A DNA stretch of 64,000 bases from an uncultured Clostridia bacterium. Lineage in GTDB: Bacteria; Bacillota; Clostridia; Oscillospirales; CAG-272. The stretch is taken from NCBI GenBank assembly GCA_947626065.1, contig CANQQT010000002.1, positions 76,197 through 140,196 on the forward strand, in the 5' to 3' direction. A program made the position numbers and the translations under genes. This document shows positions 1 to 64,000 of the stretch, one piece after another. Position 1 is the stretch's first letter, and each line of letters begins with the position of its first letter. The notes below the pieces were generated by a model, which saw only the letters and a list, made by a program, of their open reading frames with translations, was not told the DNA's origin and made no database searches.

Positions 1-572
1 ACCTCAATCAGCTCCTCCTCGTTCTCCGCGAAGCCGCCGCCGGTGCCTCCCAGCGTGAAGGCGGGGCGCAGAACGACCGGATAGCCGATGCGGGAGGCGG
101 CCGCCCGCGCTTCCTCAAGAGAATAGGTGATTTCGGAGGGAATGGTCGGCTCGCCTATCGACTGGCAGAGCTCCTTGAAGAGCTCGCGGTCCTCCGCCTG
201 CTCGATGCTCCGACTGCTCGTTCCGAGAAGCTCGACGCCGCATTCCTTAAGAACGCCCTTTCTTTCCAGCTGCATGGCAAGATTCAGCCCGGTCTGCCCG
301 CCGATGCCCGGCACGATGGCGTCGGGCCTTTCGTAGCGAAGAATTTTTGCTATATACTCCAGCGTAAGGGGCTCCATATACACCTTGTCGGCAAGGGAGG
401 TGTCGGTCATGATTGTCGCGGGATTGCTGTTGCAAAGGATGACCTCATAGCCCTCCTCCTTCAACGCCAAAACCGCCTGCGTCCCCGCATAGTCAAATTC
501 CGCCGCCTGTCCGATGACAATGGGGCCGGAGCCGATGATGAGAATTTTTTTCAGATCGCTTCTCTTCGCCAT
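1..572 (-). CDS. carB: carbamoyl-phosphate synthase large subunit, N-terminal portion (gene continues past window start)
   Basis: Minus-strand translation from ATG 572-570 reads [57 protein letters not shown]...[20 protein letters not shown], the canonical CPSase large-chain N-terminus. Absent from the ORF track because it runs off the edge. Confidence 0.85.
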
Positions 573-633
573 TCTCTTTTCCTCTTTCTCTCTTTTGATT
601 TTGAATATTCTTGTTTCGTTTTCTTGTGCCGGT

Positions 634-708
634 TGTGCTGTTTTCGCTTGTGCTATTTGCGCTTGTGCTGTTTGCGCTTGTGCTGTTTGCGCTTGCGCTG
701 TTTTGTTC
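634..708. repeat. tandem repeat, 15-bp unit TGTGCTGTTTGCGCT x5 (degenerate copies continue to ~790)
   Basis: Direct reading: tgtgctgttttcgct / tgtgctatttgcgct / tgtgctgtttgcgct / tgtgctgtttgcgct / tgcgctgttttgttc, in the pyrC-carB intergenic region. It generates the spurious Cys-rich ORFs 514..879 and 624..821. Confidence 0.85.
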
Positions 709-799
709 CTGAACCGGTTATGCTTTCGCCGTTCCGCGCGTGCTATTCCGTGCGTGCTGTTTACATTTGCGCTGTTTATGCTTGCGCCCGGACGGAAGA

Positions 800-2026
800 T
801 TACGCCCTTCCCCGCTTGTAGACCGGTCGGCCCTTGTATACCGTCAGGAGGCAGGTCGCGGAAACCCGACGTCCTATAAAGGGGGTCGCGTGACCTTGGG
901 AGAGGAAGGAAGCGGGATCGACTTCCCTCTCCCCGCTCAGATCCCAGACGGCAAAGCCCCGGTCGGAGCCGATGGAAAAGCGCTTCCGAGGCGCCTCGCT
1001 CATCAGGAAGATCAGTCTTTCAAGGGAAAGATACCCCTTTTTCACCAGCTCTGTATAGAGCATCGGGAAGGAAACCTCCAGCCCCGTCACGCCCATCAGA
1101 CTTTTTTCAAGGCCACAGCTCTTTTCCTCTGCGGAATGAGGGGCGTGGTCAGTGGCAATCATATCGACCGTCCCGTCGAAAAGTCCTTCAAGCAGGGCCT
1201 CGCGATCCTCTCTGCCCCGAAGCGGGGGATTCATTTTGAAGAAGCCGTCCTCGCGCAGATCGTCCTCGCAGAGAAGCAGGTAGTGGGGCGCCGTCTCGCA
1301 GGTGACGTTGACGCCGCTTTTTTTGGCCTCCCGAATCAGCTCCACGCTCTCACGGCAGGAAATGTGGCAGACGTGGTAGGCGCACCCCGTCTCCTCCGCC
1401 AGCTTGAGATCCCGTTCGATCGGTCGCCATTCGCTCTCCGAACAGATTCCCCGGTGACCGTGCGCCTCCGCATAGCGGCCCTTGTGGATATAGCCCCCGG
1501 CAAGCAGGCTGTTGTCCTCGCAGTGGGCGGAAATCGGCTTCCCCAGCGCCGCCGCGCGCTTCATGGCCTCCCGCATTTTTCCGGCGTCCTGCACACCTTT
1601 CCCGTCGTCGGAAAAGCCGCAGACAAAGGGCGCCATGCCCTCCATGTCGGAAAGCTCCTCCCCTTTTTCTCCCACCGTGATCGCCCCGAAGGGGAGCACT
1701 TCTATGCAGGCGTCCCGCCGTATTGGGGCAAGCTCCTCCTCGAGGTGCCCGACCGAATCGGGAACGGGATTCAGATTCGGCATCGCGCAGAGCGCCGTAT
1801 AGCCACCCGCCGCGCCGGCCGCCGTCCCGCTCTTCACCGTCTCCTTATAAGAAAATCCCGGTTCCCGCAAATGTACGTGTACATCGGCAAAACCGGGAAA
1901 AATATAACAGCCCGAAAGATCGGAGAAATCGGAAAAAAGAGAGGGGGCGTCTGTTTCCACGGGAAAATCGCGCGTTTCCCACTTTCCATCCGTATAGACG
2001 GTTCCGCCCTTCAACACAAGCTTCAT
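800..2026 (-). CDS. pyrC: dihydroorotase
   Basis: ORF 800..2092 contains [11 protein letters not shown] and CAMPNLNP, typical dihydroorotase metal-site segments. Start trimmed to MKLVLKGG (ATG 2026), which is preceded by GGGAGAA. Confidence 0.9.
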
Positions 2027-2048
2027 GTCGTTCTCCCTGCGGGACGAT

Positions 2049-2113
2049 AAAAAAGAACCCGCATCGGCAAGGTTCCGCAATTCTTTTCGCACAAAAAGGC
2101 TCCCCTCTCTGCG
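2049..2113 (-). promoter_or_regulatory. putative PyrR-type transcription attenuator upstream of pyrC
   Basis: On the minus strand, CAGAGAGGGGAGCC (rc of 2098-2113) resembles the PyrR-binding loop (..CCAGAGAGGCU..). It is followed by a GGAACC...GGGTTC hairpin plus T6 (rc of 2049-2076) about 20 nt before the start codon. Confidence 0.45.
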
Positions 2114-2548
2114 CGTATTTCCAAAAACCTTGTCGATCTCTCTGTATCGCCCTTAAAGATTTTGTTTTCATTATTATACCACAGGTTGAGGGGAATGTCA
2201 AGGGGACGAAGGAGATTTTTCGGGGGTGCGGCATCGGCAAATTTTCAAAGAAAATACCCGTGCGGCAAAGAAGGGATTTACCGCAGAATACAGGAAGGGG
2301 AGAAAAGCCCTTGCAAAGCTTGAATTGCCCCTCCTGAAAAAAACGCAACAAAAACTTCCCCGACGTTTTGCAAAGTTTGTTGAGTCCTTTTTCCTCCCGC
2401 AAGTTTTTTATTGTTCTGCTGTCGCATTCGCTCATAAAACATTTTTTATTACGGTTTTTGTGCTTCACATTGCTTTACTTATTGACATTTCGGCGACGAT
2501 ATGCTATACTTTTAAAGATATTTTCCGCGAAAAACCGCATATTTAAAG

Positions 2549-3589
2549 ATGAAAGAGGAACAACGAATGCAAGCAATAAGCAAAAACCGCACCTTTCTGA
2601 TGGGAATAGCGATAGCGCTTATCATGTTCTGCCACAATTCTCTGCAAATAAGCCAGCCTTACATAGCGCTCGGTTGGGTTGCGCTTTCAGATATTGCTCA
2701 ATGCGGCGTGGATATTTTTCTGTTTCTCTCAGGCTTCGGCTTGTTTTATTCCTATTCAAAGTCCCCGGAATATCTACCCTTTCTTAAAAAGAGGTTTTTA
2801 AGAATTGTACCTAAATATTTGATCGTAGTCATCCCGTATGCCACTCTCCTTTGCTTATTCAATTTTTGCTCTTTTCACGAAGCTTTAGACAGATATTCTC
2901 TGGTCGGCTTTTTTATAACAGGAAATCGCTCTCAGTGGTTTATCGCGGCCATTCTGGTTCTGTATCTGCTGTTCCCGTTGGTTTATAAGCTTGTTCAAAA
3001 AAACCTTCTATGGATGGGAGCCTCCGTTTTCATCTGGATTTTCTCGATATTGCTGAGGACTCTTTTGCCTTACAGCAATATCGACACGGTCTCCGAAATC
3101 TTCTTTATTCGGATTCCCATTTTTATTATAGGAACAAAATTCGGCCAAATAGCCCTCCGCGGGGAGGGCGACGGGCGGCTTGTTTCTTTCATGAAAACGC
3201 ATAGCGGAATTTTGACTCTCCTCTTTTTTGCGCTTTGCGCCGTGATTCGTTTGTTCGCGTTTGAATATGTGTGGGTTTATCTGCGCCTCGCATTCACACC
3301 TTTATCGCTTGCTTTGTGCTTCTTTCTCTGCAAAATCCGTGAAAAGCTGAATGAAAAAGTCGTTCGTTTCATAACAATGATGGGAGCCATAACTTTAGAA
3401 ATCTACCTGACGCACGAGAAGATACGGGACATTTGCGAGCTTATCTGTGAGAAAATGAAAATCCCCGGCGCATTTTTGCAAAGTCTTGTTGCCAACGTTG
3501 CCGCCATCGTAATGGCCATCGGCTTTTGCTATCTTTTCTCAAAGCTTTATGACAAAATTTTTCACTTGAAAAAACACTCCGTTGCTTAA
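2549..3589 (+). CDS. polytopic membrane acyltransferase (acyltransferase-3/OafA-like family, tentative)
   Basis: 346-aa ORF with many hydrophobic segments. The N-terminal RTFLMGIAIALIMFCHN resembles the acyltransferase-3 signature. Its AT-richer codon usage differs from neighbours. Confidence 0.6.
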   Translation: MKEEQRMQAISKNRTFLMGIAIALIMFCHNSLQISQPYIALGWVALSDIAQCGVDIFLFLSGFGLFYSYSKSPEYLPFLKKRFLRIVPKYLIVVIPYATLLCLFNFCSFHEALDRYSLVGFFITGNRSQWFIAAILVLYLLFPLVYKLVQKNLLWMGASVFIWIFSILLRTLLPYSNIDTVSEIFFIRIPIFIIGTKFGQIALRGEGDGRLVSFMKTHSGILTLLFFALCAVIRLFAFEYVWVYLRLAFTPLSLALCFFLCKIREKLNEKVVRFITMMGAITLEIYLTHEKIRDICELICEKMKIPGAFLQSLVANVAAIVMAIGFCYLFSKLYDKIFHLKKHSVA

Positions 3590-3880
3590 GGCAAAGAGAG
3601 TCGAACCCGTTCCGCTTCACATAGAGCCTTTTCGGCTCTTTCCCGTTCAACCATCGTCCCTTGCACTTAAAAAGTTGAATTCATTTTTTCTGCCTCTTCA
3701 AAAAGAGTTTCAAAAACCAATCTGGGCCTCGGTCGGTGCTTCACCCCCGCCGGGCCCTTTTTTGCCTCCCTCCATTCCCCGTCCATCCACATAAGAACAA
3801 GCGGCTTGACTGACCGCCAAGCCGCTTGCTTCTCTATGTTCCGCCTCCGGCGGGATTTTAGGCCCCCACGGCCCTTTTAT

Positions 3881-5377
3881 TTACGCTTTCTTGAAAAATC
3901 CGTTGATTTTTTCGAGGCTTTCCCTCACGAGGAGGTCGCCGCCCTCGTGGCCGGTATATCCGCTTGAAACATATGCGGAATAATGCCCGCCGCGCTCGGC
4001 CTTTTCGGTGGGAAGATATCCGTATCCTCCGCAAGCAAGCTGAATGATGAAGGTCTGCTTCGCCAAACTTCTTGCGCGGATCCGGTTTCCGTAATCGAGG
4101 AAGAGCTCAAAGGGATTGGTAACAAAGGCGATATCCCCCATCCGGATGCAGTGAATCTCAATCGGGAAGACCTCCCGGCTATACTGCTTTTCGTAGCGAT
4201 TCAGCGTTCCCGCGTGCACGTAAAGCATGGCGGAATCCATATAGTCGACGGTTTTCCCTTCGTTCTCCCGGCAGAATTCACGGAACGCGCGCTCGGCGAT
4301 CTCCGCCTCCTCAGGGCTTACGGTCCGGAGCGGAAGGTTCAGCTTCTCACTGCAATGAATCAGCTCGCACTCGTCGAAATAATCCTCCAGCTCCCCGTAA
4401 ACGTCTATGATCTCCCTGCTGAGGCGGCGTCCGATCTTTTCCGCTCCCTTCACGTCGAACATGGAGGGATCGGCGCGGCGGTCGCGGGGATGCTCCCTTA
4501 CGATGTTCGGGTCGTTGATCGGCGTCTCGGGCTGTACCCAGCGGACAAGATCTCTCGGGCACTGGTCGCCGGCGGCGGAACAGAGGCCGAGAACGTAGAG
4601 CTTATCCGAGAAATGTTCCCGCAGATACTTTTTGGTTTTTCCCCAGTAGTCGGAGGAAACAAAGCTCCTGTGCTCCAGCACCTGCGCGGGACAGGCGACG
4701 TTAGCCACCACGCCGGTCAGATTCTTGTCCTTATCGAAGGTATAGAGAAGCTCGACGCCGGAATCGTTTCCGCCCTCCAGATGGGTAAAGGCCGCGCTGT
4801 CGGCGTCTCCCCACATTTTCGCCGTTCCGTCCGTGAAGCAGACACGGCGGCACATTCCGATCGCCACCCGGCCGAAGCCGCTTGCACAAACGGCGTCGTC
4901 GCGGCTCTCCCACGCTCTTTTGACCGCCTTCGCGATACGGTCGGCAAGGAACGTCAGCGCCTCTTGCGGGCTCATTGCGTCGGAGGAATCGACCAGCGGC
5001 TGGTAAATCATGCCGCTGGGGATGAATTTTTGAAAAATGGTCGCCGCGGAGCCTCCCAGTCCCGCGCAGGAGTTGCCTCTGTCGTAGACGAAGGAGGTGT
5101 GCGAATGCGTGGCGTTGACAATCAGCTTCTCCAGCGGGAAATCGACCTTTCCCTTCAGCCGTTCACGCACTTCGGCGAGCAGGTTATCCTGAACGCTCAC
5201 AAGGTCGCAGGAGCAGATCACCATCTGCTCCCCGCCCGCCTCCACCGCCATGGCCGTGACGGTGATCGGGGTCTCTACGTACTGGGAAATTCTCTCGTAG
5301 AACTGCCCCGCAAGGCCGATTTTTTTATCGGGGGTGATGCTCTCCTCCGCCCATCCGATTTTGATTTTTGCTTTCAT
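3881..5377 (-). CDS. hypothetical hydrolase (neutral/alkaline ceramidase-like N-terminal domain, tentative)
   Basis: 498-aa ORF. The N-terminus MKAKIKIGWAEESITPDKKIGLAGQ resembles ceramidase-like family starts. It is the last gene of the LacI-linked operon. Confidence 0.5.
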   Translation of the reverse strand: MKAKIKIGWAEESITPDKKIGLAGQFYERISQYVETPITVTAMAVEAGGEQMVICSCDLVSVQDNLLAEVRERLKGKVDFPLEKLIVNATHSHTSFVYDRGNSCAGLGGSAATIFQKFIPSGMIYQPLVDSSDAMSPQEALTFLADRIAKAVKRAWESRDDAVCASGFGRVAIGMCRRVCFTDGTAKMWGDADSAAFTHLEGGNDSGVELLYTFDKDKNLTGVVANVACPAQVLEHRSFVSSDYWGKTKKYLREHFSDKLYVLGLCSAAGDQCPRDLVRWVQPETPINDPNIVREHPRDRRADPSMFDVKGAEKIGRRLSREIIDVYGELEDYFDECELIHCSEKLNLPLRTVSPEEAEIAERAFREFCRENEGKTVDYMDSAMLYVHAGTLNRYEKQYSREVFPIEIHCIRMGDIAFVTNPFELFLDYGNRIRARSLAKQTFIIQLACGGYGYLPTEKAERGGHYSAYVSSGYTGHEGGDLLVRESLEKINGFFKKA

Positions 5378-5389
5378 GTCTTTTGCTCC

Positions 5390-6739
5390 TTATCCGAGAA
5401 TCTCAATCCCTAAAATCTTACAGAGATCGGCGAGCTTCCGCGTGTTGTCTCCGTAGGAAATGATATAATGCTGACACATGACCTTCTGGCAGAAATCCTC
5501 GGTATCGTCAAGGTAAATTTTCAGTCCGGGAAGCTGTGGCGCCGGCTGTGTCCAGCCCGCTTCCTCCCAACGGGGAGGCGTTACGCCCTTGCCCTTCACC
5601 ATATGAAGCGCGTATTTTCCGTCGACTACGCAGAGGCGGCAGAGGGTCAACTCGCCGGTTTTCACCTTCGAGACGTTTAAAATTCCCTCGCTCAGCTCGC
5701 CGAAGGCGGCGGGCATCACCGTCGTCTGCCCGTCGGTCACCTCGGCGGGAACGTAATCGGGAACGCCGGCAAGGACGCTGTCCTCAAAGAATTCATAGAA
5801 TTCAAGGTAGGCTCCGCACTGTCCCGTCACGGCCTTCACCATCAGCTGTGTCACGCTTCCGAGGCAGTCGTTTTCCGGAACCGTGCAGACTCCTGCGCAG
5901 TCGGAAAGGAGCATGAAAATCGGAGCCGGCGGGAAGCCGAGCAGCTTCTTCATACCGTCGACGTCCTTCAGGGAAATCGCGCCGTAGCCTCTTTCGTCGA
6001 TCAGCTGTTTGACGGCAAGATAGTACCCCGCCGCCTTCTCCATCCCCTCCCGCTTGGCGGGCTTGAGGAACTTCCAGCCGCTCATGACCTCGTCGACGAC
6101 CTTCGCCTTTTCCTCGGCGGGAATCGCGTCGTACCGCTGTTTCATCTCCAGCATTTCAAAGGTTTCGATCTCCGGCCCGACCACGCGCTTGAGGGAGCTG
6201 CCGTCGTAGAGGGTGCCGTAAAGATTCATATCGCGGTAACCGGCCATGCCGACGCGGGCATGACGCAGAGCCTTCGCCGCCGACGCCGCCGCGACAAAAT
6301 CCGCGACCTCCGCCGTCCGGGAGGGCTTCCCGACGATATCGTACAGATAGACGAAGCGATAGCCGAGATCCGCCATCGTCTTTCTCAGCGCCGAGGTTCC
6401 GGCCTGATCGGCCGTCGTCACAAGCCGCCCCTCCTCGTACCAGCCGCAAAGGCCCCAGAGAACCATCGGGAGGTGCCGGTAATGCTCGGCGATCTTGATG
6501 ACGGCGTGGGTGGGAATCCAGCCCGCCACGCAGAGAACCAGCGCGTCAAACTCCTGCCCCTTCAAGGCGTCGAGACACTTTTTAATATCCTTTTCTTCGT
6601 AATCGTCGGTGACCGGGTAAACGCTTACCAGCTCAACGCCTTCCGCCTCCAAGCCCTTCTTCGCTTCTTCGCATTTTCTGACAATGATTTCGGCCGGGGT
6701 ATTGACCTCGCCGAATCCGACAAATGCCGCTCTGCTCAT
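5390..6739 (-). CDS. L-fucose/L-arabinose isomerase family protein (tentative)
   Basis: 449-aa ORF only 12 bp from the downstream gene. Size and N-terminal Rossmann-like layout resemble sugar isomerases of the FucI/AraA family. The context is a sugar operon. Confidence 0.55.
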   Translation of the reverse strand: MSRAAFVGFGEVNTPAEIIVRKCEEAKKGLEAEGVELVSVYPVTDDYEEKDIKKCLDALKGQEFDALVLCVAGWIPTHAVIKIAEHYRHLPMVLWGLCGWYEEGRLVTTADQAGTSALRKTMADLGYRFVYLYDIVGKPSRTAEVADFVAAASAAKALRHARVGMAGYRDMNLYGTLYDGSSLKRVVGPEIETFEMLEMKQRYDAIPAEEKAKVVDEVMSGWKFLKPAKREGMEKAAGYYLAVKQLIDERGYGAISLKDVDGMKKLLGFPPAPIFMLLSDCAGVCTVPENDCLGSVTQLMVKAVTGQCGAYLEFYEFFEDSVLAGVPDYVPAEVTDGQTTVMPAAFGELSEGILNVSKVKTGELTLCRLCVVDGKYALHMVKGKGVTPPRWEEAGWTQPAPQLPGLKIYLDDTEDFCQKVMCQHYIISYGDNTRKLADLCKILGIEILG

Positions 6740-6763
6740 TCGTACTTCTCCTTTTCTTTTTTC

Positions 6764-7390
6764 TCAGCGCTGCTGCTGGAGCGTATAGTGGACGTCAAAC
6801 GCCTTCTCTTCTTCTGTATACTTGCGCAGTGTGTTGACGACCTCGCCGTTGTTCCACTTCCTATCCTCCACGTCCTCCGTGGTTCCCATCACGGTGACGT
6901 TGAGCTGTCTGTGACGGGCTCTGACCTGATCCCAGTCGACGAAATAAATGTGGGCGAACTCTCCGCCGTCAAGGACGCCGTCCTTGATCGTCATGGTTTC
7001 GCTTCTGCCGAAGAAGACCGAGCGAAGATGGCCGTCGGTATTCAGACTGGTAAAGTCGCCCGGCTCGTTGACGTAACGGCCAAACTGCGTATGAATCGGA
7101 CCGGGATGACGGTACTCGTTCTCCTCCGAAAAATTGGGAACCAGCTTCTGCATGATGTCAAGAAGGTCATGCTGGAGGTACTCAAGGTCGTATTTGTCGA
7201 GGTCGTGCGAGCATTCCTGAATCATCACCGAACAGGTGGTGTGATGGGAGGCGATGCAGACGGTGCCGTTTTTCACCCCCGACGCCTTGACGATTTCGAT
7301 GATTTCCTTCGACACGTCGTGGAAGGTCGGCTTCCAGCCTCTCGACTGAAGCTCCAGTTCTTTCTGATACACTTTGAATTCCATACTCAA
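6764..7390 (-). CDS. YjbQ/UPF0047 family protein
   Basis: GTVCIASHHTTCSVMIQE matches the UPF0047 HTT[AC]S signature. 208 aa, longer than typical family members. Confidence 0.65.
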   Translation of the reverse strand: MSMEFKVYQKELELQSRGWKPTFHDVSKEIIEIVKASGVKNGTVCIASHHTTCSVMIQECSHDLDKYDLEYLQHDLLDIMQKLVPNFSEENEYRHPGPIHTQFGRYVNEPGDFTSLNTDGHLRSVFFGRSETMTIKDGVLDGGEFAHIYFVDWDQVRARHRQLNVTVMGTTEDVEDRKWNNGEVVNTLRKYTEEEKAFDVHYTLQQQR

Positions 7391-7504
7391 TGATTCCTGC
7401 CCCGCCTGCGCGGGGACTTCCTTTCTGTAAATTTGTTTTGAGTATCTATGACTTGCCTCCGTGAAAGCACGGCGGCCAAGACAGCGAATGAAAAGAGGGT
7501 CGGC

Positions 7505-8224
7505 TTATGCCCGGAAGGACACCTGCGGATGAGCCTCGTCCCAGCTCCTTCGGAGCTCATAGAGCATTTCCTCCGCCATGGCCTCGGGATTTTCGTTCCG
7601 GATAATTCCGCTCGTACAGCCCGTCGCCTCGGCGCCCGCCAGAATCACGCGGCGGACGTCCTCGGGAGTGGAAATTCCCGCGCCTTGAAGAACCATGATG
7701 CGCGGATCGATCTCCCTCACCGCTTTGATCGTTTCCTTCACGTAGGAAAGATCGCTTGTCGTCCCGGTTCCGATGAGATCGGTGGGCTCCGCTACAATCA
7801 GATTCGGGTGAAGCGCGGCCACCGCGCGGATTTCCGCCACCGTATCGGCACAGACGATGGAGGCAAGTCCGACCTCGTCGGCCCTCGCTACCGTATCGGC
7901 AATCACCGGAAGCGTCAGCTTCTTCTCGGCGTGATTGAGCATGACGCCGACGGCGCCCGCTTCCTTCACCGATTCCGGGAGAACCGCGCCGAGGCCTCTG
8001 CCCGGGACAAGCGCGTCCATATGCTGTGCATAGACGTGAACCCGCTCGGTGTTTTCGGCGATCAGGCGGATATCCGCATACTGCGGGGTGAGAATGACGT
8101 CAAGGTCGTACTTCTTCGCGATGGCGTCGACCGCCTTCGCCAGGCGGAGAAACCGTTCCCCCCACATATAGCACTTCGGACCGATTTCAAAATACGGCGC
8201 TTTGATGGAATATTTTTCGTACAT
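7505..8224 (-). CDS. triose-phosphate isomerase-like (archaeal-type TIM) protein
   Basis: VMLNHAEKK (compare the NHSE catalytic His segment) and IVAEPTDLIGTGT (compare the AxEPPELIGTG catalytic Glu segment) in a 239-aa ORF. Confidence 0.65.
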   Translation of the reverse strand: MYEKYSIKAPYFEIGPKCYMWGERFLRLAKAVDAIAKKYDLDVILTPQYADIRLIAENTERVHVYAQHMDALVPGRGLGAVLPESVKEAGAVGVMLNHAEKKLTLPVIADTVARADEVGLASIVCADTVAEIRAVAALHPNLIVAEPTDLIGTGTTSDLSYVKETIKAVREIDPRIMVLQGAGISTPEDVRRVILAGAEATGCTSGIIRNENPEAMAEEMLYELRRSWDEAHPQVSFRA

Positions 8225-8241
8225 GATTTTTCTCTCCTGTT

Positions 8242-9645
8242 TTATCTTTCATTGACTCTTCTTGAGTAGTCCAGATATCTGCGGAAGGCCTCCGTGTAAT
8301 CCTGCCCGGTGGGGAGGTAACGCTTCCCTTCCTGAATTTTCTCCGCCGCGTCGGGAACCGAGGGAAAGACCCCGATTCCGACGCCCGCGAAGATCGCGCT
8401 TCCCAGCGTGGCGGTCTCCTTTTTTGTCATCGTCACCACCTCTTTGCCGATGACGTCCGCCTTGATCCCGCACCAGAAGGGGCTCTGCGAGCCGCCGCCG
8501 GAGGAGCGGATCTGCTTGATATCGGTATCGAGGGTGTCGAGGCATTCCTTGAGCATAAAGGCGACGGCTTCCATCACCGCGCGGGCGAAATGCGCCCGGG
8601 TGTGCCGCAGAGAAACGCCGCAGAAGGCCGCAGTGGCGGCGGGATTGCAGACCGGCATCGTCGATCCGCAGAGATGGGGAACGAAGGTGACGCCGTCCGA
8701 CCCGGGAGGAACCTGCGCCGCCTCCCGGTCGAGATCCCGGAAGGAGAGGTCGGCGCAGAAGTTCTCGCGGAACCATTTCAGCGCCAGCCCCGCCGCCGAG
8801 GTCCAGAGAAGGCGGCAATAGCTTCCGTCGTAGTGATAGTGACAGGGGATGATGCTGTCTGCCCGGAAGGGCGGGATCCCTTCACAGGGGGCGAAAACCG
8901 CCAGCGTCGTCCCGGTCATTTCGCTTACCGTCCCGGGCTTCACGGTTCCGCAGCCGACGGCTCCCGCGACCTGATCCATGGCGCCCATGACGAAGGGAAT
9001 CCCTTCGTATTCCCCGACCTTTTCGGTGCTCTTGCGGATTTCGGGGAGCATCTGTCTTGTAATTCCGACGTAATCGAGCATCTCCTCCCACCAGTCGCCC
9101 TTTGTGATGTCAAAATAGAGGGAGGAGGACTGCAGGGTGCCCTCGGTGACGAAACGCCCGGTCAGACGGTAGGCAAGCCAGTCGCCGAGGAGAAAAATTT
9201 TCTTTGTCGCCGCCCAGACCTCCGGCTCGTTTTCCTTCACCCAAAGGAGCTTGCAGGCCGGCCACGCCGCCGCGACCTCCGGCTGTCCGGTTTTGTTGTA
9301 GACGGTCTCCCGCCCGAACGCTCTTTCAATCGCTTCCGCCTGAGCGGCGGCGCGGTTGTCGAGCCAGACGATGGCGGGGCGGAGCGGCCTTCCCTCGCCG
9401 TCGGTGAGAATCATCGTCTCGCACTGTGTGTCAAGGGAAATCGCGTCGGGGCGAATCCCTCCGCAGGCCTCCTTCATGCCGCGAAGCAGGAGCCGCAGAT
9501 ATTCCTCGGCGTCAAATTCCACCCGATCCCCCACCGTGTCGAGGGTATAGTCGACGGTGGCCGAGCCGATTTCGTTCAGGTTTTCGTCGTAGAGCCCCAC
9601 CTTCAGCGAGGTGGTCCCGACGTCGATTCCAAGCAGTCTTTTCAC
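8242..9645 (-). CDS. FGGY-family carbohydrate kinase (xylulokinase-like)
   Basis: N-terminal LLGIDVGTTSLKVGLYD and C-terminal SSGGGSQSPFWCGIKADV actin-fold kinase motifs. Start trimmed to GTG 9645, preceded by GAAAGGA. The upstream ~90 aa of track ORF 8242..9921 are low-complexity. Confidence 0.85.
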   Translation of the reverse strand: MKRLLGIDVGTTSLKVGLYDENLNEIGSATVDYTLDTVGDRVEFDAEEYLRLLLRGMKEACGGIRPDAISLDTQCETMILTDGEGRPLRPAIVWLDNRAAAQAEAIERAFGRETVYNKTGQPEVAAAWPACKLLWVKENEPEVWAATKKIFLLGDWLAYRLTGRFVTEGTLQSSSLYFDITKGDWWEEMLDYVGITRQMLPEIRKSTEKVGEYEGIPFVMGAMDQVAGAVGCGTVKPGTVSEMTGTTLAVFAPCEGIPPFRADSIIPCHYHYDGSYCRLLWTSAAGLALKWFRENFCADLSFRDLDREAAQVPPGSDGVTFVPHLCGSTMPVCNPAATAAFCGVSLRHTRAHFARAVMEAVAFMLKECLDTLDTDIKQIRSSGGGSQSPFWCGIKADVIGKEVVTMTKKETATLGSAIFAGVGIGVFPSVPDAAEKIQEGKRYLPTGQDYTEAFRRYLDYSRRVNER

Positions 9646-9863
9646 GTTAAATTCCTTTCTTTTCGGGGCTGCGAAATTGCTTCCGGGGAGGAGACGGCCC
9701 CTCTCCTCCTTTCCCGCGGCGTCATGTTCCGCGAAGCTCCGCCGGGCGTTCAGCTCGTCCGCGTTTTTTCCGGCGGTATCGGCCCGCGAAGCTTTTCCCC
9801 GCGCCGGTTCTTCCGCCGACTCTTTTTCCTCGCGGAAATTCGCCGCTCTGTTCCGCTTTCGTC

Positions 9864-10862
9864 TCAGACAAGGGGCGTTTTTCGCGGCTCGCCGGTGCTT
9901 TCCCTCAGCGCAAGACTGCACTGCACCTCAATGTGCTTGATGGCCCCCGACTCTCCGCGAAGGCAGCTCTCCATCAGCTTTACCGCCTCGGTACAGATTT
10001 CGTCGCTGTGAAGCACTATCGACGTAAGCCCCGGCTCGATGATTTTGGAAAAGGCGACGTCGTTGATGCCGATGACGGAAAAATCCTTCGGCACCCCGTA
10101 GCCGTACAGCTTCAGCTCGTTGATGACCCCGTAGGCAATTTCGTCGTAAGCGCAGATCAGCGCCGTCGGGAAAAGCCGGTCGGAATCGAGCATCTGCAAA
10201 ACGGCGTTATAGCCGCAGGTTTCAAACCGGAAATCGTTGGTATATACGTAGTCGGCCTCAAGGCCGTGCTCCTTCATAAGCTCGGTGAAAATCTTCGCCT
10301 TCGCCTGCGTTTTTGTCTCCCCGACAAAGCCTATCCGCGAATGCCCGAGGGAGGTGAGGTGACGGATAGCAAGCGTCAGTCCCCCGGCAAAATTGTTGCA
10401 GACCATGTGGCCGGGCAGATCGAGCGGGGTCTGCGTAATGCTGAGGAAGGGAATTGAGCTCCCCTCCATCGGGCATTTCATGCTGAAGGAAACGACTCCG
10501 TCGACAAAATCGCTCTGCAAAACCGACTGCGTCACCCGGTCGATCTCGTCGGGTTCAAAGCCGGTGACGTAAATCCGCCCGTCGGCGTTGATGCCGTCGA
10601 GGGCGCGGATCAGCATGGTGGCCTGCTGGGCATAGTTCAGACTGATGATTTCCGGGACGAGAATCGCTATATACGGCCTGTAAAAGCGGCTGTTTGTCCG
10701 CTTTTCCTTCTTCTGGTCGTAATAGCCGTTTTCCGTCGCGATGCGGCGAATCTTCTTCGCCGTCTCCTCGCTGATTTCAAGGCTGCCCGCCAGCGCCTTC
10801 GAGACAGAGGACTGCGAAACGCCGGCAAGCTGTGCGATTTTTCGGTGCGTGATTCTTCCCAT
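9864..10862 (-). CDS. LacI-family transcriptional regulator
   Basis: HTH segment ITHRKIAQLAGVSQSSVSKALAG followed by a sugar-binding-fold C-terminus. ATG 10862 is preceded by AGGAGG. Confidence 0.9.
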   Translation of the reverse strand: MGRITHRKIAQLAGVSQSSVSKALAGSLEISEETAKKIRRIATENGYYDQKKEKRTNSRFYRPYIAILVPEIISLNYAQQATMLIRALDGINADGRIYVTGFEPDEIDRVTQSVLQSDFVDGVVSFSMKCPMEGSSIPFLSITQTPLDLPGHMVCNNFAGGLTLAIRHLTSLGHSRIGFVGETKTQAKAKIFTELMKEHGLEADYVYTNDFRFETCGYNAVLQMLDSDRLFPTALICAYDEIAYGVINELKLYGYGVPKDFSVIGINDVAFSKIIEPGLTSIVLHSDEICTEAVKLMESCLRGESGAIKHIEVQCSLALRESTGEPRKTPLV

Positions 10863-10947
10863 CGTTCCTTTCTTCCTCCTTCCGAAGGGGCCCTCTCCCC
10901 TGCCGACTACCGGTTCCCCGGTTTCCCAACTTCCCGGCTTCCCCTGC

Positions 10948-10976
10948 ATTTTATCATATCCGAAAGAGCTTGTCAA
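10948..10976 (-). promoter_or_regulatory. sigma70-type promoter of the LacI/sugar operon
   Basis: Minus strand reads TTGACA (10976-10971), a 17-nt spacer, then TAAAAT (10953-10948), ~85 nt upstream of the lacI-family start. Confidence 0.55.
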
Positions 10977-10987
10977 CAGGGAAAGCA

Positions 10988-11002
10988 GCGAATATTATTC
11001 GC
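10988..11002. promoter_or_regulatory. 15-bp perfect palindrome GCGAATA-T-TATTCGC (candidate operator)
   Basis: Read directly. It sits 12 nt upstream of the -35. A half-degenerate second copy, CGAATATTATTC, lies at 11122-11133. Confidence 0.45.
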
Positions 11003-11270
11003 TCGCGTGTAAAAAAGAAGATTTCCCATTCTGCCCGGCGTTTTTGCCGCATTTTTTCTGCAGGAGAAGGGCTAAAAGGAGAAAATCACCCGGATTTTTG
11101 CCCTTTTTATCCTCGTGTCGACGAATATTATTCTTTCGCCCCTTCCCGGCAAAAAAGCCGCCCGGCGAAATTCTCACCGAAGCGGCTTTATGCTTTTCCT
11201 GTTGGGCTTTCCTTTGCAGGCACGGGCGGCGGGTTTACAGACGCGGGTTAAGAGGCATTTTTATAGAAAT

Positions 11271-11420
11271 GTTCTTGAAACACGCTTGCTGGCTCGTTCT
11301 TACCGACACGTTCTTGCCAACGCGGCTTACAGACACGTTCTTGCTGATGCGCTCTTGCCAACACGTTCTTATCGACGCGTTCTTGCTGATGCGCTCTTGC
11401 CGACTCGTTCTTACAGAAAC
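11271..11420. repeat. tandem repeat, ~11 units of 14 bp (consensus GYTCTTRCCRAYRC)
   Basis: Units read directly, e.g. gttcttaccgacac, gttcttgccaacgc, gttcttgctgatgc, gctcttgccaacac, gttcttatcgacgc. A 42-bp super-unit occurs twice (11337-11378 and 11379-11420). Confidence 0.85.
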
Positions 11421-11487
11421 GGTTTAACGTGTTTTTCTTATCGATCCGTTTTCCCGGCGCTTTTGTCCTTTAAAGGGACACCCGGCG

Positions 11488-12312
11488 TCAGATCTCGTCG
11501 GTATCCTCCGCCGCCTCTGCGCGGTCGATTTCAGCGTCCTCCGAAAGGGCGTCCCCCGCATGGTACTCCGGGAGGGACTCGTCGAACCGCGCCCTCTTCT
11601 GAATCTTGTTCTTCGGATAGGGCCTGTATTCCTTCGGCGCCTCGGAGGTCTTTACCGGGGAGGTTCTTCTTTCCCCTTCGTAATAGATGACCACGCGACG
11701 ATTGTTATCGGCCCCCGTGGAGCTGGTGGTCACTCCCGCGATGTTCTGCACCTCGGAGTGAATGATTCTTCTCTCATAGGGATTCATCGGCTCAAGCGTA
11801 ATGTTCTTGCGGTATTTCAGCGCCTTCTCCGCCATCCGTCTTGCCAGACGGCGCAGGGTTTCCTCCCGCTTGGCACGGTAATCCCCGACGTCGAGGGCGA
11901 TTCTTGTATACTCCTCTTCCGTCTCCGCCGCGTGACGGTTGGCGGCAAGATTGGCCAGATACTGGAGCGCGTCGAGCGTCTCCCCGTGGTGTCCGATCAG
12001 GACGCTTGCGTCCTCACCGGTGACGCGGATCAGATACTCCCGCTTCCCACCGGGAAGGCCGGAGACGGCGGCCTCCGCCTGAATGCCCATATCACTGATG
12101 ACGGTCTTGATGAAGGAAAGCGCCGTCATCTCCGGGGAGGAGGTCAGAACGACCCTTACGCGGGCCGGGGTCTCCCCAAAGCCGAGGAAGCCCTTTTTCG
12201 GCGCCTCCAGCACCTCATAGGTGACGGAGGAAGCCGACGCGCCGAGCTGTTCGGCTCCGGCGGCGACCGCCGCTTCAACGGTTTTTCCGGTTACGGTAAC
12301 TTCCTGTTTCAA
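11488..12312 (-). CDS. jag: Jag/KhpB RNA-binding protein (Jag_N, KH, R3H)
   Basis: 274-aa ORF directly downstream of yidC. N-terminus TVTGKTVEAAVAAGAEQLG, and the C-terminal half carries LEPMNPYERRIIHSEVQ (R3H). Confidence 0.88.
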   Translation of the reverse strand: MKQEVTVTGKTVEAAVAAGAEQLGASASSVTYEVLEAPKKGFLGFGETPARVRVVLTSSPEMTALSFIKTVISDMGIQAEAAVSGLPGGKREYLIRVTGEDASVLIGHHGETLDALQYLANLAANRHAAETEEEYTRIALDVGDYRAKREETLRRLARRMAEKALKYRKNITLEPMNPYERRIIHSEVQNIAGVTTSSTGADNNRRVVIYYEGERRTSPVKTSEAPKEYRPYPKNKIQKRARFDESLPEYHAGDALSEDAEIDRAEAAEDTDEI

Positions 12313-12324
12313 AATATCACTTCC

Positions 12325-13551
12325 TTAATCTTTCGGTTCGGATTCACCGGAGTCCCCGTTTTCGGTCTCCGTCTCCTCCGCCCCGTCGTTCGTTTCGTTC
12401 GGTTTGTCCGATTCGTCCTTCAGCGCGGCGGGCGGAAGCAGTGAAGAGGGCTTTCCCGGAGCGCTTTGCTCCTGCTCCTCCGTTCCGTCAAGGTCGATCC
12501 GATGCGCGGCGCCGGACTTCTTTTTCGTATTCTTCTTGGGCTGACGAATTCCCTTGTTCATCTCCCGCTCCACGGCCTTGTATTCCTCTTCCGTAAAGGT
12601 CGGGTAGGGATAGATCAGCTTCAGAATGAACTGCTGCAAGGTAGAAAAAATGTTCTGGTAAATCCAGTACACGGCGACGACCGCCGGCACCTGGAAAGCG
12701 AACACGGTACTGATGAGGGGCGTCACATAGTCCATCATCTTCATCGAAAGCGCCGCGTCCGGCGCCCCTTCCGTCTGGGGCGGCTGGTACATGAACTTTC
12801 TTGAAAGCTTCATGCTTCCAAGGGTAAAGATGAAGGTGAGAAGCGGAAGCACCCAAAGCCAGTCAAAGTGGCTCAGACTCGGAACCTGGGAGAGGTCAAA
12901 CTTTTCGCCGACAAGGTGAAAGTTAGGCAGATCCCGGTCGGTAAAGTTGCTTCCGAGCATCTTTTCGCCGTGGAATTTCTCCACGCCGTTCACCCGAAGG
13001 ACATTCACCATGTCAATGTCATAGACAAACCGGTTTTTGGTTTCCCCTTTGTCCTCAAGGTCCTTTTTCATACTGTCAAGCGCATTTACCGTCCGGGAGG
13101 GAAGGCCCTCCGTCGTCAGCTCCCCGTCCTTGTAGAGCTCCGCCATTTCAATCGCGATGTTGTTGACGTTGTCCTTGGAAATGTGGCTCACGTAGCGCAG
13201 AGGGCTGTTGACGACCGAAAACAGCGCGAAGACGATAATCAGCTGGAGAATCATCGGCAGACAGCCGCTGGCGGGATTGAATTTTTCGTCCTGATACAGC
13301 TTTAAGATTTCCTGCTGCATCTTCTGCTGCGTCACCTTGTCGGTACGGCCCGCATAGCGCTTGCGGATGGCCATCTCCTTCGGGCGGAGCCTTGCCTGAT
13401 GAACCATGTTCTTCTGCTGCTTGATGCCGAGCGGGAAAAGAATCAGCTTCATAACCAGGGCGAAAAACAGCAACGCCACGGCATAATTCGGGACTAACCG
13501 ATAGCACAGGTCAATCACATAGCCTATCGGTACCCGGATGATATCTAACAT
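12325..13551 (-). CDS. yidC: membrane protein insertase YidC/SpoIIIJ
   Basis: N-terminal LLFFALVMKLILFPLGIKQQKNM and multi-TM layout. Conserved position between yidD/rnpA and jag. Confidence 0.9.
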   Translation of the reverse strand: MLDIIRVPIGYVIDLCYRLVPNYAVALLFFALVMKLILFPLGIKQQKNMVHQARLRPKEMAIRKRYAGRTDKVTQQKMQQEILKLYQDEKFNPASGCLPMILQLIIVFALFSVVNSPLRYVSHISKDNVNNIAIEMAELYKDGELTTEGLPSRTVNALDSMKKDLEDKGETKNRFVYDIDMVNVLRVNGVEKFHGEKMLGSNFTDRDLPNFHLVGEKFDLSQVPSLSHFDWLWVLPLLTFIFTLGSMKLSRKFMYQPPQTEGAPDAALSMKMMDYVTPLISTVFAFQVPAVVAVYWIYQNIFSTLQQFILKLIYPYPTFTEEEYKAVEREMNKGIRQPKKNTKKKSGAAHRIDLDGTEEQEQSAPGKPSSLLPPAALKDESDKPNETNDGAEETETENGDSGESEPKD

Positions 13552-13673
13552 TTCTTATCCGTTTCCCTGTTTCGCTCCGGGGAACCCGTTGCTCAGGGAA
13601 ATTCCTTTCCTTTCCGTTTGAAGTCCTCTGAATTGACTTCTTTCGCGGCCTTCCATTCCTGCCTGTCCCGCCG

Positions 13674-13901
13674 TCATCTACGGGATTCCCTTTTCGGGAC
13701 CGGGTCGAAGCCGCCCCGACCGAACGGATTGCAGCGCAAAACGCGCCATAAAGCGAGGGCAAGCCCGCGAAACACTCCCCATTCCCGAATCGCCTCGACC
13801 GCATACTGCGAGCAGGTCGGATAGAACCGGCAACAGGGCCTTTTCAGCGGGGAAATCAATTTTTGGTACAGCTGGATCAACCCGATGGCAATCCTTTTCA
13901 T
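13674..13901 (-). CDS. yidD: membrane protein insertion efficiency factor YidD
   Basis: MKRIAIGLIQLYQKLISPLKRPCCRFYPTCSQYAVEAI is the YidD signature. Start trimmed from 13961 to ATG 13901. Confidence 0.9.
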   Translation of the reverse strand: MKRIAIGLIQLYQKLISPLKRPCCRFYPTCSQYAVEAIREWGVFRGLALALWRVLRCNPFGRGGFDPVPKRESRR

Positions 13902-14051
13902 CCGGTCAATCGCCCCCTTTTTTCGCCGTCCAAAACGGCGGACCCGTAAGGTCCGCCGCATTCCGATAACCGAACCGGTCGGAAAAGCCTCCGTCTTTGC
14001 GCGAAGGATCGCTTTCCCGCGCCGGGCCGCGCTTCTTGCGGCCTCGGCCCC

Positions 14052-14426
14052 TCAAAGGAAGAGGTCGAGCTTTCCGAAGGCAAGGGCAAGGTCCCGCCTC
14101 ACCTCCGCGTAAGAAGCGCCTACGGCGCGTCCCCGCGCCGCGATCACGATCAGGTTCCCGGTTTTCAGCCGATGCTCCGCCACCACCGAACGGTAGGCCG
14201 CCCGCATCACCCGCTTACAGCGGTTCCGCACGACGGCGTTGCCCAGCTTGACGCCGACCGAAAAGCCGATCCGATTGAGATATTCCTTACGGGGATTCTC
14301 CTTTTTCAGCCTGGCGGCCTTATAGTCGCGAAGCCTGTAAACGCAGACGGTAGGGGCGGCGAAACGCTCCCCCTTACTGTAGGCCTTTACAAAAAGGTGA
14401 TTCTCCCTTATCGCAAATTCCTTCAC
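14052..14426 (-). CDS. rnpA: ribonuclease P protein component
   Basis: 124-aa basic protein with GFSVGVKLGNAVVRNRCKRVMR (RNR motif region), located downstream of rpmH. Confidence 0.9.
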   Translation of the reverse strand: MKEFAIRENHLFVKAYSKGERFAAPTVCVYRLRDYKAARLKKENPRKEYLNRIGFSVGVKLGNAVVRNRCKRVMRAAYRSVVAEHRLKTGNLIVIAARGRAVGASYAEVRRDLALAFGKLDLFL

Positions 14427-14465
14427 AAAAAACCTCTCGACCGTGAGAGAATCCGGCGGAAGCGC

Positions 14466-14606
14466 TCAGTGCGTGAGTCTGGCTCTGCCCTTTGCGCGTC
14501 TTCTCTTCAGGACCTTTCTGCCGTTTGCCGTGCTCATTCTCTTCATAAAGCCGTGCTCTTTGGATCTTTGAAGCTTTTTAGGCTGGTATGTCCGAACCAC
14601 ATCCAT
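14466..14606 (-). CDS. rpmH: 50S ribosomal protein L34
   Basis: Not in the ORF track (46 aa). Minus-strand translation gives [46 protein letters not shown]. An AAGGAG ribosome-binding site precedes ATG 14606. Confidence 0.92.
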
Positions 14607-14644
14607 CACTCCTTTTCTTTGGGGTTTTTATGACGTTACTATAT

Positions 14645-14674
14645 ATTATACACGCTTTTTCCTCGGCTTGTCAA
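14645..14674 (-). promoter_or_regulatory. sigma70-type promoter of rpmH-rnpA operon
   Basis: Minus strand reads TTGACA (14674-14669), an 18-nt spacer, then TATAAT (14650-14645). Confidence 0.6.
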
Positions 14675-14792
14675 GTGTTTTTTCGGATTTCCGGCATTTT
14701 TTCGGAAAATATCCGGGGAAAACGCCCTTTCGCAAGGGAAAATCCGAAAAATGCGGAGGGAAAGCCGGGTGCGCGGGAGAAAACGCCCGCTT

Positions 14793-15326
14793 TTATCCCT
14801 CCCCCGGCGTCCCGCCTGTCCCCTGCCCGAGGGACGCGCTCCTCAGCCATACCTCCGACTCCTCCCGCGTCCGGAAAACCGTAATTTCCTTTTCGGGAAA
14901 TTCTTCAAGAAGCCGGTAGATTTCGGGAAGCTGTTTTTCCGGGAACTCCTCGATCCAACGCCGGAATTCCCCGTCGAACGCCTCCTCCACCCACGGCATA
15001 TCCTCCCGCACGGTCCCGACCCGCGAAGCGACCCCCGCAAGGCAGACCTGCCGCGGATAGTCAAGGAGGAAGACGGCCTCACAGCTTTCTATCCGAGGCC
15101 GTAGCGTCCGCTGATAGTTCCCGTCGATGATCCAGCACTCCTCGGCGAGAATTGCGGCGAGCCGCCGGTCAAATTCCTCCCTTGATACCGTGGTTTTGTC
15201 GGGCTTGTGCCAGATTCTGTCGAGATAATAGAGCGGAAGGCCGGTTTTGTCCCGAAGCGCCCTTGCAAAGGTGCTTTTGCCCGCGCCGGGGGAGCCGATG
15301 ACCACCGCCCGCCGGAAGGAAATCAT
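14793..15326 (-). CDS. P-loop NTPase (adenylate-kinase/topology-modulation FlaR-like)
   Basis: Walker A VVIGSPGAGKSTFARAL at the N-terminus; 177 aa. Confidence 0.7.
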   Translation of the reverse strand: MISFRRAVVIGSPGAGKSTFARALRDKTGLPLYYLDRIWHKPDKTTVSREEFDRRLAAILAEECWIIDGNYQRTLRPRIESCEAVFLLDYPRQVCLAGVASRVGTVREDMPWVEEAFDGEFRRWIEEFPEKQLPEIYRLLEEFPEKEITVFRTREESEVWLRSASLGQGTGGTPGEG

Positions 15327-15514
15327 CTTTCCCCGACCCCGAGAAGCGCCGCAGGGTCCTCAAGATAGATCGAGACCTCCCCGCACTTCGGGCAGACCGC
15401 GACCTTCGGCTTCGCGGCGACGCGGCCCTTTTCCCCACGGATGACGATGCCGTATCCGGAGGTGATTTTGTAATTTTCCCGCATTTCTTCTCCACAGCGA
15501 ATGCATTTGCGCAT
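15323..15514 (-). CDS. small zinc-ribbon protein
   Basis: 63 aa with CIRCG...CPKCG (CxxC x2). Its stop overlaps the start of the downstream P-loop gene (ATGA-type coupling). Confidence 0.55.
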   Translation of the reverse strand: MRKCIRCGEEMRENYKITSGYGIVIRGEKGRVAAKPKVAVCPKCGEVSIYLEDPAALLGVGER

Positions 15515-15536
15515 GACGGTTTCTCCTTTCGGTTTT

Positions 15537-16163
15537 TTACTTCCCGTCGGGGAAGCTGGTAAAGGCCTCGCGCTCCATTACGGGCAGGCCGTGCGCCTCC
15601 CGTTCCGCCGCGACGGCGCGGATGAGGAAGGCCATATTCCTCGCCAGATTGCGCAGGGTTTGAAGCCCCTCGGCGTCCTTTTTCACGTCCGCCGCCGTGA
15701 AGCCGTGAACCTGATTCCAATAGGTGGAGGAGGCCACCGGCATCCCGCTGATGGTGAAATATTTGTTCAACACGTCGAAGGAGGCGGTATTCCCGCCGCG
15801 ACGGCAGGACACGACCGCCGCGCCGACCTTCATCTGCTTGGAAAAGGGGGTGCTGTAGAAGAGCCTGTCGAGGAAGGAAAGAAGCGTCCCGTTCGGGGAG
15901 CCGTAGTAGACGGGACTGCCGATGACAAGGCCATCCGCCTCCTTCAGCTTCGGCGCCGTTTCGTTGACGAGGTCGTCAAAGACGCATTCTCCGAGCTCCT
16001 CGCACCGGTTGCAGGAAGCGCACCCCCGGATAGCGCGAGAGCCGACCGGAAGGAGCTCCGTCTCCATCCCCTCAGCCTCGAAAACGGAAATCATTTCCGC
16101 AAGGGCGGTCGCCGTGCAGCCGTCGTTTCGCGGACTGCCGTTCAATAACAGAATTTTCGCCAT
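15537..16163 (-). CDS. flavodoxin-like fold FMN reductase / iron-sulfur flavoprotein family
   Basis: MAKILLLNGSPRNDGCT...GSPVYYGSPNG, the typical NADPH-dependent FMN reductase pattern, plus a Cys cluster CASCNRCEELGEC. Confidence 0.8.
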   Translation of the reverse strand: MAKILLLNGSPRNDGCTATALAEMISVFEAEGMETELLPVGSRAIRGCASCNRCEELGECVFDDLVNETAPKLKEADGLVIGSPVYYGSPNGTLLSFLDRLFYSTPFSKQMKVGAAVVSCRRGGNTASFDVLNKYFTISGMPVASSTYWNQVHGFTAADVKKDAEGLQTLRNLARNMAFLIRAVAAEREAHGLPVMEREAFTSFPDGK

Positions 16164-16227
16164 GTCGCCAATCTCCTTTACCGATGAATTTTAAAATTTT
16201 CACGCCGGATCGCGCACGGAACGGTAT

Positions 16228-17508
16228 TCACGCCCGCGCCGCGGCCATCCGTTTTCTTCCTTTATATATATAGACCCCCGCCGCGAGGACAAAATCGAGG
16301 AGAAGGAGAAGATACAGGCCAGATTCGAGCCCGCTTTTCAGCTCCACCGCGTCGCGGATTCCCTCCCGTGTGATCACCGTAATCGGCGCTCCGTCCTCGG
16401 AGGTATGGGAAAATTCGATGGAATAGTAAAAGTGGGGATTGTAATAATAGCTACAAACCGCCTCTCCCCGGCTGTTCAAAATTTCCCCGTATTCTCTGTA
16501 CGGCGCGTCCTCGATTCCTTCCTCCCCGATAAGAACCTCGTAAGAAAGGTCGTCCCGCCGCTCGTCGCACTCCCTTTCCACAAATTCCTTGAACTCCGCC
16601 GGGGAGGGAAAAACCTTCCGTTTGGCAAAAGAATCGGTGGGAAGGCAATTGAGCAGGAAAATGCCGACGCCGATGACCAGCGCCGCGCCGACCGAAATCG
16701 CCGCCGTTTTCCTCAAAAGGCTCCTCTGCCGCTCCAGCGCCTGCTTTTCCGCCTCGTTATAAATCAAAAGTCCCGAACGAATCAGAATTTTGCGGACGGC
16801 AAGCAGATAAACGAGGCCAAAAAAGAGAAACGCCAGAAAGGAAAACAAAAGCCCGTACCTCAGCCAGCCCGGGAAGGTGAGGCCGAAATTGGCCCCGTCG
16901 ACGACGACCGCGGGAGGAAGGCAGAAGGCGACCGACAGAAGATTGAAAAAAGTCACCCCTACCGCCGTTTTCACGGCGCCGGTAGTCGCCTTACCCATCG
17001 GCTCCGCATAATCGCCCGTCTCCTCGTCGGTGGGGAGAACGGCGTTTCTTGCGAAGCAAATCTGACAGATTTCACTCGCCGCCGCGAAGGCCGCCGCCAA
17101 AGCAAAGGCGATCAGCCCCTCGGAAAAGGCGAGATCCGCGACGAGCGCGGAGAGAAGCCCGCCCACCGTCAGCCCGACCGACAAAAGCGTCAAATTGTGA
17201 TATTTTCGGATTCGGCTACGGAGCAAGGCTTTGACCTGCCTGTCGGCCTTGGCCTTCGGCTTTTCGGAATTTTCTTCCCCTGCAAAATCCCGGGGACTGC
17301 TTCTCTCTCCCCGAAGAAGCTCGTCGCAGGTCACGCCGAACATTTCGGCGAGCGCGGGAATGAGGGAAAGATCCGGGGCGCATTCGTCGCGCTCCCAGCG
17401 GCTCACCGCCTTGTTCGATACGTTCAGCCGGTCGGCGACCTCCTGCTGTGTGAGTCCGCTCGCCCTGCGAAGCGCGGAAAGAAACTGTCCGATAGAATTC
17501 TTTGGCAT
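16228..17508 (-). CDS. XRE-family HTH protein with multi-pass membrane domain
   Basis: MPKNSIGQFLSALRRASGLTQQEVADRLNVSNKAVSRWERDE (HTH_3) followed by several hydrophobic helices. Start trimmed from 17757 to ATG 17508, preceded by GGGAGG. Confidence 0.8.
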   Translation of the reverse strand: MPKNSIGQFLSALRRASGLTQQEVADRLNVSNKAVSRWERDECAPDLSLIPALAEMFGVTCDELLRGERSSPRDFAGEENSEKPKAKADRQVKALLRSRIRKYHNLTLLSVGLTVGGLLSALVADLAFSEGLIAFALAAAFAAASEICQICFARNAVLPTDEETGDYAEPMGKATTGAVKTAVGVTFFNLLSVAFCLPPAVVVDGANFGLTFPGWLRYGLLFSFLAFLFFGLVYLLAVRKILIRSGLLIYNEAEKQALERQRSLLRKTAAISVGAALVIGVGIFLLNCLPTDSFAKRKVFPSPAEFKEFVERECDERRDDLSYEVLIGEEGIEDAPYREYGEILNSRGEAVCSYYYNPHFYYSIEFSHTSEDGAPITVITREGIRDAVELKSGLESGLYLLLLLDFVLAAGVYIYKGRKRMAAARA

Positions 17509-17659
17509 AAGAATGACCTCCCTGTCACCGTTGTGACTCCATTCTACAAAAAAGGGCGTGGGAATTCCAGCCCGTAAACCGAAAATGTGTCTCGCAAACC
17601 GGGAATTTCGTCGTTTGGGGAGGCAAAAGGCAAGCTCGTCTTCTTGGCTCCGCCCGCAG

Positions 17660-18166
17660 TTACTCCCCGTCCCCGGGGGCGGCGCCGTCCTCCTCCACCC
17701 AAACATCAATTTCTTCCCTTGCCGGTGGCTCGAAAAGGGCGTTTCCCTTCGCCTCAAGTCCGCTGTCTACCGGATAGGCAAGGGTCTTCCCCTCCGCCAC
17801 CTCCCGGTTTCTCTTTCGGATACGGGAAAGCCGCCGCGCCTCGCTTACCGCAAGAAAATGAAGCTCGCAGAGAATCCCCCGGCTTTCGTAGAACTGCCGC
17901 GCCTCTTCCCTTCCCGCCTTCGTCCAAAAGCCCCAGTCAAGCACGACGCTGACGCCCGATGAAAGAATCCGAAGGGAAAGGGCATAGAGAAAACGCCTTG
18001 TCTTTTCGGAAAGCTCCTCGTGCCGGTCGCCGCAAAAGGGTCCGAAAAGGGTCAGCATCAGCTCATCCGCCGAGAGAAGGACGGCTCCTTCCCTCTTGCA
18101 GAGCGCCTCGGCATAAAAGGTCTTCCCACTGCCGATTTTCCCACAAAGCAAAATCGCCTTTGACAT
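17660..18166 (-). CDS. P-loop ATPase/kinase (AAA_33/zeta-toxin-like fold)
   Basis: Walker A LLCGKIGSGKTFYAE; 168 aa. Confidence 0.65.
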   Translation of the reverse strand: MSKAILLCGKIGSGKTFYAEALCKREGAVLLSADELMLTLFGPFCGDRHEELSEKTRRFLYALSLRILSSGVSVVLDWGFWTKAGREEARQFYESRGILCELHFLAVSEARRLSRIRKRNREVAEGKTLAYPVDSGLEAKGNALFEPPAREEIDVWVEEDGAAPGDGE

Positions 18167-18178
18167 ATTTCCGCCCCT

Positions 18179-18994
18179 TTAAAAGGGAATAAAGGTCCCG
18201 AACAGGGAAAGAACCGTTGTAAGACTGTAAACCCTGTAGAGTCCCTTCCGCAGATCGGAAACCGGCGTGCGGAACTCGAAGCTGTTCTCCCCGGTAATCC
18301 TCCCTCCGAACCGGTCGAAATAGGGCTGCGCCTCCTTTGCATAGTCGGAAAGATAATCGTAATGATACAGGAAGCATTCAAGAACGCTGCCTTCAATTCC
18401 CGGGACGCTCGAGTCGGTAATCACAATTTCGTCGCCTTCCCTTCTCAGAAGAAGGCCTCCCGTCGTCGAGGTCTCGGGGTTCGGGTAGGAAAAGGGATGC
18501 CGGAGACGCAGACTCCCGTCCGGCCTCTCCCTCGCCCGGAGGCCTTCGTTTACCATATTCAAAAATGCGTCGGGGTCAAAGGGCTCCGCCTCTCCCTCCC
18601 GTTCATAAAATTCCGAAGGGCACATCCCATTCAGAGGGCAATCGAGCCTTTTGTAGAAGAGATCCGCGTTGGCAATCGTCACAAGCCTTCCGAGATAAGC
18701 GTAAAAATGAACGTCCTGCGGAAGCCCCGCGTATACCCGCTGATTTTCCCCCGAATAGGCAAGCCCCGGCGCATTCCATTCCTCACGCGGCAGGCGGCTG
18801 CGAAGAGCGGCGACGGCGGAGCCGTCGTCGTGAATCACATAAAAGCCCTCATGGGGACTGGCCACAACAAGCTTTAGCGTGAGCCCGTCCCCGAAAAAGT
18901 CCGGCACTGTCAGGTAAAGTCGGTTGTTCTCATAGGTCTTTTCTACGTTTCCGTGCAATATTTCCATAAAGTCGTCTTTGTTCATGGGATTCAT
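18179..18994 (-). CDS. hypothetical protein
   Basis: 271-aa ORF with coding-like composition, 12 bp upstream of the P-loop gene. No motif recognised. Confidence 0.6.
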   Translation of the reverse strand: MNPMNKDDFMEILHGNVEKTYENNRLYLTVPDFFGDGLTLKLVVASPHEGFYVIHDDGSAVAALRSRLPREEWNAPGLAYSGENQRVYAGLPQDVHFYAYLGRLVTIANADLFYKRLDCPLNGMCPSEFYEREGEAEPFDPDAFLNMVNEGLRARERPDGSLRLRHPFSYPNPETSTTGGLLLRREGDEIVITDSSVPGIEGSVLECFLYHYDYLSDYAKEAQPYFDRFGGRITGENSFEFRTPVSDLRKGLYRVYSLTTVLSLFGTFIPF

Positions 18995-19288
18995 AGAGGC
19001 CTCCTTTTGCGCACCTGTATCGGCTTTCCCGCATGGCGCACCCGTTTTTCAGTCTGCCGGGAAGCTCCCCGGCGGAGGAATTTTTTCTATCTATTATTAT
19101 ATCTTCCCGCCGCCCCTTTGTCAATAGGAAAACGAAACGCGACGCCCCTTCCAACGCAAAAAGCCGCCCGCCGGGCCCTCCGCACCCCCGCACACCGCAT
19201 GAGCCTCCGGAGCCCCGTCATTTTGCAAGATAATTTTCCCCAAAGCTCCTCTGAATTTGACGTTTTTCTCAAATTTTTATTTTGCATC

Positions 19289-19317
19289 TTGACAAATCGA
19301 GCAACATATTATATCAT
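19289..19317 (+). promoter_or_regulatory. sigma70-type promoter upstream of the first TIR gene
   Basis: TTGACA (19289-19294), a 17-nt spacer, then TATCAT (19312-19317), 62 nt before ATG 19380. Confidence 0.5.
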
Positions 19318-19379
19318 TATGATGGAAGCGAATTCATTAAGCAAATAGAACGAAAAAAATCATCGGAGGAACACGAAAA

Positions 19380-21527
19380 ATGGCAACCTACAAATGCAAA
19401 ATGTGCGGCGCAAATCTGACTCTTTCGGAGGGCGCTACCGTAACGCAGTGCGAATACTGCGGCTCTCAGCAGACCGTCCCGGCGGCCAACGACGAAAAGA
19501 AAATGATTCAGTTCTCCCGGGCAAACCAGCTTCGCCTCAAGTGCGAATTCGATAAGGCGGCGGGGATTTACGAATCGATCGTAGCCGACTTTCCCGAGGA
19601 GCCGGAGGCCTATTGGGGGCTTGTTCTCTGCAAATACGGCATTGAATACGTAGACGACCCCAAGACGCACAAGAGAATTCCCACCTGTCACCGCACCTCC
19701 GTCGAGAACGTAACCGAGGACGCCGACTACCGCAAGGCTCTGGAATACGCCGATCCGGTGGCGAAAATCCTCTATCAGGAGGAGGCCGTGCAGATTGAGG
19801 CGCTCTGCCGGAGCATTCTCGAGGTATCGGGGAAGGAAGAGCCCTTCGATATTTTCATCTGCTACAAGGAGACCGACGAAAACGGCGACCGGACGCTCGA
19901 CAGCGTGATTGCGCAGGAGGTCTACGACGCGCTGACCGAGAAGGGCTACCGCGTCTTCTTCTCGCGGATTACGCTGGAAAACAAACTGGGGACGCAATAC
20001 GAGCCCTACATTTTCGCCGCGCTGAACAGCGCCAAGGTCATGCTTGCTTTCGGCACCGATCCCGACTATTTCAACGCCGTCTGGGTCAAGAACGAATGGA
20101 GCCGCTTCTTACAGCTGATTTCCAAGGGGGAAAAGAAAACCCTGATTCCCTGCTACAAGGACATCGACCCCTCCGAAATGCCGAAGGAATTTGCCCGTTT
20201 GCAGTCACAGGATTTAGGCAAGCTCGGCGCGACACAGGATCTGCTCCGCGGAATCGAAAAGCTCCTTTCCAAGGGGAAGAAGGAGACGACCACCGAGCGC
20301 GTGATCGTGCGGGAGTCGTCTCCCCAGTCCGCGACAGTGGAGTCGCTGATTACACGGGCTTTCATGTTCCTTGAGGACAGAAAATGGGATGAGGCGACCG
20401 ACTACTGCAACCGGGTGCTGGACATCAATCCAGAGGAAGCAAGGGCTTACGTGGGACTGTTGATGGCGGATAATAAGAAAAGAAAGCAGGGAGAATTAAA
20501 AAGCCTGGAACAGCCGTTTGACAACGATCCCAACTATCGTAAAATTCTTACTTACGGAGACACCGCCTTGGCGCAAACGTTTAAAGATTATATAAAATTC
20601 ATCAAGGATCGGAACGAGGAGAACAGGAAAAGCAAAATCTATAGCGAAGCATTGAATTTGATGAACACTGGGGAAACACAGGACGATTTTCAAAGAGCCG
20701 CTGAACTGTTTCTGTCTATTCCCGGATATAAGGACGCGGACGTGCTTTGCATAAGCGCACCTTATAAATATGCAAAGGAGTTGATTAAACGCAGCAAACA
20801 AAAATTCAACAGTCTAACCGAGGACAAAGAACTGAACAAGATTCTTCAAGAATGCGGCGCCGTTTTTTCAACAATTCAGCAACTTCCGAAGCGGAAAGAC
20901 TCGGAAACGGTTATTTCAGATTTGAAACAGATAATAAGCTGGGGCAGAAATTACCTTTTAAAGAGAAACTCTATGAAAGAGCCAGTAAGCGAATTAAATA
21001 GTGAACAATCTTCTGCAGGAAAAAGACAATGTAAATTTGGCGGAAAGTTTAAAGTGGCCGTTGTATGTAGTGCAATTGCATTTCCTATAGCTTCTTTTGC
21101 CTCTTTTGCTATTTTATCTACAGCTACCGACAAAACCGAGGTGTTGTCGGCACTTTATACCGCTATAGCTGCATTGGTTATACTTGTAATCTTTCTTATT
21201 AGGTTTTTTCGTGTCTTTTTTCACAATCGTATGAGCAAAAAAAAGTACATAAAACTTGACCAAAAATTTATCCTGCTCTGTAAAGACTTCGAGTATTTGT
21301 TAAAAATCGATTCCTATTACGGTTTACAGTCTCTCTATTTGGAGCGTGGAAAGTTCGACTATAAGAACATTAATGGGCTTAAGAGTTCTTTGGCAGATTA
21401 CGCCCACAGTTTGATCTCCGAAAAGAATTATCTGAAAGCCTATGATATTCTTTTGGGAATAAACAAAAAAGAAGCAGAAAATCTATTTATCGACCACTAC
21501 CAAGACTTTATCCCCGGATTAAGCTGA
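19380..21527 (+). CDS. Zn-ribbon / TIR / TPR-like transmembrane protein (TIR paralog 1)
   Basis: N-terminal CKMCG...CEYCG ribbon. TIR core FDIFICYKETDENGDRTLDSVIAQEVYDALTEKGYRVFFSR...AVWVKNEWSRF. Two hydrophobic helices near aa 560-610. The 5' ~1.1 kb is GC-rich and the rest is AT-rich. Confidence 0.85.
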   Translation: MATYKCKMCGANLTLSEGATVTQCEYCGSQQTVPAANDEKKMIQFSRANQLRLKCEFDKAAGIYESIVADFPEEPEAYWGLVLCKYGIEYVDDPKTHKRIPTCHRTSVENVTEDADYRKALEYADPVAKILYQEEAVQIEALCRSILEVSGKEEPFDIFICYKETDENGDRTLDSVIAQEVYDALTEKGYRVFFSRITLENKLGTQYEPYIFAALNSAKVMLAFGTDPDYFNAVWVKNEWSRFLQLISKGEKKTLIPCYKDIDPSEMPKEFARLQSQDLGKLGATQDLLRGIEKLLSKGKKETTTERVIVRESSPQSATVESLITRAFMFLEDRKWDEATDYCNRVLDINPEEARAYVGLLMADNKKRKQGELKSLEQPFDNDPNYRKILTYGDTALAQTFKDYIKFIKDRNEENRKSKIYSEALNLMNTGETQDDFQRAAELFLSIPGYKDADVLCISAPYKYAKELIKRSKQKFNSLTEDKELNKILQECGAVFSTIQQLPKRKDSETVISDLKQIISWGRNYLLKRNSMKEPVSELNSEQSSAGKRQCKFGGKFKVAVVCSAIAFPIASFASFAILSTATDKTEVLSALYTAIAALVILVIFLIRFFRVFFHNRMSKKKYIKLDQKFILLCKDFEYLLKIDSYYGLQSLYLERGKFDYKNINGLKSSLADYAHSLISEKNYLKAYDILLGINKKEAENLFIDHYQDFIPGLS

Positions 21528-21592
21528 CGTAACCTCAAGGAAAAACTTATGAAGAAAAAAATTCAAAAGGAAACAAAACAAGGTGATGAACA

Positions 21593-21847
21593 TTGACATA
21601 CAAAGACGAAAACCGCCCCGAATATATCCGCCGCCTGACGGAGGAGCTCCCGGTTTTGCGGGCAAGGCTTCGTCTCTCGCAGGATGAGCTGGCCCGGGGC
21701 GTCGGGATTTCCCGGCAGACCCTTTCGCTCATCGAAACCGGCAAGCAGTCCATGTCGTGGGTAACCTTCATGGCCATGATTGCCTTCTTCGGCAACAATT
21801 CCAAAACCCGACGGGATCTTATCTCTTTGGGCCTTCTGAAATCCTGA
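21593..21847 (+). CDS. XRE-family HTH transcriptional regulator
   Basis: LSQDELARGVGISRQTLSLIETGKQ helix-turn-helix. TTG start 21593 lies 6 nt after AAGGTGA. Confidence 0.75.
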   Translation: MTYKDENRPEYIRRLTEELPVLRARLRLSQDELARGVGISRQTLSLIETGKQSMSWVTFMAMIAFFGNNSKTRRDLISLGLLKS

Positions 21848-21869
21848 TTCTATATAAGGAGAATTTACC

Positions 21870-23780
21870 ATGGGAAAATTTGCAATTGAGTGCCCCAAAT
21901 GCGGCAGCATCAACACTGCCTCCACCTTCATCTTCGCCAAAAAGGTCATCCGTTGCGGCACCTGCGGCGAGGAAATCAACATCAAGCAGTCCCGGCTGAC
22001 CTCCAAGATCTGCCCCCACTGCGGAAAGGTCTTTGTCTGCGATCAGGCCAAGGCCGCCGGGAAGAAATGCCCCTCCTGCGGAGAGCCGGTCGAGCTCTCC
22101 CAGATGGCGACCGCCCAGTACAAAATGACCGCCGTCAACTGTCCCCAATGCGCCTGCTCCATCGAGGTGGACAAAACAAAGGATACCTTTATCTGCCCGA
22201 TCTGCGATTACGAGCTTGACGTAAAAAAGGAGCTTGCCAAGGCGGAGCTTGTGAAGGATACCGGAATCAGCGTGATTCAGTACGAAGGGGACAACTCCAC
22301 CTTCGTCTGGAAGCACCTCATTGAGGACTTCAATTTAGGCTCCCAGCTGATTGTCCACGAGTCACAGGAAGCGATTTTCTTCCTCAACGGTGAGGCGCTG
22401 GACACCTTCGGCCCCGGCCGCCACACGCTGGAAACCGAGAACATTCCGATTCTCAAAAAGATCTACTCCCTCCCGACCGGCAAGCAGACGCCTTTTCACG
22501 CCGAGGTCTATTTCATCAACAAGGCCGTAAAAATGGGAATGAAGTGGGGCACCGATTCCCGTGTCCGCTTCATCGACCCGATCACCGGCATTCCCCTTGA
22601 CATCGGCGCGTCGGGAGAACTGAATCTCCAAGTGGCCGACGGAAAGAAGCTACTCATCAAGCTGGTCGGCACCACCGGAGGGCTTACCACACAAGATATT
22701 CTTGACCAGAGGATTCTGCCCACCGACGATCTCTCCGACCGGAGAACTCTGGACCGGGAAATTCTGGGCCCCAAAGTTCTGGAGAAGGATGTTCTATCCG
22801 ACTCCGGTCGAAAAAAGCCGGGCCGAGATGTTCTGTCCGACACCAACGGCAACGCCCTGACGGTATTCCTCCGCGGCTTCTTCCGTGCGCCTCTGATGAC
22901 CGAGATCAAGTCCTATCTTGCCGCCGTTATCCGGGAGGAAAAGATCAACATCCTCGAAATCGACGAGCATATGAGCCGCCTGTCGGAGATTCTCTGTCAG
23001 AAGATTTCCCCGAGGTTTGAGGAATACGGTCTGACGATTCCTCAATTTTACATCACCAACATTTCCCTCCCCGAGGACGACCCGAACTTCAAGAACATCA
23101 AGGCCCTGATTTCAAAAGCCTATCTCGACGTCAAGGCCGAAGAGGTTCTCACCAGCGTGGCGGAGGCGGCCAAGAAGCGCAAGGTTGTTGAGGCACAGAC
23201 AGCGGCGGAGCTCGACGTCATCCGCGCACAGGGCGAAGCCGAGGCCGCCAAGGCCAAGGGGCTTGCGGAGGCCGAGGTCATGCAGGCCAAGGGATACACC
23301 GGAAAGGACGTTCTGTCCGCCGACGTGCAGAAGGCATGGGCGGAAGGCGTCGGCAACATGGGGAGCGGCGGCTCCGGAGGCGGCGGGCTCGCCTCGGATC
23401 TTATCGGCATGATGGCCGGGATGAAGATGGCGGGAACCGTGCTTGACCAGATGAACGGCTCGATTCCGGGTGCGGGGACTTTCGCCGGCGCTTCGGCGGC
23501 TCCTGCGGTAGCGGCGGGAGCGACGACCGCGGCGGGAGCTTCCGGAACATGGACCTGCTCCTGCGGGGAGACGGGAAACGTCGGAAAATTCTGCATGAGC
23601 TGCGGCAAGCCCAAGGCCGAGACCTGGGACTGCCCTTCCTGCGGCCACAAGGGCAACAAGGGAAGGTTCTGCGAGGAATGCGGCGCCCCGAAGCCCGAGA
23701 GCTGGGATTGCCCCGCCTGCGGATCCAAGGAAAACAAGGGAAAATTCTGCGCTGAATGCGGCGCGAAAAAGCCTGAATAA
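21870..23780 (+). CDS. SPFH/Band-7 (YdjI-like) protein flanked by multiple zinc ribbons
   Basis: Three N-terminal CxxC...CxxC ribbons. SPFH-like core VIQYEGDNSTFVWKHLIEDFNLGSQLIVHESQEAIFFLNGEALDTFGPGRH. Gly/Ala-rich linker. Three C-terminal repeats of W-x-C-x2-CG-x4-GKFC-x2-CG. Confidence 0.8.
   Translation: MGKFAIECPKCGSINTASTFIFAKKVIRCGTCGEEINIKQSRLTSKICPHCGKVFVCDQAKAAGKKCPSCGEPVELSQMATAQYKMTAVNCPQCACSIEVDKTKDTFICPICDYELDVKKELAKAELVKDTGISVIQYEGDNSTFVWKHLIEDFNLGSQLIVHESQEAIFFLNGEALDTFGPGRHTLETENIPILKKIYSLPTGKQTPFHAEVYFINKAVKMGMKWGTDSRVRFIDPITGIPLDIGASGELNLQVADGKKLLIKLVGTTGGLTTQDILDQRILPTDDLSDRRTLDREILGPKVLEKDVLSDSGRKKPGRDVLSDTNGNALTVFLRGFFRAPLMTEIKSYLAAVIREEKINILEIDEHMSRLSEILCQKISPRFEEYGLTIPQFYITNISLPEDDPNFKNIKALISKAYLDVKAEEVLTSVAEAAKKRKVVEAQTAAELDVIRAQGEAEAAKAKGLAEAEVMQAKGYTGKDVLSADVQKAWAEGVGNMGSGGSGGGGLASDLIGMMAGMKMAGTVLDQMNGSIPGAGTFAGASAAPAVAAGATTAAGASGTWTCSCGETGNVGKFCMSCGKPKAETWDCPSCGHKGNKGRFCEECGAPKPESWDCPACGSKENKGKFCAECGAKKPE
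22695..22845 (+). repeat. in-frame 15-bp (5-aa) periodic repeat inside the SPFH gene
   Basis: DNA units such as gttctatccgactcc and gttctgtccgacacc. The peptide is ILDQR ILPTD DLSDR RTLDR EILGP KVLEK DVLSD ... DVLSD. The unit resembles the 14-bp intergenic repeat at 11271-11420. Confidence 0.6.
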
Positions 23781-23791
23781 GGAGGCACACG

Positions 23792-24496
23792 ATGATGAAA
23801 ATTTCGAAAAAGACAAAAATGATGACGGCCATCGGCGCGGTGATCTTTGCCGTCTACAACATTATCTTCTGGCTTCTCTGCGGATTCACCGGCCACCGGG
23901 CCACCTTCTGGATTTCGTGGGGCTTTATGATGGTTTCCTTCTGCGCACTGGCCGTCAGCTACACGCTTCTCGGTCAGCGTCGGCTTCTTCTGCGCGACTG
24001 GCTGTTCGGCTTCCCGATTGTGAAGCACAGCACCATTTACATCCTCGCGGAAGTTCTCTTATCCACCGTTTTTGTCATCCTTGAGAAGAAAATCTCCTGG
24101 CAGCTTGCCTTCTCGGTACAGATTCTCCTCTTCGCCGTCTATCTGGTCTTCGCCATCTCCTGCTTTTTGGCGAAAGCCACCATCGACGACGTGCACACCC
24201 GGGTCGCCGACAAGACCCGTTTCATCAAGCTCCTTCGCGCCGACGTGGAAATGCTCGTTGAAAAGTGCACGGATCCCGGACTGAAGCCGAAGCTCGGAGC
24301 GCTTGCCGAGGCCGTGCGATACAGCGATCCCATGAGCGACGAATCGCTTTTTGAACTTGAAAAGGAGCTTGCGCTCACCGTTTCCAATTGCGATCAAGCG
24401 ATCACAGACGCCCGCTACGAGGAGGCGGCACAGCTCTGCGAAAAGGCTTCCCTGCTTCTCAAAGAGAGAAACAAGAAATGTAAAGCTCTGAAGTAA
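23792..24496 (+). CDS. 4-TM membrane protein with C-terminal helical domain (hypothetical)
   Basis: 234-aa ORF 11 bp after the SPFH stop, preceded by AAGGAGG. Four hydrophobic helices, then a charged helical tail. Confidence 0.7.
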   Translation: MMKISKKTKMMTAIGAVIFAVYNIIFWLLCGFTGHRATFWISWGFMMVSFCALAVSYTLLGQRRLLLRDWLFGFPIVKHSTIYILAEVLLSTVFVILEKKISWQLAFSVQILLFAVYLVFAISCFLAKATIDDVHTRVADKTRFIKLLRADVEMLVEKCTDPGLKPKLGALAEAVRYSDPMSDESLFELEKELALTVSNCDQAITDARYEEAAQLCEKASLLLKERNKKCKALK

Positions 24497-24512
24497 AAGG
24501 AGGAGAAATTTC

Positions 24513-27356
24513 ATGGCCTTATTCAAATGCAAGATGTGCGGCGGGGCCCTTGAGACCGAAGCCTCCTCTTCGGTGGCGGTCTGCCCCTACTGCGGCACCA
24601 AGCAAACCCTTCCGCGTCTGGACAGCGACCGCAGGGAAAACCTCTACGACCGGGCGAACCATCAGCGCAGAAACAACGACTTCGACAAGGCGGCGGCCAT
24701 CTACGAACAGATTCTCAACGAGGACGGAAGCGACGCCGAGGCCTACTGGTCACTGGTACTCTGCCGGTACGGCGTGGAGTATGTGGAGGATCCCGCCACA
24801 CACAAGCGGATCCCCACCGTCAACCGGACGCAATTCACCTCCATTTACGCGGACGAAGACTACAAATCCGCCGTCAAATACGCGGATCCTCTGCAAAGGG
24901 AGATCTACGAGGCCGAAGCGAAGGCTATTGACGAGATTCAGAAGGGCATTCTTGAAATTTCAAAAAAGGAAGATCCCTTTGATATCTTCATCTGCTACAA
25001 GGAGACCGACGAAAACGGAAAACGCACCCGCGATTCGGTTTACGCCAACGAAATCTATCAGCAGCTCACGCAGGAGGGCTATCGGGTTTTCTATTCCCAC
25101 GTCACCATGAGCGGCCGCACCGACGCATATGAACCGTATATCTTTTCCGCTCTGAACAGCGCGAAGCTGATGATTGTCGTCGCCACCAATCTGAAATACG
25201 TCAATTCTCCGTGGGTCAAAAACGAATGGAGCCGCTTTCACGGCCTGATGAAAAAGGACAAAAACCGTGTGATGTACGTTTCCTATCGGGATCTTGACCC
25301 CTATGAGCTGCCCCCGGAGCTGTCCTATCTGAACCTGCTCGATCTGTCGGGGCTCGGCTTTATGCAGGATCTTGTCCGAAACGTCAAAAAGCAGTTTGGA
25401 AGCACTCCCGCGCCCACTGGAGCGACGGCCGCCCCCGCCGCCGCTTCCGGCGCGTCCAACCTGTCCGCACTCTTGAAGCGCGTGACGATTTTCCTTGAGG
25501 ACGGCGACTGGAAAAGCGCCGACGAATACTGTGAAAAGGTTCTGGACGTCGATCCCGAAAACGCGCAGGCCTATCTCGGAAAGCTGATGGCGGAGGTGAA
25601 GGTTCGGCGCCGGGAAGAGCTTGAAAATTGCCCGAAACCGTTTGACGAAAGCGGAAACTACCAAAAGGTTCTGCGCTATGCCAAGGACGACCTCGGCACG
25701 CTTCTGAGCGGATATGTTAAAACAATCAAAGACCGAAACGAAGCGGCCCGTCTGGAGGCCGCCTACAACGAGGCGTCGGCGGCCATGGACTCGGCAAAGG
25801 ACGAAAACGATTTCCGCCATACCCGCATGCTTTTCCTCGGCATCTCCGAGTATAAGGACGCAAGCGAGAAGGCGGAAGAATGCGCCACCAAGGCGGAAAA
25901 CACACGCAAAGAGGCCATCTACGCCGAAGCGTCAGAGATTCTTTCCGCGGCAAGAGACGAGGGAATATTCCAACACGCCCGCGAGCTTTTCCTCAGCATC
26001 CCCGCGTATAAGGACGCGGACGAAAAGGCGGAAGAATGTGCCGTCAAGGCGGAAGCCGCACGCAAGCAGGCGATTTATTCCAATGCTCTCAAAAAGATGT
26101 CGGCATGGAACGTCAAGGAACAGACCCTCCGCGACGCCGCCGCTGAATTTCAAAAAATTCCCGGCTATAAGGACGCCGACGAAAAAGCGGAAGCCTGTCT
26201 TGACGAGGCGGAAACGCTTCGATTGAAGGCCGAAGAAGCGGAAAGAAAAAGGCGGCAGGAAATCGAGGAAGCCCAAAGGAAGCAGGAAGAGCTACGGCTG
26301 CGCACCGAGAAAAAAGAACGTCAAAAGAAACGGATGAAAATGATCGGTCGGATAACCGCAGCTCTTGTCGTTGTCGCCGTCCTTGTCACGGGGGGATTCC
26401 TCCTTGCGAATAAATTCTGGATTATCCCGTCCGGGAAATACAACCGCGCCCTGTCGCTTATGAAGGACGGGGACTATGCTTCCGCGCTGGATATTCTTCA
26501 GGATCTGGACTTCAAGGACAGTCAGGATCAGCGCTACAACTGCGCTGTCAAGCTGCTTGAGCAAAAGGATTACGACCGGGCGATCGCCGCCTTTGCGTCC
26601 ATGCCGGATTACAAGGACTGCGCCGAGAAGCTTCTGCTCGCCAAATACCAGAAGGCCGTTTCGCTTCAATCGAGCGGGAATTATAAAGAGGCTCTTGCCG
26701 TTTTTCGGGAGCTGGACGATTACTCGGACAGCGCCGATCGGCGCTCCGCCATTGTGGGAGAGCACCGCGAATTGGCGGAGGTCGGTGATCGCCTCGTTTT
26801 CGGAAGCTATGAGCAGGACGGAAATTCCGATAACGGCACAGAAGAAATTCTTTGGTACGTTCTCGCCAAGGAGGAGGAAAAGCTGTATCTGATCAGCGAA
26901 TACATCCTTGACTATCGGCCCTATCAGGAAAAATCCTCCGGGTATCATTACGATTGGAAGGACTGTTCCCTCCGCAAATGGCTGAACGAAACCTTCTACA
27001 ACGCGGCCTTTTCGCCGGAGGAGCAGGCGTTGATTGTTCCCACAACGGTCTCCGTCCGTGGAAACAGCGACAAAACAACTGAGAATGTTTTCCTGCTGGG
27101 CTTTGACGAATTGGATTACCTTCCTCGCACGGAGGATCCCATCTTTAATTACCCCGACGTCTTCTCTACGCCATATGCGCAGAGTCTTGGCGCACAGAAT
27201 GACGGCCGCGTGAAATGGTGGTTGCGCGACGACAGTTCCGGCGGCGGGGCTCTCTACATTTATTCGTTATTAACCAACACAGCAGGGGACAGTTGGAGTT
27301 ACGAAAACCTCGGCGTCCGTCCGGTGCTGTGGCTCGACGCGTCCCGAGGGTCGTAA
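24513..27356 (+). CDS. Zn-ribbon / TIR / TPR / coiled-coil / TM / DUF6273-like protein (TIR paralog 2)
   Basis: CKMCG...CPYCG ribbon. TIR core FDIFICYKETDENGKRTRDSVYANEIYQQLTQEGYRVFYSH...SPWVKNEWSRF. Three ~45-aa repeats (F-L-x-I-x-x-YKDA-x-EKAEEC). One TM helix (ITAALVVVAVLVTGGFLL). C-terminal WWLRD...GVRPVLWL domain. Confidence 0.88.
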   Translation: MALFKCKMCGGALETEASSSVAVCPYCGTKQTLPRLDSDRRENLYDRANHQRRNNDFDKAAAIYEQILNEDGSDAEAYWSLVLCRYGVEYVEDPATHKRIPTVNRTQFTSIYADEDYKSAVKYADPLQREIYEAEAKAIDEIQKGILEISKKEDPFDIFICYKETDENGKRTRDSVYANEIYQQLTQEGYRVFYSHVTMSGRTDAYEPYIFSALNSAKLMIVVATNLKYVNSPWVKNEWSRFHGLMKKDKNRVMYVSYRDLDPYELPPELSYLNLLDLSGLGFMQDLVRNVKKQFGSTPAPTGATAAPAAASGASNLSALLKRVTIFLEDGDWKSADEYCEKVLDVDPENAQAYLGKLMAEVKVRRREELENCPKPFDESGNYQKVLRYAKDDLGTLLSGYVKTIKDRNEAARLEAAYNEASAAMDSAKDENDFRHTRMLFLGISEYKDASEKAEECATKAENTRKEAIYAEASEILSAARDEGIFQHARELFLSIPAYKDADEKAEECAVKAEAARKQAIYSNALKKMSAWNVKEQTLRDAAAEFQKIPGYKDADEKAEACLDEAETLRLKAEEAERKRRQEIEEAQRKQEELRLRTEKKERQKKRMKMIGRITAALVVVAVLVTGGFLLANKFWIIPSGKYNRALSLMKDGDYASALDILQDLDFKDSQDQRYNCAVKLLEQKDYDRAIAAFASMPDYKDCAEKLLLAKYQKAVSLQSSGNYKEALAVFRELDDYSDSADRRSAIVGEHRELAEVGDRLVFGSYEQDGNSDNGTEEILWYVLAKEEEKLYLISEYILDYRPYQEKSSGYHYDWKDCSLRKWLNETFYNAAFSPEEQALIVPTTVSVRGNSDKTTENVFLLGFDELDYLPRTEDPIFNYPDVFSTPYAQSLGAQNDGRVKWWLRDDSSGGGALYIYSLLTNTAGDSWSYENLGVRPVLWLDASRGS

Positions 27357-27448
27357 AGGCGAAGAATTTTGGCCCTTTGTCCCGTGCCGTGGGAGAAGCA
27401 GGAAGTGTAAAGCCATAAATAAGACCGTGGGGGAGTCCTCTCCCCGCG

Positions 27449-27478
27449 AAAAAGCCCCGCCTTCCGGCAGGGCTTTTT
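27449..27478. terminator. bidirectional rho-independent terminator between convergent genes
   Basis: AAAAA-GCCCcGCC-TTCC-GGCaGGGC-TTTTT hairpin flanked by an A-run and a T-run. It lies between the TIR paralog 2 stop (27356) and the RyR gene stop (27530). Confidence 0.7.
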
Positions 27479-27529
27479 CGATGGCTTCCTCCGCGCTTAC
27501 AAAGCCGCGCGGCGTTTTCCCGAAAGCTC

Positions 27530-27817
27530 TTATTTCTTCTCAATCCGATACCCGAGCGCAATCACCAGCTTCAAAGTATTGAGCGCCGTCTTGCGGTCGT
27601 ATTCCTTTTCGGTATCCGGAAGGGCTTCATACGGGACAAGGCAGGGCGTCTGCTTCTTCGCATCGTCCCGCTTTTCCCCGTAGGTCCAGCCCTCCGCAAC
27701 TCTTCCCTCCGCCCAGACGTCGTGAACGTTTTCCGCAATCTTTTCGGTCAGCTCAAGAAGGTCGTCGGGGAGCTCGATCCCGTCGGTGTCCAGCGGCTTC
27801 GGAACGTACTTTTTCAT
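27530..27817 (-). CDS. RyR-domain protein (stand-alone)
   Basis: 95 aa. IAENVHDVWAEGRVAEGWTYGEKRDDAKKQTPCLVPYEALPDTEKEYDRKTA fits the RyR-domain pattern (H-x2-W...GW-x-YG...hP-x-LVPaxxLPxxEKxxDR). Confidence 0.75.
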   Translation of the reverse strand: MKKYVPKPLDTDGIELPDDLLELTEKIAENVHDVWAEGRVAEGWTYGEKRDDAKKQTPCLVPYEALPDTEKEYDRKTALNTLKLVIALGYRIEKK

Positions 27818-27910
27818 TGCATTTTCTCCTTTTTCGCAGAAATTTCGGCTTTTGCGGCATAGTCCGCTATATAGTCAATATATGCCGCTTCGCGGGCCGC
27901 GCTCCGGGTC

Positions 27911-30028
27911 TTATGAATCTTTTTTCTTTTCATGAGAATCCAGATTTTTCCACGCTTTCAGATCGTTGTGCTGTTTGGCGATATCGTTTCTGTTCGGGGA
28001 ATACCGGTACCCAAGCGTTCTCATATACATATTCCATCGCATATGCTCCGACACGGCCTCTCTTGCACAATCTTCACACGTGCATCCCGCCGGGTGGTCG
28101 GGCTTCCCCTCCCCGCTATCCGATGCAAGATACTTCTTTGCCTCGGCAAGTAGCTCCTCATGCGTTGCTCTCGCGACAGACGATTTTCTGTAGTATTCGT
28201 AATCCATATACCCCTTCGTTTTCTCAATAATCGACTCCCCGAGGGCCTTTGTATCCTCCGACCCCCTGTCCTTTTGGGTCACCGCATCCCTTCTTGTCCA
28301 ATCGAGATGATACCGCAGAGCCTTATCCTCGATTTTCTTCTCTTCGCGAATCCTGTCGTAGGAATATTGATAGCCGAGATTGCCTATAAAGTCAATTCCG
28401 AGGGGCTCCCCGCGATAATTGACGATCCCTCTGCCCTGATTGCAGGTCAGGTTGGCGGCCTTTCTGTCGTCGTAAACGACGGAATAGATCAACGGCTTCT
28501 TCGGCTTCTTCGATGAGTCGGCGTCCCCGGCGCTCGAGCAGAGCCTTTCAAACAGGGTGCGGAGCATCACGGCGGCGTCTATGTTTTTGTCGTCTTCCCC
28601 CAAGGCGACAAACGCAATCCGCGTCCTGCGCAGTCGTTCGCCCGTCTCATTCTCCGCCTCAAACAGTCGGTCAAAATCGGAGGAAAAGCAATCCACTCCG
28701 TCAAAGAACCGGATATCGTAGCAGGAATCTCCTTTCACATCCTTCACAAAGCTCCGAACCTCGTAACCGGAAGCTTCGTCCTTCTCCCCCGCGCGATTCC
28801 TTGGTTCCGTATCGGTGATGATTTCCGGCCATTCCTGCCCCAGTCTTTTCAGCAGATTCTTTTTGCCGCCCTTTTCCTCAAAGGACGCGTCAAAGACGTT
28901 GACCTCCACCTTATATCCGAAAAACTGAAACGTCGACAGCGCCTGCTTCAAAAATTCCTTCCCGTAGCTACCCATTCCGAGAATCGTGAAGGAAAACCTC
29001 CTCTCCGCATTGTCCTCAAAGGCGGCGTCCACGGTTTCTGTCCGCTTGAGCACCTGCTGTACCAGCATCTCTACGCAATCGATTCTTCGGAGGTAGAAGC
29101 CGGAATCGACTGTCTTCTCGCTGTAGAGCTTTTCTTCCAAAAACACCCACGGGTTTTCCTTGATGCTTGCCTCCAGCGTTTTATCCAGTGTGTATTTTCC
29201 CTTGTCCAGAGAATCGAGAATATACCCCGCGCTCGGCTTATTGGAAAAGACGAAAATCGCGATAGGACGGATTGCGCAGTCGTTTTTGTACTCCTCCGTC
29301 AGCTTGATCGCCTGTTCCATGTTTTCGGATTCGTCTTTTCCAATCAGGAAGAACTCCACCCGGTCTTCTTTGGCCTTGACGTTGACCCGGGTGATATCCT
29401 TTTTCAGCAGAATGGCATTGACGTCATGCGCTCTTAACCGGAGCTCATAGTCCTCCTCCTCGTCCCTCTCGAAAACGTCGGTAAAAACGATGACCGGCTT
29501 TTTTATTTCTTTGTCTTTTTTGATGCTTTCCGCCATCGTGATCGACATTTCGTTCAGTTCGGAAAAAATATAGAAGGGCCTCTTTTTCTTCCACGAGAAC
29601 AAAAACTCATTTCTTGCGTTTTTGAAGAGGGAAAGAACGTTGCTGAAGGTAAGAAGCGGCGCCAGAACGTACAGCAGGGCCGCGTAGAGCGAAAAGAGAA
29701 TATGCGGAAGCTCCCCGACCCCCGCGACGGCATTCCGGACGGCGTCAAATTCCCCGTCGAGGATGAACACGCGGAGGGCGTGGTGTACAGAAATCAGAAA
29801 CGGCCTCGCCACCGCGAAGGAGTCCCCGAAATCGTATCCCACATAATAAACCGGGACAAAGACAAAAACCGTCGCGGCAAAGACCCCGAGGGTAAAAATA
29901 TGAAGCGCGGAAAGCACTCTTTTCCCGCGTTCCTTTCCTTTGTAGGCTTTTCTTGCAAGAAAACCGGCCGCAATCAGAACGGCAAATGAAAGCAGACCGA
30001 ATACGGTATATAATACATTCTCTTTCAT
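27911..30028 (-). CDS. membrane protein with Rossmann-like (GxGxxG) modules and C-terminal RyR-like domain
   Basis: N-terminal ~5 hydrophobic helices. FTILGMGSYGKEFLKQAL dinucleotide-fold motif. C-terminal VSEHMRWNMYMRTLGYRYSPNRNDIAKQHNDLKAWKNLDSHEKKKD is RyR-like. Start set to ATG 30028 (GGAGAAAATT upstream) rather than the TTG at 30079. Confidence 0.7.
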   Translation of the reverse strand: MKENVLYTVFGLLSFAVLIAAGFLARKAYKGKERGKRVLSALHIFTLGVFAATVFVFVPVYYVGYDFGDSFAVARPFLISVHHALRVFILDGEFDAVRNAVAGVGELPHILFSLYAALLYVLAPLLTFSNVLSLFKNARNEFLFSWKKKRPFYIFSELNEMSITMAESIKKDKEIKKPVIVFTDVFERDEEEDYELRLRAHDVNAILLKKDITRVNVKAKEDRVEFFLIGKDESENMEQAIKLTEEYKNDCAIRPIAIFVFSNKPSAGYILDSLDKGKYTLDKTLEASIKENPWVFLEEKLYSEKTVDSGFYLRRIDCVEMLVQQVLKRTETVDAAFEDNAERRFSFTILGMGSYGKEFLKQALSTFQFFGYKVEVNVFDASFEEKGGKKNLLKRLGQEWPEIITDTEPRNRAGEKDEASGYEVRSFVKDVKGDSCYDIRFFDGVDCFSSDFDRLFEAENETGERLRRTRIAFVALGEDDKNIDAAVMLRTLFERLCSSAGDADSSKKPKKPLIYSVVYDDRKAANLTCNQGRGIVNYRGEPLGIDFIGNLGYQYSYDRIREEKKIEDKALRYHLDWTRRDAVTQKDRGSEDTKALGESIIEKTKGYMDYEYYRKSSVARATHEELLAEAKKYLASDSGEGKPDHPAGCTCEDCAREAVSEHMRWNMYMRTLGYRYSPNRNDIAKQHNDLKAWKNLDSHEKKKDS

Positions 30029-30085
30029 AATTTTCTCCACTGAGGCGGACGCCGTCCCGTTACGTACGGCGTCCGCCAACCGCTC

Positions 30086-33000
30086 TTACAGATTTGGATC
30101 CCCGTTTTTGCTTTCCTGAAAAACTTCCGCAATTTCTTCCCCGGTGAGATGATTTTCCGACAGCAGTCTTTCGACCAGCTTATCGATGGAGGCTCTGTTC
30201 TCCTCAATCAGCCGGGCGGCCTTGCCCATTTCTTCCGAAAGAATCGCGTTCACCGCCCGCCGAACCTCTCCGGCAAGCTCCCCCGTCGCCGCCTCCTGCG
30301 GCCCTATCACGGCGAGGCCGATCGTCTCATCCATTCCGTAAGAACAGATGAGCTGCCGGGCCATCTCGGTCGCGGAGGCAAGGTCGCCGCTCGCGCCTGT
30401 GGACAGCCCTTCCCTTTCCCCGTAGTAAACGAGCTCCGCGGCGCGGCCTCCGAGGGAGGTTCTTATTCTGGAAAGCAGCTCGTCCTTTGTATAGATCGCC
30501 TTCCCTTCGTTGTCCCCGTGCTGCATATACCCGCCGTGATTGCCTCTTGCGACAACCGTGACGTAGGAGGGCGTTTCCCCGCTCTGCCAGCAGAGGAAGG
30601 CGTGTCCCGCCTCGTGTCTTGCGACTCTTTCAAGCTGAGAGGGAGCCCAGCTTTTCACCTCGCCGCCGATGAAGGTTTCAAACGCCTCCTCAAAGACGGC
30701 GTCGGTCACCTTGAGGTTTCCGTCCCGGATGGCGGTACGGAGCGAGAGCTCGATCACCGATTCAAGCTCCGCCAGACTCATGCCCGTCGACCGAACGGCG
30801 ATGCTGGCGATTTTATCCTCCGAGAGCTCAAAGGCCGCCCTCTCCGAAAGCTTTCCGCGAATATACCGCACTCTCTCGTCCCGCGTGGGCAGGTCTATGT
30901 ACACCCTTCGGTCAAAGCGGCGCAGCAGCGCGGGATCCAGACTTTTCTCCCCTCCCGGCTCAATGTCGAAATTTGTCGCCGCAAGCACGAAGACGGGGCG
31001 GGCGGTGTCGGTCTTGAACCCGTCCATTTCGGTAAGAAAGGCGGTAAGCGTCGCTTCCGTTCCTCCGGAAAGCTCCCCGCCCCTTCTTTCCTTGGCGATG
31101 GCGTCAATTTCATCGACAAACAAAATGGCCGGGGCGTATTTTCTCGCGGTGCGGAAGAGCTCATGAACCTTGTCGGGGCCCTCTCCCACGAACTTTTTTA
31201 AGAACTGATTCCCCTCCGCGGTGATGAAGGTCACGTCGGATTCGCTCGCCATCGCCTTGGCAAGCATGGTTTTCCCGGTTCCGGGAGGGCCGTACAGAAG
31301 GACTCCCTTCGGCGCGCTGACGCCGGTTCCCATATACTTTTTGGGATCCTTCAGGTATTCGACAAAATACCGCAGCTCCTTTTTCGCGTCCTCGGCGCCG
31401 ATCACCTGATCGAAGCGGACGTCGGGCCTTGAGATGCTACTGAGGATGTTTTTGGAATCCTCCGCCTCGATGGCGACGGTCATTTCAAAGTCAAACAGCT
31501 TGATTTCCGCCGTTTGGCCCTTGTTCTTGATCCGCTGTGCGGTTTCAAAGGTAACCAGCTTGTTGGCCTTCGCCAGCGTCTCCATGCTCCTCTGCTGATG
31601 AAGCTTTTCGTTCACCGCTTCAATCTCTTTTGCAAAGCCTTCCCGGCCCTTGGTGAGCGTAATGACCCCCCGAACACCCTGCCGGAGGAAGGAGAGCTGC
31701 TCTTCATACGCCAACTCTTTCTCCTGTAGCTGCAACAGATAGATCGGAACGTCGGAATGCGCCCCACGCATATACCAGAAGAAATCCCTTGCGTCAGACT
31801 CCACGTCCTCAATATTGAGGTATTTGAGCTCCCCGCGTTGACCGTAGGTGGGATCGATGAGAAGGTAGCTCACCCCGTTTTCGCGGAGGGCCTTTTTGGC
31901 ATCCTCCACCGTTCCTGCATAAAGGAACCGCGTGCCCGGCTCCTTTTGAACGCACTGCTCATAGACCGGCCGGGAGGAGAAGACAAGAACTTCCTGCGTA
32001 TCCTGCTTCTCAAAAAGCCCATACAGCTCCTTATTCTCTCTGGGAAGCTCCACACGGATGTCTATCTTTTCGAGCTTTTCCACGCCGGCGTTTGATTTTC
32101 TTGACTCAAGCAGACGGAAAAGCTCAAACAGCTCGTCGTCGAAGAAGGCCTCCGCCCGGCTCCGTACCGTTCTTGCGTCGGCGGCGCCGCCCTCCGCAAA
32201 GAGAAGCGCCGTGTATACCTTCTCGTCAATATCGACCTTGATTCCAATCTCCTTCTCAAAGTTCGAGGCGTGTCTTTTCACCTCCCGCCGTGCGATTTCG
32301 CAGAGGTTATGCGCGGTGATATGATTGAACATCACCACATTTCCGGAAGCAAAGCGGGAGCAAATCGCGGCGGGAAAATAGGGAGTCCCCGTCGCCGGAT
32401 TGACGTCGTTCTGAAGAGCCTTCAAAATGACCTTTCTCGTCACGCCGGAAAGATCCGTCGTTTCCGCGCTCTCATAAAGCTGTTTCCCGGCGTTGGTGGT
32501 GAAAATGATGATGGCGTCCTTAAAGGAAACCTCTTTATCGGTAAAATTATCGCGCAGTCTTCCGGCATCCAGCATCTGTAGGAACAGATGAATGACGTTG
32601 AGGTGCGCCTTTTCGATTTCGTCGAAGAGAACGACGCAGTGAGGATGCTTGGCCACAAAGGAGGTTACGTTGCCCTCCTTGGCGTTCTTGTAGACGTTAT
32701 CCGCGCCGCAGAACTCAATATCCGCCTCTTTGTTGGAATACTCGCTCATGTCAAAGCGCATGAACGGCAGTCCCAAAAGCGCCGCCGCCTCTTCCGCCAA
32801 AAAGGTTTTTCCCACGCCGGGAGGGCCCGCGAAGAGGAAGGTAGCGCGGGGCCGCTTTCTGTTTACGTCGGTAAGCGCCAAAAGCTCCGCCTGAAAATAT
32901 CCCGCCGTGAAGACGCTGACCGCGTTATCCTGACCGAACACCGACGACAGAAGCGCGTCCTGTATGCCGGTGACCCTTCTCGTCAGCTTGGCAACCGCGG

Positions 33001-33586
33001 TTTTCGGATCCTCCTCCGGCTCCTCGTCCGGCTTTTTGTCATCCTCAGCGCCGCCCGCGCTGTCCGTGTCGCCGTCAAAAATGGCCTTTGAAATATCCTC
33101 CACTGGGATTCCTTCTACGCCGGTTTCCCCCGTGTCGCCGATTTCTTCGATGTCGTCGACACCGCCCTCGGCGGCCCTTCTCGCCTTGAGGAGAAAGCCC
33201 GCGATATTTTCATTCGGATCCCTGAAAATACTTTCCAGAAGCGCGTCCGCCGTCAGGCAATCGCTTTTTTTCTTTTGGGCGGCCTCTCTGGCCTCAAACA
33301 TATGCTTCTGAAAATACAGGGCGTCCATATACGAGGGGAGGCGCAGCGTCTCGAGGTACTCCATCGCATAGGCTCTGACGCTGGAAAGATCCCGAATTTT
33401 TGAGGAAAGGAGCGTTTTCATTGCCCTTCCTTCCTCTCCCAGCTCGCTCTCCTTCGCCTCCGTCACAAAATCAATGACGGCGACAAGATACCGTTCCGCC
33501 GTCACGGTCTTCTTTTGATCTTCGGTCAAATTCTCTGCATACTCGATCAGATCGTCGAGCAGATCGCTGTTTTTTACTTCTGCCAT
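30086..33586 (-). CDS. soluble Clp_N-like / ClpB-D2-type AAA+ / FtsH-type AAA+ / M41 metalloprotease fusion
   Basis: VFGQDNAV...FLFAGPPGVGKTFLAEE...VVLFDEIEKAH (Clp D2-type). Then LLYGPPGTGKTMLAKA...ILFVDEIDAI...LLRRFDRRVYIDLP (FtsH-type). Then HEAGHAF (HExxH of M41). No TM helices seen. Start trimmed to ATG 33586 after GAGGAGAGG. Confidence 0.88.
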   Translation of the reverse strand: MAEVKNSDLLDDLIEYAENLTEDQKKTVTAERYLVAVIDFVTEAKESELGEEGRAMKTLLSSKIRDLSSVRAYAMEYLETLRLPSYMDALYFQKHMFEAREAAQKKKSDCLTADALLESIFRDPNENIAGFLLKARRAAEGGVDDIEEIGDTGETGVEGIPVEDISKAIFDGDTDSAGGAEDDKKPDEEPEEDPKTAVAKLTRRVTGIQDALLSSVFGQDNAVSVFTAGYFQAELLALTDVNRKRPRATFLFAGPPGVGKTFLAEEAAALLGLPFMRFDMSEYSNKEADIEFCGADNVYKNAKEGNVTSFVAKHPHCVVLFDEIEKAHLNVIHLFLQMLDAGRLRDNFTDKEVSFKDAIIIFTTNAGKQLYESAETTDLSGVTRKVILKALQNDVNPATGTPYFPAAICSRFASGNVVMFNHITAHNLCEIARREVKRHASNFEKEIGIKVDIDEKVYTALLFAEGGAADARTVRSRAEAFFDDELFELFRLLESRKSNAGVEKLEKIDIRVELPRENKELYGLFEKQDTQEVLVFSSRPVYEQCVQKEPGTRFLYAGTVEDAKKALRENGVSYLLIDPTYGQRGELKYLNIEDVESDARDFFWYMRGAHSDVPIYLLQLQEKELAYEEQLSFLRQGVRGVITLTKGREGFAKEIEAVNEKLHQQRSMETLAKANKLVTFETAQRIKNKGQTAEIKLFDFEMTVAIEAEDSKNILSSISRPDVRFDQVIGAEDAKKELRYFVEYLKDPKKYMGTGVSAPKGVLLYGPPGTGKTMLAKAMASESDVTFITAEGNQFLKKFVGEGPDKVHELFRTARKYAPAILFVDEIDAIAKERRGGELSGGTEATLTAFLTEMDGFKTDTARPVFVLAATNFDIEPGGEKSLDPALLRRFDRRVYIDLPTRDERVRYIRGKLSERAAFELSEDKIASIAVRSTGMSLAELESVIELSLRTAIRDGNLKVTDAVFEEAFETFIGGEVKSWAPSQLERVARHEAGHAFLCWQSGETPSYVTVVARGNHGGYMQHGDNEGKAIYTKDELLSRIRTSLGGRAAELVYYGEREGLSTGASGDLASATEMARQLICSYGMDETIGLAVIGPQEAATGELAGEVRRAVNAILSEEMGKAARLIEENRASIDKLVERLLSENHLTGEEIAEVFQESKNGDPNL

Positions 33587-33676
33587 TTTCCTCTCCTCTT
33601 TCCCATGGATAGCCGCCCCTTGTCCTGACGGTTCTTCCGGGGACTTCCCGTGCTTTCGCCGCACTTTCTTTTCTCG

Positions 33677-34468
33677 TTATCGGTAAAATTGATCCGCGTA
33701 CTCCCAATAGTATTCCTGAAGGGTTTCGTCAAGATAGCCTAAACCCTCTTCCTGAAGCTCCTCAGGGATTCCGAAATACGCCTCCGCGATGGCGCCCGCC
33801 ATGGCCGCCTGCGTGTCGGCGTCGCCCCCGAGAGAAACGGCACAACGGACGGCGTCCTCATAATCCTCCGCTTCAAGAAAGCATTCGATCGCCTGTGGAA
33901 CGCTTCCCTGACAGGTGACGTCGAACCGGTATCCCTCCCGGATTTCGTCGAGGGTAAAGTCAAGGTCATAGTATTTCTCTTCTATATACTGCTTGATTTC
34001 CTCTTTGCTGGAACCGGTTCTGGCAAGGAAAACGGCGGCCGCGACGGCCTGCGCACCCTTTATGCCCTCCGGGTGATTGTGCGTCACCTCCGCGCTCCAT
34101 TTGGCGAGCTCCTCCACGTCGTCAAGCTCGTCCACTGCGTAGGCAACCGGCGAGACGCGCATGGCGGAGCCGTTGCCGAAGCTGTTGTACGCCCCCATGC
34201 TGTCGCTCATCAACCACCGATAAAACATTCCCCCGTAGCCGGCGTCGCTGTAAATCCTTCCGAGCTCCCTCATCTTTTCGACGAGCTTTCTTTTGAACTC
34301 CTCCTCTTGGCTACAGTCCGCCTCTATACACGCGCACCCCACGGCGATCGTCATAATGCTGTCGTCGGTGGGTCTGCTATGAGAGGAAAAGAAAGGAAAA
34401 TCCTTTGTCTTATCCGAACCGATTTCATAGACGGAACCTACGATATCCCCGATAATTGCTCCCAACAT
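33677..34468 (-). CDS. ADP-ribosylglycohydrolase family protein
   Basis: MLGAIIGDIVGSVYE...PTDDSIMT...GNGSAMRVSPVA...GGDADTQAAMAGAIAEA are classic ARH/DraG-family motifs. Confidence 0.88.
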   Translation of the reverse strand: MLGAIIGDIVGSVYEIGSDKTKDFPFFSSHSRPTDDSIMTIAVGCACIEADCSQEEEFKRKLVEKMRELGRIYSDAGYGGMFYRWLMSDSMGAYNSFGNGSAMRVSPVAYAVDELDDVEELAKWSAEVTHNHPEGIKGAQAVAAAVFLARTGSSKEEIKQYIEEKYYDLDFTLDEIREGYRFDVTCQGSVPQAIECFLEAEDYEDAVRCAVSLGGDADTQAAMAGAIAEAYFGIPEELQEEGLGYLDETLQEYYWEYADQFYR

Positions 34469-34599
34469 TTTTCTATTCTCCCTGTCTAGGCCGCCCTTCC
34501 GGCGACCGGTATTTTTTCATGGTTTTTTTGGATCGAGCGGCCCTGACCGCTCCGGAAAAGAGGGAAGCGCTTCCCGCGTTTCCCTTTTCTCCCTCGTTT

Positions 34600-36786
34600 T
34601 TACCGCAAATACGGAAGCAACCGGCTCCGGAATTCGCTCATTTTCACGATTTCCCTCTGCCTCAGCTGCCCCGGCAACCTTCCCTTGTCCCCGACAATAT
34701 CGTCGGCCAACAGCAGAACCAAATTGCCCTTTTTGCGCCCTTCCCGGATTTCGTTATTGAACGTGCTCCATTCGTCCTTCACCCACGCGGTTTTCAGATA
34801 GTCGGGATTCGACCCGATCAGAACCATGTGGCGGGAACGGTCGAGCGCTTCAAAAATCATCTCCTCATATTCGCTTTCGCCGAGGCGTGGGAGGGTTTCC
34901 TTTGAGTAGAAAACCTCCTTTCCGCTCTGCGTCAGATAGTCGTAAACCTTCTTCGCGAGAATTTCGTCCTCCGACTTGAACGACAGAAAGACGTCGTATT
35001 CCCCCGACCTTGGCAGGGCCTGTCCCAGATAAATCTTAAGCGCCTCGCCGACGAGGGAATTTTCCCCCGGCACGGCCTCCCCGTCAAGGGCGCTCAGCTC
35101 CGCGATACGGCTTATGCATTTGTCGGCGATTTCGCCCTTCAGGCCCATGTGCTTGCAATAATTCAACACCCGCTCATACCCGAGAATCAGATCCGACCGG
35201 CTCCCGCTCGGCGGCGGATCCTTCAAAATATCCTCAAACAGGGCGATGGCGGCCTCTCCGTGCTCGGCGATCTTGCTCTCCTTGGCCTCCTGCCCGCTCG
35301 CCTCTTTTTCGGTTCCTCTTTCGTTGGTTTCTACTGTATACCGTGCGTTTTCAAACCGGGAAAGAAGATCCTCAAGGCGAGAGGAGTCCTTCGCCTCCGC
35401 GCCGTCGGAGGAAAGCGTGTCGAAGCCTGTCAGCTTTTTCCTTGCAAGCTCCCGGACGGCATCGGCGTCCATCCCCAGATATGCACAGCAGATAGCGAAC
35501 TGATCCAGCAAAACCTCGCCGCTGTCCCCGCCGTCAAGAAGATTCAGCGCCTCCACCGACCGCTCCAGAGCCTCTTCATACCTCTTCATGTCCAGAAGAA
35601 TGCTGATCCACTTGATGCGGGAAAGCCTGCACACCTCAGCGTCAAGGAAGGCGCCCCGGGAAACGGCAAAAACCTCCTCGCAGAGGGCGAGATGGGCCTC
35701 CTGCCACTGCCTTGCCTGATCGTACATTTTCAGGCAGAGGTAGTTTTCCACCTTTTTGGAAAAGGCCTTAAGCTCCGTCTCCGCAGAGAGGAGCTTGCTT
35801 ATTTTTCCCGCCAGCTTATCGGCGGCGGCTTCGATGTCCCCGTTTTCCACAAGCTCACAGCTCAGAGCCGCGATTCGGCTTCCGACCTCGGAGGCGCTGT
35901 CAAGCTTCACCCCATCCTCAAAGACGGGGAAAAGAAGCGTTCCGTTCTTTTCTGCGCTCTCAAGGGCAAACAGCGTCTCCCTCATCACCTCCGCGCTGTT
36001 CAGCGCGTTGTCCGTAATGACGGGAACGACTATTTTGGCGTTCTGTATGGCGCTTGTCATCGCCTTGTCCCAATCGGCGGACGCGGCCGGCTGCCTATCG
36101 TCGAAAACCGAGATTCCCTTCTCCGAAAGCGCGCGGCAAATGGAGGAATGGAGTGCGGCGTCCTTCTTTGCGCAGGAGACGAACACCTCCGCATACCGCA
36201 GCTCCTTCTCCTTATTCAGGGCATAGTCGTTTATAATGCTTTCATACTGCTTGTATAAGCTCCGATAATCAAACAGCGACCCTTCGCCTCCGTAGACCAC
36301 CACGCGGTCAAAGGCGGACGAATACTTTAGATAGCTCTGCTTCACGTCGCGCCCGGTCTCAAAGCGAACCCTTGCTTCCTCCTCGGTGATGTTGTCCAGT
36401 CTTGCGATGATGCCCCTCAGCGTCTCGTCGTCTATGTAGGCATAAACCAGACAGACCTTGTCCGCATATACGCGCTTGATTTCGGCGAGGAAGGAGATGT
36501 CCTTTGTCGACAACGTGAGCAGACTGTTGACCTTATCGCAAACCGCGTCGGAGATTTGCTGCTGATTGAAGCCGACCCGGATGCCTCCCACCTCATAGCG
36601 GAACAGGGAGTCGGTGTTTTCTGTAAACTCCTCCTCCGACACATACTTGCGGGTACCGTATTTGGTTGTCAGCCGGGGCGCTACGGCATAGTTGTATTTC
36701 TCTACAATCTGAAAGCCTGCGTTTTTAAAATAATCGCGGCTGTTTTGCCCCATTTCCGCAATGGCTCCGTAAAGTATCAATAACAT
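34600..36786 (-). CDS. guanylate-kinase-like (degenerate P-loop) / TIR-like / helical / TIR protein
   Basis: C-terminal TIR YDVFLSFKSEDEILAKKVYDYLTQSGKEVFYSK...TAWVKDEWSTF. Central TIR-like EVFVSCAKKDAALHSSICRALSEKGISVFDD. The N-terminal ~190 aa resemble guanylate kinase (YVSEEEFTENTDSLFRYEVGGIRVGF) but have GAIAEMGQNS where the Walker A motif would be. Start trimmed to ATG 36786 after GGGAGGG. Confidence 0.8.
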   Translation of the reverse strand: MLLILYGAIAEMGQNSRDYFKNAGFQIVEKYNYAVAPRLTTKYGTRKYVSEEEFTENTDSLFRYEVGGIRVGFNQQQISDAVCDKVNSLLTLSTKDISFLAEIKRVYADKVCLVYAYIDDETLRGIIARLDNITEEEARVRFETGRDVKQSYLKYSSAFDRVVVYGGEGSLFDYRSLYKQYESIINDYALNKEKELRYAEVFVSCAKKDAALHSSICRALSEKGISVFDDRQPAASADWDKAMTSAIQNAKIVVPVITDNALNSAEVMRETLFALESAEKNGTLLFPVFEDGVKLDSASEVGSRIAALSCELVENGDIEAAADKLAGKISKLLSAETELKAFSKKVENYLCLKMYDQARQWQEAHLALCEEVFAVSRGAFLDAEVCRLSRIKWISILLDMKRYEEALERSVEALNLLDGGDSGEVLLDQFAICCAYLGMDADAVRELARKKLTGFDTLSSDGAEAKDSSRLEDLLSRFENARYTVETNERGTEKEASGQEAKESKIAEHGEAAIALFEDILKDPPPSGSRSDLILGYERVLNYCKHMGLKGEIADKCISRIAELSALDGEAVPGENSLVGEALKIYLGQALPRSGEYDVFLSFKSEDEILAKKVYDYLTQSGKEVFYSKETLPRLGESEYEEMIFEALDRSRHMVLIGSNPDYLKTAWVKDEWSTFNNEIREGRKKGNLVLLLADDIVGDKGRLPGQLRQREIVKMSEFRSRLLPYLR

Positions 36787-36816
36787 CCTTGTCCCTCCCG
36801 GAACATTTCCTACGCA

Positions 36817-36928
36817 AGCGGATTTCTCCACACGCGGATTTTTCCGCACGCGGATTTCTCCGCAAGCGGGTTTCTCCGCACGCGGATTTCTCCACACGCG
36901 GATTTCTCCGCACGCGGATTTCTCCGCC
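36817..36928. repeat. tandem repeat, 7 units of 16 bp (CGCGGATTTCTCCGCA)
   Basis: Units read directly at 36817, 36833, 36849, 36865, 36881, 36897 and 36913. The array starts 31 bp upstream of the TIR gene start and creates the false N-terminal extension of ORF 34600..36897. Confidence 0.9.
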
Positions 36929-36971
36929 TATTCGCGTCCATCCGCCGAAAAACGGGGAATGACCGCAAGCG

Positions 36972-37436
36972 TCATTCTTCCCTCATCAAAAGCGAAGCCG
37001 CCCTTTCGATATGCCTCTCTTCCAGCCCTCGGCCAATCAGCGGATCGGTTTTCACCGTATAAGGATCCAGCTCCTGCCAGCCGAACTTCTGGTCGTCGAA
37101 AATCACGAAGGCCTCCGTTTCGGGGTGCCTTGTCAGCCAGTCCTTGACTTCCTTGTATCTCTCCTTGCCGAGCTCCTTTGTTCTGTCCCAGAGACGGAGT
37201 CCCTTCCGGCGAAAGGTTTCCTCAAGCGCCCGACCGACCTCGTCGGTCTCCTTCCCCTCCGGATCCCAGTGGCGCCGCCACGTGCTTGTCAGCACAAGGT
37301 TGGCCCCCGTCCGATCCGTCAGCTTTTTCAGCAGCTCAAGCCGGCTTTCGTCGATGTTTCCGTCCTCCGATCCCCGCGAAGCGTCGTACCGACGGGAATT
37401 GAGAACGCCGTCGATATCCAGAAAAATGATTTTCAC
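36972..37436 (-). CDS. HAD-superfamily phosphatase (small, cap-less; polynucleotide-phosphatase-like)
   Basis: MKIIFLDIDGVLNS (DxDG nucleophile motif), LTSTWR (motif II) and VIFDD (motif IV); 154 aa. Confidence 0.75.
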   Translation of the reverse strand: MKIIFLDIDGVLNSRRYDASRGSEDGNIDESRLELLKKLTDRTGANLVLTSTWRRHWDPEGKETDEVGRALEETFRRKGLRLWDRTKELGKERYKEVKDWLTRHPETEAFVIFDDQKFGWQELDPYTVKTDPLIGRGLEERHIERAASLLMREE

Positions 37437-37552
37437 GTCTTGCTCACCACCTTTCCGGTCGGCAAAGGGACGGGGCCTTCCCCGTCCTTCGCCGATTCCA
37501 ATCGCCGCGCCTCCCGGCGCCGTTGTCTTTTCCTCTATATCCTTCCGGACAA

Positions 37553-38431
37553 TTACTTGTATTTAAACGTGAGCGTGAGCGTCCAAAGATTCTTGTCATA
37601 TCTACGCGAATAGGAATTCCCCAAAATTTTCCTGTTCGCTTTGGACGCCGCCCGCACAACCTCATAGCCGTCCTGTCCCACGGCAATCAGCTGATTAAAG
37701 GCTTTCTCGAAGACCTCCTTGCTTTTACACTTAAAGGTAACCTCCTTTTTCCCGGACTTTGCCGCCGCCTGCGCCATCACGTTGACAATATCGCCGGCGC
37801 CGGAGGACTCATAGGCAAAGATTCCTCTGTCGGGCTTGCTTTCCGGCTTGGTCACGTTCTTTCCGATCGCCAGATAGGTGATGCGCGGAGTCGAATTGTT
37901 GGGCATAACGGTGGAGGCATAGGAGGTCAGCTTGGAATTCAGCTCCCCCTCGGATACGATACCTCCCGAGGAGCTTTGAAATTCTCCGTCGGTAATCACC
38001 ACAAGCCAATACTGCGTATTGACGTCGGGATCCTGAACGGATGCCAGCTTGTTGAAGGCGATATCCAGAGCGTTATACGGGGTATTGCTCGCCGCAGTAT
38101 GCTTCCGGATGGAATCGACCGAGGACTGTATCGCCGAAGCGGACAAATCAATCCCGGGCGGGTTGAGGTTCGGATTCTTCTCCGCCTCGCTCATATAGGT
38201 GATATAGAGCTGATCGTCGCTGTTCAGCAATCCGCAGAAGGCTTGCATGGCATAGCTTGCATAGGCCCAGTTGGACGACCCGTAATTCTTCATGCTTTCG
38301 GAGTCGTCATAGACTACGGAAACAATTTTCCGGATATACAAAGAATCTGCGGCGACAGTCATCGGGATATACGCCGCAAAGACACTGCCAAAGAGAACGA
38401 CCGCTAGCAATGCCGCCAGTAGCCTTTTCAT
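37553..38431 (-). CDS. signal-anchored von Willebrand factor A (vWA) domain protein
   Basis: MKRLLAALLAVVLFGSVFAA signal/anchor, then the MIDAS motif VVYDDSESM (DxSxS) and VVITDGE. Start trimmed to ATG 38431 after GAAGGAGG. Confidence 0.8.
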   Translation of the reverse strand: MKRLLAALLAVVLFGSVFAAYIPMTVAADSLYIRKIVSVVYDDSESMKNYGSSNWAYASYAMQAFCGLLNSDDQLYITYMSEAEKNPNLNPPGIDLSASAIQSSVDSIRKHTAASNTPYNALDIAFNKLASVQDPDVNTQYWLVVITDGEFQSSSGGIVSEGELNSKLTSYASTVMPNNSTPRITYLAIGKNVTKPESKPDRGIFAYESSGAGDIVNVMAQAAAKSGKKEVTFKCKSKEVFEKAFNQLIAVGQDGYEVVRAASKANRKILGNSYSRRYDKNLWTLTLTFKYK

Positions 38432-38589
38432 CTTGTTCCTCCTTCGATGTCGCCTGTTTGCGGCGGCGCGGCCCTTTTCGGGGAAATTTCTGAACACCGG
38501 ATTCCTCCGGTTTCCCCATCCCGGGCCCTCTCCGCCCTGCTTTCGTATGACAGCAAGCCCCGGACGCGGTGCCGGAGCTTGCTGATAAG

Positions 38590-39066
38590 CTATTTACGAT
38601 TGGCTATGAAATCACCGACGGTGAGCACGCCCTTGCAAATCGCAAGAAATTTATCGTTAAAGGCGTCAACCGTCGCGCAGGAGCAATCGATCATATAATG
38701 GAACAGGCCGTCTCCGATTTTGCTTTCCCGGAAGGACGCCGTCATTCTGAAGACAATCGCTCCGGTAGAAATGTTATAGTCAAAGCTGCCGTCCGCGAGA
38801 CGGTTGGTGGCCACGCAGGTGGCAATCGCCAGATCCATGCGTTTGTCCTCCGGAACGGCAAAGGGGAGCTTGGAGAAGAGGCGAAGAAGCTGACGATCGG
38901 AATCTATGGCGAGGACAAACTCCATCGGGATATCCTCTCCCGAGACGCTAAACGTTACGACCAGATCTTCCCCGCGCTTCTGATACTTCCAATTTCTTCT
39001 GTCCAGTGCGGCACACAAGTCCCCATACACCGCTTGGGCGCGAGCCGTTTCCTTTGCATCAGCCAT
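38590..39066 (-). CDS. YbjN-domain protein (paralog b)
   Basis: 158 aa. The overall pattern (AVYGDLCAALDRRNWKYQK...FDYNISTGAIVFRMT) resembles the YbjN / T3SS-chaperone-like family. Paralogous to the upstream gene. Confidence 0.65.
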   Translation of the reverse strand: MADAKETARAQAVYGDLCAALDRRNWKYQKRGEDLVVTFSVSGEDIPMEFVLAIDSDRQLLRLFSKLPFAVPEDKRMDLAIATCVATNRLADGSFDYNISTGAIVFRMTASFRESKIGDGLFHYMIDCSCATVDAFNDKFLAICKGVLTVGDFIANRK

Positions 39067-39079
39067 GATCTTATCCTCC

Positions 39080-39559
39080 TCAGTTCTTTGTTTCGCTTTC
39101 GATAAATTTATCGATGCCTATCAAGCCCTTGCCAAGCATCAGGAATTTATCGTTGTAGTTATCAATCGTCTGGCAGGAGCATATCACCATATAAAAGACA
39201 AGCTCCTTGCTGATTTCGCTCTCAATGAAACTGCTGGTCAGGCGGAAATACATCTGCCCGTTGGTGACGTCATAATCAAAGCTACCGTCTACCATTTCGT
39301 CGTTGACCACGCTGACTGCGATGGCTACGTCGAGCCGCTTGTCTTCGGGAATGACAAAGGGAAGACGGGAAAGCAGAATAATCAGCTGCCGCCCGGCGTC
39401 AACCACAACGGAGAGCTCAATGGGGAGATCCTCGCCCTGCGCGCTGCAGTCGATGCGGAGCTTTTCCGAATCTTTCTTATAATGCCATTCGTTGTCGTCC
39501 AGTGCGTCACACAAAGTTTTATAAACCGTTTGCGCCCGTGCCATTTTTTCGTCTGCCAT
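39080..39559 (-). CDS. YbjN-domain protein (paralog a)
   Basis: 159 aa, clearly homologous to 38590..39066 (TVYKTLCDALDDNEWHYKK...FDYDVTNGQMYFRLT). The two genes are 13 bp apart. Confidence 0.65.
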   Translation of the reverse strand: MADEKMARAQTVYKTLCDALDDNEWHYKKDSEKLRIDCSAQGEDLPIELSVVVDAGRQLIILLSRLPFVIPEDKRLDVAIAVSVVNDEMVDGSFDYDVTNGQMYFRLTSSFIESEISKELVFYMVICSCQTIDNYNDKFLMLGKGLIGIDKFIESETKN

Positions 39560-39781
39560 ATCTTTTTTCTCCCTGATTCCATATTTTCATCGCTTGCGCG
39601 ATAAATTCTTCTCAGCGGCCGAGACAGCCAAGGAAAAATTGCCTTCACACCCGAATTCGTAATATGCGCAACGCCAAAAAACAGGTAAAAATTCATCGGT
39701 CGGCCTCAAACCGCCCCTTCAAGCCTCCCGTTTTAACGGAAAGAACCTCTTTTACCCGCTATTTTAAATTAAACATAGCGC

Positions 39782-39810
39782 ATTATAACACATTTTGAAA
39801 CAAAGGTCAA
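39782..39810 (-). promoter_or_regulatory. strong sigma70-type promoter (extended -10) heading the YbjN...RyR gene string
   Basis: Minus strand reads TTGACC (39810-39805), a 17-nt spacer ending TGT, then TATAAT (39787-39782). About 220 nt of leader precede ATG 39559. Confidence 0.65.
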
Positions 39811-40309
39811 GGCGTTTTTCGACAAATTTTTGAATATTGTTCTGACTTTTTCGTTTAAATTATTCATTTTAATTTGTTATCGTTCTTTTTTCACCTTTTA
39901 CAGGCATTTTGCGGCATCAATTGGCCATGTTCCCCCAGTAATGCTCCCCCCCTTGGGCAAAGAATCCTTTTATCATCAAAGCAAGACGTCCTTCGCACGT
40001 CTGCCCTCCGCTATTCCAGCCATACTTTTTTAATATGCCTGTCCTCGCCTTTTTCCGCTCTTTTTCCATCATCCCTACGGTAACCGAACTCCGCCCGTTT
40101 TTTCGTAAAAATATAGGTTCATTCCACACACTTTTGCAAAAAATCCTTGACAGTACCTTATATCGGCATGAAATCGTTTGACAAAGCGAATTTGGAGTCA
40201 TCCTATACATTTTTGCGAAAAAATTTAACAGAACCCCTTACGTTCTACTTAATGCAATCAACTTTTCTTTTTGCCCTAGCGCCTTTGATTAAAAAAATCA
40301 TGTGAATTG

Positions 40310-43300
40310 TCAAATTGAATTGGCCGACATTACAACATCTATCAAATTTTGCTTTTCTCGTTCGTAGTCGTTTATCCATGCTGTAGGATATATTCTATAT
40401 ATATTCCACCCATATTTTTGAGTAAGAACCTGCTCCGTCAGCCTCGTATACTCCCGCACGCTGTCAAAATCCGTGCGTCGCGGGTCATCCACTATGATAC
40501 CCAGAGCATAGCAGCCGTCTTCGTTCGCTTTGCGTATACCTATATTAATTTTACATTCAGAGCGGCCAATTTCCGTATCGTAAGCGACACCGATTTCATC
40601 AAGAACCCTGCATATATCTGTGACGAACGGATTATATGTTTCCCCGCTAACGACTTTTTGGACTCTCGTGAACATCTGTGCGTACTCAAGAAAATTGCAT
40701 AGCATTTGCGCCCCTGCTTTGTTCTCGCTTGGAGCAGAACTGGTTTTCATTGCCATGTTTAACTCAGACGATTTCAATGTGGAGACAACGATCATTCTGT
40801 GCTTGGCTCGTGTCACAGCGACATTTATTCTTTTCATGCCCGAGAGCAAACGAATACGCCCCAGATAAGGAAGCGTAAACTTCCCATGGCTATCCGGGCT
40901 GTAGCATATACTAATTATAGTAATATCCCGTTCATCGCCTTGCACCGTATCTAAATTGCAAAATATAAGCGGTTCTTCTTCATGCATTTTTTCCCACTGC
41001 TCAATCGCTGCTTTTTTGTCGGCTCTTTGTTTAAAAACCTCCCAACGCGACTCTATCTCATACGCCTGTGCATTGCTAAAAGCCACCACGCCGATGGAGA
41101 ACGCCTTGCGTTCAGGATGAGTCATTTCTTCATATATCAGCTCCACAATCCGATCTGCTTCGCCGGAGTTTATGTGTGCCCCGTTCTTGCCTGCGACATA
41201 GCACGTGGAAGGCGTATATTGCACGGGCACATAGTCTATTCCGTCATTAGGATTTCTCTTTGCTGAAGGAAAACTAATGAGATTATACTCCATTTCCTTG
41301 TTAGAAAACGCTATCAATGCCTCATCGCAGCTCCTATAGTGCCATGCCAACGAAATGGATGCATCACCTAATGCTTTGTCAGCGGAGGCAAGCAAAGAGT
41401 TTTCAATATTTGCTTCTTCTTCAAAGTACTGCTCATCATCGTCCTGCATATTTTCTCCTGCTCTAAAGAAGTCGCAAGGAGGCAACTGTTTGCTATCACC
41501 CGCAATAATAATTTGCTTTCCTCTTACAATTGACGCAAGAGCATCCTCTGTAAAAATTTGCGAAGCCTCATCAAAAATAACCAAATCAAATTGCAAACTC
41601 ACATCAATATATTGACTCACATTCAAAGGCGACATCATAAAACAAGGTCTTATGTGTTTTATGTACTCCCAATTCTCCAGTATTGTTTGTTTGATTGAGT
41701 AGTTTGTCTTTGATTGAAGCTTGGGGTACTCGCCTTTTGCGCCATTAGCTTTGCCGGATGCCGCACGCCGCAAATACATATTAAGCGTTTCATACAGGCG
41801 TTTCGCTCCTGTATTCAGCATACGCTTATCTGCCTCGGCATAGCTTTCCATAAGCTTTTCATGTTCCGCTCTTGAGAAATCCCGTATACAATCAAGATGG
41901 TTTGTATCAATGAATTCCTTTACAATCTGTTGATAATAAGATCGAAATAAGCGCGCATTTGCTGTTTCGAAATCGCTTTCGTTACTGTCAATCAACTCAT
42001 CAAGAACAGATCTCCAGCCCGCCTGCTCTATTTTTTCCACTATCATCACCAAACGATACCAATCAGCAAGCATTGCTTGATGATGGATAATGGCCTCAGA
42101 TAAAGAAGTATATGCAAGAAAATACTTGCGCGGGGACTCCATAAAAGCGCCAAATTGATTTCCTAACGACTGTTCATCCGAAAGTGCTTTTGTAAGCAGC
42201 CCTTCTAACGTTTGCAAATGATTGATTGTCCCCGAATATTGTAACGGAGCGAAACGCAGAGACCAATCTGTAACACACCTCAAATCCAATATTTGATTAT
42301 TATGCTCGAATAGGATTGACAAGACAGCATTTAACGATTTGATCAAGTCGTCCCAATCGGCTTCGCTTTCCGGTTCATATCCTAATATCTCAAGGTCTTC
42401 ACTTTCTTGTCGTTCGTTACGCGATTTTAATTGCAAATACTCTCTATATTGTTCCAATTGTTTCAAAGCATTACTGGTTGATTTATAATTGTGTTTATGG
42501 GGAGGCGTATTAAAGCACGCAAGAACCGCTGCTTTCCATTCCTTGTACTTTTTACCATGCCTCATAAAAGCGCTCTGGTATTCTTCTGACTCAATTTTTG
42601 CCTGTTTTATGTCAAGAGCACAATATTTTATGTAATCAATCGCAGACGAATATTCTTTCCCTTCGTGGTTCTTTAATCTTGTTATTGTTTTTTTTCTTGC
42701 TTTCGCCAATTTTAAAATGTCATTTATTTTCCTTTCGCTGGGATTATTGAGAATTTCTCCCACAATTTTTTCCGACAGCTTCGGCATCTGTGACCAAAGG
42801 TGGAGCATCTTCTCACACACTTGCATATCAGAGAAGTGATATCCAACCTTCCAACCATCGTTCGCTAAATCAGAAACCACCTTTGTTATTGTGTCGTACA
42901 CGGCCTTATATTCAGAAGCAATTTTCAACAACGTGGAACCGGAATCCCCTTTACACCCATATAAGGGGTGCTTTCTATAGTCAAGCACACTGCCGCAGAC
43001 TTTAATAGCGGTATAATATTGACGAATCAAGTCACGTAACTCCGTGAACTCTACGCTGTCCTTGGGGATTTTCGGTGTTTCATTTAGCGCTTTGAATGCA
43101 GAAAATTGTGCCATATCCTGCAATAGCCTCAAATAGTTGCGATCCCCATACTCTCCGCGGATTTGCTCCATGAACTTTTTTATTTGCTCGTATCGATGTT
43201 CCTCATCCGCAATTAGTTGATCGTCATAACCCCCAACAGGAGTATAGCTCACCAAGCATCTATTAAGCTCCGCAACAAAAGGATTCCGGCTCACCGCTCC

Positions 43301-45109
43301 GCTTCGCTTTTTAAAAGAGCCAAAATCAAGAATAAAGTCAGTGAGCTTTTTGTCGCCCCCAACATTGCATTTTAACAAGTTGTCAATAATAACCGATCTT
43401 GCCGAGGTTTTTTCCGTAACAAACAAAACCGTTTTTCCCTCGCCAAGCGCAGAAGATATAATATTTGTTATTGTTTGACTTTTTCCGGATCCGGGAGGGC
43501 CCTGTAAGATAAACGACCTCCCCTCTTGTGAAGCTTTAATCACTTCTTCCTGTGATGAATCCGCATCTAACAACACATATTTTGTTTTATGCCTTTGTTG
43601 GAGAGAGGGAACAGAAATCTCAACATTTTCATCGCCACACAAGCGTCTGATAATCGGATGCCGCAAATATATGTCCTGATTGGTTTCAATATCATGTTGT
43701 AATTGCAGTTTTTGATAATGAAACAAGCCAATACCCAGTCCAGGATCAATTTCCCAGTCCTTGGTGATTTCAAAAATTCTATCCCCGCCGTTTTTGAAGG
43801 TTTGTTCAATTAAAGAGAAGTACACGCCTATGTTTTTTACGTCAAGCGATGGCAATACTATGGAACATGTTTGGGAATAGGCAGCAAGCATTTGTATCAG
43901 GGTCTTGTTTACCTCGAAAGTCGATTCTGCCGACGGATCCACCTCAAAATAATATTGTCCTTTTGCCTTATCTGTTCCCAAATTAACCGGGCATAATAAA
44001 ATCGGAGAATTATAAACTGTGCCGTTTGTATCTTTCCATTTTAAAAAACCGCACGCAAGATATAAAACATGCAGCCCGAAATTCCGTTCCATGTTTTTGG
44101 CTTTGTTTAAAATGGTTCTTGCGGCCTCGTTGGTACTCCCCTCGTTTACAACACTAACCAATTCATCTGAAGCATAACTTTTTAATGCACTCTGTGATAT
44201 AATTGGCGAAGATTCCAAATCAATGGCTTTTTTGCATTTTGGGCAGATAAGTGCCGACTTTTTCAACTCGTCTATCGTGAGTTTTTTTCCGCAAGAGCAG
44301 ATATACGCATCATTAGGCAAGCACATCAGTCTTTCCTTCAGCGGCATCATGCTCTTTCTATTATGAGTATTGCCCGCATCACATATCGGACACTCAGAAG
44401 CCAATTGCGTTTTTTTTGCGCCAAAATCATAGGACTGGAATTCCACGCGCCCACACAATTTGCATTTGTAAATCATCTGGGGGTGAAGCTTGCTCCACCC
44501 CGTGATATACATTCTTGAGTTTTTTTTGCTGATTTGTCGCATGGTCGTCAGAGTATCTCCGCTGAGCAACCCTATAGTCGCATTTTTTACAGGACGAAAA
44601 TGCACAAGTTGATTTGTACGCGAAAAATCGAGCAATCGCAAGCCAAATTTCTTTAATTGCTTTTTTTGCTGATCAGCCTCCTCCAGTACGGAGACCGTAC
44701 TATCAAAATTTATCAGTTCATTCTCATCAAAAGATTCACAGTCCGAATCGTCAATCGCCACGTTGAAAAAAACTGCTGCGGCCAAGCATATGGCAAAAAG
44801 ATAAGCCGAAAATCGATATTCATCTATCCGAACAGTAAACGAGAGCAAGCTTGCAAGCTCATATAACTCCCCACTGCCCCCTGTGAATTTTTGTTCCTGA
44901 ACAAACTTTGCCAATATTTTATAGGCAGGCGCCAATAGCTGCACCAATACTTTTCCATATCCGTATGACGTGCTTTGACGCAAATAGTCCCCAATAATTG
45001 AAGACGATCGATCATACCAATCCGGAACACTGACGTTCATTGTTCTTACTTTTTCACAATAAACTCGAAATTCTTTTTTATCCATTGCAAAAGCTTTTAG
45101 ACCTCGCAC
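40310..45109 (-). CDS. Zn-ribbon/DUF4011 + SF1 (Upf1/Dna2-like) helicase + C-terminal REase-like/DUF3320 protein
   Basis: LQGPPGSGKSQTI (Walker A), VIFDEASQ (Walker B), IIAGDSKQLPP, NVAVTRAKHRM. N-terminal CKLCG..CPICD and CSCG..CPKCK ribbons and LHVLYLACGFLKW (DUF4011-like). C-terminal GRSECKINIGI...ALGIIVDD...YGWNIYRIYPTAW (PD-(D/E)xK-like). 1599 aa. The start is uncertain (GTG 45109 or ATG 45085). Confidence 0.88.
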   Translation of the reverse strand: MRGLKAFAMDKKEFRVYCEKVRTMNVSVPDWYDRSSSIIGDYLRQSTSYGYGKVLVQLLAPAYKILAKFVQEQKFTGGSGELYELASLLSFTVRIDEYRFSAYLFAICLAAAVFFNVAIDDSDCESFDENELINFDSTVSVLEEADQQKKQLKKFGLRLLDFSRTNQLVHFRPVKNATIGLLSGDTLTTMRQISKKNSRMYITGWSKLHPQMIYKCKLCGRVEFQSYDFGAKKTQLASECPICDAGNTHNRKSMMPLKERLMCLPNDAYICSCGKKLTIDELKKSALICPKCKKAIDLESSPIISQSALKSYASDELVSVVNEGSTNEAARTILNKAKNMERNFGLHVLYLACGFLKWKDTNGTVYNSPILLCPVNLGTDKAKGQYYFEVDPSAESTFEVNKTLIQMLAAYSQTCSIVLPSLDVKNIGVYFSLIEQTFKNGGDRIFEITKDWEIDPGLGIGLFHYQKLQLQHDIETNQDIYLRHPIIRRLCGDENVEISVPSLQQRHKTKYVLLDADSSQEEVIKASQEGRSFILQGPPGSGKSQTITNIISSALGEGKTVLFVTEKTSARSVIIDNLLKCNVGGDKKLTDFILDFGSFKKRSGAVSRNPFVAELNRCLVSYTPVGGYDDQLIADEEHRYEQIKKFMEQIRGEYGDRNYLRLLQDMAQFSAFKALNETPKIPKDSVEFTELRDLIRQYYTAIKVCGSVLDYRKHPLYGCKGDSGSTLLKIASEYKAVYDTITKVVSDLANDGWKVGYHFSDMQVCEKMLHLWSQMPKLSEKIVGEILNNPSERKINDILKLAKARKKTITRLKNHEGKEYSSAIDYIKYCALDIKQAKIESEEYQSAFMRHGKKYKEWKAAVLACFNTPPHKHNYKSTSNALKQLEQYREYLQLKSRNERQESEDLEILGYEPESEADWDDLIKSLNAVLSILFEHNNQILDLRCVTDWSLRFAPLQYSGTINHLQTLEGLLTKALSDEQSLGNQFGAFMESPRKYFLAYTSLSEAIIHHQAMLADWYRLVMIVEKIEQAGWRSVLDELIDSNESDFETANARLFRSYYQQIVKEFIDTNHLDCIRDFSRAEHEKLMESYAEADKRMLNTGAKRLYETLNMYLRRAASGKANGAKGEYPKLQSKTNYSIKQTILENWEYIKHIRPCFMMSPLNVSQYIDVSLQFDLVIFDEASQIFTEDALASIVRGKQIIIAGDSKQLPPCDFFRAGENMQDDDEQYFEEEANIENSLLASADKALGDASISLAWHYRSCDEALIAFSNKEMEYNLISFPSAKRNPNDGIDYVPVQYTPSTCYVAGKNGAHINSGEADRIVELIYEEMTHPERKAFSIGVVAFSNAQAYEIESRWEVFKQRADKKAAIEQWEKMHEEEPLIFCNLDTVQGDERDITIISICYSPDSHGKFTLPYLGRIRLLSGMKRINVAVTRAKHRMIVVSTLKSSELNMAMKTSSAPSENKAGAQMLCNFLEYAQMFTRVQKVVSGETYNPFVTDICRVLDEIGVAYDTEIGRSECKINIGIRKANEDGCYALGIIVDDPRRTDFDSVREYTRLTEQVLTQKYGWNIYRIYPTAWINDYEREKQNLIDVVMSANSI

Positions 45110-45124
45110 TTAATAAAATGCCAA

Positions 45125-46405
45125 TTAACTTTTCGACCCTTTCGCCACAAAGTCGGGGGAACCGCCTATGCCAGTCTCGTCTTTCGATTGATGTGAACGG
45201 GAAAAGGAGGAAAAACCGTCTAGGCCAGTACCATTTTCAGATGAAGATGCCCGTGGTTTAAATTCAGAAAGTTTATCAAAATCAACAGGCGCCGGTTTTG
45301 GCTTTGGAGGAACGGGGGAGGTAGCGCCGCTCGTGTTACTCGTTCCTTGCCCTTTTTGGGATCCTCCGTTAAGAATGTCATCTAAAACGCTTACCCACTC
45401 ATCTGGAGTGGGTCTACTTTTAAATTCCGTGAGTGGATTCTTAAACGCCTGTCTAAACCGCTCCTTTAATCTGTTGTCAAGCCCATTCCAAATTTTTATA
45501 ACCGTGTTCAGCTCGCCACGCTTTTTTTGTTGTTTGGGCTTTGAAGCGTCGGCGTCTTTGTAAAGATCATCTATATTATTGCGACGATCCTTTTCATCAA
45601 AAATAAATACCGACCAAGCCTCATCTATATCATCTTCGTCCGCAAGTTCTTTAACGCCGAACATGTCTTGACATGCGGGGGAAGAATACATGATCTTTCC
45701 ATGATAGGGCGATGGCAAAAGGTTATTTATCAATATGCGGAAAATTAAATTTGCCAAAGCATATGCATCCGCATTCTTTCCTGCCTTCGCATATCCAAAA
45801 GCAACCTCCGGCGCCATAAAGAATCCGGTTCCTAACACAAACGAAAGCCCGTCTTGTTGTATTTCTTGATCGCTGGCAACGTTTTCGCAATCAACGACAT
45901 ACAGCCAACCGGTTTTGCTGTCAAACATAAAATTTCCCCAATTGATATCCGTATAACATCCGCCAAGTTTATTTATGATTTCAATAGACAGAGCGATCTG
46001 TCTTGCAAGCCCAAGCTTCTCCTCCAGAGGCATTTTCTGAATAATCCCGTTATTCTCGTTGATCATGTAATTCAGCGTTTGACCACCGGCAAGTTCCATG
46101 ATGTATAATGTTTCTCCTTTGTATGAACACGAGGAAAGAGGAAATGCATGATTAATATTATACCCTCTTGCCAGATTATCCGCTCTTTGGCTGGTGTTCT
46201 CATCGATGAGTATACGTATATTTTTGCGCTTCATCTCTCTCCTTCCTTCGTTTTCATCAACAAGAACCTTCATGGCGTAGCATTGATTATCGGTCAAATT
46301 TTTGACTTTATAAACCGCTCCTTGCCCACCCGCGCCAATCGGCGAAATTATTTCATAGGTAATTTTATTCTCAAAGGTTATCCGGGTTCCCGCTGCAAAG
46401 TCCAT
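45125..46405 (-). CDS. Ser/Thr protein kinase with low-complexity C-terminal tail
   Basis: GAGGQGAVYKV (G-loop), YAMKV (VAIK-like), YTDINWGNFMF (catalytic loop D..N), FMAPEV (APE). AGAGGTG ribosome-binding site. Confidence 0.88.
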   Translation of the reverse strand: MDFAAGTRITFENKITYEIISPIGAGGQGAVYKVKNLTDNQCYAMKVLVDENEGRREMKRKNIRILIDENTSQRADNLARGYNINHAFPLSSCSYKGETLYIMELAGGQTLNYMINENNGIIQKMPLEEKLGLARQIALSIEIINKLGGCYTDINWGNFMFDSKTGWLYVVDCENVASDQEIQQDGLSFVLGTGFFMAPEVAFGYAKAGKNADAYALANLIFRILINNLLPSPYHGKIMYSSPACQDMFGVKELADEDDIDEAWSVFIFDEKDRRNNIDDLYKDADASKPKQQKKRGELNTVIKIWNGLDNRLKERFRQAFKNPLTEFKSRPTPDEWVSVLDDILNGGSQKGQGTSNTSGATSPVPPKPKPAPVDFDKLSEFKPRASSSENGTGLDGFSSFSRSHQSKDETGIGGSPDFVAKGSKS

Positions 46406-46435
46406 AACATAGCACCTCTTTTTTCAAAATTATTT

Positions 46436-48139
46436 TTAACGGATATGCACATACGCAATTGAACTATCGTCGCCACTGCCAAAATTTGTTTCGTTATAAT
46501 CGGAGCATTTTTGAGCTATTTGTTCGAGCTTTTGGCATCGCTCATCAAACGAAAGCTCCGAAATATCTTGAACGAACGCGTCAACAGACCCCACCGTTTC
46601 CCCTACAGCATTTGTTACTCCATCGGAAGAAATAAAGATATCACTCACTTCATGAAAACCAAAGAACGATAGCTGCAAGGCGGTCGAATCATTTTTTAAA
46701 TGCGGCACGGTCAACACTTCATGTCTCAGTACGCCGGAGATTCCGTCGTTCAGAAGGAATCCTCCGCTTGCCCCCGTATTTGTTGCGCGCCGCTTTTTAA
46801 CATAAAAACTACCGTCTCCAAGGGCACCGCAGACAATAAACTTTGCGCACCCGAAAGCAAACTGCAAGGTTGTGGAAAACGCGCTCACATCGACATCTTC
46901 AGTACGCTTAAATTCCTGCGAATTGCGAATTGCTTCTTCCCATTCTTTGTAGAAATCATTGACCAACAAAAATTTTATGTAATACATCAAATCCGCATAT
47001 TCGCTATCCGAAATTTTTTTATAGCCGAATGCTCTCTTCTTGTCAACAATTAATTTATGATTCGTTAAAAACGTTTCGATGCACTTTGACAAACATAGAG
47101 TCGCTTCTTTTGACCCTAATGCAGAATGAATACAGCTTCCCACGCCATCCGCGACAGCAACAAACCAATTATCCTCATCGTATTTTTTTATTAAGGAATA
47201 ATCTTCGCACCCGTTGTGCCCGGGCTTATCCAATCTTCCTTCATAAGATACGGCAAACAATTGAGCGCGATCGCAGGTTTCCTTTCGTGAAGCTTCACGT
47301 ACAAGAAAACTTTTGCTGCGGAATTTTTTCAAAGTATCTTCCCAATAACCAATGTTGAAAGATCCGTAATTTTTAGTAAATACAAGCCATATGAGTTCAA
47401 AAATTTTAGCGCTGCCGACGCCGTTCAAATTTCCCATCGCCGCTTGAATGTTCTCTCTTTTTTGTTCGCGTAAAATTTTATCGACCGTTTTTTCAAGTTC
47501 CGATGCAACGCCTCTTCCGCGAATGTCTTTGACAACCCTTATCATGTTTCCGGCTTCGCATTCAAATCTTCCCATTGGCGTTTTATCATAATCAGCAAAT
47601 GCATTTTTCCACACGTCCTGTGGATATTTGCCGCCGGACATGATATAGAAAAGCAAATATGCCAAGAGATAATTATTGCTATCCGACACGAAGGAAGGGA
47701 TATCTTGATATTTAAATTCCTTCATAAATGGTAGCTTTTCATAAAAAATTTGGTTGTTTAACTGCGGAAAAATATTTTCTTCGTTCTCATTCAAATAATC
47801 GCATACCCGCAAAGCCAAGATTATCCGCTGATCATAACCCGTTTCCTCCAAACAAACATCTGTTTCCCTCTCTGAAATATCGGCCGCATCGCTTTTCTCC
47901 TCATCGCAAAGTCCCGCTTGCGCAGACGCCTCCCCTTCGCGAAGCTTGATCTCTTGCAAAACAGCAACGTCGCTTTTCAATGGTACTTCTACTTTTGAAG
48001 CTTTTTGTTCTTCTTTATGCATATTAACCGGTGCTTTCTCTGTGTTTTCCATTCTATATACCTCATTAGAAGCTGACAATAAAAGGGTTATGAGAAGAGC
48101 CATTATGCCGAAAAGCATCTTCCAACTGCCCCAACACAC
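46436..48139 (-). CDS. PP2C-family Ser/Thr phosphatase with ~290-aa unknown N-terminal region
   Basis: CEDYSL, VAVADGVGS, SSDGVTN and GSGDDSSIA are PP2C metal-site motifs in the C-terminal half. The start is ambiguous: TTG 48139, ATG 48118 (gives a hydrophobic anchor MLFGIMALLITLLL), or ATG 48052 (best ribosome-binding site, GAGGT). Confidence 0.85.
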   Translation of the reverse strand: MCWGSWKMLFGIMALLITLLLSASNEVYRMENTEKAPVNMHKEEQKASKVEVPLKSDVAVLQEIKLREGEASAQAGLCDEEKSDAADISERETDVCLEETGYDQRIILALRVCDYLNENEENIFPQLNNQIFYEKLPFMKEFKYQDIPSFVSDSNNYLLAYLLFYIMSGGKYPQDVWKNAFADYDKTPMGRFECEAGNMIRVVKDIRGRGVASELEKTVDKILREQKRENIQAAMGNLNGVGSAKIFELIWLVFTKNYGSFNIGYWEDTLKKFRSKSFLVREASRKETCDRAQLFAVSYEGRLDKPGHNGCEDYSLIKKYDEDNWFVAVADGVGSCIHSALGSKEATLCLSKCIETFLTNHKLIVDKKRAFGYKKISDSEYADLMYYIKFLLVNDFYKEWEEAIRNSQEFKRTEDVDVSAFSTTLQFAFGCAKFIVCGALGDGSFYVKKRRATNTGASGGFLLNDGISGVLRHEVLTVPHLKNDSTALQLSFFGFHEVSDIFISSDGVTNAVGETVGSVDAFVQDISELSFDERCQKLEQIAQKCSDYNETNFGSGDDSSIAYVHIR

Positions 48140-48245
48140 AACTGTATGATGATAAATCTATCAAAAACAGGTAGCTCGAACGCAAACCCACTATAAAGAA
48201 CAGGGAGAATCGCAGAACGACTCTCCCCACTCCACGTTAAATTAC

Positions 48246-48893
48246 TTAGCCAACCGAAAGATTAAGCGTAGCCGATTTGAGAATATTGATAAAATTCTCC
48301 GTATATTGATCAGAGCAATCATAGTACGCCGAAATACCTTTGCCCTCCATTTTAGCCGAAACTTTCCCAAATTTTTTAAGAGAATTACGGCCTTCTTCGT
48401 TGACATTCATTCCGATAGCGACGCGAAGAGCACGGCGGAAGGCTTCCACTTCTTTGCTACCGCCTTTTACAGCGCATTCCATAACCTCATCAAATGTCGG
48501 ATTGGTACCGTTGGGCTCACCGTCCGAAATTAAAATGATGGCAGGAGGTAAGGCGTCGGGATCTTTATCCCCTCGGGCACCACCTTGAATATCCTGGATA
48601 ACAGCCTGAATTGCCGCCCCGGTAGGAGTCCCACCAGCAAATGACTCCGCGGTTAAAGGTGCCCACTGTTGGGACAAGCTTTCCAAATCAGTCTCCGGAA
48701 TAATCACCTTTATGGTATCGGCACCGGCAAAGCCCAAAACCTCAAACTTGATCTTCATATTGGCGTCTTTATCGCGGATGATATCTGGTACGACCTTTTT
48801 CATAACCTCCTCCATGGCGGTATTAACTGCATCACCCCGCTTTCCATACATCGAGCCCGAGCAATCGATCAAAAAATACACTGTCTTGTTCAT
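48246..48893 (-). CDS. TerY-like vWA protein, paralog 1
   Basis: MNKTVYFLIDCSGSMYGKRGDAVN (DxSxS MIDAS) and ILISDGEPNG; 215 aa, the size and layout of TerY. Confidence 0.88.
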   Translation of the reverse strand: MNKTVYFLIDCSGSMYGKRGDAVNTAMEEVMKKVVPDIIRDKDANMKIKFEVLGFAGADTIKVIIPETDLESLSQQWAPLTAESFAGGTPTGAAIQAVIQDIQGGARGDKDPDALPPAIILISDGEPNGTNPTFDEVMECAVKGGSKEVEAFRRALRVAIGMNVNEEGRNSLKKFGKVSAKMEGKGISAYYDCSDQYTENFINILKSATLNLSVG

Positions 48894-48955
48894 AATTTTT
48901 TCTCCTTAAGATTTTAGGCGTCTCCGCCTTAATTTACAATTTAATTTTTAAACGA
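48853..48955. repeat. 103-bp perfect direct repeat, copy A (first 41 nt of vWA paralog 1 plus 62 nt of 5' leader)
   Basis: Read base by base and identical to 49747-49849: gagcccgagcaatcgatcaaaaaatacactgtcttgttcataattttttctccttaagattttaggcgtctccgccttaatttacaatttaatttttaaacga. Confidence 0.9.
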
Positions 48956-49036
48956 TGCAAAAATGCATCTTAATCGCAAGCACCCGTTTACCAGTCCGTA
49001 AAACTCGGATGAAACGAAGGCGGATCTATGATTTCG

Positions 49037-49139
49037 CACATTGAGTCACGAAGCGCATCCGATTGCGCAGGGAGATCGTAGTATGCCGAAAGTCCAAAAT
49101 TCTCCATTGCTTTGGGAATCCTTCCATTTTTTAAGAGAG
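49037..49139 (-). pseudogene. degenerate duplicate of the 3' coding end of a TerY-like vWA gene
   Basis: cacattgagtcacgaagcgcatccgattgcgcagggagatcgtagtatgccgaaag...ttttttaagagag aligns with 49156-49278 inside paralog 2. The paralog 2 stop codon (49131-49133) falls inside this duplicate. Confidence 0.6.
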
Positions 49140-49787
49140 CGGAAGTATAACTCGGCACATTAACTCAAAAAGCGCATCTGATTCAAAAAGCGCATCTGAT
49201 TGCGCGGGAAAATCATAGTATGCCGAAAAGCCACATTCCTCCATTACTTTTGAAATCCTTCCAAATTTTTTAAGAGAGTTGTAGCCTTTTTCGTCGACAT
49301 TTATTCCAATAGCAACACGGTCTGCGCGGCGGAAGCTAATCACTTCTTTGATACTGCCTTTTACTGCGCATTCCATAACCTCGTCATATGTTGGATTGCT
49401 GCCAGTGTGTTCCCCGGACGAAATCAAAATAATGAAAGGAGGTAAGGCGTCGGGGTCTATATCTCCGTGCAAACCGCATTCAATATCCTCGATAACCGCT
49501 TGAATTGCCCGTCCGGTAGGAGCCCCACCGGCAAATGACTCATCAGACAAACGGTACCATCTTTGAGGGAAGCTGTCCAAATCAAATTTCGGAATTATCA
49601 CCTTTACGGAATCGGCGCCAGCAAAGCCCAAGACCACAAACTGAATCTTCAAATCGGAAAGTTTCTCCGCTAGGATTTCCGGCACGACCGTTCTCATGAC
49701 CTCTTCCATTAGGGCATTAACCACATCTCCGCGCTTCCCGCGCATTGAGCCCGAGCAATCGATCAAAAAATACACTGTCTTGTTCAT
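49131..49787 (-). CDS. TerY-like vWA protein, paralog 2 (remodelled C-terminus)
   Basis: MNKTVYFLIDCSGSMRGKRGDVVN and ILISSGEHTG. The C-terminus SDALFESDALFELMCRVILPLS arises from a 16-bp internal duplication and read-through into duplicated sequence. Confidence 0.82.
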   Translation of the reverse strand: MNKTVYFLIDCSGSMRGKRGDVVNALMEEVMRTVVPEILAEKLSDLKIQFVVLGFAGADSVKVIIPKFDLDSFPQRWYRLSDESFAGGAPTGRAIQAVIEDIECGLHGDIDPDALPPFIILISSGEHTGSNPTYDEVMECAVKGSIKEVISFRRADRVAIGINVDEKGYNSLKKFGRISKVMEECGFSAYYDFPAQSDALFESDALFELMCRVILPLS

Positions 49788-49849
49788 AATTTTTTCTCCT
49801 TAAGATTTTAGGCGTCTCCGCCTTAATTTACAATTTAATTTTTAAACGA
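49747..49849. repeat. 103-bp perfect direct repeat, copy B (start of vWA paralog 2 plus leader)
   Basis: Identical to 48853-48955. Confidence 0.9.
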
Positions 49850-49897
49850 CAGCAAAAACCTCTTATTCACGATCCTCAGTCTGCCAACACGTCAAAC

Positions 49898-50551
49898 TCA
49901 ATACGGCGAAATGGGGCAAATGAGAGGCACTATGATGTGTGCCATCGATTCAAAAAGCGCCTCTGATTGCGCGGGAAAATCATAGTATGCCGAAAAGCCA
50001 CGTTCCTCCATTACTTTTGAAAGCCTTCCAAATTTCTTAAGAGAATTACGACCTTCTTCGCTGACATTCATTCCGATAGCAACACGAATAGCTCTGCGGA
50101 ATTGGGGTACTTCTTTGCTACCACCTTTTACAGCGCATTCCATAACCTCATCATATGTTGGATTGGTACCGGTGGGTTCCCCATCCGAAATTAAGATAAT
50201 GACAGGAGGTAAGGCGTCGGGGTCTATATCCCCGCGCACGCCGCCTTCAATATCCTGGATAACAGCCTGAATTGCCGCCCCGGTAGGAGCACCGCCGACA
50301 AACACATCGCCGGATATAGGCTTCCACAGCAAGGGGAACTCTTCCACAGAAGCCCGGACTTGCTCCTTTATGGTTCTGTCACCGGAAAAACCCCACACTT
50401 TAAACTTGACATTCAAATCGGGATTTTTCTGTTCAAGGATTTCCGGCACAACTCTTTTCACGACTCCATCCATTAGGGCATTAACCGCTTCTCCACGCCC
50501 CCCGCACATTGCGTCAGAGCAATCAATCAAAAAATAAACGGGTTTGTTCAT
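49898..50551 (-). CDS. TerY-like vWA protein, paralog 3
   Basis: MNKPVYFLIDCSDAMCGGRGEAVN (MIDAS variant DxSxA) and ILISDGEPTG; 217 aa. AAGGAGG ribosome-binding site. Confidence 0.85.
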   Translation of the reverse strand: MNKPVYFLIDCSDAMCGGRGEAVNALMDGVVKRVVPEILEQKNPDLNVKFKVWGFSGDRTIKEQVRASVEEFPLLWKPISGDVFVGGAPTGAAIQAVIQDIEGGVRGDIDPDALPPVIILISDGEPTGTNPTYDEVMECAVKGGSKEVPQFRRAIRVAIGMNVSEEGRNSLKKFGRLSKVMEERGFSAYYDFPAQSEALFESMAHIIVPLICPISPY

Positions 50552-50571
50552 AAGGCTTGTCCTCCTTTGTA

Positions 50572-50615
50572 TTTTGCATGGTAGGGTACTTCTGTCTGAA
50601 TTCTACCATGCAAAA
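50572..50615 (-). promoter_or_regulatory. 13-bp perfect inverted repeat (hairpin or operator) in the 5' leader of vWA paralog 3
   Basis: ttttgcatggtag (50572-50584) and ctaccatgcaaaa (50603-50615) are exact reverse complements separated by 18 nt. They lie between the promoter and the ribosome-binding site. Confidence 0.6.
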
Positions 50616-50670
50616 CGGATTTTAAGGTTCTTATTGGCGCAATCTGTCCATTTATTTGCTTCTGTAGCTC

Positions 50671-50699
50671 ATTATAACACATTAAAATCAAAAAATCAA
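50671..50699 (-). promoter_or_regulatory. strong sigma70-type promoter (extended -10) for the vWA-PP2C-kinase-helicase genes
   Basis: Minus strand reads TTGATT (50699-50694), a 17-nt spacer ending TGT, then TATAAT (50676-50671). Confidence 0.6.
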
Positions 50700-50774
50700 G
50701 CACTTATTGCGCTTTTTTTAAAAAATTTGCAATCTTTTAGGATCTATTGTCTGTTTTGGACATCTTTTGGCGGA

Positions 50775-50962
50775 TATCCCCCCCGTAACACCGGCCAACA
50801 AGCTACGGGGCGAGAACCCAAAGATGGGGCCCTCGGCACGGGAGCTCTTGCAGTATCGCTCTCTCCAGTTGCCGAAGGCCCCGCCAAACGTTGTGTGCGT
50901 CGCCAATCGCTCCCCCTTATTCTGTGCTTCTCCAAGGCATGGAACTCGTCGGGGGGGGGATA
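50775..50962. ncRNA. candidate structured RNA: GC-rich ~190-nt element closed by a 10-bp helix (strand undetermined)
   Basis: TATCCCCCCC (50775-50784) pairs with GGGGGGGATA (50953-50962). An internal 12-bp helix joins 50826-50837 and 50871-50882 (one mismatch) and encloses the hairpin 50840-50845/50858-50863. A further pairing joins 50794-50803 and 50926-50938. No protein-like ORF is present. Confidence 0.3.
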
Positions 50963-51269
50963 AAGTGTGCGCTAAAATCAGGCATTCGAATACTATTTTC
51001 TGCAAATTTTTATCATGGAATCTACTTTTTTGGACCGTCTGCCAGAGGACTTCCGGCGTGTGCATTTCTCAGAACGAGACATTCGCCCGCCGTGCCATTG
51101 ATCGCTTTCGGATGGAGCTGACCATCCTTGTCCGCTTGACACTTGGGGAATTCATCGCATTCATAATGCGCGACGGATATCTCGCTCAGAAAGCCTTTAA
51201 GCAAAAATTGACCGCCGGTAGACGCCTCCCGGCGGTACATAACCGCCATCTGCAAACGGCCATTGCACT

Positions 51270-52304
51270 TTACGGGATTTGATTTTCCAGATACTCAAAG
51301 CATGTTTTCCATTCAGAATATGTGGTGCGGCATCCTATATCCTCATGCAATCCATTTACAAAAGTCTGAATCATGCATTCTTGGATCTGTATAGGAAGTG
51401 CGTTCCATTTTTGGGTCTGAATGAAATAGTCTTCATTTTTTTCAACGGCGTATACGGCATTTCGTTTGTCCGTAGGATGAAAGGCAAACAGCGCCTCAGA
51501 GCCGTATATTATCGGCGCAGCGTCGTCGACCGTCAAATCATTGTCGGTCATATAGCGCTCGGTGGCGGGACCGTCCATGGGATAGGAACCGATGAAAAGC
51601 CGGAAGAAAAAGGTTGCAATGGAAAAATAATCGGACAACCGGTTTTGTTTCCCCGTTATGTAAACCTCCGGAGCAGTATAACCTGTTTTCCCGAGGAGAA
51701 AAAGGGGCTCATCATACCTCACAACACAGATATCATCGGCGTCAACGATAAAAAAGTCTCCGTCGTCCGGGTTAATATATACCTTGTCCTCGTTGAGGTC
51801 ATTGTAGCGCAAGCCCGCCAGGTTAAGCACCTCAAATAACTCCGCAAAATTTTTGCAAAACTTATACAAAATCTTCGCGTCCGGATAATCCTCAGGATGA
51901 TTGATGATCTGTCTCGCCGGCTTATATTTGTCCGAGTCGATTTTATTCATGATGTAGCCAAATCCGCCGCTATTAAGCTCAACCAAATCAAGCGGAAGGG
52001 CATAAAAATGCAGCCAAAGCTTTTCATTCATGTGATGGTTTTCAAGCGAGTCGATCCACACCATGATATTTCTAATATTTCTTTTAATGGTTTCATGACG
52101 GACGCGAAGGTCCGGCGTTGTCACATATTCCCTGAACCAATACGAGTTGCTGTCGCCGTCTTTCGTGGCGTGGAACATTGCGGCAGCGCCGCCGGCGTCC
52201 CGCTTTTCGCCGATAACGTATTCTTTTCCGGAGACCGATCGAACACGGCGGCCGATCATTTGGCCTGATTCGTCAAGTACAGGTGTAAAATCTTCAGGTT
52301 TCAT
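51270..52304 (-). CDS. divergent protein-kinase-fold protein
   Basis: LRYNDLNEDKVYI (catalytic-loop-like D-x4-N region), FIVDADDI (DFG-like) and GYTAPEVY (APE motif); 344 aa. Confidence 0.75.
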   Translation of the reverse strand: MKPEDFTPVLDESGQMIGRRVRSVSGKEYVIGEKRDAGGAAAMFHATKDGDSNSYWFREYVTTPDLRVRHETIKRNIRNIMVWIDSLENHHMNEKLWLHFYALPLDLVELNSGGFGYIMNKIDSDKYKPARQIINHPEDYPDAKILYKFCKNFAELFEVLNLAGLRYNDLNEDKVYINPDDGDFFIVDADDICVVRYDEPLFLLGKTGYTAPEVYITGKQNRLSDYFSIATFFFRLFIGSYPMDGPATERYMTDNDLTVDDAAPIIYGSEALFAFHPTDKRNAVYAVEKNEDYFIQTQKWNALPIQIQECMIQTFVNGLHEDIGCRTTYSEWKTCFEYLENQIP

Positions 52305-52336
52305 ACGATTCCTTCTTCCTTTTTTATTTTAAAATG

Positions 52337-52365
52337 ATTATATCATATAAAAAAGCAAGCCGCAA
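52337..52365 (-). promoter_or_regulatory. sigma70-type promoter (extended -10) upstream of the kinase-like gene
   Basis: Minus strand reads TTGCGG (52365-52360), a 17-nt spacer ending TGA, then TATAAT (52342-52337). Confidence 0.5.
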
Positions 52366-53071
52366 TTCTTTTTCGATTTTTTTCAAATTTTTGCAATAAT
52401 TTTTGATATTCTACTTGCAATGCAACATGATCATTTTGAGTTATTTGTCCTTTTCTTCTGCCTTTTTAGTGAAGTTACTTAAACTTTAAACAATATCGCC
52501 GGAATGCTTTGGCCCTTTTTCCCGCTTTTGATGCATCAATGATTGCGACAAACCCTTTGCACCGGAAGCACCCTTTGGCATCGTTTCGCTTTCCCACCGC
52601 CTTTTTTCTGTTCGAAAAAGCCGTGTGCGCACGCACTTTTGTCGAATGCCGTTTTGAAAATTGTAAATTTTCCGGCACATATTCTTTACCTGTCTTGACA
52701 AAGCGGAGCGAAAGAAATACAATATACTCGCGAGTTACCAAATCAAGGAGCCGGGACAAAAGGGGCGTCAAGGCGACGAAGAAGACAGAAGGTGTAGGGA
52801 TGCAACCGAGCTGCCGGATAAGGAAGCGATTCGAGCGTATCGGGCGGAAGCGGAGGCTCCTTTATGAATTTAACTTTTTCTTCCGGACAAAAAGAAAGCC
52901 GGAGGCAAGTACGTCTCGACCTTCGGCAAGGTAAAACGAATCGACGATTATGAACGTGTTATTCAATTTACGGACAGAAACTCCGTTCCTATGGACGATA
53001 TTCTTGCGCTGGACGGTGAGGTATTCGATATCCTGAAACAAGACGCGGAAGACATATAAAGGAGAAACGAA

Positions 53072-53782
53072 ATGGTACGCACAGTTAAAATGGACGATCA
53101 AACATGGTGCTTTGAGGAGGACGGCGTCCGCTTTTTCCTGCTGACGGGGAGCGACCGCGCCCTGCTCATCGACAGCGGAATGCAGACCCGCAACGCAAAG
53201 GAGCTGGCAGAGGCGCTCACCGATCGACCCCTGTCCCTGCTCAATACCCACGCCGACCCCGACCATATCGGCAGCAATGGCGAGTTTGACGAATTTTACA
53301 TGAGTCCCGCCGAATGCGTCAACTTCTACGGCAAGCAAAAGCGCAATGGAGAGATTCTTCCGGTTTGGGACGGAGATGTGATCGACCTCGGAGGGCGTCC
53401 GCTTCGCGTAATCGCCCTCCCCGGTCATACGCCGGGCAGTATCGCTCTGCTGGACGAGGCAAATCGTCGGCTCTTTTCCGGCGACCCGGTGCAGGACGGC
53501 AGAATCTTTATGTTCGGCGAATGCCGGGAAATGCACGCTTACATACGCAGTCTGCGGCGGCTGGAAGGGCTGACGGGGCTGTTTGACGAAATCTATCCCT
53601 CCCACGGAAGCTGTCCGGTATCGCCCGCGTTGATTCCGCGGCTCATCACGGCGGCGGAGGAAATCCTTGCGGGCAGGGCCAAGGGAACGCAGGAGAATAT
53701 TTTCGGCCAGTCCATCACCGTCTATGACGTGGGCGTTGCCACGTTTTTGTGCGACCGAAAGGACGGGGAGAGTAAAGCATGA
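53072..53782 (+). CDS. MBL-fold metallo-hydrolase
   Basis: LLNTHADPDHIGSNGEF (HxHxDH variant) and ALPGHTPGSIALLD; 236 aa. AAAGGAGA ribosome-binding site. Confidence 0.85.
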   Translation: MVRTVKMDDQTWCFEEDGVRFFLLTGSDRALLIDSGMQTRNAKELAEALTDRPLSLLNTHADPDHIGSNGEFDEFYMSPAECVNFYGKQKRNGEILPVWDGDVIDLGGRPLRVIALPGHTPGSIALLDEANRRLFSGDPVQDGRIFMFGECREMHAYIRSLRRLEGLTGLFDEIYPSHGSCPVSPALIPRLITAAEEILAGRAKGTQENIFGQSITVYDVGVATFLCDRKDGESKA

Positions 53783-54735
53783 CGGTGTCGTGTATTTTTG
53801 ACGATGTTTCCGAGCGGGATATGGATATGCTGATCGTGGAGGAAATGGTTTCAAACGCCGGCTTTCGAAAGCTCTTCCTTGATAAAATCGGCATTTCGGA
53901 CGCCGACATTTTGTCCGTGGAGCTGTCTAAAACCGATCCTGCTCTCGGAGAGTCCGATATCACGGTGACGCTTGTGGCGGGCGGCAAACGAATCGGCCTT
54001 TTGATCGAGGACAAGGTGGACGCCATCGCCATGCCGGAGCAAGCGGCGCGATATACGCTGCGGGGAGAGCGTGGCGTTTCGGACGGCCTATACAATGAAT
54101 TTTCTGTATTCATCGCCGCACCGCAGAAGTATCTTTCCGAAAATCACGAGGCGGCAAAATATCCGAACCGCGTTTCCTATGAGGAAATGCTCGCCTATTT
54201 TCAAAGTGCGGATGGCAGGCGAAACGAATTCCAGGCGCAGAAAGTCTCTCAGGCGATCAAAAAACAGAAAACCGGCTATCAGGTCAGGGAGGATACAGCG
54301 GTCACGGAATTTTGGCGTAGGTACGCGGAGTTTCAAAAGGCCGAGTTCCCGGACGTGTGGTTTCTCTATTCCGATGGGATAAAGGGAGCGAACGCCACAT
54401 GGCCGCGCTTTCATACCGTGGTCAAAGGGCTGTTCTTCTATCACAAATCGGAATTCGGCTGTGTCGATCTGACCTTTGAAGGCTGCGCGGAGCGAATTGG
54501 TGAGATCGAGTTGCTTCTTCAAAGTACGGTGGACGATTATTTGAAGCAGGGCTTTACGGTTCAAAGGACGGGAAAGGCCGCCGCAATAAGGCTTTCTGTT
54601 CCTGTTCTGGATTTTCATTTGCCGTTTGATGCGCAAAGCGAAAAGATTCGAGAATGCTTCACGGAGATTCGTCGGATGAACAACCTTGTCAAAGCGTTTG
54701 ATCCGGCCGATGTTTCTGCGTTGCTGACCGGCTGA
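53779..54735 (+). CDS. PD-(D/E)xK nuclease-superfamily protein (tentative)
   Basis: GESDITV...LLIEDKVDA gives a D...E-x-K arrangement. The start overlaps the MBL stop (ATGA). 318 aa. Confidence 0.6.
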   Translation: MTVSCIFDDVSERDMDMLIVEEMVSNAGFRKLFLDKIGISDADILSVELSKTDPALGESDITVTLVAGGKRIGLLIEDKVDAIAMPEQAARYTLRGERGVSDGLYNEFSVFIAAPQKYLSENHEAAKYPNRVSYEEMLAYFQSADGRRNEFQAQKVSQAIKKQKTGYQVREDTAVTEFWRRYAEFQKAEFPDVWFLYSDGIKGANATWPRFHTVVKGLFFYHKSEFGCVDLTFEGCAERIGEIELLLQSTVDDYLKQGFTVQRTGKAAAIRLSVPVLDFHLPFDAQSEKIRECFTEIRRMNNLVKAFDPADVSALLTG

Positions 54736-54771
54736 CCTTCAGCGATTTTCAATTTATATATAATTCCATAG

Positions 54772-54797
54772 AGGCGTCGTAATGCGGCGCCTTTTTT
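54772..54797 (+). terminator. rho-independent terminator
   Basis: AGGCGTCG-TAATG-CGGCGCCT 8-bp stem (one G.U pair) followed by TTTTT, 37 nt after the stop at 54735. Confidence 0.65.
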
Positions 54798-55079
54798 CTT
54801 GAAATATTTGAATTCCGCCGAGTCGGGAAAATCCGAGCACAGCAAGGATCCGAAGGCATCGGCAGGTATTTGGAATACAATATTTTCCCTCGCTTCGCTC
54901 AGGTGACAATCAGTCGCACATCGTTCCGTTTGAATATTTCGTGGAAATCGAGTAGTACGAAGGCGCGACAACGCAAAGGGTTATACATATAGTCAAATTT
55001 TATGAATCTTTTCTTTTCTCTTGACATTATTTCCACCGAGGTGTAAAATATCGGCAAAGAAAACATTTTGGAGGTACTT

Positions 55080-56165
55080 ATGTCCGATTTTCAAAACAAC
55101 AATCTACTCGTAGGTCTTTCCAATTTGAGCGATTTCGTAACCCGTTCGGTCTGCCCGGAGAATCCGACCGGGGAAAAAGGAAAGGGCGGCATGGCAACAG
55201 AGGGAACCGGCGCCAACTGCGCCTCCGCCCTCGGTCAGGGCTGGAAGATTTCTCCCAGTTATGTTCTTCCCTCCAAAACCATGAAGGTTATTGCCGACGT
55301 GCGCGGGGAGGGATCCATCCGGCACATTTGGCTGACGCCGACCGGCAATTTCCGCTTTGCCATCCTGAGAATTTACTGGGACGACAGCGCGATCCCCTCG
55401 GTGGAATGTCCTCTCTGCGACTTTTTCGCCGCCTCGCAGATTCCGAAATCCGGCGCTACCCAATTTCATCAGGTTTCCTCCCTTGCGGTCTGCGTCAATC
55501 CCCGTTACGGCATGAACTGCTACTGGAATATGCCCTTCCGCAAGGGATTCCGCGTCACGGTTGAAAATCTTGCCGACAGCGACATGGTTCTCTACTATCA
55601 GATCGACTACGTCCTCGGAAAGCAACCGGAGCAGGCCGGCTATTTCCACGCGCAGTTCCGCCGCCAAAATCCCGTTCCCTATAAAGAGGTTTACACGATT
55701 TTGGACGGTGTTCGTGGCAAGGGACAATATGTGGGAACCTATCTCCTCTGGGGATCGAACAACAGCGGCTGGTGGGGAGAAGGCGAGATAAAATTCTATC
55801 TCGACGGCGACCGGGAGTTTCCGACCATCTGCGGAACCGGTACCGAAGATTATTTCTGCGGTGCATACAACTTTGACGACAACGGCTACAAGGACTTCTC
55901 CACGCCCTATTCCGGCATGGCGATGATCCGCCCCGACGGGCTCTATTGCTCGCAGTCCCGTTTCTCGATGTATCGCTGGCACATAACCGACCCGATCTAT
56001 TTCAGTACCGACCTCAAGGTTACCATCCAAGCGCTCGGCTGGCGGGGCGGTCACAAATATCTGCCTCTACAAGACGATATTTCCTCGGTCGCTTTCTGGT
56101 ATCAGGACAAGCCGGCAACCGAAATGCTACCGCTTCCCGACCGCGATTACCTCGAAATCGTATGA
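55080..56165 (+). CDS. DUF2961 / glycoside hydrolase family 172-like protein
   Basis: GEGSIRHIWLTP...ILRIYWDD...CPLCDFFA...GTGTEDYFCGAYNF is the typical DUF2961 pattern. Start set to ATG 55080 after GGAGG. Confidence 0.8.
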   Translation: MSDFQNNNLLVGLSNLSDFVTRSVCPENPTGEKGKGGMATEGTGANCASALGQGWKISPSYVLPSKTMKVIADVRGEGSIRHIWLTPTGNFRFAILRIYWDDSAIPSVECPLCDFFAASQIPKSGATQFHQVSSLAVCVNPRYGMNCYWNMPFRKGFRVTVENLADSDMVLYYQIDYVLGKQPEQAGYFHAQFRRQNPVPYKEVYTILDGVRGKGQYVGTYLLWGSNNSGWWGEGEIKFYLDGDREFPTICGTGTEDYFCGAYNFDDNGYKDFSTPYSGMAMIRPDGLYCSQSRFSMYRWHITDPIYFSTDLKVTIQALGWRGGHKYLPLQDDISSVAFWYQDKPATEMLPLPDRDYLEIV

Positions 56166-56258
56166 CCGGCCTCCGGAGCCGCTGTGTGTTCGGCTTCCGC
56201 TTCGGTCGCAGAGCAAAGCAACATATCATGCATTTATAGAGTTCAGGAGGTGATTGGT

Positions 56259-56501
56259 ATGTCGTTAGGTAAAGGATATTTGGCAACGCTTCAAGGGAAA
56301 AAGGTTACTTTTCGGGTGGTGGATTCCTTTCCGGATCTCAAAGTCCAGTTTGTCAATTCGTTTCCGGATTATAAAGTGAAGGTCGCGACGAATGCGTCCT
56401 TTAGCACAGAGAGGATAAAGATTCAGGTTGTTACGTCTTTTCCCGACGTGACGCTGCAGAAAGTGACCGCGTTTGGAGATTTTGAGGCGTATTTCGAGTG
56501 A
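56259..56501 (+). CDS. small repeat protein with four (S/A)F(P/G)D motifs
   Basis: MSLGKGY... contains VDSFPDLKVQFVNSFPDYKVKV...VVTSFPDVTLQKVTAFGDFEAYFE. AGGAGG precedes ATG 56259. The track ORF 56184..56501 starts too early. Confidence 0.6.
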   Translation: MSLGKGYLATLQGKKVTFRVVDSFPDLKVQFVNSFPDYKVKVATNASFSTERIKIQVVTSFPDVTLQKVTAFGDFEAYFE

Positions 56502-57291
56502 AATAGGACACCCTCGTGGGGGAAGCTCCGGACGGTCTGCAAAAAAATTCAAAAAGCGCAAAATTCACCGCAAAAAATTCGGTGGGGAGAGGCAAGCCTC
56601 TCCCCGCCGCGGTTTTATATACCTTTGAATTGGTTGACAAGCCGTTATGCTCTACTTTTTTAAGGATACGAGCCTATTCCGAGAACGTAGAATTTGCCTT
56701 TGGGAGAGTATCGCGGATCGATTTTAAGAAAACGTATGCTTACCATTTAACCGTTCTGTGTTGATTCATTATTTGAATTTAATTCGCATAATTTCTTCTT
56801 CCTTAAGTGATAGGAATGCAAATCGAATGCACCATAAGCCCAACAACAAAAAAGCCATATAATAGTATCTTTTTTTCGATCAGATTAATAAGCGCTTATT
56901 CTGCCGCATCTGAATTAGTGGGCCAAGCAACGATTGTTTTATAGAGTTTTTTGTCAGCAGTTTGAAAAACAAGCGTTTGTTTCTTTTCATCCCCTGCAGT
57001 TTGTTTGCTCAATTTCTGACTTTGATTTACTATCATAATCTTTTGGGATGTGCTCTACACCGTCTCGGTTGTTTATAGATAAAGAAAGTTATTACCATAT
57101 CGTCTCCTTTGTCCGTTTTTAAACCAAACAGATGCTCTAGTCTGCCTTTTGTGTTGGCCCTAATTATACTCTTCATTTTTGTTTTTTTACTTCGCTATTT
57201 GTTGTATTTTAAACCTTTGTATCACTAATTTTGGGGATCAAAAAGAATTATTGATTTCGATCACGAATCAAATATATCATTATCACAAACA

Positions 57292-57870
57292 TTATATTTT
57301 TTTTCGCAAGACAGCCTCGCCATTTTTCATACTGAGCAATTTAAACCCATTTGCCGTATATAATTGTAGTGCGCTGTCAAAATCGGTGCAAATCATAGCA
57401 CCCTCGTGTGGGTAAACTTCTATAAATGAATATCCCTCCACCTTGGATAGCCTGCAAACCGAGTCAAGAAGCGCAGAACCTACCTCAAAAAAACTCTTTT
57501 TTCTTACTACTTTCAAGCAAACAATCGATTTAATTTTCTCTTTTTCAGGTTTTTTTGAGATATGCCGCGCAAGAAAGACGTAGTTCGCTTTGTCGTCACA
57601 ATTGCACCATCCTACGGGAAACTTGCCTTCATACGCAAGATAACCATGTATTTTATCTGCATGGATCATTTCAACTGCGACTTCACGTGAAATTTGAGAA
57701 AGCTGTGCTATGTTATTTTTTACAGGCTCAATAATTCTCGTATCAATTTCTTCTTGTGTCATGTTCCATTGTGTGCAATAGCACACAACACTACTACCTG
57801 AACTATCCTGATCAAAAATGCGAAAATAATCTTCTAACCGTGATTTATCAAAACCAACCACACAATACAT
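57292..57870 (-). CDS. GNAT-like N-acetyltransferase (tentative)
   Basis: 192-aa ORF in an AT-rich patch. The C-terminal half (FEVGSALLDSVCRLSKVEGYSFIEVY...LYTANGFK) resembles the acetyl-CoA-binding core of GNATs. Confidence 0.5.
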   Translation of the reverse strand: MYCVVGFDKSRLEDYFRIFDQDSSGSSVVCYCTQWNMTQEEIDTRIIEPVKNNIAQLSQISREVAVEMIHADKIHGYLAYEGKFPVGWCNCDDKANYVFLARHISKKPEKEKIKSIVCLKVVRKKSFFEVGSALLDSVCRLSKVEGYSFIEVYPHEGAMICTDFDSALQLYTANGFKLLSMKNGEAVLRKKI

Positions 57871-57879
57871 AACCTTATC

Positions 57880-58290
57880 TTATCTCCTACTATATGTAAA
57901 CATTCCAATGCATGAACCATTATAACTCAATATAACATTTAAATAATTATGCGAGTTATTTATTGATACAGAATAGTTCTCACTACGCGTGCAGCTATTT
58001 CCGTCGGGGGAATAACTGAATCCATATTTTGAGCTAATATCCTTCATACAGTCATCAACCGTATTATAATCATAACAACTCCAAGATGCCATCATCGGCA
58101 TAAGCTCAGGCGTAAATTCCCCAGTTGTAGCCGTGGCTTTCCCGGCTACCATTTTTTCCTCCCCTGTGGCTATCGAAATGGCCTCTTCAATAGTGGCAAC
58201 ATTCAAGTAAGCTCCGGGGATGACAAGAAGACTGCAAAGTGTAAGGATTACAATAATGCCTCTTTTGCTAGTCTTTGTAACACTCTTCAT
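57880..58290 (-). CDS. small secreted protein (hypothetical)
   Basis: 136 aa with an N-terminal signal-like IIVILTLCSLLVIPGAY. It lies 9 bp upstream of the GNAT-like gene. Confidence 0.55.
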   Translation of the reverse strand: MKSVTKTSKRGIIVILTLCSLLVIPGAYLNVATIEEAISIATGEEKMVAGKATATTGEFTPELMPMMASWSCYDYNTVDDCMKDISSKYGFSYSPDGNSCTRSENYSVSINNSHNYLNVILSYNGSCIGMFTYSRR

Positions 58291-58860
58291 ATTCGTTTTC
58301 CTTTCAGTTTTGTAATTAATTGCTCTGTTTGTATTTTCTTGTTATGCAATGCTTTTTTAATTAAAAATCCCTCAATAGGCATCACCTCTTTAAAACAGAT
58401 TTCTCTAGGCATACTTCCATTCCAAAAGCACTTTAATTATAATAAAGCGCTTTCAGAATTCAAGCAACACGAGCAATGAAAAAAGATAGTCACAGATAAC
58501 GTCATGTTATTTTTGTATAGCAATTTTGTCGTAGATTTGATTACAATCTTTGAGCAAATAAATCTCATTTTGCCAGTCAATGCGACTTTAATTTATGGTT
58601 TGCGGATCACACATACCATAAACAAATGTGCGCAACGTTAGGCAGAGGTTTGCCGTTGGCGTACGCTCCACTCCCGGTATTCTACCGGCGATAGACCAAC
58701 GGATTGAATGTGCTGATCCGAATGCGGTTGTAGTAAACGAAAATGTACCGAAGATGATCGTGTTTTCATCTGCCACTTGTCAGTTTGCACACCGCTATGT
58801 GATAGATTTTCTCCTCATTTATGGTCGCCCAAACTTTTTTTGAAATTATCGCTCCCCTCC

Positions 58861-58889
58861 TTGACAAATCTAAAATTCTGTGCTAAAAT
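58861..58889 (+). promoter_or_regulatory. sigma70-type promoter (extended -10) of the DUF3793-flavodoxin-regulator operon
   Basis: TTGACA (58861-58866), a 17-nt spacer ending TGC, then TAAAAT (58884-58889). Confidence 0.65.
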
Positions 58890-58896
58890 AATTGTG

Positions 58897-58912
58897 GTTA
58901 GCAATGGCTAAT
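58897..58912. promoter_or_regulatory. 16-bp palindromic operator candidate GTTAGC-AATG-GCTAAT
   Basis: Read directly. It overlaps the predicted transcription start, 8 nt after the -10. Confidence 0.55.
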
Positions 58913-58951
58913 TTATGCGAGGGCCGAAAGGCTCATTATTTTGGGACAGCG

Positions 58952-58967
58952 GTTAGTCAATGCTAAC
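58952..58967. promoter_or_regulatory. 16-bp palindromic operator candidate GTTAGT-CAAT-GCTAAC
   Basis: Read directly, in the 5' leader 22 nt before ATG 58989. Confidence 0.55.
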
Positions 58968-58988
58968 TAACGCAGAAAGGAAATCAGA

Positions 58989-59540
58989 ATGTCTGAGGAG
59001 CTTTTAGTGCGCCACTGTTCTCCCACGCTGGCGGGAATGAAAACCGGCAGCCTCTTTACCTGTTCCTACAAAGGCGAAGACGAAATGCGCGACGCTTTGC
59101 GGCGGTTTAACCGAATGCTTGGGAAAAAGGGGCTACGGCTGCTTCCTCTGCGATACCGGGACGGACGGGCGCTTATCTATGTGTATCGTCCGAAAAAGTT
59201 GTTTTGCGACCTGCAGCACACTACGGCTTGCGAGTTGCTGCGCACTTGCGGTTACTGCACGGAAACACCGGAACGCTGCATTGTTCACTTGATAAAGCGG
59301 CTGTCGGAAGGAGAGGATTTTCCCCATGAGATCGGCTGCTTCCTCGGTTATCCGCCGGAGGATGTGTGCGGATTCATCGAAAACAAAGCGCAGGGGTGTA
59401 AATGCGTCGGCTGTTGGAAGGTTTACGGGGATGCGAAAGCGGCGCAGCTGCTCTTTGCAAAGTATCGAAAATGCACGGAAATCTATACCGAGCAGCTTGC
59501 CAAAGGAAAGTCTATCGAACGGCTCACCGTAGCCGGTTGA
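58989..59540 (+). CDS. DUF3793-family protein
   Basis: LVRHCSPTLAGMKTGSLF...FPHEIGCFLGYPPEDVCGFI...CWKVYGD matches the DUF3793 pattern as I recall it. Confidence 0.7.
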   Translation: MSEELLVRHCSPTLAGMKTGSLFTCSYKGEDEMRDALRRFNRMLGKKGLRLLPLRYRDGRALIYVYRPKKLFCDLQHTTACELLRTCGYCTETPERCIVHLIKRLSEGEDFPHEIGCFLGYPPEDVCGFIENKAQGCKCVGCWKVYGDAKAAQLLFAKYRKCTEIYTEQLAKGKSIERLTVAG

Positions 59541-59572
59541 TATAAAAAAGAAAACAGAAAGGGTTACTTATC

Positions 59573-59995
59573 ATGAGTAAAATTGCGATTGTTTATTGGA
59601 GCGGCACCGGGAATACCGAGGCGATGGCGGGAGCCGTAGCGGAGGGTGTAAAAAGCGCCGGTGCGGAAGCGAAGGTCATTCCCGCGGCGGATTTCAGCGC
59701 CGCCCGCATGGAGGACTTTGACGCTGTGGCTTTCGGCTGCCCCGCTATGGGAGCGGAAGAATTGGAGGATAGCGAGTTTTTGCCGATGTTTGAAAGCTGC
59801 GAGTCCGGTCTTTCCGGCAAAAAGATCGCGCTGTTCGGCTCCTACGGCTGGGGAGACGGCGAATGGATGCGCAGTTGGGAGCAGCGGTGCAAAAACGATG
59901 GCGCAGTCCTTGCCTGCGACGCCGTGATTTGCAACGAGGCGCCGGATGACGAGGCCGTGGCCGCCTGCAAAGCTCTCGGCGCAGCGCTTGTGTAG
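59573..59995 (+). CDS. short-chain flavodoxin
   Basis: MSKIAIVYWSGTGNTEAMA (FMN phosphate loop) and LFGSYGWGDGEWM; 140 aa. Confidence 0.9.
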   Translation: MSKIAIVYWSGTGNTEAMAGAVAEGVKSAGAEAKVIPAADFSAARMEDFDAVAFGCPAMGAEELEDSEFLPMFESCESGLSGKKIALFGSYGWGDGEWMRSWEQRCKNDGAVLACDAVICNEAPDDEAVAACKALGAALV

Positions 59996-60024
59996 GAAAC
60001 TTTTCGGAAAGGGAGGGAATATCG

Positions 60025-60861
60025 ATGTCGGAAGCAGCGGACGTGTTATGGCTGCGGGTGCTTTTGTGCTTTCAAAGTAAGGATACCAAAATGCAGACCG
60101 TCACGGGGATCGCCCACACACTGAATGAGAAAAAATATACCGTCTCCCGCATCCTGATCGCCATGGAAAAGGACGGGCTGCTGGATCGCTGCGATGAACG
60201 CAGCCCGAAGCTGACCGAAAAGGGTCAGGCGGAGATGGAACGCTATGCAGAACGTGTTCGAGTCGCTCTGAACCATCTGTTGTATGAGGGCGTCAATATC
60301 GAGAGCGCAAAACAGGATGCCATGCGTTGGGCGCTGTATAATTCGGAGGATACCGACAGGGTTCTCCGCAATTCGGATGAAATTTACCGTGTCAAATACG
60401 AGCTGCGAGGGAAAAAGACTATCAGCGGCAGCGAGCTTTTCAAAATGTTTGGCGACGGCGTGTATACCTTTCCCTTTACCTTTTACCGGGTCAAGGCAAA
60501 GAACGGCGAGCTGGTTTCCATGGCGGACGACGCTTTTGAACACCCTTGTTTTCTGACTGTTCGGAACGGAATCGGGACGATTCAACTGCACGCTGTTTCC
60601 ATGACGGGGATCTCCGCTTCCACCGGAAAAATGATGAGCGGGAAAATCCAAACCATGAAATATTGGGACCACGGAGAATACATCGGCGCGGAGAGCCGGG
60701 GCGATGTACTTTCCTTTCCGGCGGCGCCCATGAAGTTCAAAAATATGGGTGCAAACTTGCAACAAACTCTCGACGGAACGCTGTTTATGAAGATGAAATG
60801 CTCGGTTGGCGTGCTTCATATGCCGGAAGCGGAGGCCGTTTTCACGATGAAAATTCAATAA
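60025..60861 (+). CDS. DtxR/MntR-like winged-helix regulator with unrecognised C-terminal domain (tentative)
   Basis: The N-terminal ~90 aa (TVTGIAHTLNEKKYTVSRILIAMEKDGLLDR...LTEKGQAEMERYAERVRVALNHLL) resemble the DtxR-family DNA-binding and dimerisation helices. GGGAGGG ribosome-binding site. Confidence 0.5.
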   Translation: MSEAADVLWLRVLLCFQSKDTKMQTVTGIAHTLNEKKYTVSRILIAMEKDGLLDRCDERSPKLTEKGQAEMERYAERVRVALNHLLYEGVNIESAKQDAMRWALYNSEDTDRVLRNSDEIYRVKYELRGKKTISGSELFKMFGDGVYTFPFTFYRVKAKNGELVSMADDAFEHPCFLTVRNGIGTIQLHAVSMTGISASTGKMMSGKIQTMKYWDHGEYIGAESRGDVLSFPAAPMKFKNMGANLQQTLDGTLFMKMKCSVGVLHMPEAEAVFTMKIQ

Positions 60862-60902
60862 GCGGATTGTGAAATTGGTTAAAACGCCGAAAATAAAAAG
60901 AA

Positions 60903-60922
60903 TTGTTGCAAAGGTGCTACAA
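60903..60922. promoter_or_regulatory. 20-bp near-palindrome TTGTTGCA-AAGG-TGCTACAA
   Basis: Read directly. It differs by one mismatch from the perfect copy at 60991-61010. Confidence 0.45.
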
Positions 60923-60990
60923 AACAAAATCCCGCATTTATGGGCTTTTCCCCGGATCGACCTCTCAAAAATGCCCGATTTCAGGCCGTT

Positions 60991-61010
60991 TTGTAGCATG
61001 GCTGCTACAA
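60991..61010. promoter_or_regulatory. 20-bp perfect palindrome TTGTAGCA-TGGC-TGCTACAA
   Basis: Read directly. It lies just upstream of a TGcTATAAT extended -10 element (61039-61047). An extra half-site TGCTACAA lies at 61141-61148. Confidence 0.5.
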
Positions 61011-61123
61011 ACCCGCTATGGAAAAAATCAAAGAAAAATGCTATAATAAATATGCCAAAGGGAAAAATCCGATTGGCAGATGCCCCGGTCGAAAGCGGCG
61101 CGGGGCAAAAAATAAGGGCATGG

Positions 61124-61139
61124 GTTAGCCGTAGCTAAC
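61124..61139. promoter_or_regulatory. 16-bp palindromic operator candidate GTTAGC-CGTA-GCTAAC
   Basis: Perfect palindrome arms, same family as 58897, 58952 and 61301. Located in the leader of the NEAT-like gene. Confidence 0.55.
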
Positions 61140-61300
61140 TTGCTACAACCCGTAAAAAGAAGGTTATCGCTTATTCCTCAAAGCGTATGGATATCGGTTG
61201 AGTGAGCGAACAGCTTCCCCAACCGACCAGGAGAAAACAGAACAGGAGGCGAGGAACCGATTAGACAGGCCGGAGAGACGGTCAAATTTCAAGCCTGCGT

Positions 61301-61316
61301 GTTAGCTTTGGCTAAC
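61301..61316. promoter_or_regulatory. 16-bp palindromic operator candidate GTTAGC-TTTG-GCTAAC
   Basis: Perfect palindrome arms, 38 nt before ATG 61354. Confidence 0.55.
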
Positions 61317-61353
61317 CCGCTCCACAGAACGAAATACAAACAGGAGGTATTTT

Positions 61354-63933
61354 ATGATGATCACACAAAAATCGGGCTGGCTGAAACGTAGCCTGTCCGT
61401 ACTACTGGCGCTTGTTATGTGCATGAGCATGATCAGCGTCACGGCATTTGCAGAGGAGGAAACGAATGAAACACCGCTCCCCAAAGGGTATTTCCGCATT
61501 ACAAAAATGGATGCGCCGGTGGAAGATGGCGTTTATTATGCAAAAGTAAATCTGATGCACGCAACGGATGAAAAATACTCTATGGGAAACGCGGCGTTAC
61601 GCGGCAGCGACAGCTATCTGACAAATAATCCCGGCGACACCGATTATTGCGCTATGGTCGTCGTGAAGGACGGAAAAGCCACCGCGCTTTTGGAGTTCAT
61701 GCCCATGGGATATTTGTCGTTTTACGGCTTTATGATGGAGCTGGAGGCGGTCGACGCCTCGGCACTTTCACGATGGGGCGCAGTTGATGACAAATACGCC
61801 ACTTACACGCCAGCTATGGTACTTGCCAAACATTTGACCGTGGACGGAGAACCCGTTTATGACAGCTTTAACGATCCGGACTCGGAGTATGTATTCGACG
61901 GCACCGATCCCGACAAGCATAAGCGTCCCGCCGGATTCGGCCACAGCGAAGATCGTCTGGTAAATATCGCAAATCAGCCGTATTCTCACATTTTTGCGTT
62001 GGATGTTACACCGGTTTTTATCGACTTTAATGGCGATGGAAGCGACAAACCCACAAAGCCCGAAGAATTTACACAGGATAATGCGGCGTATGTCCATGTT
62101 TTTGTCCCGGTCATGTTCTCCATATCGCCCTCATCCGGCGACCAGAACGCACGAGCGCAGGTGGATTGGACGAGTCTTGAAAAAATCGAGAACCCGGAGG
62201 AAAATCTGCAATATCGACTTTACACCGCCATGCAGATCAAACAGTCCGACGGAAATTATACAAAAGCGTCTTATGATGCGTTGCAAACGGCGATTACTAA
62301 CGTACAGACAGCGCTATCCAATATTTGGCCGCAGCAGCAGTTGGAAGTAACTCCCGGATTCCCGCCGCAGCCCAAGCTGAATTATAGCATTCCGGAGACG
62401 GCTCCGCTGTTGGAAGAATTGAATGCGGCTATCGATGGACTTGAAAGGCTCGGCAATAAAGAGGCGCTCGAAGCACGGATCGCCGAAGCAAAAGAGGTTG
62501 ATGAATCCCTTTACACCGCTGAAAGCTATGCGAATTTCAAAGGAAAGCTGGATGCCGCCATTGCTGTGCAGCAAGACCTCGATGCAGGAGAGGCAAAAAT
62601 TGCGCAGGCAGAAAGCGACTTAAAAAGTGTTATGGATGCGCTGGAGTATAAACCGGCCGATTACAGCAAGGTGGATGAGGCACTGGCAACCGTACCGGAG
62701 AATCTGTCGGTCTACACCAACGAAACAGCACAAGCGGTCAGGGATGCCGTTGCCGCAGTGGTGCGAGGAAAGAACATTACGGAACAAGATTCTGTTGACG
62801 GGATGGCGCAGGCCATTCGTGACGCCGTAAGCAAGCTTAAAAAGAAACCGTCCGGCGTACTCGATAAAACGAATCTGGAGGACGGCGTCTATTCTGTGTA
62901 CGGCGAGATGATCAAGGTCAACCGGCAGGAAAAATCCATGAGCAACGACGCCATTCATCATACGATCAAGCTGACCGTGAAAGACGGAAAATATACCCTT
63001 ACAATGCAGTTCCATGGAATTTCGTATTTGAACCGGTTTGGGTATCTGGCAAAGCTGTCTTACTATGAAGATGGATATATCTACGGAACCTATGGTAAAA
63101 TCGAAGGTTCCTGTACTGCTGCAACCGTTCTTTCTACCCAGAAAAACGCCGACGGCAGCGATGTGATTGACGAGTTCAACCGCGCAGGCGGTTCCTCGCA
63201 AGGCGTTCTCTATCCCGACGAACTGGAGTTTCCGCTGGTCAGTCAGGCCCTCGCCGATTCCGACGGCTATATACCGCTACACGTGTTTGTCCCAGTTATG
63301 GAGGATATTTCTGAGGGTACCGGCGATCAGGATGTATTGTTAAAATTGGATTGGAGCACATTAGCGAAAACAACCGATGACGATCCTGTTTTCACGCCTG
63401 AAAAACCTGCGGAGCAGTCGCCCGCCGTAGACTTTACCGACAGTACCACCGGCGTGAAGGTTCACGCAGACAAAGGCGTACTGCCGGAAGGCACAAAGGT
63501 TGTTGTGACTGCCGTGAAAAACGGTACGGCCTATGACAATGCGGAAAAGGCGCTTTCCGAAATCGGCGGAAAATTTGCTCTATATGATGTGAAATTTGTA
63601 GATGCGGATGGGAATGAAGTCACTCCTAACGGTACGTTCACTGTGTACTATCCCATCGCCTCCGATACAGATTCCTCCAAGCTGGAAGTTTACCGAATCA
63701 ATGCGGATGGCACAAGAATAAAGGTAAATGGCAGCGTAGAGCCCGGCTATTACAAAATCACCGCTCGTACTGCCGCAAACACAGCGTTGGTAGAGGTCGG
63801 CAGCACAATGCAGTCCCCGCAGACCGGTGACAATAGTCATCTTGCCGTATGGATGCTGTTAATGCTCGCTTCCGGCGCCGCGCTGATCGTTCTGACGCTT
63901 GGCCGGAAACGCAGAAGCTATATGGGAGAATAA
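61354..63933 (+). CDS. sortase-anchored surface protein with two NEAT-like domains
   Basis: Signal peptide (LSVLLALVMCMSMISVTAFA). NEAT-like segments EKYSMGNAAL...VVVKDGKATALLEF and EKSMSNDAIHHTIKLTVKDGKYTLTMQF. C-terminal SPQTG, a hydrophobic helix and RKRRS (sorting signal). Confidence 0.75.
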   Translation: MMITQKSGWLKRSLSVLLALVMCMSMISVTAFAEEETNETPLPKGYFRITKMDAPVEDGVYYAKVNLMHATDEKYSMGNAALRGSDSYLTNNPGDTDYCAMVVVKDGKATALLEFMPMGYLSFYGFMMELEAVDASALSRWGAVDDKYATYTPAMVLAKHLTVDGEPVYDSFNDPDSEYVFDGTDPDKHKRPAGFGHSEDRLVNIANQPYSHIFALDVTPVFIDFNGDGSDKPTKPEEFTQDNAAYVHVFVPVMFSISPSSGDQNARAQVDWTSLEKIENPEENLQYRLYTAMQIKQSDGNYTKASYDALQTAITNVQTALSNIWPQQQLEVTPGFPPQPKLNYSIPETAPLLEELNAAIDGLERLGNKEALEARIAEAKEVDESLYTAESYANFKGKLDAAIAVQQDLDAGEAKIAQAESDLKSVMDALEYKPADYSKVDEALATVPENLSVYTNETAQAVRDAVAAVVRGKNITEQDSVDGMAQAIRDAVSKLKKKPSGVLDKTNLEDGVYSVYGEMIKVNRQEKSMSNDAIHHTIKLTVKDGKYTLTMQFHGISYLNRFGYLAKLSYYEDGYIYGTYGKIEGSCTAATVLSTQKNADGSDVIDEFNRAGGSSQGVLYPDELEFPLVSQALADSDGYIPLHVFVPVMEDISEGTGDQDVLLKLDWSTLAKTTDDDPVFTPEKPAEQSPAVDFTDSTTGVKVHADKGVLPEGTKVVVTAVKNGTAYDNAEKALSEIGGKFALYDVKFVDADGNEVTPNGTFTVYYPIASDTDSSKLEVYRINADGTRIKVNGSVEPGYYKITARTAANTALVEVGSTMQSPQTGDNSHLAVWMLLMLASGAALIVLTLGRKRRSYMGE

Positions 63934-63935
63934 CG

Positions 63936-64000
63936 ATGATGAAACATACCGCAAAGAAACTCATTCATGCGCTGTGCGGTATGGCGGCGATGCTCGTCCT
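63936..64000 (+). CDS. start of a secreted/membrane protein (continues beyond window)
   Basis: ATG 63936 lies 2 nt after the previous stop and is preceded by GGGAGAA. It encodes MMKHTAKKLIHALCGMAAMLV (signal-like). Confidence 0.5.
   Translation, partial: MMKHTAKKLIHALCGMAAMLV

Follow-up and report, generated by a model that had tools for sequence, protein, structure and literature searches.

A modular gut-Clostridia cassette with RyR-domain proteins and an AAA-AAA-M41 protease, possibly a Thoeris-like system

The window analysed here is a 64,000-nucleotide stretch of DNA from an uncultured Clostridia bacterium. In one of its gene strings, a TIR protein, two RyR proteins and a large soluble protease are encoded together, which suggests an undescribed immune-signalling system. 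We tentatively regard the locus as an expanded form of a modular gut-Clostridia cassette, a Thoeris-like system in which RyR domains would serve as signal receptors. The conserved core of the cassette consists of a YbjN-YbjN pair, an AAA-AAA-M41 protease of the ClpB-FtsH type, a membrane protein with tandem Rossmann domains and an RyR repeat, and a small RyR protein. Within the window, this core also holds the vWA, HAD, TIR and ARH genes, which separate the YbjN pair from the protease. Our reading builds on what was observed: the identities of the domains, the conservation of catalytic residues and of residues that contact the ligand, and gene linkage that recurs across loci.

Organization of the locus and its gene products

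Nine co-directional genes on the minus strand, with the domains listed in Table 1, have a near-consensus promoter at one end and, at the other, a bidirectional terminator with a perfect hairpin. The gene string described in a preceding sequence-only reading is real, as the open reading frames were found at the coordinates given there. The shorter start codons it had chosen (36786, 33586 and 30028) are favoured by an identical protein in the database and by the alignment of orthologs. The proposed strong promoter showed 11/12 matches and an extended TG, and was the top-scoring site within 27000-40400; the proposed terminator was likewise recovered. The caveat that there may be more than one transcription unit was justified by U-tract hairpins after the HAD and TIR genes. 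Judging from the terminator-like hairpins, the string probably forms two or three units. The array of 16-nt units upstream of the TIR gene (7 hits versus 1.5 expected), each unit of which holds a small palindrome (GCGGA-GAAA-TCCGC), was absent from all related loci and is possibly an operator array or an RNA element. The cassette is flanked by a TerY-P-like triad with a helicase-nuclease on one side and by further TIR-TPR genes on the other.

Table 1. Features of the locus in window coordinates.
Feature	Position	Strand	Basis or remark
Sigma-70-type promoter-like site	39782..39810	-	TTGACC, 17 nt, TG-TATAAT; ~220 nt upstream of first YbjN gene
YbjN-like protein 1, 159 aa	39080..39559	-	Pfam YbjN 20.7 bits, just under cut-off
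YbjN-like protein 2, 158 aa, paralogue of protein 1	38590..39066	-	Pfam YbjN 23 bits
Signal-anchored vWA protein, 292 aa, intact MIDAS motif (DDSES)	37553..38431	-	Pfam VWA_2 27.7 bits
HAD_SAK_2 phosphatase, 154 aa	36972..37436	-	Pfam 6.5e-25
Weak terminator-like hairpin and U run	36957..36977	-	directly past HAD stop codon
16-nt unit array, 7.2 copies of GGAGAAATCCGCGTGC	36813..36927	-	immediately upstream of TIR gene
GK-like-TIR-TIR protein, 728 aa	34600..36786	-	Pfam TIR_2 x2; AF2 and Foldseek GK fold
Terminator-like hairpin GGGAAGCGCUUCCC, then UCUUUUCC	34562..34575	-	past TIR stop codon
ARH3-like ADP-ribosylglycohydrolase, 263 aa	33677..34468	-	Pfam ADP_ribosyl_GH 6e-35; catalytic motifs kept
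Soluble protease, 1166 aa	30086..33586	-	Pfam AAA_2, AAA and Peptidase_M41
12-bp GC-rich hairpin without U tract	30040..30075	-	between protease and membrane RyR genes; z = -3.1
Membrane RyR protein, 705 aa	27911..30028	-	AF2 model; RyR profile match 8.6e-12
Single RyR-domain protein, 95 aa	27530..27817	-	Pfam RyR 6.5e-37
Bidirectional intrinsic terminator AAAAAGCCCUGCCGGAAGGCGGGGCUUUUU	27449..27478	.	perfect hairpin, A and U runs either side

The TIR protein consists of a guanylate-kinase-fold domain with a degenerate P-loop, a TIR domain, a helical TPR-like region and a second TIR domain; the two TIR_2 stretches (2.3e-30) lie on either side of the TPR-like region. Its N-terminus had been called GK-like, and AF2 with Foldseek did match it to guanylate kinases (target-normalised TM-score 0.6-0.69, E ~5e-6). 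The glutamate of the WVKDEW motif in the second TIR domain (E672), to which the sequence-only reading had drawn attention, is unchanged across 22 orthologs, and E270 in the first TIR domain is likewise invariant. From these residues the enzyme looks competent, and it is a putative sensor and signal generator. The database holds 40 other full-length relatives.

In the case of the ARH enzyme, the nearest solved relative is human ARH3 (3.5e-17). The motifs SVYE, TDDS and GGDADTQA line up with the active-site segments of ARH3, by which the enzyme looks competent. The ribose-ribose O-glycosidic bond cleaved by ARH3 is the same bond that closes 2'cADPR.

From the N- to the C-terminus, the protease contains a helical N-domain (Clp_N-like by eye), an AAA domain of the ClpA/B-D2 type, a middle region, an FtsH-type AAA domain and the M41 protease domain. 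In NCBIfam, residues 202-461 align with ClpA/ClpB D2 and residues 710-1152 with FtsH 146-598. Both Walker A/B pairs and the HEXXH motif (HEAGH) are intact, and on this basis the protease looks competent.

The YbjN proteins both match their family weakly, around the Pfam cut-off of 22 bits. No solved relative of the first was found by sequence; it is a putative adaptor with the fold of type III secretion system (T3SS) chaperones. The vWA protein carries an N-terminal hydrophobic segment, MKRLLAALLAVVLFGSVFAA, and with this signal anchor it probably faces outward.

Recurrence of the cassette in related genomes

The order YbjN-YbjN-AAA-M41-membrane RyR-small RyR is identical in L021 and L039, and a rearranged core was found in L025, L053, L054 and L062. 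Partners were counted in 43 related protease loci whose flanks reach 5 kb or more on either side, and a partner within 5 kb was taken as near. Near partners of the protease were RyR genes (21 loci), the YbjN pair (19), a CARF-PD-DExK nuclease (13) and TIR (8), and 35/43 loci had one or more of these four; the loci were drawn from related Clostridia and these counts are not fully independent. ARH was near in only 2 loci and HAD in only 1. Partner frequency drops with distance from the protease, RyR-domain genes making up 42/235 within 1 kb and 1/165 at 7.5-10 kb. After RyR, YbjN and membrane-RyR genes were set aside, the top Pfam families among 138 unlabelled same-strand protease neighbours were Card1_endonuc (9) and TIR_2 (8), and PADLOC CARF_PDDEXK models matched 15 of the 138. 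The recurrent CARF-nuclease and sigma/anti-sigma partners of the protease had not been foreseen from the sequence.

In L001, L004, L009, L020, L022 and L035, TIR proteins of varied architectures are encoded directly next to the protease gene and in the same direction. Of six other contexts in which orthologs of the 728-aa protein occur, four have the ortholog next to the protease or RyR genes, with differing gene orders: 6 bp past the protease in L089, 118 bp past it in L020, two genes after the membrane and small RyR genes in L088, and directly after a small RyR gene in L084. The juxtaposition of TIR, AAA-M41 and RyR genes, once suspected of being partly fortuitous, is therefore not a chance one. 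The membrane and small RyR genes also occur as a pair alone amid housekeeping genes (L091, L093), the membrane RyR gene occurs alone in L092, and L002 has protease and RyR genes without TIR; therefore, a locally encoded TIR is not required.

The nine genes as one conserved unit did not stand. ARH orthologs were found in only three other loci (43 bp past AAA-M41 in L080, 1.9 kb past it in L082, near the TIR ortholog in L087). HAD orthologs were found in four: L088, beside the membrane and small RyR genes, L087, near the TIR ortholog, and L024 and L058, near AAA-M41. vWA orthologs are near AAA-M41 in only ~5/83 loci, usually several kb off, and membership of the vWA protein in the cassette is doubtful. 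The YbjN genes recur together as a tandem pair, and this pair follows the protease and not ARH, adjoining AAA-M41 in 33/83 loci, almost all without ARH. The statement that no named defence system has this composition agreed with PADLOC and NCBIfam, in which no named system matched, and no description of such a TIR/RyR/AAA-M41 system was found in the literature.

RyR proteins as candidate receptors

The 705-aa membrane protein had zero Pfam matches. In its AF2 model (pLDDT 86.8), a helical membrane bundle at the N-terminus is followed by two RCK/Rossmann-like domains (GxGxxG), a helical linker and one C-terminal RyR repeat. The C-terminus was also matched by the family profile to solved RyR domains, and an iterated RyR HMM links the protein to the small RyR proteins. 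The family comprises 1466 clusters at 50% identity (E<=1e-30) and diversifies fast (30-66% identity); GxGxxG, H662, W665, H687 and K703 are invariant in it, and D704 almost so. In phages, RyR domains have been shown to bind or cleave the 2'cADPR and 3'cADPR made by TIR proteins (2026 preprints: PMC13232231; 10.64898/2026.06.04.730250), and RyR-Tad binds 3'cADPR, 2'cADPR and cADPR via H129/W132, K147/H154 and K170/D171 (10.64898/2026.06.04.730250). The ligand-contacting residues of the phage proteins are kept in the membrane RyR family. Both observations back the guess, made before these comparisons, that RyR is the ligand sensor, and the membrane protein is a putative signal-gated effector.

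The small RyR protein matches the Bacteroides RyR-domain structure 3nrt (E ~1e-39), and in at least 18 loci its gene is next to that of the membrane RyR protein or of AAA-M41. In phage RyR proteins a His coordinates the ligand phosphates, whereas the small RyR clade has Thr throughout at this position (H100 of phage RyDEP). It is possibly a partner repeat, a buffer or a hydrolase for the signal.

Proposed mechanism and alternative readings

In the proposed Thoeris-like system, infection or stress would cause the TIR protein, perhaps sensing through its degenerate guanylate-kinase-fold domain, to turn NAD+ into an ADP-ribose-derived signal, e.g., a cADPR isomer. Through its RyR repeat, the membrane protein would bind the signal; this repeat and the small RyR protein may together form a Repeat12-like module. 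Binding would trigger a channel-like or membrane-perturbing activity and a growth stop. Using the YbjN proteins as adaptors, the protease may provide a second, proteolytic output or control the first; elsewhere, the CARF-PD-DExK nuclease and a sigma/anti-sigma pair would occupy similar positions to this output. Signal turnover may fall to the ARH3-like enzyme and the HAD phosphatase. The broader suggestion of an NAD/ADP-ribose conflict system held for the TIR/protease/RyR linkage, the RyR sensor and the lack of a named match; ARH, HAD and vWA are only thinly linked, and the RyR pair occurs on its own as well. Against our reading speak the low counts of TIR, ARH and HAD in the 43 loci, the lack of the phosphate-coordinating His in the small RyR clade, and the low structural scores and missing K+ selectivity filter of the modelled membrane protein (see below). 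The sequences add a protease that is far better conserved than usual defence genes and terminator-like hairpins that probably split the string.

A rather unlikely reading is that independent modules were gathered in one defence island, so that linkage means co-residence and not one pathway. The modules would be a self-contained GK-sensor TIR NADase acting as an NAD+-depleting effector, a separate protease/RyR module and an 'ARG-centric' set, made up of ARH, the HAD phosphatase, vWA and chaperones of the YbjN type, which would reverse phage ADP-ribosylation, as Iyer et al. 2022 predicted. Neighbourhoods of ARG, phosphatase and vWA or YbjN-like chaperone have been described (PMC9503650 section 3.8). 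The hairpins after the HAD and TIR genes, the variable partners with ARH, HAD and vWA seldom recurring, the other, flanking defence-like modules, and a TIR ortholog in a TIR-rich island without protease or RyR genes (L086) fit this reading. However, the TIR ortholog immediately adjoins protease/RyR genes in four other contexts of differing order, and the chance of landing within 10 genes of a single-copy gene is, by our rough estimate, <1% per genome. The four extra genes are also inserted in a cassette that is contiguous elsewhere. This reading is further opposed by the YbjN pair following the protease in loci almost all without ARH, by the signal anchor of the vWA protein and by the lack of a Nudix or WYL regulator among the nine products in Pfam.

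It is improbable that the protease, YbjN pair and RyR proteins form a proteostasis/ion-homeostasis unit of Oscillospiraceae-type Clostridia, with RyR and Rossmann domains sensing ordinary adenine nucleotides or NAD metabolites (ATP, ADPR, NAD(H)) and with TIR and ARH as incidental neighbours. The protease has relatives in at least 343 Clostridia species genomes, and more than 100 relatives share 57-69% identity with it, a conservation far above that usual for defence genes. Some of the loci are flanked by nothing but housekeeping genes, NAD(H) binding is suggested by the invariant GxGxxG, and the animal RyR Repeat12 domain binds ATP and ADP-like ligands (10.64898/2026.06.04.730250). On the other hand, the membrane RyR family diversifies fast, the loci are modular and patchy in what they contain, three paralogues of the protease occur in a single genome (L018, L060, L061), and the neighbours are enriched in CARF-nucleases and TIR proteins, signature parts of immune signalling.

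Finally, it is highly improbable that the small RyR protein comes from a prophage and is an anti-Thoeris sponge or hydrolase (RyDEP/RyR-Tad type) parked in the island and opposing the neighbouring TIR. Similar-sized phage RyR proteins act so (PMC13232231; 10.64898/2026.06.04.730250), and viral contig L090 carries a 62%-identical RyR gene surrounded by small phage genes. In many species, however, the small RyR gene adjoins the gene of the membrane RyR protein or of the protease and has no phage genes near it, and the specific His-to-Thr change is common to the clade.

The top Foldseek matches of the membrane protein are the Slo1/Slo2.2 channels with their tandem RCK rings (E 5e-5), at a query-normalised TM-score of only 0.2-0.37; it has two RCK-like domains but no recognisable K+ selectivity filter. 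The animal link between cADPR and RyR would be echoed in this gut Clostridia bacterium by a TIR enzyme beside two RyR-domain proteins, one of them channel-like.

Gene content and control signals of the cassette

The nine minus-strand open reading frames were found where the sequence-only reading had placed them, and the promoter and bidirectional terminator that it described at the two ends of the cassette were confirmed. Pfam analysis revealed two YbjN-like proteins, both with borderline scores, a signal-anchored protein with a VWA_2 domain, a HAD_SAK_2 phosphatase (6.5e-25), an ADP-ribosylglycohydrolase (ARH) with an ADP_ribosyl_GH domain (6e-35), and a protease composed of AAA_2, AAA and Peptidase_M41 domains. 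In the TIR protein, TIR_2 was matched in two stretches with a TPR-like region between them, and the smallest product contained a ryanodine-receptor (RyR) domain (6.5e-37). The membrane RyR protein had no match in Pfam, PADLOC or NCBIfam. For the first YbjN-like protein, phmmer gave no match among solved structures. A scan of all nine proteins with PADLOC and NCBIfam gave generic TIR and AAA matches only, in line with the earlier statement that no named defence system of this composition was known to the reader. The PADLOC model of ThsA had no match in the cassette, the ThsB models matched weakly (best 9e-6), and the NCBIfam scan for known Thoeris proteins gave nothing above the cut-off.

Hairpins resembling terminators, with U runs, were located 3′ of both the HAD and the TIR gene; the protease and membrane RyR genes have a 12-bp GC hairpin between them. 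The cassette is therefore likely to comprise two or three transcription units, as the caveat of the sequence-only reading had allowed. Immediately 5′ of the TIR start codon, a 16-nt unit is repeated in tandem, with the palindrome GCGGA-GAAA-TCCGC in every copy. The array was sought in 90 related loci and found in none of them; therefore, it is not conserved as a component of the system. Possible roles are those of an operator array or of a structured leader.

Positions of the features discussed in the text
Feature	Sequence	Position	Strand	Size
Nine-gene cassette	window	27449-39810	-	
Small RyR protein	window	27530-27817	-	95 aa
Membrane RyR protein	window	27911-30028	-	705 aa
Protease	window	30086-33586	-	1166 aa
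TIR protein	window	34600-36786	-	728 aa
16-nt tandem repeat	window	36813-36927		7.2 copies
TerY-P-like set	window	40310-50551	-	
TIR-TPR gene group	window	19380-27356	+	
Left edge of the island	window	16228-18166		
jag/khpB and yidC	window	11488-13551		
TIR-rich island	related locus L086	1-17553	all one strand	

Directly upstream of the cassette lies a TerY-P-like set. It comprises three vWA proteins of ~215 aa together with a PP2C phosphatase, a Ser/Thr kinase and a DUF4011-helicase-REase_MTES_1575 protein of 1599 aa. Its GC content of ~0.41, compared with 0.55 in the cassette, suggests a separately acquired defence module. Of the genes convergent with the cassette, two code for TIR-TPR proteins, one of which carries DUF6273 at its C-terminus; the others code for an SPFH/Band-7 protein that has a zinc ribbon, and for a protein of 234 aa without a family match; three TIR proteins of the window thus lie within 20 kb. 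The left edge of this island encodes an HTH_3 protein (509 aa) and an AAA_33/zeta-toxin-like kinase (168 aa). Further to the left, jag/khpB (Jag_N, KH, R3H) adjoins yidC (60KD_IMP). This pair usually lies close to the origin of replication, which places the start of the defence-like island only a few kb from that region.

The first 190 residues of the TIR protein show a guanylate-kinase (GK) fold with a degenerate P-loop. The catalytic Glu noted earlier in a TIR domain (E672) is invariant in 22 orthologs, and so is E270 in the other TIR domain. For the cassette ARH, the nearest enzyme is human ARH3, whose active-site motifs are kept. The protease contains two Walker A/B pairs and HEAGH. Its first AAA domain aligns to ClpA/ClpB D2, with intact GPPGVGKT and DE motifs, and in NCBIfam the C-terminal half corresponds to residues 146-598 of FtsH. 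It was rejected as FtsH proper, since it has the extra Clp-type AAA domain, no hydrophobic membrane segment was seen when the sequence was inspected by eye, and its score against the NCBIfam FtsH model (353) is under the cut-off of 600.

A profile built from 35 members of the membrane RyR family matched solved RyR domains at the C-terminus (8.6e-12), and also chain 35tm_A, a 139-aa RyR-domain protein (3e-4). In the AF2 model (pLDDT 86.8, pTM 0.81), a bundle of membrane helices is joined to two Rossmann-like domains in which GxGxxG is invariant, to a linker of helices and to a single RyR repeat. Foldseek matched it best to Slo1/Slo2.2 channels, which have tandem RCK rings (probability 1.0, but TM-score only 0.2-0.37). 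A TVGYG-type selectivity filter, as expected in a pore loop ahead of the RCK domains in K+ channels of the Slo or MthK type, is absent, the conserved loop being YDFGD; given this and the low TM-scores, the protein is called channel-like in architecture only, and the reading as a canonical K+ channel was set aside on the same grounds. H662, W665, H687 and K703 are invariant in the family and D704 is nearly so, a pattern that equals the motifs of phage RyR proteins. In the small RyR proteins from related loci, the His, Trp and Asp are kept and the second His is changed to Thr (18/18). KK[TQ]TPCLVPY is the reading of the whole host small-RyR clade, including the protein of the window (other examples are in L001, L002, L016-L018, L021, L025 and L027). 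This Thr replaces the phosphate-binding His of RyDEP/RyR-Tad and of the Bacteroides RyR protein, which suggests that the clade differs in ligand specificity or supplies a partner repeat that binds no ligand.

Recurrence of the protease, RyR and TIR genes

More than 100 relatives of the protease were found at 57-69% identity. Relatives are encoded by at least 343 genomes of different species, every one of them from Clostridia (Oscillospiraceae, Acutalibacteraceae, Lachnospiraceae and Christensenellales-type metagenome-assembled genomes). The membrane RyR family is also large and unnamed, with ~1,500 clusters at 50% identity. We mapped 80 protease loci with tblastn, ORF clustering and iterated HMMs; YbjN and HAD genes were counted on the basis of tblastn because ORF calling chose antisense ORFs over some such genes. 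The frequent neighbours lie mostly on the same strand and within 1 kb of the protease gene. These are membrane RyR proteins of two classes (~600 aa and 700-940 aa), the small RyR protein, the tandem YbjN pair, a sigma-like/zf-HC2-like pair, and a ~415-aa protein which PADLOC assigned to CARF-PD-DExK nucleases (15/138 neighbours, best E 7e-36). When the labelled partners were set aside, Card1_endonuc was the commonest Pfam family among the neighbours and TIR_2 the second.

Among the 43 loci having 5 kb on either side of the protease, RyR genes were found in 21, YbjN in 19, CARF-nuclease in 13 and TIR in 8, and at least one of the four was present in 35. ARH and vWA genes were each found in only two of these loci and HAD in one. 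A unit of all nine genes was not supported, and neither was the signal-anchored vWA protein as a member nor ARH as a constant "eraser". YbjN varies with the protease in 33 loci, most of which lack ARH. In L021 and L039, the order YbjN-YbjN-protease-membrane RyR-small RyR is contiguous; the window has its vWA, HAD, TIR and ARH genes placed after the YbjN pair and before the protease. With four genes inserted into a row that is contiguous elsewhere, the window looks like an expanded cassette and not a random gene row. The cassette is real and recurrent, and it matches no named system among those tested (PADLOC, NCBIfam).

Three further observations were made at these loci. Card1/Can2-like CARF-PD-DExK nucleases adjoin protease or RyR genes in L008, L009, L025, L029, L038, L041, L042, L044, L045, L047, L049, L050, L053, L054, L062, L069, L073, L078, L088 and L089; no Cas10, CD-NTase or CRISPR-type families were present among the top neighbour families. 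One Acutalibacteraceae metagenome-assembled genome, JAZQKN01, holds three paralogous protease loci with differing neighbours (L018, L060 and L061). Upstream of the protease, L036, L068, L080, L082 and L089 share three genes, which code for a ClpP-like protease, a protein of ~547 aa without a family match, and a TraG/VirD4-type coupling ATPase.

In six loci, a TIR gene directly adjoins the protease gene and shares its strand; the TIR proteins are of several kinds (TIR-kinase, TIR-TPR, short TIR and GK-TIR-TIR). The TIR protein of the window itself has 40 other full-length relatives, and in four of six other contexts its ortholog lies beside RyR or AAA-M41 genes. The order in L089 is CARF-nuclease, membrane RyR, protease and, after a 6-bp gap, the TIR gene; in L020 the TIR gene follows the protease. 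L088 has HAD_SAK_2, membrane RyR, small RyR, two further genes and TIR, with a CARF-nuclease and an ECF sigma/zf-HC2 pair close by and no protease. In L084, a 2.3-kb contig and the only one found in a metagenome scan with the TIR protein, the small RyR gene is directly upstream of the TIR gene. For comparison, the RyR genes of the window have two genes between them and the TIR gene in the same gene string. The differing gene orders argue against simple inherited synteny. The remaining contexts are L087, where ARH, WYL and a HAD_SAK_2-LRR fusion are close to the TIR gene, L085, which ends at the contig edge, and L086, a TIR-rich island around the ortholog. This island contains six TIR-domain genes (TIR-FHA twice, TIR-Sel1/TPR, GK-TIR-TIR, TIR-kinase and short TIR) together with STAND NTPase, NUDIX and HD genes. 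Besides L087, ARH orthologs were located 43 bp after the protease in L080 and 1.9 kb after it in L082; the recurrence of ARH with protease or TIR genes is real but rare. The sequence-only interpretation is supported in part, for the link among TIR, RyR and protease genes.

Proposed signalling pathway and alternatives

Phage RyR proteins were shown to act on TIR-made cADPR isomers only in 2026, in two preprints (PMC13232231; 10.64898/2026.06.04.730250). The PF02026 protein RyDEP cleaves 2′cADPR as well as 3′cADPR, and other phage RyR proteins bind them at nanomolar affinity; the contact residues are H75, W78, H100 and D117 (PMC13232231). RyR-Tad binds 3′cADPR, 2′cADPR and cADPR, with contributions from H129/W132, K147/H154 and K170/D171 (10.64898/2026.06.04.730250). 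As the membrane RyR family keeps the contact residues, the earlier suggestion that RyR is the ligand sensor gains support, and the cassette may represent TIR nucleotide signalling with a candidate new receptor domain and candidate new effectors.

We favour, as the leading reading though slightly less likely than not, a Thoeris-like logic in which a TIR signal is read by the RyR repeat. The TIR protein would produce an ADPR-derived signal, its GK-fold domain possibly being the sensor, and the signal would be received by the RyR repeat of the membrane protein. The long membrane RyR class and the small RyR protein, whose genes are near-constantly adjacent, may pair and so rebuild a two-repeat module like Repeat12. 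Once bound to the signal, the membrane RyR protein would perturb the membrane; the protease with YbjN adaptors would be a second output or a controller, and related slots in other genomes would be filled by CARF nucleases and sigma/anti-sigma pairs. ARH3 cuts the 1″-2′ ribose-ribose bond, the same bond that closes 2′cADPR, and by analogy the signal could be reset by the ARH3-like enzyme together with the HAD phosphatase. Our confidence is no higher because most protease loci have no local TIR gene, the small RyR clade is without one contact residue, protease conservation is unusually high for a defence gene, and the related loci are phylogenetically close. Moreover, a membrane RyR gene stands amid housekeeping genes, paired only with the small RyR gene in L091 and L093 and alone in L092.

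Two other accounts of the gene row deserve weight. The genes may be independent modules that share a defence island by co-residence; the terminator-like hairpins after the HAD and TIR genes and the rare recurrence of ARH, HAD and vWA genes are consistent with this, and the varied orders in which TIR, RyR and protease genes meet point the other way. We regard it as a serious possibility, although one that is probably wrong. The row could also be a physiological nucleotide-sensing module for proteostasis or ions, a reading to which the housekeeping surroundings and the conserved protease would be suited and the TIR and CARF-nuclease neighbours would not; we consider it unlikely. That the small RyR protein is a prophage-type sponge is very improbable. 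The viral-contig scan with this protein gave one phage contig, and the same scan with ARH gave no match.

A more far-reaching reading is a host-encoded bacterial TIR to cADPR-isomer to RyR pathway. There, an RyR repeat completed by a small RyR subunit would gate a channel-like TM + tandem RCK + RyR protein, coupled to an AAA-M41 unfoldase-protease with YbjN adaptors and to signal erasers (the ARH3-like enzyme and the HAD phosphatase). We put this forward tentatively, as a rather doubtful proposal. If true, it would be the first immune signalling system with an RyR-domain receptor. It would also be the prokaryotic parallel to the cADPR-ryanodine receptor link of animals, and perhaps the origin from which that link evolved. 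We know of no cellular role assigned until now to bacterial RyR-domain proteins. In the window and related loci, RyR repeats encoded by the host have as their neighbours TIR enzymes, an ARH3-like hydrolase, CARF nucleases and a large protease. Should this link prove functional, TIR immune signalling would gain a receptor class and effectors not described before, and a first example of host-encoded turnover of its signals. It would also provide a simple bacterial test case for a direct cADPR-type response of a membrane-borne RyR repeat. Hundreds of species of gut Clostridia carry the soluble ClpB-FtsH fusion protease, which is probably an immune or stress hub.

Comparison with known systems

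The cassette resembles Thoeris in that a TIR protein with a catalytic Glu lies close to a putative sensor domain for small molecules, joined to a presumed membrane or enzymatic effector, in the possibility of several alternative effectors per signal, and in the defence-island setting. In the available text of a TIR survey, Thoeris types I-XI with ~30 effector kinds are described, including the "ion channel" of type X (10.64898/2025.12.03.692087). Type II (TM-Macro effector) and type X (ThsK) are the nearest. The presumed sensor of the cassette, the RyR repeat, is not among the sensors and effectors of the survey, and RyR, M41, ARH and Card1 are absent from its main text and supplements as available (10.64898/2025.12.03.692087). 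The cassette also differs in its TM-RCK-like and AAA-AAA-M41 effectors with YbjN partners, in a TIR protein with two TIR domains and a GK-fold domain, in encoding candidate signal-degrading enzymes, in the weak ThsB and missing ThsA matches in PADLOC, and in the presence of TIR in only about one-fifth of protease loci.

With RyDEP and RyR-Tad, the cassette shares PF02026, the H-x-x-W, K-x-H and K-D ligand motifs of the membrane RyR family, and a small RyR protein of close size. The ligand and catalytic residues His, Trp, His and Asp are all found in the membrane RyR family, whereas the small RyR clade has three of them. In contrast to the phage proteins, the cassette genes are chromosomal and host-conserved; phage-encoded counter-defence does not fit, as the RyR genes lie beside host genes in many species and only one viral contig was found. 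One RyR repeat is joined to a membrane/RCK-like body of 600 aa, an architecture that points to a receptor and not to an inhibitor.

The "ARG-centric" systems are a prediction for how viral ADP-ribosylation is countered (PMC9503650, section 3.8). They unite an ARG with a phosphatase, which can be of the HAD type, and with vWA or YbjN-like chaperones, and ~42% of them have a Nudix-HTH or WYL-HTH regulator (PMC9503650). On paper, the cassette looks similar: it has an ARH without an ART or SIR2/sirtuin domain among the nine products (Pfam), and HAD-type phosphatase, vWA and YbjN-superfamily proteins in one neighbourhood. However, no Nudix or WYL regulator is present among the nine products (WYL occurs in L087 only), the YbjN pair tracks the protease and not ARH, and the vWA protein is signal-anchored. 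In that description, the hosts are actinobacteria, planctomycetes and proteobacteria, not Clostridia, and TIR, RyR and AAA-M41 do not belong to the described systems (PMC9503650).

The FtsH-type AAA + M41 module and the nearby vWA gene recall the MoxR-vWA-FtsH ternary system (PMC7159879). In contrast to FtsH, the protease appears soluble, with no membrane anchor. The ternary system was rejected, since the cassette has no MoxR and the N-terminal AAA of the protease is of the active ClpA/B-D2 type and theirs of the inactive FtsH type; the lineage differs as well (PMC7159879).

Type III CRISPR and CBASS have effectors that are activated by signals. Among these are the CARF nucleases Card1/Can2 and, with its anti-sigma and sigma factors, the protease CalpL-CalpT-CalpS. 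The related loci are similar in the CARF-PD-DExK nucleases adjoining the protease (13-15 loci), in the sigma + zf-HC2 anti-sigma-like pairs beside it, which recall CalpL-CalpT-CalpS, and in the presumed logic of a protease and a transcriptional output with a nucleotide signal in control. They differ in having an AAA+ M41 machine instead of Lon-SAVED and in the lack of Cas10 or CD-NTase among the top neighbour families; the window itself has no CARF nuclease or sigma/anti-sigma parts.

Finally, in animals, SARM1 is a TIR-type NAD+ cyclase, and direct binding of cADPR by RyR has long been unsettled. In comparison with the animal receptor and with Slo channels, the membrane part of the cassette protein shows no homology, has no selectivity filter and is joined to a single RyR repeat, its channel role being putative. 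The likeness lies in the tandem RCK-like cytoplasmic domains shared with Slo and in the presence of a TIR gene and a membrane-protein RyR repeat in one locus.

Follow-up and report, generated by a model that had tools for sequence, protein, structure and literature searches.

A membrane-free fusion of two AAA+ modules with an M41 protease in gut Clostridia and its recurrent gene neighbours

A single minus-strand reading frame in a stretch of 64,000 nucleotides from an uncultured Clostridia bacterium (hereafter the window) seems to unite an unfoldase motor of the Clp/Hsp100 kind with an FtsH-type motor and protease. This raises the question whether such a protein is an intact enzyme or a decayed copy of FtsH, and for what purpose it might be kept. 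An earlier note on this DNA had seen four parts in it, a Clp_N-like helical N-terminus, a Clp D2-type ATPase, an FtsH-type ATPase and an M41 zinc site. It had proposed a self-contained two-ring unfoldase-protease, acting as effector for the neighbouring TIR and ARH genes. The gene and its parts, all on the minus strand, are:

30086..33586, (-): whole gene, 1166-aa soluble fusion of Clp-D2-type AAA+, REC-like domain, FtsH-type AAA+ and M41
33167..33586, (-): residues 1–140, N-terminal helical domain, variable in the family, possibly Clp_N-like
33011..33166, (-): residues 141–192, acidic disordered linker of low pLDDT
32177..32989, (-): residues 200–470, first motor, Clp/Hsp100 D2-type AAA+ (AAA_2, 3e-35)
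31646..32074, (-): residues about 505–647, predicted receiver-fold (CheY-like) pseudo-receiver between the two motors
31472..31645, (-): long helix 648–673 and long beta-hairpin 676–704 in the AlphaFold2 model, connecting the receiver domain to the FtsH motor
30662..31441, (-): residues 716–975, second motor, FtsH-type classical AAA+ (AAA, 3e-50)
30089..30661, (-): residues 976–1166, M41 zinc metalloprotease (Peptidase_M41, 3.5e-32)

Two motors and a zinc protease in one frame

The open reading frame and its translation are uninterrupted over all 1166 amino acids. A good ribosome-binding site, AGGAGAGG, lies before its ATG at 33586, and this ATG coincides in the alignment with the invariant start of the homologs; a longer alternative, the GTG at 33664, is unlikely. 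Three Pfam families were matched, AAA_2 at residues 245–377 (3e-35), AAA at 762–898 (3e-50) and Peptidase_M41 at 986–1155 (3.5e-32), all far beyond their curated cut-offs, and the AlphaFold2 model has a mean pLDDT of 84.4. The catalytic motifs are intact, invariant or nearly so in 119 close homologs, which holds for every motif that the earlier note had quoted, and they are also kept in 48 more diverse relatives.

The first motor belongs to the D2 type. Residues 202–461 have their best NCBIfam matches in the D2 modules of ClpA, ClpB and ClpV, and a PDB search aligned residues 205–459 with D2 of Hsp104, ClpA and ClpB (1e-30), including the pore-loop Tyr. The AAA_2 score is 122 bits against a cut-off of 27. 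The motifs GPPGVGKT, FDEIEK and TTNAG, the Arg-finger R411 and the sensor-2 DAR are present; Walker A (G254–T261), Walker B (D322/E323), TTN (363–365), R411 and D470–R472 are invariant in the 119 homologs. The likeness to the Clp/Hsp100 enzymes (ClpA, ClpB, ClpC, Hsp104) comprises Walker A and B, sensor-1, Arg finger, sensor-2 and pore-loop Tyr of D2. However, their D1 and coiled-coil middle domain are absent, the equivalog cut-offs are missed (161 vs 993 bits for ClpA, 124 vs 1232 for ClpB), and we saw no ClpP-docking IGF/IGL tripeptide on reading the sequence. Whereas Clp unfoldases use ClpP, the protease is here fused in cis and is a metalloprotease.

For the second half, the best NCBIfam match of residues 710–1152 is FtsH_fam at 353 bits, below the FtsH equivalog cut-off of 600 bits (TIGR01241). 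A PDB search related residues 719–1157 to the cytosolic region of FtsH (1e-77), and Foldseek matched the C-terminal half with FtsH 4z8x (TMt 0.72, 35% identity). Compared with the M41 family of FtsH, AFG3L2 and YME1 in general, residues 710–1157 align with the whole cytosolic region at about 35% identity and a TM of about 0.7–0.8, sharing Walker A and B, the second region of homology, an FVG-type pore loop, HEXXH and the third-ligand Asp. The motor motifs GPPGTGKT, DEID, ATN, RRFDR and the pore loop KFVGEG are conserved. The protease scores 112 bits for Peptidase_M41 (cut-off 29.9) and has HEAGH and GASGDL, the latter holding the third ligand Asp; H991, E992 and H995 do not vary among the 119 homologs and the conservation of D1068 is 90% or more, and all 48 of the diverse family members retain HExGH and GxxxDL.

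FtsH, however, has two transmembrane helices that flank an extracytoplasmic (periplasmic) domain, and these are lacking here. The highest Kyte-Doolittle hydropathy of the fusion protein in a 19-residue window is 1.08 (family median 1.25), and no hydrophobic helix or membrane anchor was found by this hydropathy rule, which was used rather than a dedicated transmembrane predictor. Of the 33 Pfam families found, 25 were listed, and FtsH_ext is not one of these 25. Instead, there are about 700 extra N-terminal residues with an AAA+ motor of another clade and a receiver-fold domain. Thus the single frame, the lack of hydrophobic helices and, by Pfam, NCBIfam and PDB searches, the Clp D2-type and FtsH-type ATPases with an M41 site are all as the earlier note had described them, and neither was one of the AAA modules spurious nor the M41 site degenerate. 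Judged from its sequence, this is a real, membrane-free and self-contained protein in which two AAA+ modules, each from a different clade, and an M41 site are all intact. From what is known of the two enzyme families, a two-ring hexamer would be expected.

The receiver-fold domain and the variable N-terminus

A fifth part, at residues about 505–647, had been overlooked. It shows a (beta-alpha)5 topology in both structure models, one of which reaches a pLDDT of 88.2, and each of the top 50 Foldseek matches in the PDB is a response-regulator receiver domain (TM 0.70–0.78, probability 1.0). A profile search gave weak matches to ArcA, CheY and NtrC1; neither Response_reg nor any other Pfam family matched the domain. 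Of the phospho-acceptor pocket only the beta3 Asp, D578, is kept (at least 90% conserved): the stretch VLVFSS lacks the acidic pair, a Q or E stands at the end of beta4 and a conserved Lys is missing, an assignment that is our own reading of the alignment against the model strands and not a structural superposition. According to the models, the middle domain is of CheY-like receiver fold without most of the phospho-acceptor residues. The connector behind it carries a conserved LAKANK..FETAQ motif in the alignment.

In NtrC-type AAA+ activators, receiver domains gate the assembly or activity of the ring. NtrC, NtrX and DctD have their receiver directly N-terminal to the AAA+ ring, as is the case here, and NtrX, NtrC1 and DctD are among the Foldseek matches. 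By analogy, this likeness suggests receiver control of ring assembly. Nevertheless, their AAA+ module is of the sigma-54 activator type and comes without a protease, and the acidic pair, Thr/Ser and Lys used by NtrC-type receivers are lacking in the domain described here.

The N-terminal domain is helical indeed, with seven helices in the AlphaFold2 model (pLDDT about 80–97), but the Clp_N label fits less well. There was no Pfam match even at E<=10, a scan of the whole own genome with the Clp_N model did not report the protein, and hhalign against Clp_N of the relatives' ClpB/C gave a probability of 57% (E 1e-4, 113 columns), at best a distant likeness. Residues 1–140 are poorly conserved (mean top-residue frequency 0.44 in the homolog alignment), and several homologs can be aligned only from about residue 175–200 on. 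In long forms of the protein, a Ser/Thr kinase, TPR and beta-propeller region is added at the N-terminus. The linker is gap-rich and unconserved, and residues 142–189 have a pLDDT below 50 in AlphaFold2.

Distribution and gene neighbourhood

The family is apparently small, undescribed and patchily distributed in gut Clostridia. The fusion occurs in 8 of 151 genomes of the bacterial family and in 17 of 401 of the order, spread over about 10 families, and was not found in the one genome of the same genus that was searched. Its unique middle domain occurs in only 219 clusters (50% identity) in a set of 1.84 billion proteins. While FtsH is universal, the fusion is accessory. Since the own genome holds a separate canonical FtsH (G000:C18) and the distribution is patchy, it does not represent a housekeeping gene. 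It is an accessory gene and not a degenerate or housekeeping copy of FtsH; unlike a common housekeeping paralog without conserved neighbours, it also has neighbours that recur. In the window, it is surrounded by the following genes:

27530..27817, (-): stand-alone RyR-domain protein, 95 aa (RyR, 6.5e-37)
27911..30028, (-): partner c2, with N-terminal transmembrane helices, two Rossmann-like regions (GxGxxG, LGxDDxNI) and a C-terminal RyR-like domain
33677..34468, (-): ARH (ADP-ribosylglycohydrolase), upstream (ADP_ribosyl_GH, 6e-35); a local, not a conserved neighbour
34600..36897, (-): 765-aa protein with two TIR domains and TPR repeats, upstream (TIR_2, 2.3e-30, two stretches)

The window forms part of an island of conflict type, with TIR proteins, a DUF4011 helicase-nuclease and vWA, PP2C and kinase genes.

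Neighbours were surveyed at 51 loci, to which four metagenomic loci were added later; these about 55 loci are a sample, and counts from them are to be read as "at least". Reading frames were called by a simple greedy method and the partner clusters depend on BLAST/HMM thresholds. Counting genes on the same strand within three genes of the fusion at the 51 loci, we found TM-Rossmann-RyR-like proteins 11 times, RyR proteins 9, CARF-nucleases 9, YbjN-like proteins 11 and kinases 8 times. The Pfam tallies of the 115 same-strand neighbours within two genes agree with these counts, and the four additional loci show the same classes. They recur across different families, immediately adjacent and on the same strand, and partners are swapped between sister fusion proteins. 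The CARF-nucleases are of the CARF-PD-(D/E)xK type (CARF4--CARF_PDDEXK, 3.6e-30), the YbjN-type proteins resemble chaperones (YbjN/T3SS-chaperone-like), and the sensor Ser/Thr kinases are sometimes fused to the protease itself. About 20 of the 51 loci have no recognised partner, which means that the fusion protein may work alone, and some loci sit among ordinary metabolic genes.

Partner c2 directly adjoins the fusion gene in 11 of the 51 loci. It reaches a hydropathy of 2.24 and likely starts at the ATG at 30028, which has a ribosome-binding site. The RyR match of the window's copy is weak (0.011), one homolog of c2 carries a genuine RyR domain as a fusion (1e-34), and by our own reading (alignment A4) the C-terminus of c2 retains all four ligand residues of the RyDEP type. 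The small RyR protein keeps three of them (H, W, D), with Thr in place of the phosphate-contacting His, again by our own reading, against the published RyDEP (PMC13232231).

The proposed link to TIR and ARH proved to be local. Only 3 of about 55 loci have a TIR gene next to the fusion gene, namely the window and the loci of its two closest relatives, L004 and L160 (about 68–70% identity); TIR_2 accounts for 2 of the 115 neighbours at the 51 loci. ARH is not among the recurrent families and stands beside the fusion in the window alone, and across the about 55 loci no signal-making enzyme (cyclase or TIR) was found as a conserved neighbour. Flanking genes are thus conserved, but they are RyR, c2, CARF-nuclease, YbjN and kinase genes. 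For the subclade of the window, L004 and L160, a TIR link is plausible from gene order, because all three have an adjacent TIR gene and recent work has found that RyR domains bind or cleave the cADPR isomers made by TIR proteins, 2'/3'cADPR (PMC13232231).

A conflict system with a two-AAA+ protein of the FtsH type has been predicted before, the 'FtsH ternary systems' (Kaur, Burroughs, Iyer, Aravind 2020; PMC7159879). These are defined by a MoxR-vWA pair, their protein has two FtsH-type modules of which the first is inactive, and their hosts are deltaproteobacteria, actinobacteria and planctomycetes (PMC7159879). The fusion described here shares with them a vWA gene in the window (37553–38497), four genes upstream, but no MoxR/AAA_3-type gene was found among the scanned neighbours in the window, its first module is Clp-D2-type and intact, and its hosts are gut Clostridia. 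We therefore do not count it among these systems.

A candidate proteolytic hub and its alternatives

RyR and CARF domains bind signals of the ADP-ribose and cyclic-oligoadenylate types. The recurrent neighbours, being nucleotide-signal sensors, point to a regulated part in signalling or immunity more than to housekeeping. CalpL, a CRISPR-associated Lon-SAVED protease, acts in nucleotide-signal immunity. The caspase-like ThsE of type IV Thoeris belongs to protease-coupled immunity of the same kind (10.64898/2025.12.03.692087). Common to such systems and the locus described here is a protease or AAA+ ATPase encoded beside second-messenger sensor domains. PADLOC gave domain-level matches to IetA (5e-45) and DolB (7e-27), which concern single AAA+ domains only. 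Since it provided no full-length model for the fusion, c2, RyR or YbjN partners, membership in a defence system would be guilt by association only. To our knowledge, neither an FtsH/M41 protease nor a two-motor fusion is used in any known system of protease-coupled nucleotide-signal immunity or of the defence AAA+ kind.

We think that the protein is probably a cytosolic, ATP-dependent, processive zinc protease and the hub of a cassette, modular and so far undescribed, that would serve in signalling or conflict. Like the Clp/Hsp100 and FtsH enzymes it would assemble as a hexamer, with the Clp-D2-type ring stacked on the FtsH-type ring and this on the M41 chamber, so that substrates would be threaded through both rings and cut inside. 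The variable N-terminal domain may select substrates or adaptors, for which a fused sensor kinase may substitute in some relatives, and the pseudo-receiver in front of the FtsH ring may gate ring assembly or activity. The gene would move horizontally as the constant proteolytic part, the others being exchangeable: TM-Rossmann-RyR-like plus small RyR protein as in this window, CARF-PD-(D/E)xK nuclease, YbjN/T3SS-chaperone-like proteins, or Ser/Thr sensor kinases. Given the ligand types of RyR and CARF, we consider it most likely that the protease is told by a nucleotide signal or a kinase input when to degrade, activate or reset its partner or some other target. For the window itself, such a signal might be produced by the upstream TIR protein and removed by ARH.

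This last thought can be extended, for the subclade of the window, to a Thoeris-like system, in which TIR makes an ADP-ribose-derived signal on infection, RyR and RyR-like domains sense it, the protease acts as effector on cell proteins or c2, and ARH clears the signal. The adjacent TIR genes in the window and its two nearest relatives, the neighbouring ARH and the ligand residues at the C-terminus of c2 would fit, as would the YjeF_N and isochorismatase genes at the L004 locus, both with NAD-related roles. So would the action of RyR domains on 2'/3'cADPR (PMC13232231). In Thoeris-type signalling, however, the TIR producer is conserved with the sensing effector, whereas here TIR is found at just 3 of about 55 loci, ARH at one, and no TIR lies near most of the fusion genes that are linked to RyR or c2. 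As a sensor domain of Thoeris, RyR is not established; it is a candidate by analogy with phage RyDEP, the published examples being phage anti-defence proteins. Several more TIR genes lie on the other strand of the window, so the adjacency may reflect a TIR-rich island. We consider this reading unlikely.

We regard it as quite improbable that the protein is a stand-alone accessory protease for quality control or stress, in other words a soluble paralog of FtsH type whose additional unfolding ring would deal with tougher substrates, its neighbours being incidental. All its motifs are those of general unfoldase-proteases, and the loci without partner or amid metabolic genes would be expected; but its presence in only about 5% of genomes, its absence from the searched genome of the same genus, the recurrence of four partner classes right beside it on the same strand in different families, the fusions with sensor kinases and the variable N-terminal domain speak against it. 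A remodelling ATPase, disaggregase or complex disassembler, with a merely structural M41 domain as in chloroplast FtsHi, appears highly improbable. Foldseek also matches Ycf2-FtsHi motor subunits, and some AAA+ fusions are generally known to retain inactive protease domains, yet the conservation of HExGH and the third-ligand Asp across 48 diverse and about 119 close members argues for selection on catalysis.

The preferred reading of a proteolytic hub can be made more specific, and here we are doubtful rather than confident: the fusion protein, c2 and the small RyR protein might be the components of a so far undescribed system of immunity or conflict in gut Clostridia, for which CARF-nuclease, YbjN or sensor-kinase versions would be interchangeable. 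RyR domains would serve as receptors or hydrolases for NAD-derived signals, for example TIR-made cADPR isomers, and the ligand would recruit or release the protease at the membrane. If this is true, it would be the first FtsH-type protease to serve as a second-messenger-controlled effector or regulator.

Domain architecture and conservation of the fusion protein

On the minus strand, the reading frame of the fusion protein has its stop end at 30086 and is open back to a GTG at 33664. The ATG at 33586 has AGGAGAGG directly 5' and lies at the same place as the nearly invariant start of its homologs in the alignment; therefore the coordinates 30086-33586 and the length of 1166 aa given in the earlier note are right. 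Pfam detects an AAA_2 domain (residues 245-377, 3e-35), an AAA domain (residues 762-898, 3e-50) and a Peptidase_M41 domain (residues 986-1155, 3.5e-32). In NCBIfam, residues 202-461 match the second domain of ClpA, ClpB and ClpV, and residues 710-1152 match FtsH with 353 bits, which is well above PAN, CDC48 and other classical AAA families and below the 600-bit equivalog cut-off. A PDB sequence search yielded the cytosolic region of FtsH (1e-77) as well as the D2 modules of Hsp104, ClpA and ClpB (about 1e-30), to which the pore-loop tyrosine could be aligned. By these best HMM and PDB matches, on which the clade assignment of both AAA+ modules rests, the proposed Clp D2-type ATPase, FtsH-type ATPase and M41 protease are confirmed. 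The highest 19-residue hydropathy is 1.08 (2.24 for the downstream gene by the same measure), therefore no membrane helix is predicted in the protein, as had been read from the sequence before.

In a close alignment of 119 homologs (57-70% identity) Walker A, Walker B, sensor-1, the arginine finger R411 and sensor-2 of the first module are invariant or nearly so. The same holds for Walker A/B, the second region of homology and the FVG-type pore loop of the second module, and for HEAGH and the aspartate of GASGDL in the protease. The nucleotide-binding and zinc-site motifs are also kept in a broader set of 48 family members, some of which are just 20-40% identical across the middle region. In this set the pore loops are more variable than these motifs: one Lachnospiraceae subclade lacks the second-ring pore loop, and a few members have gaps or a shortening in the pore-loop stretch of the first ring. 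Judged from sequence, such conservation points to selection that keeps both ATPases and the protease functional, in agreement with the motifs noted earlier.

An AlphaFold2 model calculated with the family alignment has a mean pLDDT of 84.4. Between the two motors it shows a (beta-alpha)5 domain, followed by a long helix and a long beta-hairpin. This middle domain, modelled alone, reaches a pLDDT of 88.2, and its best 50 PDB structure matches are all response-regulator receiver domains (TM 0.70-0.78); its sequence profile gives weak matches to the receiver family. From the phospho-acceptor pocket the beta3 aspartate D578 alone is conserved in the family alignment, and the domain is best called a pseudo-receiver. 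The four-part description in the earlier note, correct for both AAA+ modules and M41, had overlooked this receiver-fold domain between the motors. Its "Clp_N-like helical" N-terminus stands only in part: residues 1-140 are modelled as a helical bundle, but these 140 residues have no Pfam match, were not reported by a Clp_N scan of the own genome, and reach 57% probability for Clp_N in a profile-profile comparison. This is the least conserved region of the protein in the family alignment and is replaced in many relatives. Foldseek with the full-length model matched only the FtsH-like C-terminal half and recovered no solved structure spanning the complete architecture.

Distribution in Clostridia and beyond

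The own genome (G000) has a canonical FtsH on another contig (G000:C18:25449-26015, locus L001, 707-aa frame) and a third, weak M41-like ORF (G000:C3:75037-75540, L003, 442-aa frame, 37.6 bits). The fusion gene occurs in 8 out of 151 genomes of the family CAG-272, was absent from the same-genus genome searched, and is found in 17 out of 401 genomes of the order; these represent about ten families and carry it at 50-64% identity. When the middle domain was searched against 1.84 billion representative proteins, only 219 clusters (50% identity) were obtained; most full-length matches are proteins of 1100-1250 aa with this domain at the same position. Among the matches listed, the named hosts belong for the most part to Clostridia of gut and rumen; Bacteroidota, Victivallales and Vulcanimicrobiota account for a few. 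A scan of the genome collection gave at least about 30 true family loci, the other matches being low-coverage and Clp-like and set aside. Furthermore, the tree of the protein is at odds with taxonomy. The gene is an accessory, horizontally moving one; a common housekeeping paralog, which the earlier note had named as the reading that would count against its own, is ruled out by the separate canonical FtsH and the low frequency in family and order.

Recurrent neighbours and the surroundings in this window

ORFs were called in 51 sampled loci and clustered, and the clusters were named with Pfam and PADLOC. Genes at most three positions away on the same strand were counted as partners.

Recurrent partners of the fusion gene (loci out of 51)
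11: membrane protein c2, about 600-860 aa; N-terminal TM helices, two Rossmann-like regions, C-terminal RyR-like domain
11: YbjN/T3SS-chaperone-like proteins; Pfam up to 2e-14
9: stand-alone RyR protein; 6.5e-37 in the window
9: CARF-PD-(D/E)xK nuclease, about 422 aa; CARF4--CARF_PDDEXK 3.6e-30, full length
8: Ser/Thr kinases (kinase-TPR-WD40 or FHA-kinase); also as N-terminal fusions in long forms

One copy of c2 carries a fused true RyR domain (Pfam, 1e-34). A 694-aa protein at L042, pulled in by the c2 HMM, was shown by the alignment not to be a true member. The same partner classes appear at four further metagenomic loci, and about 20 of the 51 loci are without a recognised partner. Sister proteins can have differing partners, RyR at L005 versus CARF at L007, and a difference of this kind exists also within L045/L046 and L060/L062. 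The kinase-linked forms make up most of one deep clade. Long members of 1500-2260 aa (L072, L076, L078, L079; also P0198, P0237, P0260, P0264, P0265) have an N-terminal Ser/Thr kinase, TPR repeats and a beta-propeller-like region; in related loci this kinase-TPR-WD40 protein is a separate upstream gene. Some genomes hold two paralogs, in tandem (L075, L076) or at separate loci (L161, L162, both in assembly GCA_947631245.1), the latter with differing partner sets: CARF, c2 and RyR versus two proteins of about 160 aa.

RyR domains point to ADP-ribose-type signals and CARF domains to cyclic-oligoadenylate-type signals. As a 2026 preprint showed (PMC13232231), phage proteins with a RyR domain use His, Trp, His and Asp residues to bind or hydrolyse 2'cADPR and 3'cADPR. 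By our own reading, His, Trp and Asp are present in the RyR protein of the window and the second His is replaced by Thr; the C-terminus of c2 has all four ligand residues. The partners are thus mostly predicted second-messenger-binding proteins of effector type (nuclease, membrane protein).

Genes in line with the fusion gene, from upstream to downstream
37553-38497 (-): membrane-anchored vWA protein
36972-37436 (-): HAD_SAK_2 protein, 6.5e-25
34600-36897 (-): TIR-TIR-TPR protein
33677-34468 (-): ARH
30086-33586 (-): fusion protein
27911-30028 (-): c2
27530-27817 (-): RyR protein

The first two genes lie upstream of the TIR gene; HAD_SAK_2 is the HAD domain of "Swiss Army Knife" RNA-repair proteins. 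The conserved cassette in the window consists of the fusion gene, c2 and RyR. The idea that the fusion protein serves the TIR and ARH genes does not hold in general, since only 2 of the 115 neighbours surveyed have a TIR domain and ARH is absent from the recurrent families of the Pfam tally, which rules them out as conserved partners. A TIR gene adjoins the fusion gene in the window and in its two nearest relatives, L004 and L160, so the association is retained for this subclade alone. A few genes downstream in L160, the nearest relative (14631-19066), are a ClpP/NfeD-like gene and a TraG/T4SS coupling protein, a possible sign that the cassette can be located within or next to a conjugative element.

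Translation of c2 most likely starts at the ATG at 30028. Between this and the stop codon of the fusion gene there is a perfect 10-bp GC-rich inverted repeat, GGCGGACGCC ... GGCGTCCGCC, with a 14-nt loop (30044-30077, minus strand) and no T-tract behind it; the repeat may act in the stability or processing of the RNA. A promoter and terminator scan of 27-39.5 kb gave nothing informative. The surroundings look like a conflict-type island. Genes on the opposite strand include two membrane-anchored TPR-TIR proteins and an SPFH protein, and 19380-27356 (+) may be a separate TIR-based module. A low-GC block (40310-50551, minus strand; GC 0.41-0.44 versus about 0.55 elsewhere), which also encodes a 1599-aa DUF4011-SF1 helicase-REase_MTES_1575 protein, looks like a TerY-type vWA/phosphatase/kinase triad beside a helicase-nuclease defence gene.

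Further genes of the two flanking regions
19380-21527 (+): TPR-TIR protein, hydrophobic helix near residue 590-615
21870-23780 (+): SPFH/Band-7 protein with double zinc ribbon, flanked by the TPR-TIR proteins
23792-24496 (+): 234-aa membrane protein, likewise flanked
24513-27356 (+): TPR-TIR protein ending in DUF6273, hydrophobic helix near residue 590-615
45125-46405 (-): Ser/Thr kinase, low-GC block
46436-48139 (-): PP2C phosphatase, low-GC block
48246-48893, 49131-49787, 49898-50551 (-): three tandem vWA genes, low-GC block

Possible mode of action and relation to known systems

In well-studied AAA+ proteases the peptidase is either a protein of its own that partners with an unfoldase (Clp) or is fused to a single ring (FtsH, Lon). 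The fusion protein shares the M41 family with FtsH but is not an FtsH ortholog, and it has a Clp-D2-type module without being a Clp/Hsp100 protein. Membership in the FtsH ternary systems (PMC7159879) was rejected: those, found in other phyla, combine two FtsH-type modules, the first of them inactive, with MoxR and vWA. PADLOC returned single-domain matches only (IetA, DolB, TRIP13) for the fusion protein and none for c2, RyR and YbjN partners. In the literature searched we found neither a description of one chain in which rings from two AAA+ clades are stacked above an M41 chamber and separated by a receiver fold, nor a published account of an FtsH/Clp fusion family with RyR, YbjN and CARF. 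At the protein level we therefore rate it as a variant of a known protease type, belonging to a family without a published description that we could find.

By comparison with Clp/Hsp100 and FtsH enzymes, the protein would be hexameric, with substrates passing from the Clp-type ring to the FtsH ring and on into the M41 chamber. An analogy with NtrC-type regulators suggests that the pseudo-receiver could act as a gate for the FtsH ring. Substrates or adaptors would be selected by the variable N-domain or the fused kinase, and YbjN-like proteins would be good adaptor candidates. The protease might degrade, activate or reset its partner proteins, or the partners might direct it.

At the system level, we give a fairly low probability to the reading that the family represents a new type of proteolytic system under signal control. 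Should the protein turn out to be no more than an accessory quality-control protease, it would nonetheless be a new FtsH variant from gut Clostridia. If the architecture works as read, it would be a compact model for the cooperation of heterologous rings and for receiver gating of a protease. The binding or cleavage of Thoeris signals by phage RyR proteins is a very recent result. With this cassette, one can test directly which signals bacterial RyR domains perceive and whether the outcome is regulated proteolysis.

Follow-up and report, generated by a model that had tools for sequence, protein, structure and literature searches.

A recurrent vWA, PP2C, kinase and DUF4011-helicase gene cassette in an uncultured Clostridia bacterium: a candidate system of phospho-regulated defence

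The 64,000-nucleotide stretch of DNA analysed here (the window; positions 76,197 to 140,196 of contig CANQQT010000002.1 in assembly GCA_947626065.1 of an uncultured Clostridia bacterium) was described in an initial annotation as the site of an AT-rich insert, in which an expanded version of the TerY-P triad of vWA (TerY), PP2C phosphatase and kinase genes, reportedly defined by Anantharaman, Iyer and Aravind in 2012, is coupled to the gene for a very large helicase. An ORF check of the window found every one of the noted ORFs where that annotation had placed it, and all of them on the minus strand. The genes and their associated sites are listed in Table 1 from upstream to downstream; we refer to the last four genes, from vWA3 through the helicase, as the cassette.

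Table 1. Genes and sites of the cassette region, in window coordinates
Feature	Coordinates	Strand	Description
ORF344 possible promoter	52337..52365	-	TTGCGG-17-TGaTATAAT, read from sequence
ORF344	51270..52304	-	Truncated kinase homolog
Intergenic gap	50700..51269	-	ORF344 terminator hairpin and GC-rich stretch
Cassette promoter-like site	50671..50699	-	TTGATT-17-TATAAT with TG upstream; ~120 nt before vWA1 (promoter scan)
vWA1	49898..50551	-	217 aa; extra paralog, 61% identical to vWA3
vWA2	49131..49787	-	218 aa; extra paralog, 64% identical to vWA3
vWA3	48246..48893	-	215 aa, TerY-like; VWA 9.6e-11
PP2C phosphatase	46436..48139	-	567 aa as maximal ORF; PP2C_2 1.2e-16, residues 310-529
Hanks-type Ser/Thr kinase	45125..46405	-	426 aa; Pkinase 1.6e-17
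DUF4011/UPF1-like SF1 helicase	40310..45109	-	1599 aa as maximal ORF; Pfam

The AT-richness of the insert, at first judged by eye, was borne out by computation. The GC content is 0.429 within 39.6-53.0 kb and 0.536 in the rest of the window, and GC3 is 0.41-0.48 in the cassette genes as compared to 0.64-0.71 in both flanks. By this clear GC3 discontinuity the cassette region is compositionally foreign. Since the closest relative of the cassette (locus L081, with helicase DNA that is 84% identical) also has a low cassette GC content, 0.38, we consider it reasonably probable that the four genes were acquired horizontally from a low-GC donor of Clostridia type. Neither a tRNA nor a flanking repeat longer than 11 bp was found at the low-GC block in the window, a scan of neighbouring ORFs showed no mobility gene, the comparison with PHROGs yielded nothing phage-specific, and the search for an empty site found no related locus with shared flanks. 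A pair of YbjN genes was considered as a possible part of the insert and rejected, given its host-like GC3 of 0.64 and a strong promoter of its own. The YbjN pair also recurs beside cassettes in other genomes.

Two promoters had been proposed for the region. The one nearer to the vWA genes was recovered by a promoter scan, together with its upstream TG, and is likely to be the promoter of the cassette operon. The other, ahead of ORF344, has a perfect extended -10 element, but its -35 element matches at only 3 of 6 positions and falls under the scan threshold, which explains why the scan did not report it. ORF344 itself had been counted as a second kinase of the module. Its kinase fold was confirmed in that it is homologous to Pkinase proteins 480-520 aa in length (57% identity to the best of them), but its place in the module was not. 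ORF344 aligns only to residues 1-333 of these kinases, which come from a different vWA-PP2C-kinase triad; it is without their Zn-ribbon and C-terminal beta domain, carries Arg for the beta3 Lys and Lys for the catalytic-loop Asn, and has a GC3 (0.53) unlike that of the cassette. With its own putative promoter and terminator, ORF344 is probably an orphan truncated pseudokinase that has no working part in the cassette. The predicted intrinsic terminator, a hairpin (ACCGCCGG..CCGGCGGT) followed by a T-run at ~51237-51205, lies in an 85-nt segment with a computed RNA folding energy of -30 kcal/mol. Downstream of it is a unique GC-rich stretch (~50740-51210), an element already noted in the 718-bp gap between ORF344 and vWA1, for which we found no similarity to Rfam, Pfam, repeats or other loci; nor did the gap contain remnants of an ORF344-type cassette.

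A VWA domain was detected with Pfam in all three of the small proteins, which agrees with the original description of three tandem paralogs. The same description credited two of them with an intact MIDAS, a distinction that only vWA3 retains in full (DxSxS, GGT and ISDG). In vWA2, Thr is replaced by Ala (GGA) and Asp by Ser (ISSG); in vWA1, the motifs read DxSxA and GGA (for GGT). The DxSxA variant does exist, as had been noted, but it resides in vWA1, the promoter-proximal copy at 49898-50551, and not in the third one. The C-terminal tails of vWA1 and vWA2 have diverged, in vWA2 with an internal SDALFE duplication, and the DNA copies of the three genes are 75-83% identical at spacings of 767 and 894 bp. 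It is always vWA3 that gives the best match to the orthologs (46-80% identity), and these sequence comparisons make it orthologous to the single vWA of related cassettes; its best plasmid relatives are found in loci of the form vWA...vWA-PP2C-kinase. The "expanded" module is not a trait of the family, since every closest relative has one vWA gene and no gene of the ORF344 type. vWA1 and vWA2 are locus-specific, degenerate add-ons, probably non-essential or at most modulatory.

The cassette kinase has every catalytic residue in place (alignment) and ends in a disordered, low-complexity tail rich in S, P and K; it is without the beta-rich C-terminal domain of ~75 aa that most of its orthologs possess, and for which there was no match in Pfam. 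Orthologs of this kinase lie directly upstream of the helicase gene in every triad-bearing locus. For the PP2C gene, the ORF and the PP2C_2 domain stand as first annotated, but translation probably starts at Met30 to give 538 aa, the length that is also annotated by NCBI. In this form, a disordered N-terminus and an all-helical domain (~67-245) precede the PP2C domain, in which the metal-binding Asp residues are invariant in the ortholog alignment. Foldseek matched the AlphaFold model of the protein (pLDDT 83.7, pTM 0.80) to PPM1K, PPM1B and Stp1 at about 1e-8; no fold was assigned to the N-terminal helical domain in this search, the matches being dominated by the PP2C fold. The assignment of these genes to the TerY-P triad holds with respect to the adjacency of its three domain types, as seen with Pfam, but less well against the PADLOC models. 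The TerY model matched the three vWA proteins weakly (E = 9.8e-5, 7e-3 and 2.3e-3) and over only ~45-60 aligned residues, no model matched the PP2C, and the kinase matched the PD-T4-6 and mad6 models and no TerY-P kinase model.

The Pfam domains of the helicase are DUF4011, AAA_11/AAA_12 and MTES_1575. A helical N-domain is followed by DUF4011 with two inserted Zn-ribbons, by Walker A (537-544), an insert of ~630 aa and Walker B (1180-81), and finally by the MTES_1575 domain at 1495-1591, which has the PD-(D/E)xK fold and a degenerate active site. The helicase motifs and 8 Cys residues are invariant, and SMUBP-2, SEN1, UPF1 and DNA2 are the best sequence matches in the PDB. Because the homologs begin at residue 9, the start is probably Met9 (45085), so that the distance to the kinase gene, annotated as 15 bp, is probably 39 bp. 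The DUF3320 that had also been assigned to this protein was undetected by Pfam, and the protein stops directly after its REase-like domain. The N-terminal 520 aa are predicted with a pLDDT of 87.5 and had no fold match in a structure search of the PDB (best E = 0.27); the first 320 aa, a segment peculiar to the subfamily, are present in only 30 of the 1.84 billion representative clusters, and in each of them with this architecture. Among defence profiles, the helicase matches PDC-S37 (4e-200) and Hhe (8e-91) in PADLOC and, far below the respective cut-offs, "anti-phage ProA" (2e-198; 662 bits vs 1500) and Hhe (1e-133; 447 bits vs 2000) in NCBIfam. A plasmid collection contained no helicase of the subfamily and only distant DUF3320/DUF4011 proteins, and a literature search for PDC-S37, ProA or DUF4011 together with kinase and PP2C found nothing relevant. 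Two proteins (P0071 and P0072) were considered as Rosetta-stone fusions and discarded, their partial Pkinase match being sub-threshold (24 bits against a cut-off of 31.7) and unrelated to the cassette kinase.

More than 15 distinct loci of gut and rumen bacteria, with helicases that are 34-82% identical, have the vWA, PP2C, kinase and helicase genes in identical order and on one strand. When loci were sampled by their helicases, the triad was directly upstream in 8 of 11 (L001, L005-L008, L091, L092 and L094), and all 10 loci that were sampled by their PP2C carry the four genes. The gaps between the PP2C, kinase and helicase genes range from -1 to 39 bp across the surveyed loci. Such neighbourhoods would not be expected to look this way if a TerY-P triad and a single-gene helicase of the Hhe/PDC-S37 type were two independent systems that merely adjoin each other in a defence island. 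That explanation can draw on PADLOC, which treats the helicase family as the single-gene candidate PDC-S37, on the defence-rich region in which the window cassette lies, on one locus (L089) where triad and helicase appear as swapped modules, and on the three helicase-sampled loci without a triad. These three lone helicases all fall within the triad-linked clade, on separate branches of the helicase tree, and the deepest branches of that tree are triad-linked; on this tree the linkage of triad and helicase is ancestral, and the helicases of the three loci may work, or may merely persist, alone. Moreover, in pairwise comparisons the vWA, PP2C and kinase diverge in step with the helicase (Spearman 0.58-0.73, Mantel p <= 0.002). 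At 72 more distant DUF4011 helicase loci there were no such triad genes, except for a kinase and a vWA in one of them (L069).

The flanks of the cassette vary, from a TIR / AAA-protease island in the window to an arginine operon, a pectate-lyase/metal-ATPase neighbourhood, conjugative elements and GGDEF/EAL genes elsewhere. The linkage exceeds what proximity in a defence island would produce, because the cassette is conserved, compact and co-diverging in these differing contexts, and we regard two independent systems as very improbable. The coupling of the helicase to a TerY-P-like triad, as initially proposed, is thereby strongly supported by the neighbourhood survey, the tree and the co-divergence, and the four genes more probably than otherwise belong to a rare family of cassettes that are inherited, and likewise transferred, in one piece.

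The combination is not without precedent, and the proposal that the described triads include no helicase partner was too strong. In CoCoNuT types II and III-A, a TerY-P triad is found embedded among genes for UPF1-like SF1 helicases and for nucleases, in an arrangement that is frequent but optional (PMC11090510). Some of these operons also have duplicated vWA genes (PMC11090510, Bell et al., eLife 2024). Like these CoCoNuT types, the window combines, in a single operon, a TerY-P-type triad and a UPF1-like SF1 helicase with a large insert after Walker A. Unlike them, there is no McrB/McrC (CnuB/CnuC) GTPase pair within about 10 kb of the cassette; no McrB/McrC or AAA_5-GTPase gene was found among the neighbours, either in the window (27.9-56 kb) or at L081-L094, and a separate wHTH-HEPN effector (CnuE) is absent from the window cassette and from all surveyed cassettes. 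The N-terminus of the window helicase consists of DUF4011 and Zn-ribbon, in place of the SmpB-like OB and RelE-like domains of the CoCoNuT helicase. The helicase carries a fused PD-(D/E)xK domain in CoCoNuT type III-B and, in degenerate form, in the window, yet TerY-P is reported never to be present in type III-B (PMC11090510).

The resemblance to stand-alone TerY-P systems lies in the adjacent genes for a ~215-aa vWA, a PP2C and a Hanks-type kinase on one strand (Gao et al. 2020), and the difference in the conserved fourth gene, the helicase. The kinase is C-terminally fused to an OB-fold in the Gao type and to a Zn-ribbon in the CoCoNuT type (PMC11090510); the window kinase has neither, and among the loci compared it is only the kinases of the ORF344 type, from another lineage, that carry a Zn-ribbon. 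With Hhe, PDC-S37 and ProA, the helicase shares the presence of DUF4011, a UPF1-like SF1 helicase and a C-terminal MTES_1575 domain in one giant protein. It differs from Hhe and ProA in scoring far below their equivalog cut-offs, and from all three families in that its subfamily has an N-terminus of its own, no DUF3320, no nuclease signature, and an ancestral link to a kinase/phosphatase/vWA triad.

The loss of this signature bears on what the helicase might do. The PD-(D/E)xK catalytic signature is gone in 58 of 58 subfamily members, and the same positions (D, ExD and RDRD) are kept in 66-73, depending on the position, of 73 distant DUF4011 helicases. At the motif-I Asp position the subfamily has N in 28, S in 17 and D in 13 members (N in the window helicase), the motif-II Glu is found in none of the 58, and the RDRD of the distant relatives has become REY[ATS]. 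The motif-II Asp and one Glu stay invariant, and the conserved acidic residues that remain are D1541 and E1553. PD-(D/E)xK active sites can migrate, and loss of the canonical residues is no proof of inactivity. Nonetheless, the C-terminal nuclease domain is likely to be catalytically inactive, and because the signature has been lost throughout the subfamily, the helicase is more likely to be a sensor or translocase than a nuclease effector, which the initial annotation had offered as one of two roles, the other being a nucleic-acid sensor. The contrary reading, in which a helicase-nuclease effector breaks down phage DNA in the manner of Hhe, with the triad only licensing it by phosphorylation, would account equally for the linkage of triad and helicase. 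It is in keeping with the relationship of the helicase to Hhe and PDC-S37, with the retention of the REase-fold domain and several of its invariant residues in all members, and with the CoCoNuT literature, where TerY-P is viewed as an accessory of helicase/nuclease cores (PMC11090510). On the other hand, the residues kept by the distant helicases are missing from the subfamily, and Pfam, PADLOC and NCBIfam revealed no further nuclease domain in the cassette proteins; we judge an active nuclease effector to be unlikely, though deserving of consideration.

Our best explanation, which we hold to be probable, though with appreciable doubt, is that the four genes form an operon in which a phospho-switch acts on a sensor or translocase helicase. 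Transcription from the promoter-like site at 50699-50671 would yield the core products: vWA, PP2C, kinase and helicase. The helicase, with its intact ATPase and helicase motifs and two Zn-ribbons, would engage nucleic acid, and the kinase and PP2C, in physical contact with it, would form a switch working by reversible phosphorylation. Through its MIDAS, the vWA protein might serve as a metal-dependent latch or adaptor and hold a partner by a phosphorylated or acidic segment. An encounter of the helicase with foreign nucleic acid or a replication intermediate would then free or activate the kinase, which could phosphorylate the helicase or vWA complex itself or else, as Stk2-type defence does, proteins of the host or the phage. 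Phage replication would be blocked or growth arrested as a result, and PP2C would hold the system off and later reset it. The analogy for the kinase as output comes from Stk2, PD-T4-6 and the mad6 component of MADS, which belong to defence systems that also employ a Hanks-type Ser/Thr kinase and are single-gene or otherwise composed. The more specific idea of a distinct phospho-signalling immunity, with a nuclease-dead DUF4011 helicase as sensor, the kinase as output, PP2C as reset and a phospho- or metal-dependent MIDAS-vWA latch coupling sensor and kinase, is put forward tentatively, as one that may well prove incorrect.

By homology and context, defence against phages or mobile elements is the most likely function of the cassette, even though all matches to defence profiles score under their curated cut-offs. 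In PMC11090510 and bioRxiv 10.1101/2024.10.10.617714, Gao et al. (2020) are cited for the anti-phage roles of TerY-P and Hhe, and the genes that neighbour the cassettes include those for TIR, IetA-like AAA, ADP-ribosylglycohydrolase, zeta-toxin, resolvase and TraG proteins. At four loci (L087, L090, L092 and L094), the cassette is situated among housekeeping genes, as might be expected of a stress or DNA-damage module in which the phospho-switch controls a helicase that processes the DNA or RNA of the cell itself. A nuclease-dead helicase without obvious toxic activity would suit such a role, and the 2012 hypothesis on Ter triads, according to PMC4978471, extends to repair of xenobiotic-induced DNA damage; PMC4978471 also credits Anantharaman et al. 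2012 with a link to helicase/endonuclease modules. However, the cassette is patchy and rare, horizontally transferred and of foreign composition, with turnover by repeated loss and gene duplication; it is found on conjugative elements and in defence islands, and the nearest profile families are anti-phage. A purely cellular stress function appears distinctly improbable on these grounds, and we prefer the defence reading.

To our knowledge, both the TerY-P triads and the helicases of Hhe type are catalogued among anti-phage systems, and there is no established mechanism for either. The cassette joins a TerY-P-like triad and an Hhe-type helicase in a minimal, portable unit of four genes and, being without the many extra parts of the CoCoNuT systems, is a tractable model. 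The questions that it opens are what the vWA/PP2C/kinase switch senses and phosphorylates, and how the helicase is addressed. The family-wide loss of the nuclease signature predicts a defence that needs ATPase and kinase activity and not REase-like catalysis, and suggests a route by which effector domains might become sensors. If the sensor reading is true, this would be the first case in which nuclease loss by an Hhe-like protein coincides with the gain of a kinase/phosphatase module. Annotation of such helicases as single-gene PDC-S37 overlooks their three partner genes.

All of the ORFs reported in the initial annotation were found in their places on the minus strand (table below), and the domains claimed for them were borne out by Pfam matches in the helicase, the kinase, the PP2C and the three vWA proteins, apart from DUF3320, which is absent from the helicase. 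Alignments with homologs begin at residue 9 of the helicase, so its probable start is Met9; the PP2C probably starts at Met30. The AT-richness previously judged by eye was confirmed by computation (GC 0.429 within 39.6-53.0 kb and 0.536 outside), and the contrast between the cassette (vWA3, PP2C, kinase and helicase) and its flanks is sharper in GC at third codon positions (GC3; 0.41-0.48 for the helicase, kinase, PP2C and three vWA genes versus 0.64-0.71 for genes on either side) than in overall GC. Three other low-GC patches suggest further foreign inserts in the window. The promoter-like site ahead of vWA1 is a good one, and the site proposed upstream of ORF344 combines a perfect extended -10 with a weak -35. 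ORF344 and the cassette promoter are separated by a unique GC-rich stretch, for which comparison with Pfam, Rfam, repeats and the other loci gave no similarity.

Locations of features in the window and in other surveyed loci (L numbers); plain coordinates refer to the window
Feature	Location	Strand	Length (aa)	Content
Helicase	40310-45109	-	1599	DUF4011 (residues 158-408); AAA_11/AAA_12 SF1 helicase domains; MTES_1575 (1495-1591)
Kinase	45125-46405	-	426	Pkinase
PP2C	46436-48139	-	567	PP2C_2 (residues 310-529)
vWA3	48246-48893	-	215-218	VWA
vWA2	49131-49787	-	215-218	VWA
vWA1	49898-50551	-	215-218	VWA
vWA gene fragment	49020-49131			partial 3' end
Promoter-like site	50699-50671
GC-rich stretch	50740-51210			GC about 0.51-0.57
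ORF344	51270-52304	-
Upstream candidate promoter	52365-52337
Low-GC patches	2001-4000; 20001-22000; 57001-59000			GC 0.42-0.47; 0.43-0.47; 0.35-0.40
Adjoining block	30086-39559	-
AAA_2+AAA+Peptidase_M41 protein	within 30086-39559	-	1192	PADLOC IetA 5e-45, DolB 7e-27
TIR-TPR protein	within 30086-39559	-	765	PDC-S66 2e-10
ADP-ribosylglycohydrolase, HAD_SAK_2	within 30086-39559	-
VWA_2 protein	within 30086-39559	-	314
YbjN pair	38590-39559	-
YbjN promoter-like site and leader	39560-39810	-		hairpin 39713-39697
YbjN pairs or matches next to cassette vWA	L083 8028-8991; L088 8033-8999; L001 2-142
Expanded cassette	L091 1749-20878
Kinase + vWA	L069 6785-8558
Second triad lineage	L095 7284-15722; L096 2148-10586			vWA 267 aa; PP2C 585 aa; kinase 479 aa with Zn-ribbon and beta domain; unknown proteins 438 and 450 aa; Hsp70-like ATPase
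Plasmid triad	L097 (NZ_CP056712.1) 157173-166129			vWA, hypothetical, AAA ATPase, DUF1887 CARF protein, vWA, PP2C, 'LPS kinase'

The window helicase and its close full-length homologs form a tight subfamily of ~1,585-aa proteins with 33-82% full-length identity, found chiefly in gut and rumen Clostridia MAGs, and their neighbourhoods were surveyed from both directions, via the helicase and via the PP2C. The helicase-based scan, with one genome per species, yielded 8 loci of this subfamily, along with 72 DUF4011 helicases that are more distant. At five of the former (L001, L005, L006, L007 and L008) tblastn with the window proteins placed one vWA, a PP2C and a kinase directly upstream of the helicase, in the order seen in the window; L002 is truncated on its upstream side, and L003 and L004 carry the helicase without the triad, amid housekeeping genes. 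Four additional helicase-based look-ups gave cassettes in L091, L092 and L094 and a lone helicase in L093, and these triad genes were found at 0/72 of the distant loci, apart from L069 with its kinase and vWA. Sampling based on the PP2C recovered all four genes in identical order at 10/10 loci (L081-L090), the most distant PP2C homolog included, where PP2C, kinase and helicase lie -1 to 39 bp apart. The surroundings of the cassettes differ wholly between loci, and include an arginine operon, pectate-lyase and metal-ATPase genes, conjugative elements with TraG, resolvase and zeta-toxin, and GGDEF/EAL genes.

Triad-linked members occupy the deepest branches of an NJ helicase tree, and each of the three lone helicases falls within it on a branch of its own, a topology from which the linkage looks to be ancestral and to have been lost independently. 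Pairwise identities of the triad proteins correlate with those of the helicases (Spearman 0.58 for vWA, 0.73 for PP2C and 0.69 for the kinase; Mantel p <= 0.002), and the subfamily's distinctive N-terminal 320 residues are confined to 30 of 1.84 billion representative clusters, with the same architecture every time. The coupling of helicase and triad, the central inference of the initial annotation, is thus well supported by a recurring cassette, an apparently ancestral linkage and co-divergence, and the survey found the association with TerY-P-like genes in other genomes. It is therefore very unlikely, given also the differing contexts and the N-terminal marker, that triad and helicase are two neighbouring systems; judged from these comparisons, the four cassette genes are one evolutionary unit.

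One module swap is visible amid this co-divergence. The triad of L089 is close to that of L081 (vWA 92%, kinase 67%, PP2C 57%) and its helicase just 47% identical, which suggests that triad and helicase modules have been exchanged by recombination between cassettes. In L069, the sole distant DUF4011 locus with such genes, the kinase and vWA lie upstream of a 1852-aa helicase and the kinase is matched equally by the cassette kinase and ORF344 (about 1e-20); this locus may represent an independent helicase-triad association.

The expansion to which the initial annotation had given weight proved to be local, since the related loci show neither a set of three vWA genes nor a separate gene of the ORF344 type, and its proposed significance is not supported. 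In L081/L082, the closest relative, the vWA gene is single-copy (identities: helicase 82%, vWA 80%, PP2C 68%, kinase 61%). It is vWA3 that best matches the orthologs in every case, and among the three copies it alone keeps a complete metal site (MIDAS; DxSxS, GGT, ISDG), the site being GGA and ISSG in vWA2 and DxSxA and GGA in vWA1, both of which have diverged C-terminal tails. The copies are 75-83% identical in DNA, and the vWA 3'-end fragment within the 237-bp vWA2-vWA3 spacer is a tandem-duplication scar. Paralog expansion does recur in the cassette family: L091 carries a pair of vWA genes and two kinases in tandem (343 and 499 aa), and L001, L083-86 and L088 carry a second, divergent vWA downstream of the helicase. 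On the opposite strand L091 also carries a second DUF4011 helicase with an AAA ATPase, and the locus holds a fragment that matches helicase residues 1431-1598 at 56% identity.

ORF344, formerly taken as a second, divergent kinase of the system, probably does not belong there. Its homologs (top identity 57%) are kinases of 480-520 aa that sit in another triad lineage, accompanied by vWA, PP2C, two unknown genes and an Hsp70-like gene; the TerY-P-like cassette of L095 and L096 is its home lineage, with a Tox-HNH-HHH gene upstream in both and a TraG-like gene in L095. ORF344 covers residues 1-333 of its homologs, without their Zn-ribbon and C-terminal beta domain, and among 18 aligned kinases it alone has beta3 Lys replaced by Arg and the catalytic-loop Asn by Lys. 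With its own -10 element, a strong terminator hairpin and a GC3 of 0.53, it is read as a probable orphan pseudokinase remnant outside the cassette.

The helicase, cassette kinase and PP2C look active. The helicase motifs GPPGSGKS, DEASQ, GDxxQLPP, QGDERD and VAxTRAR and eight Zn-ribbon cysteines are invariant, as are the PP2C aspartates, and the kinase retains its G-loop, Lys, Asp..Asn, DFG-equivalent Asp and APE; the confident PP2C model (pLDDT 83.7) has the canonical PP2C fold with a helical domain N-terminal to it. In the C-terminal PD-(D/E)xK domain (MTES_1575) of 73 distant DUF4011 helicases, the motif-I Asp is present in 70, the motif-II Glu in 66, the motif-II Asp in 73 and R-D-R-D in 68-71. 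Unexpectedly, the motif-II Glu has been lost in 58/58 subfamily members (replaced by I, V or L in 56), only 13/58 retain the motif-I Asp (Asn in the window helicase), and R-D-R-D has become R-E-Y-[A/T/S], in agreement with a weak Pfam score of 47.8 bits in the window helicase versus 116-132 bits in two distant relatives (P0068, P0062). Triad linkage and nuclease loss thus seem to coincide: the subfamily ancestrally joined to the triad is the one with a seemingly dead nuclease. The cassette encodes no further nuclease or toxin domain. The earlier proposal that the helicase is a regulated nuclease effector is not supported, the catalytic signature being absent from the whole subfamily, though it could hold if the active site has migrated. 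We prefer a model in which the helicase would be a sensor or translocase that engages nucleic acid, the kinase and PP2C would form a switch, and possibly also the output, and the vWA protein might act as a MIDAS-dependent latch.

The closest described architecture is that of CoCoNuT types II and III-A, in which a TerY-P triad, very frequent though not universal and at times with duplicated vWA genes, shares an operon with a UPF1-like SF1 helicase (CnuH, with a large post-Walker-A insert); type III-B helicases carry a fused Vsr-like PD-(D/E)xK nuclease, and TerY-P has never been found in that type (PMC11090510). Unlike these, the present cassette lacks the McrBC pair and CnuE, and the N-terminus of its helicase is of DUF4011/Zn-ribbon type. 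Links of TerY-P triads to helicase/endonuclease modules are attributed to Anantharaman et al. 2012 (passage in PMC4978471). The nearest profile families of the helicase are single-gene ones (PADLOC PDC-S37 and Hhe, NCBIfam ProA and Hhe), and it scores far under the ProA and Hhe equivalog cut-offs. By profile the match to TerY-P is weak: the vWA proteins score poorly against the PADLOC TerY model, and the PP2C is hit by none of the PADLOC models. As an architecture-level label TerY-P holds, and the best plasmid relatives of vWA3 (27% identity) sit in vWA...vWA-PP2C-kinase loci. One such locus, on an Enterobacter asburiae IncF plasmid (L097), is a triad with an insertion between two vWA genes that is widespread on Klebsiella and Enterobacter plasmids. 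No paper treating DUF4011, kinase and PP2C together was found in the literature searched. The cassette is a rare, horizontally mobile, minimal TerY-P-plus-helicase unit, and the mechanistic twist of a probably nuclease-dead helicase makes it useful as an experimental model.

The block of host-like GC that adjoins the cassette may be a separate conflict system. Its YbjN pair, downstream of the helicase and with host-like GC3 and its own promoter, is 50-55% identical to YbjN pairs directly upstream of the cassette vWA elsewhere, and the YbjN-YbjN-vWA adjacency recurs among cassette loci; in L083-86 and L088 a 660-aa AAA+AAA_lid_6 ATPase precedes the pair. Ahead of the window pair, a strong promoter-like site (TTGACC-17-TGTTATAAT, 11/12) is followed by a ~220-nt leader with a terminator-like hairpin; the leader, which has no Rfam match, may represent an attenuator or a riboswitch-like element. 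Genes of AAA+ or AAA+/M41 protease-like type resembling the window's 1192-aa protein (tblastn 1e-17 to 1e-24) lie near DUF4011 helicases in the otherwise unrelated loci L023, L044, L052, L053, L076, L091 and L092, which could reflect generic AAA similarity or a true association.
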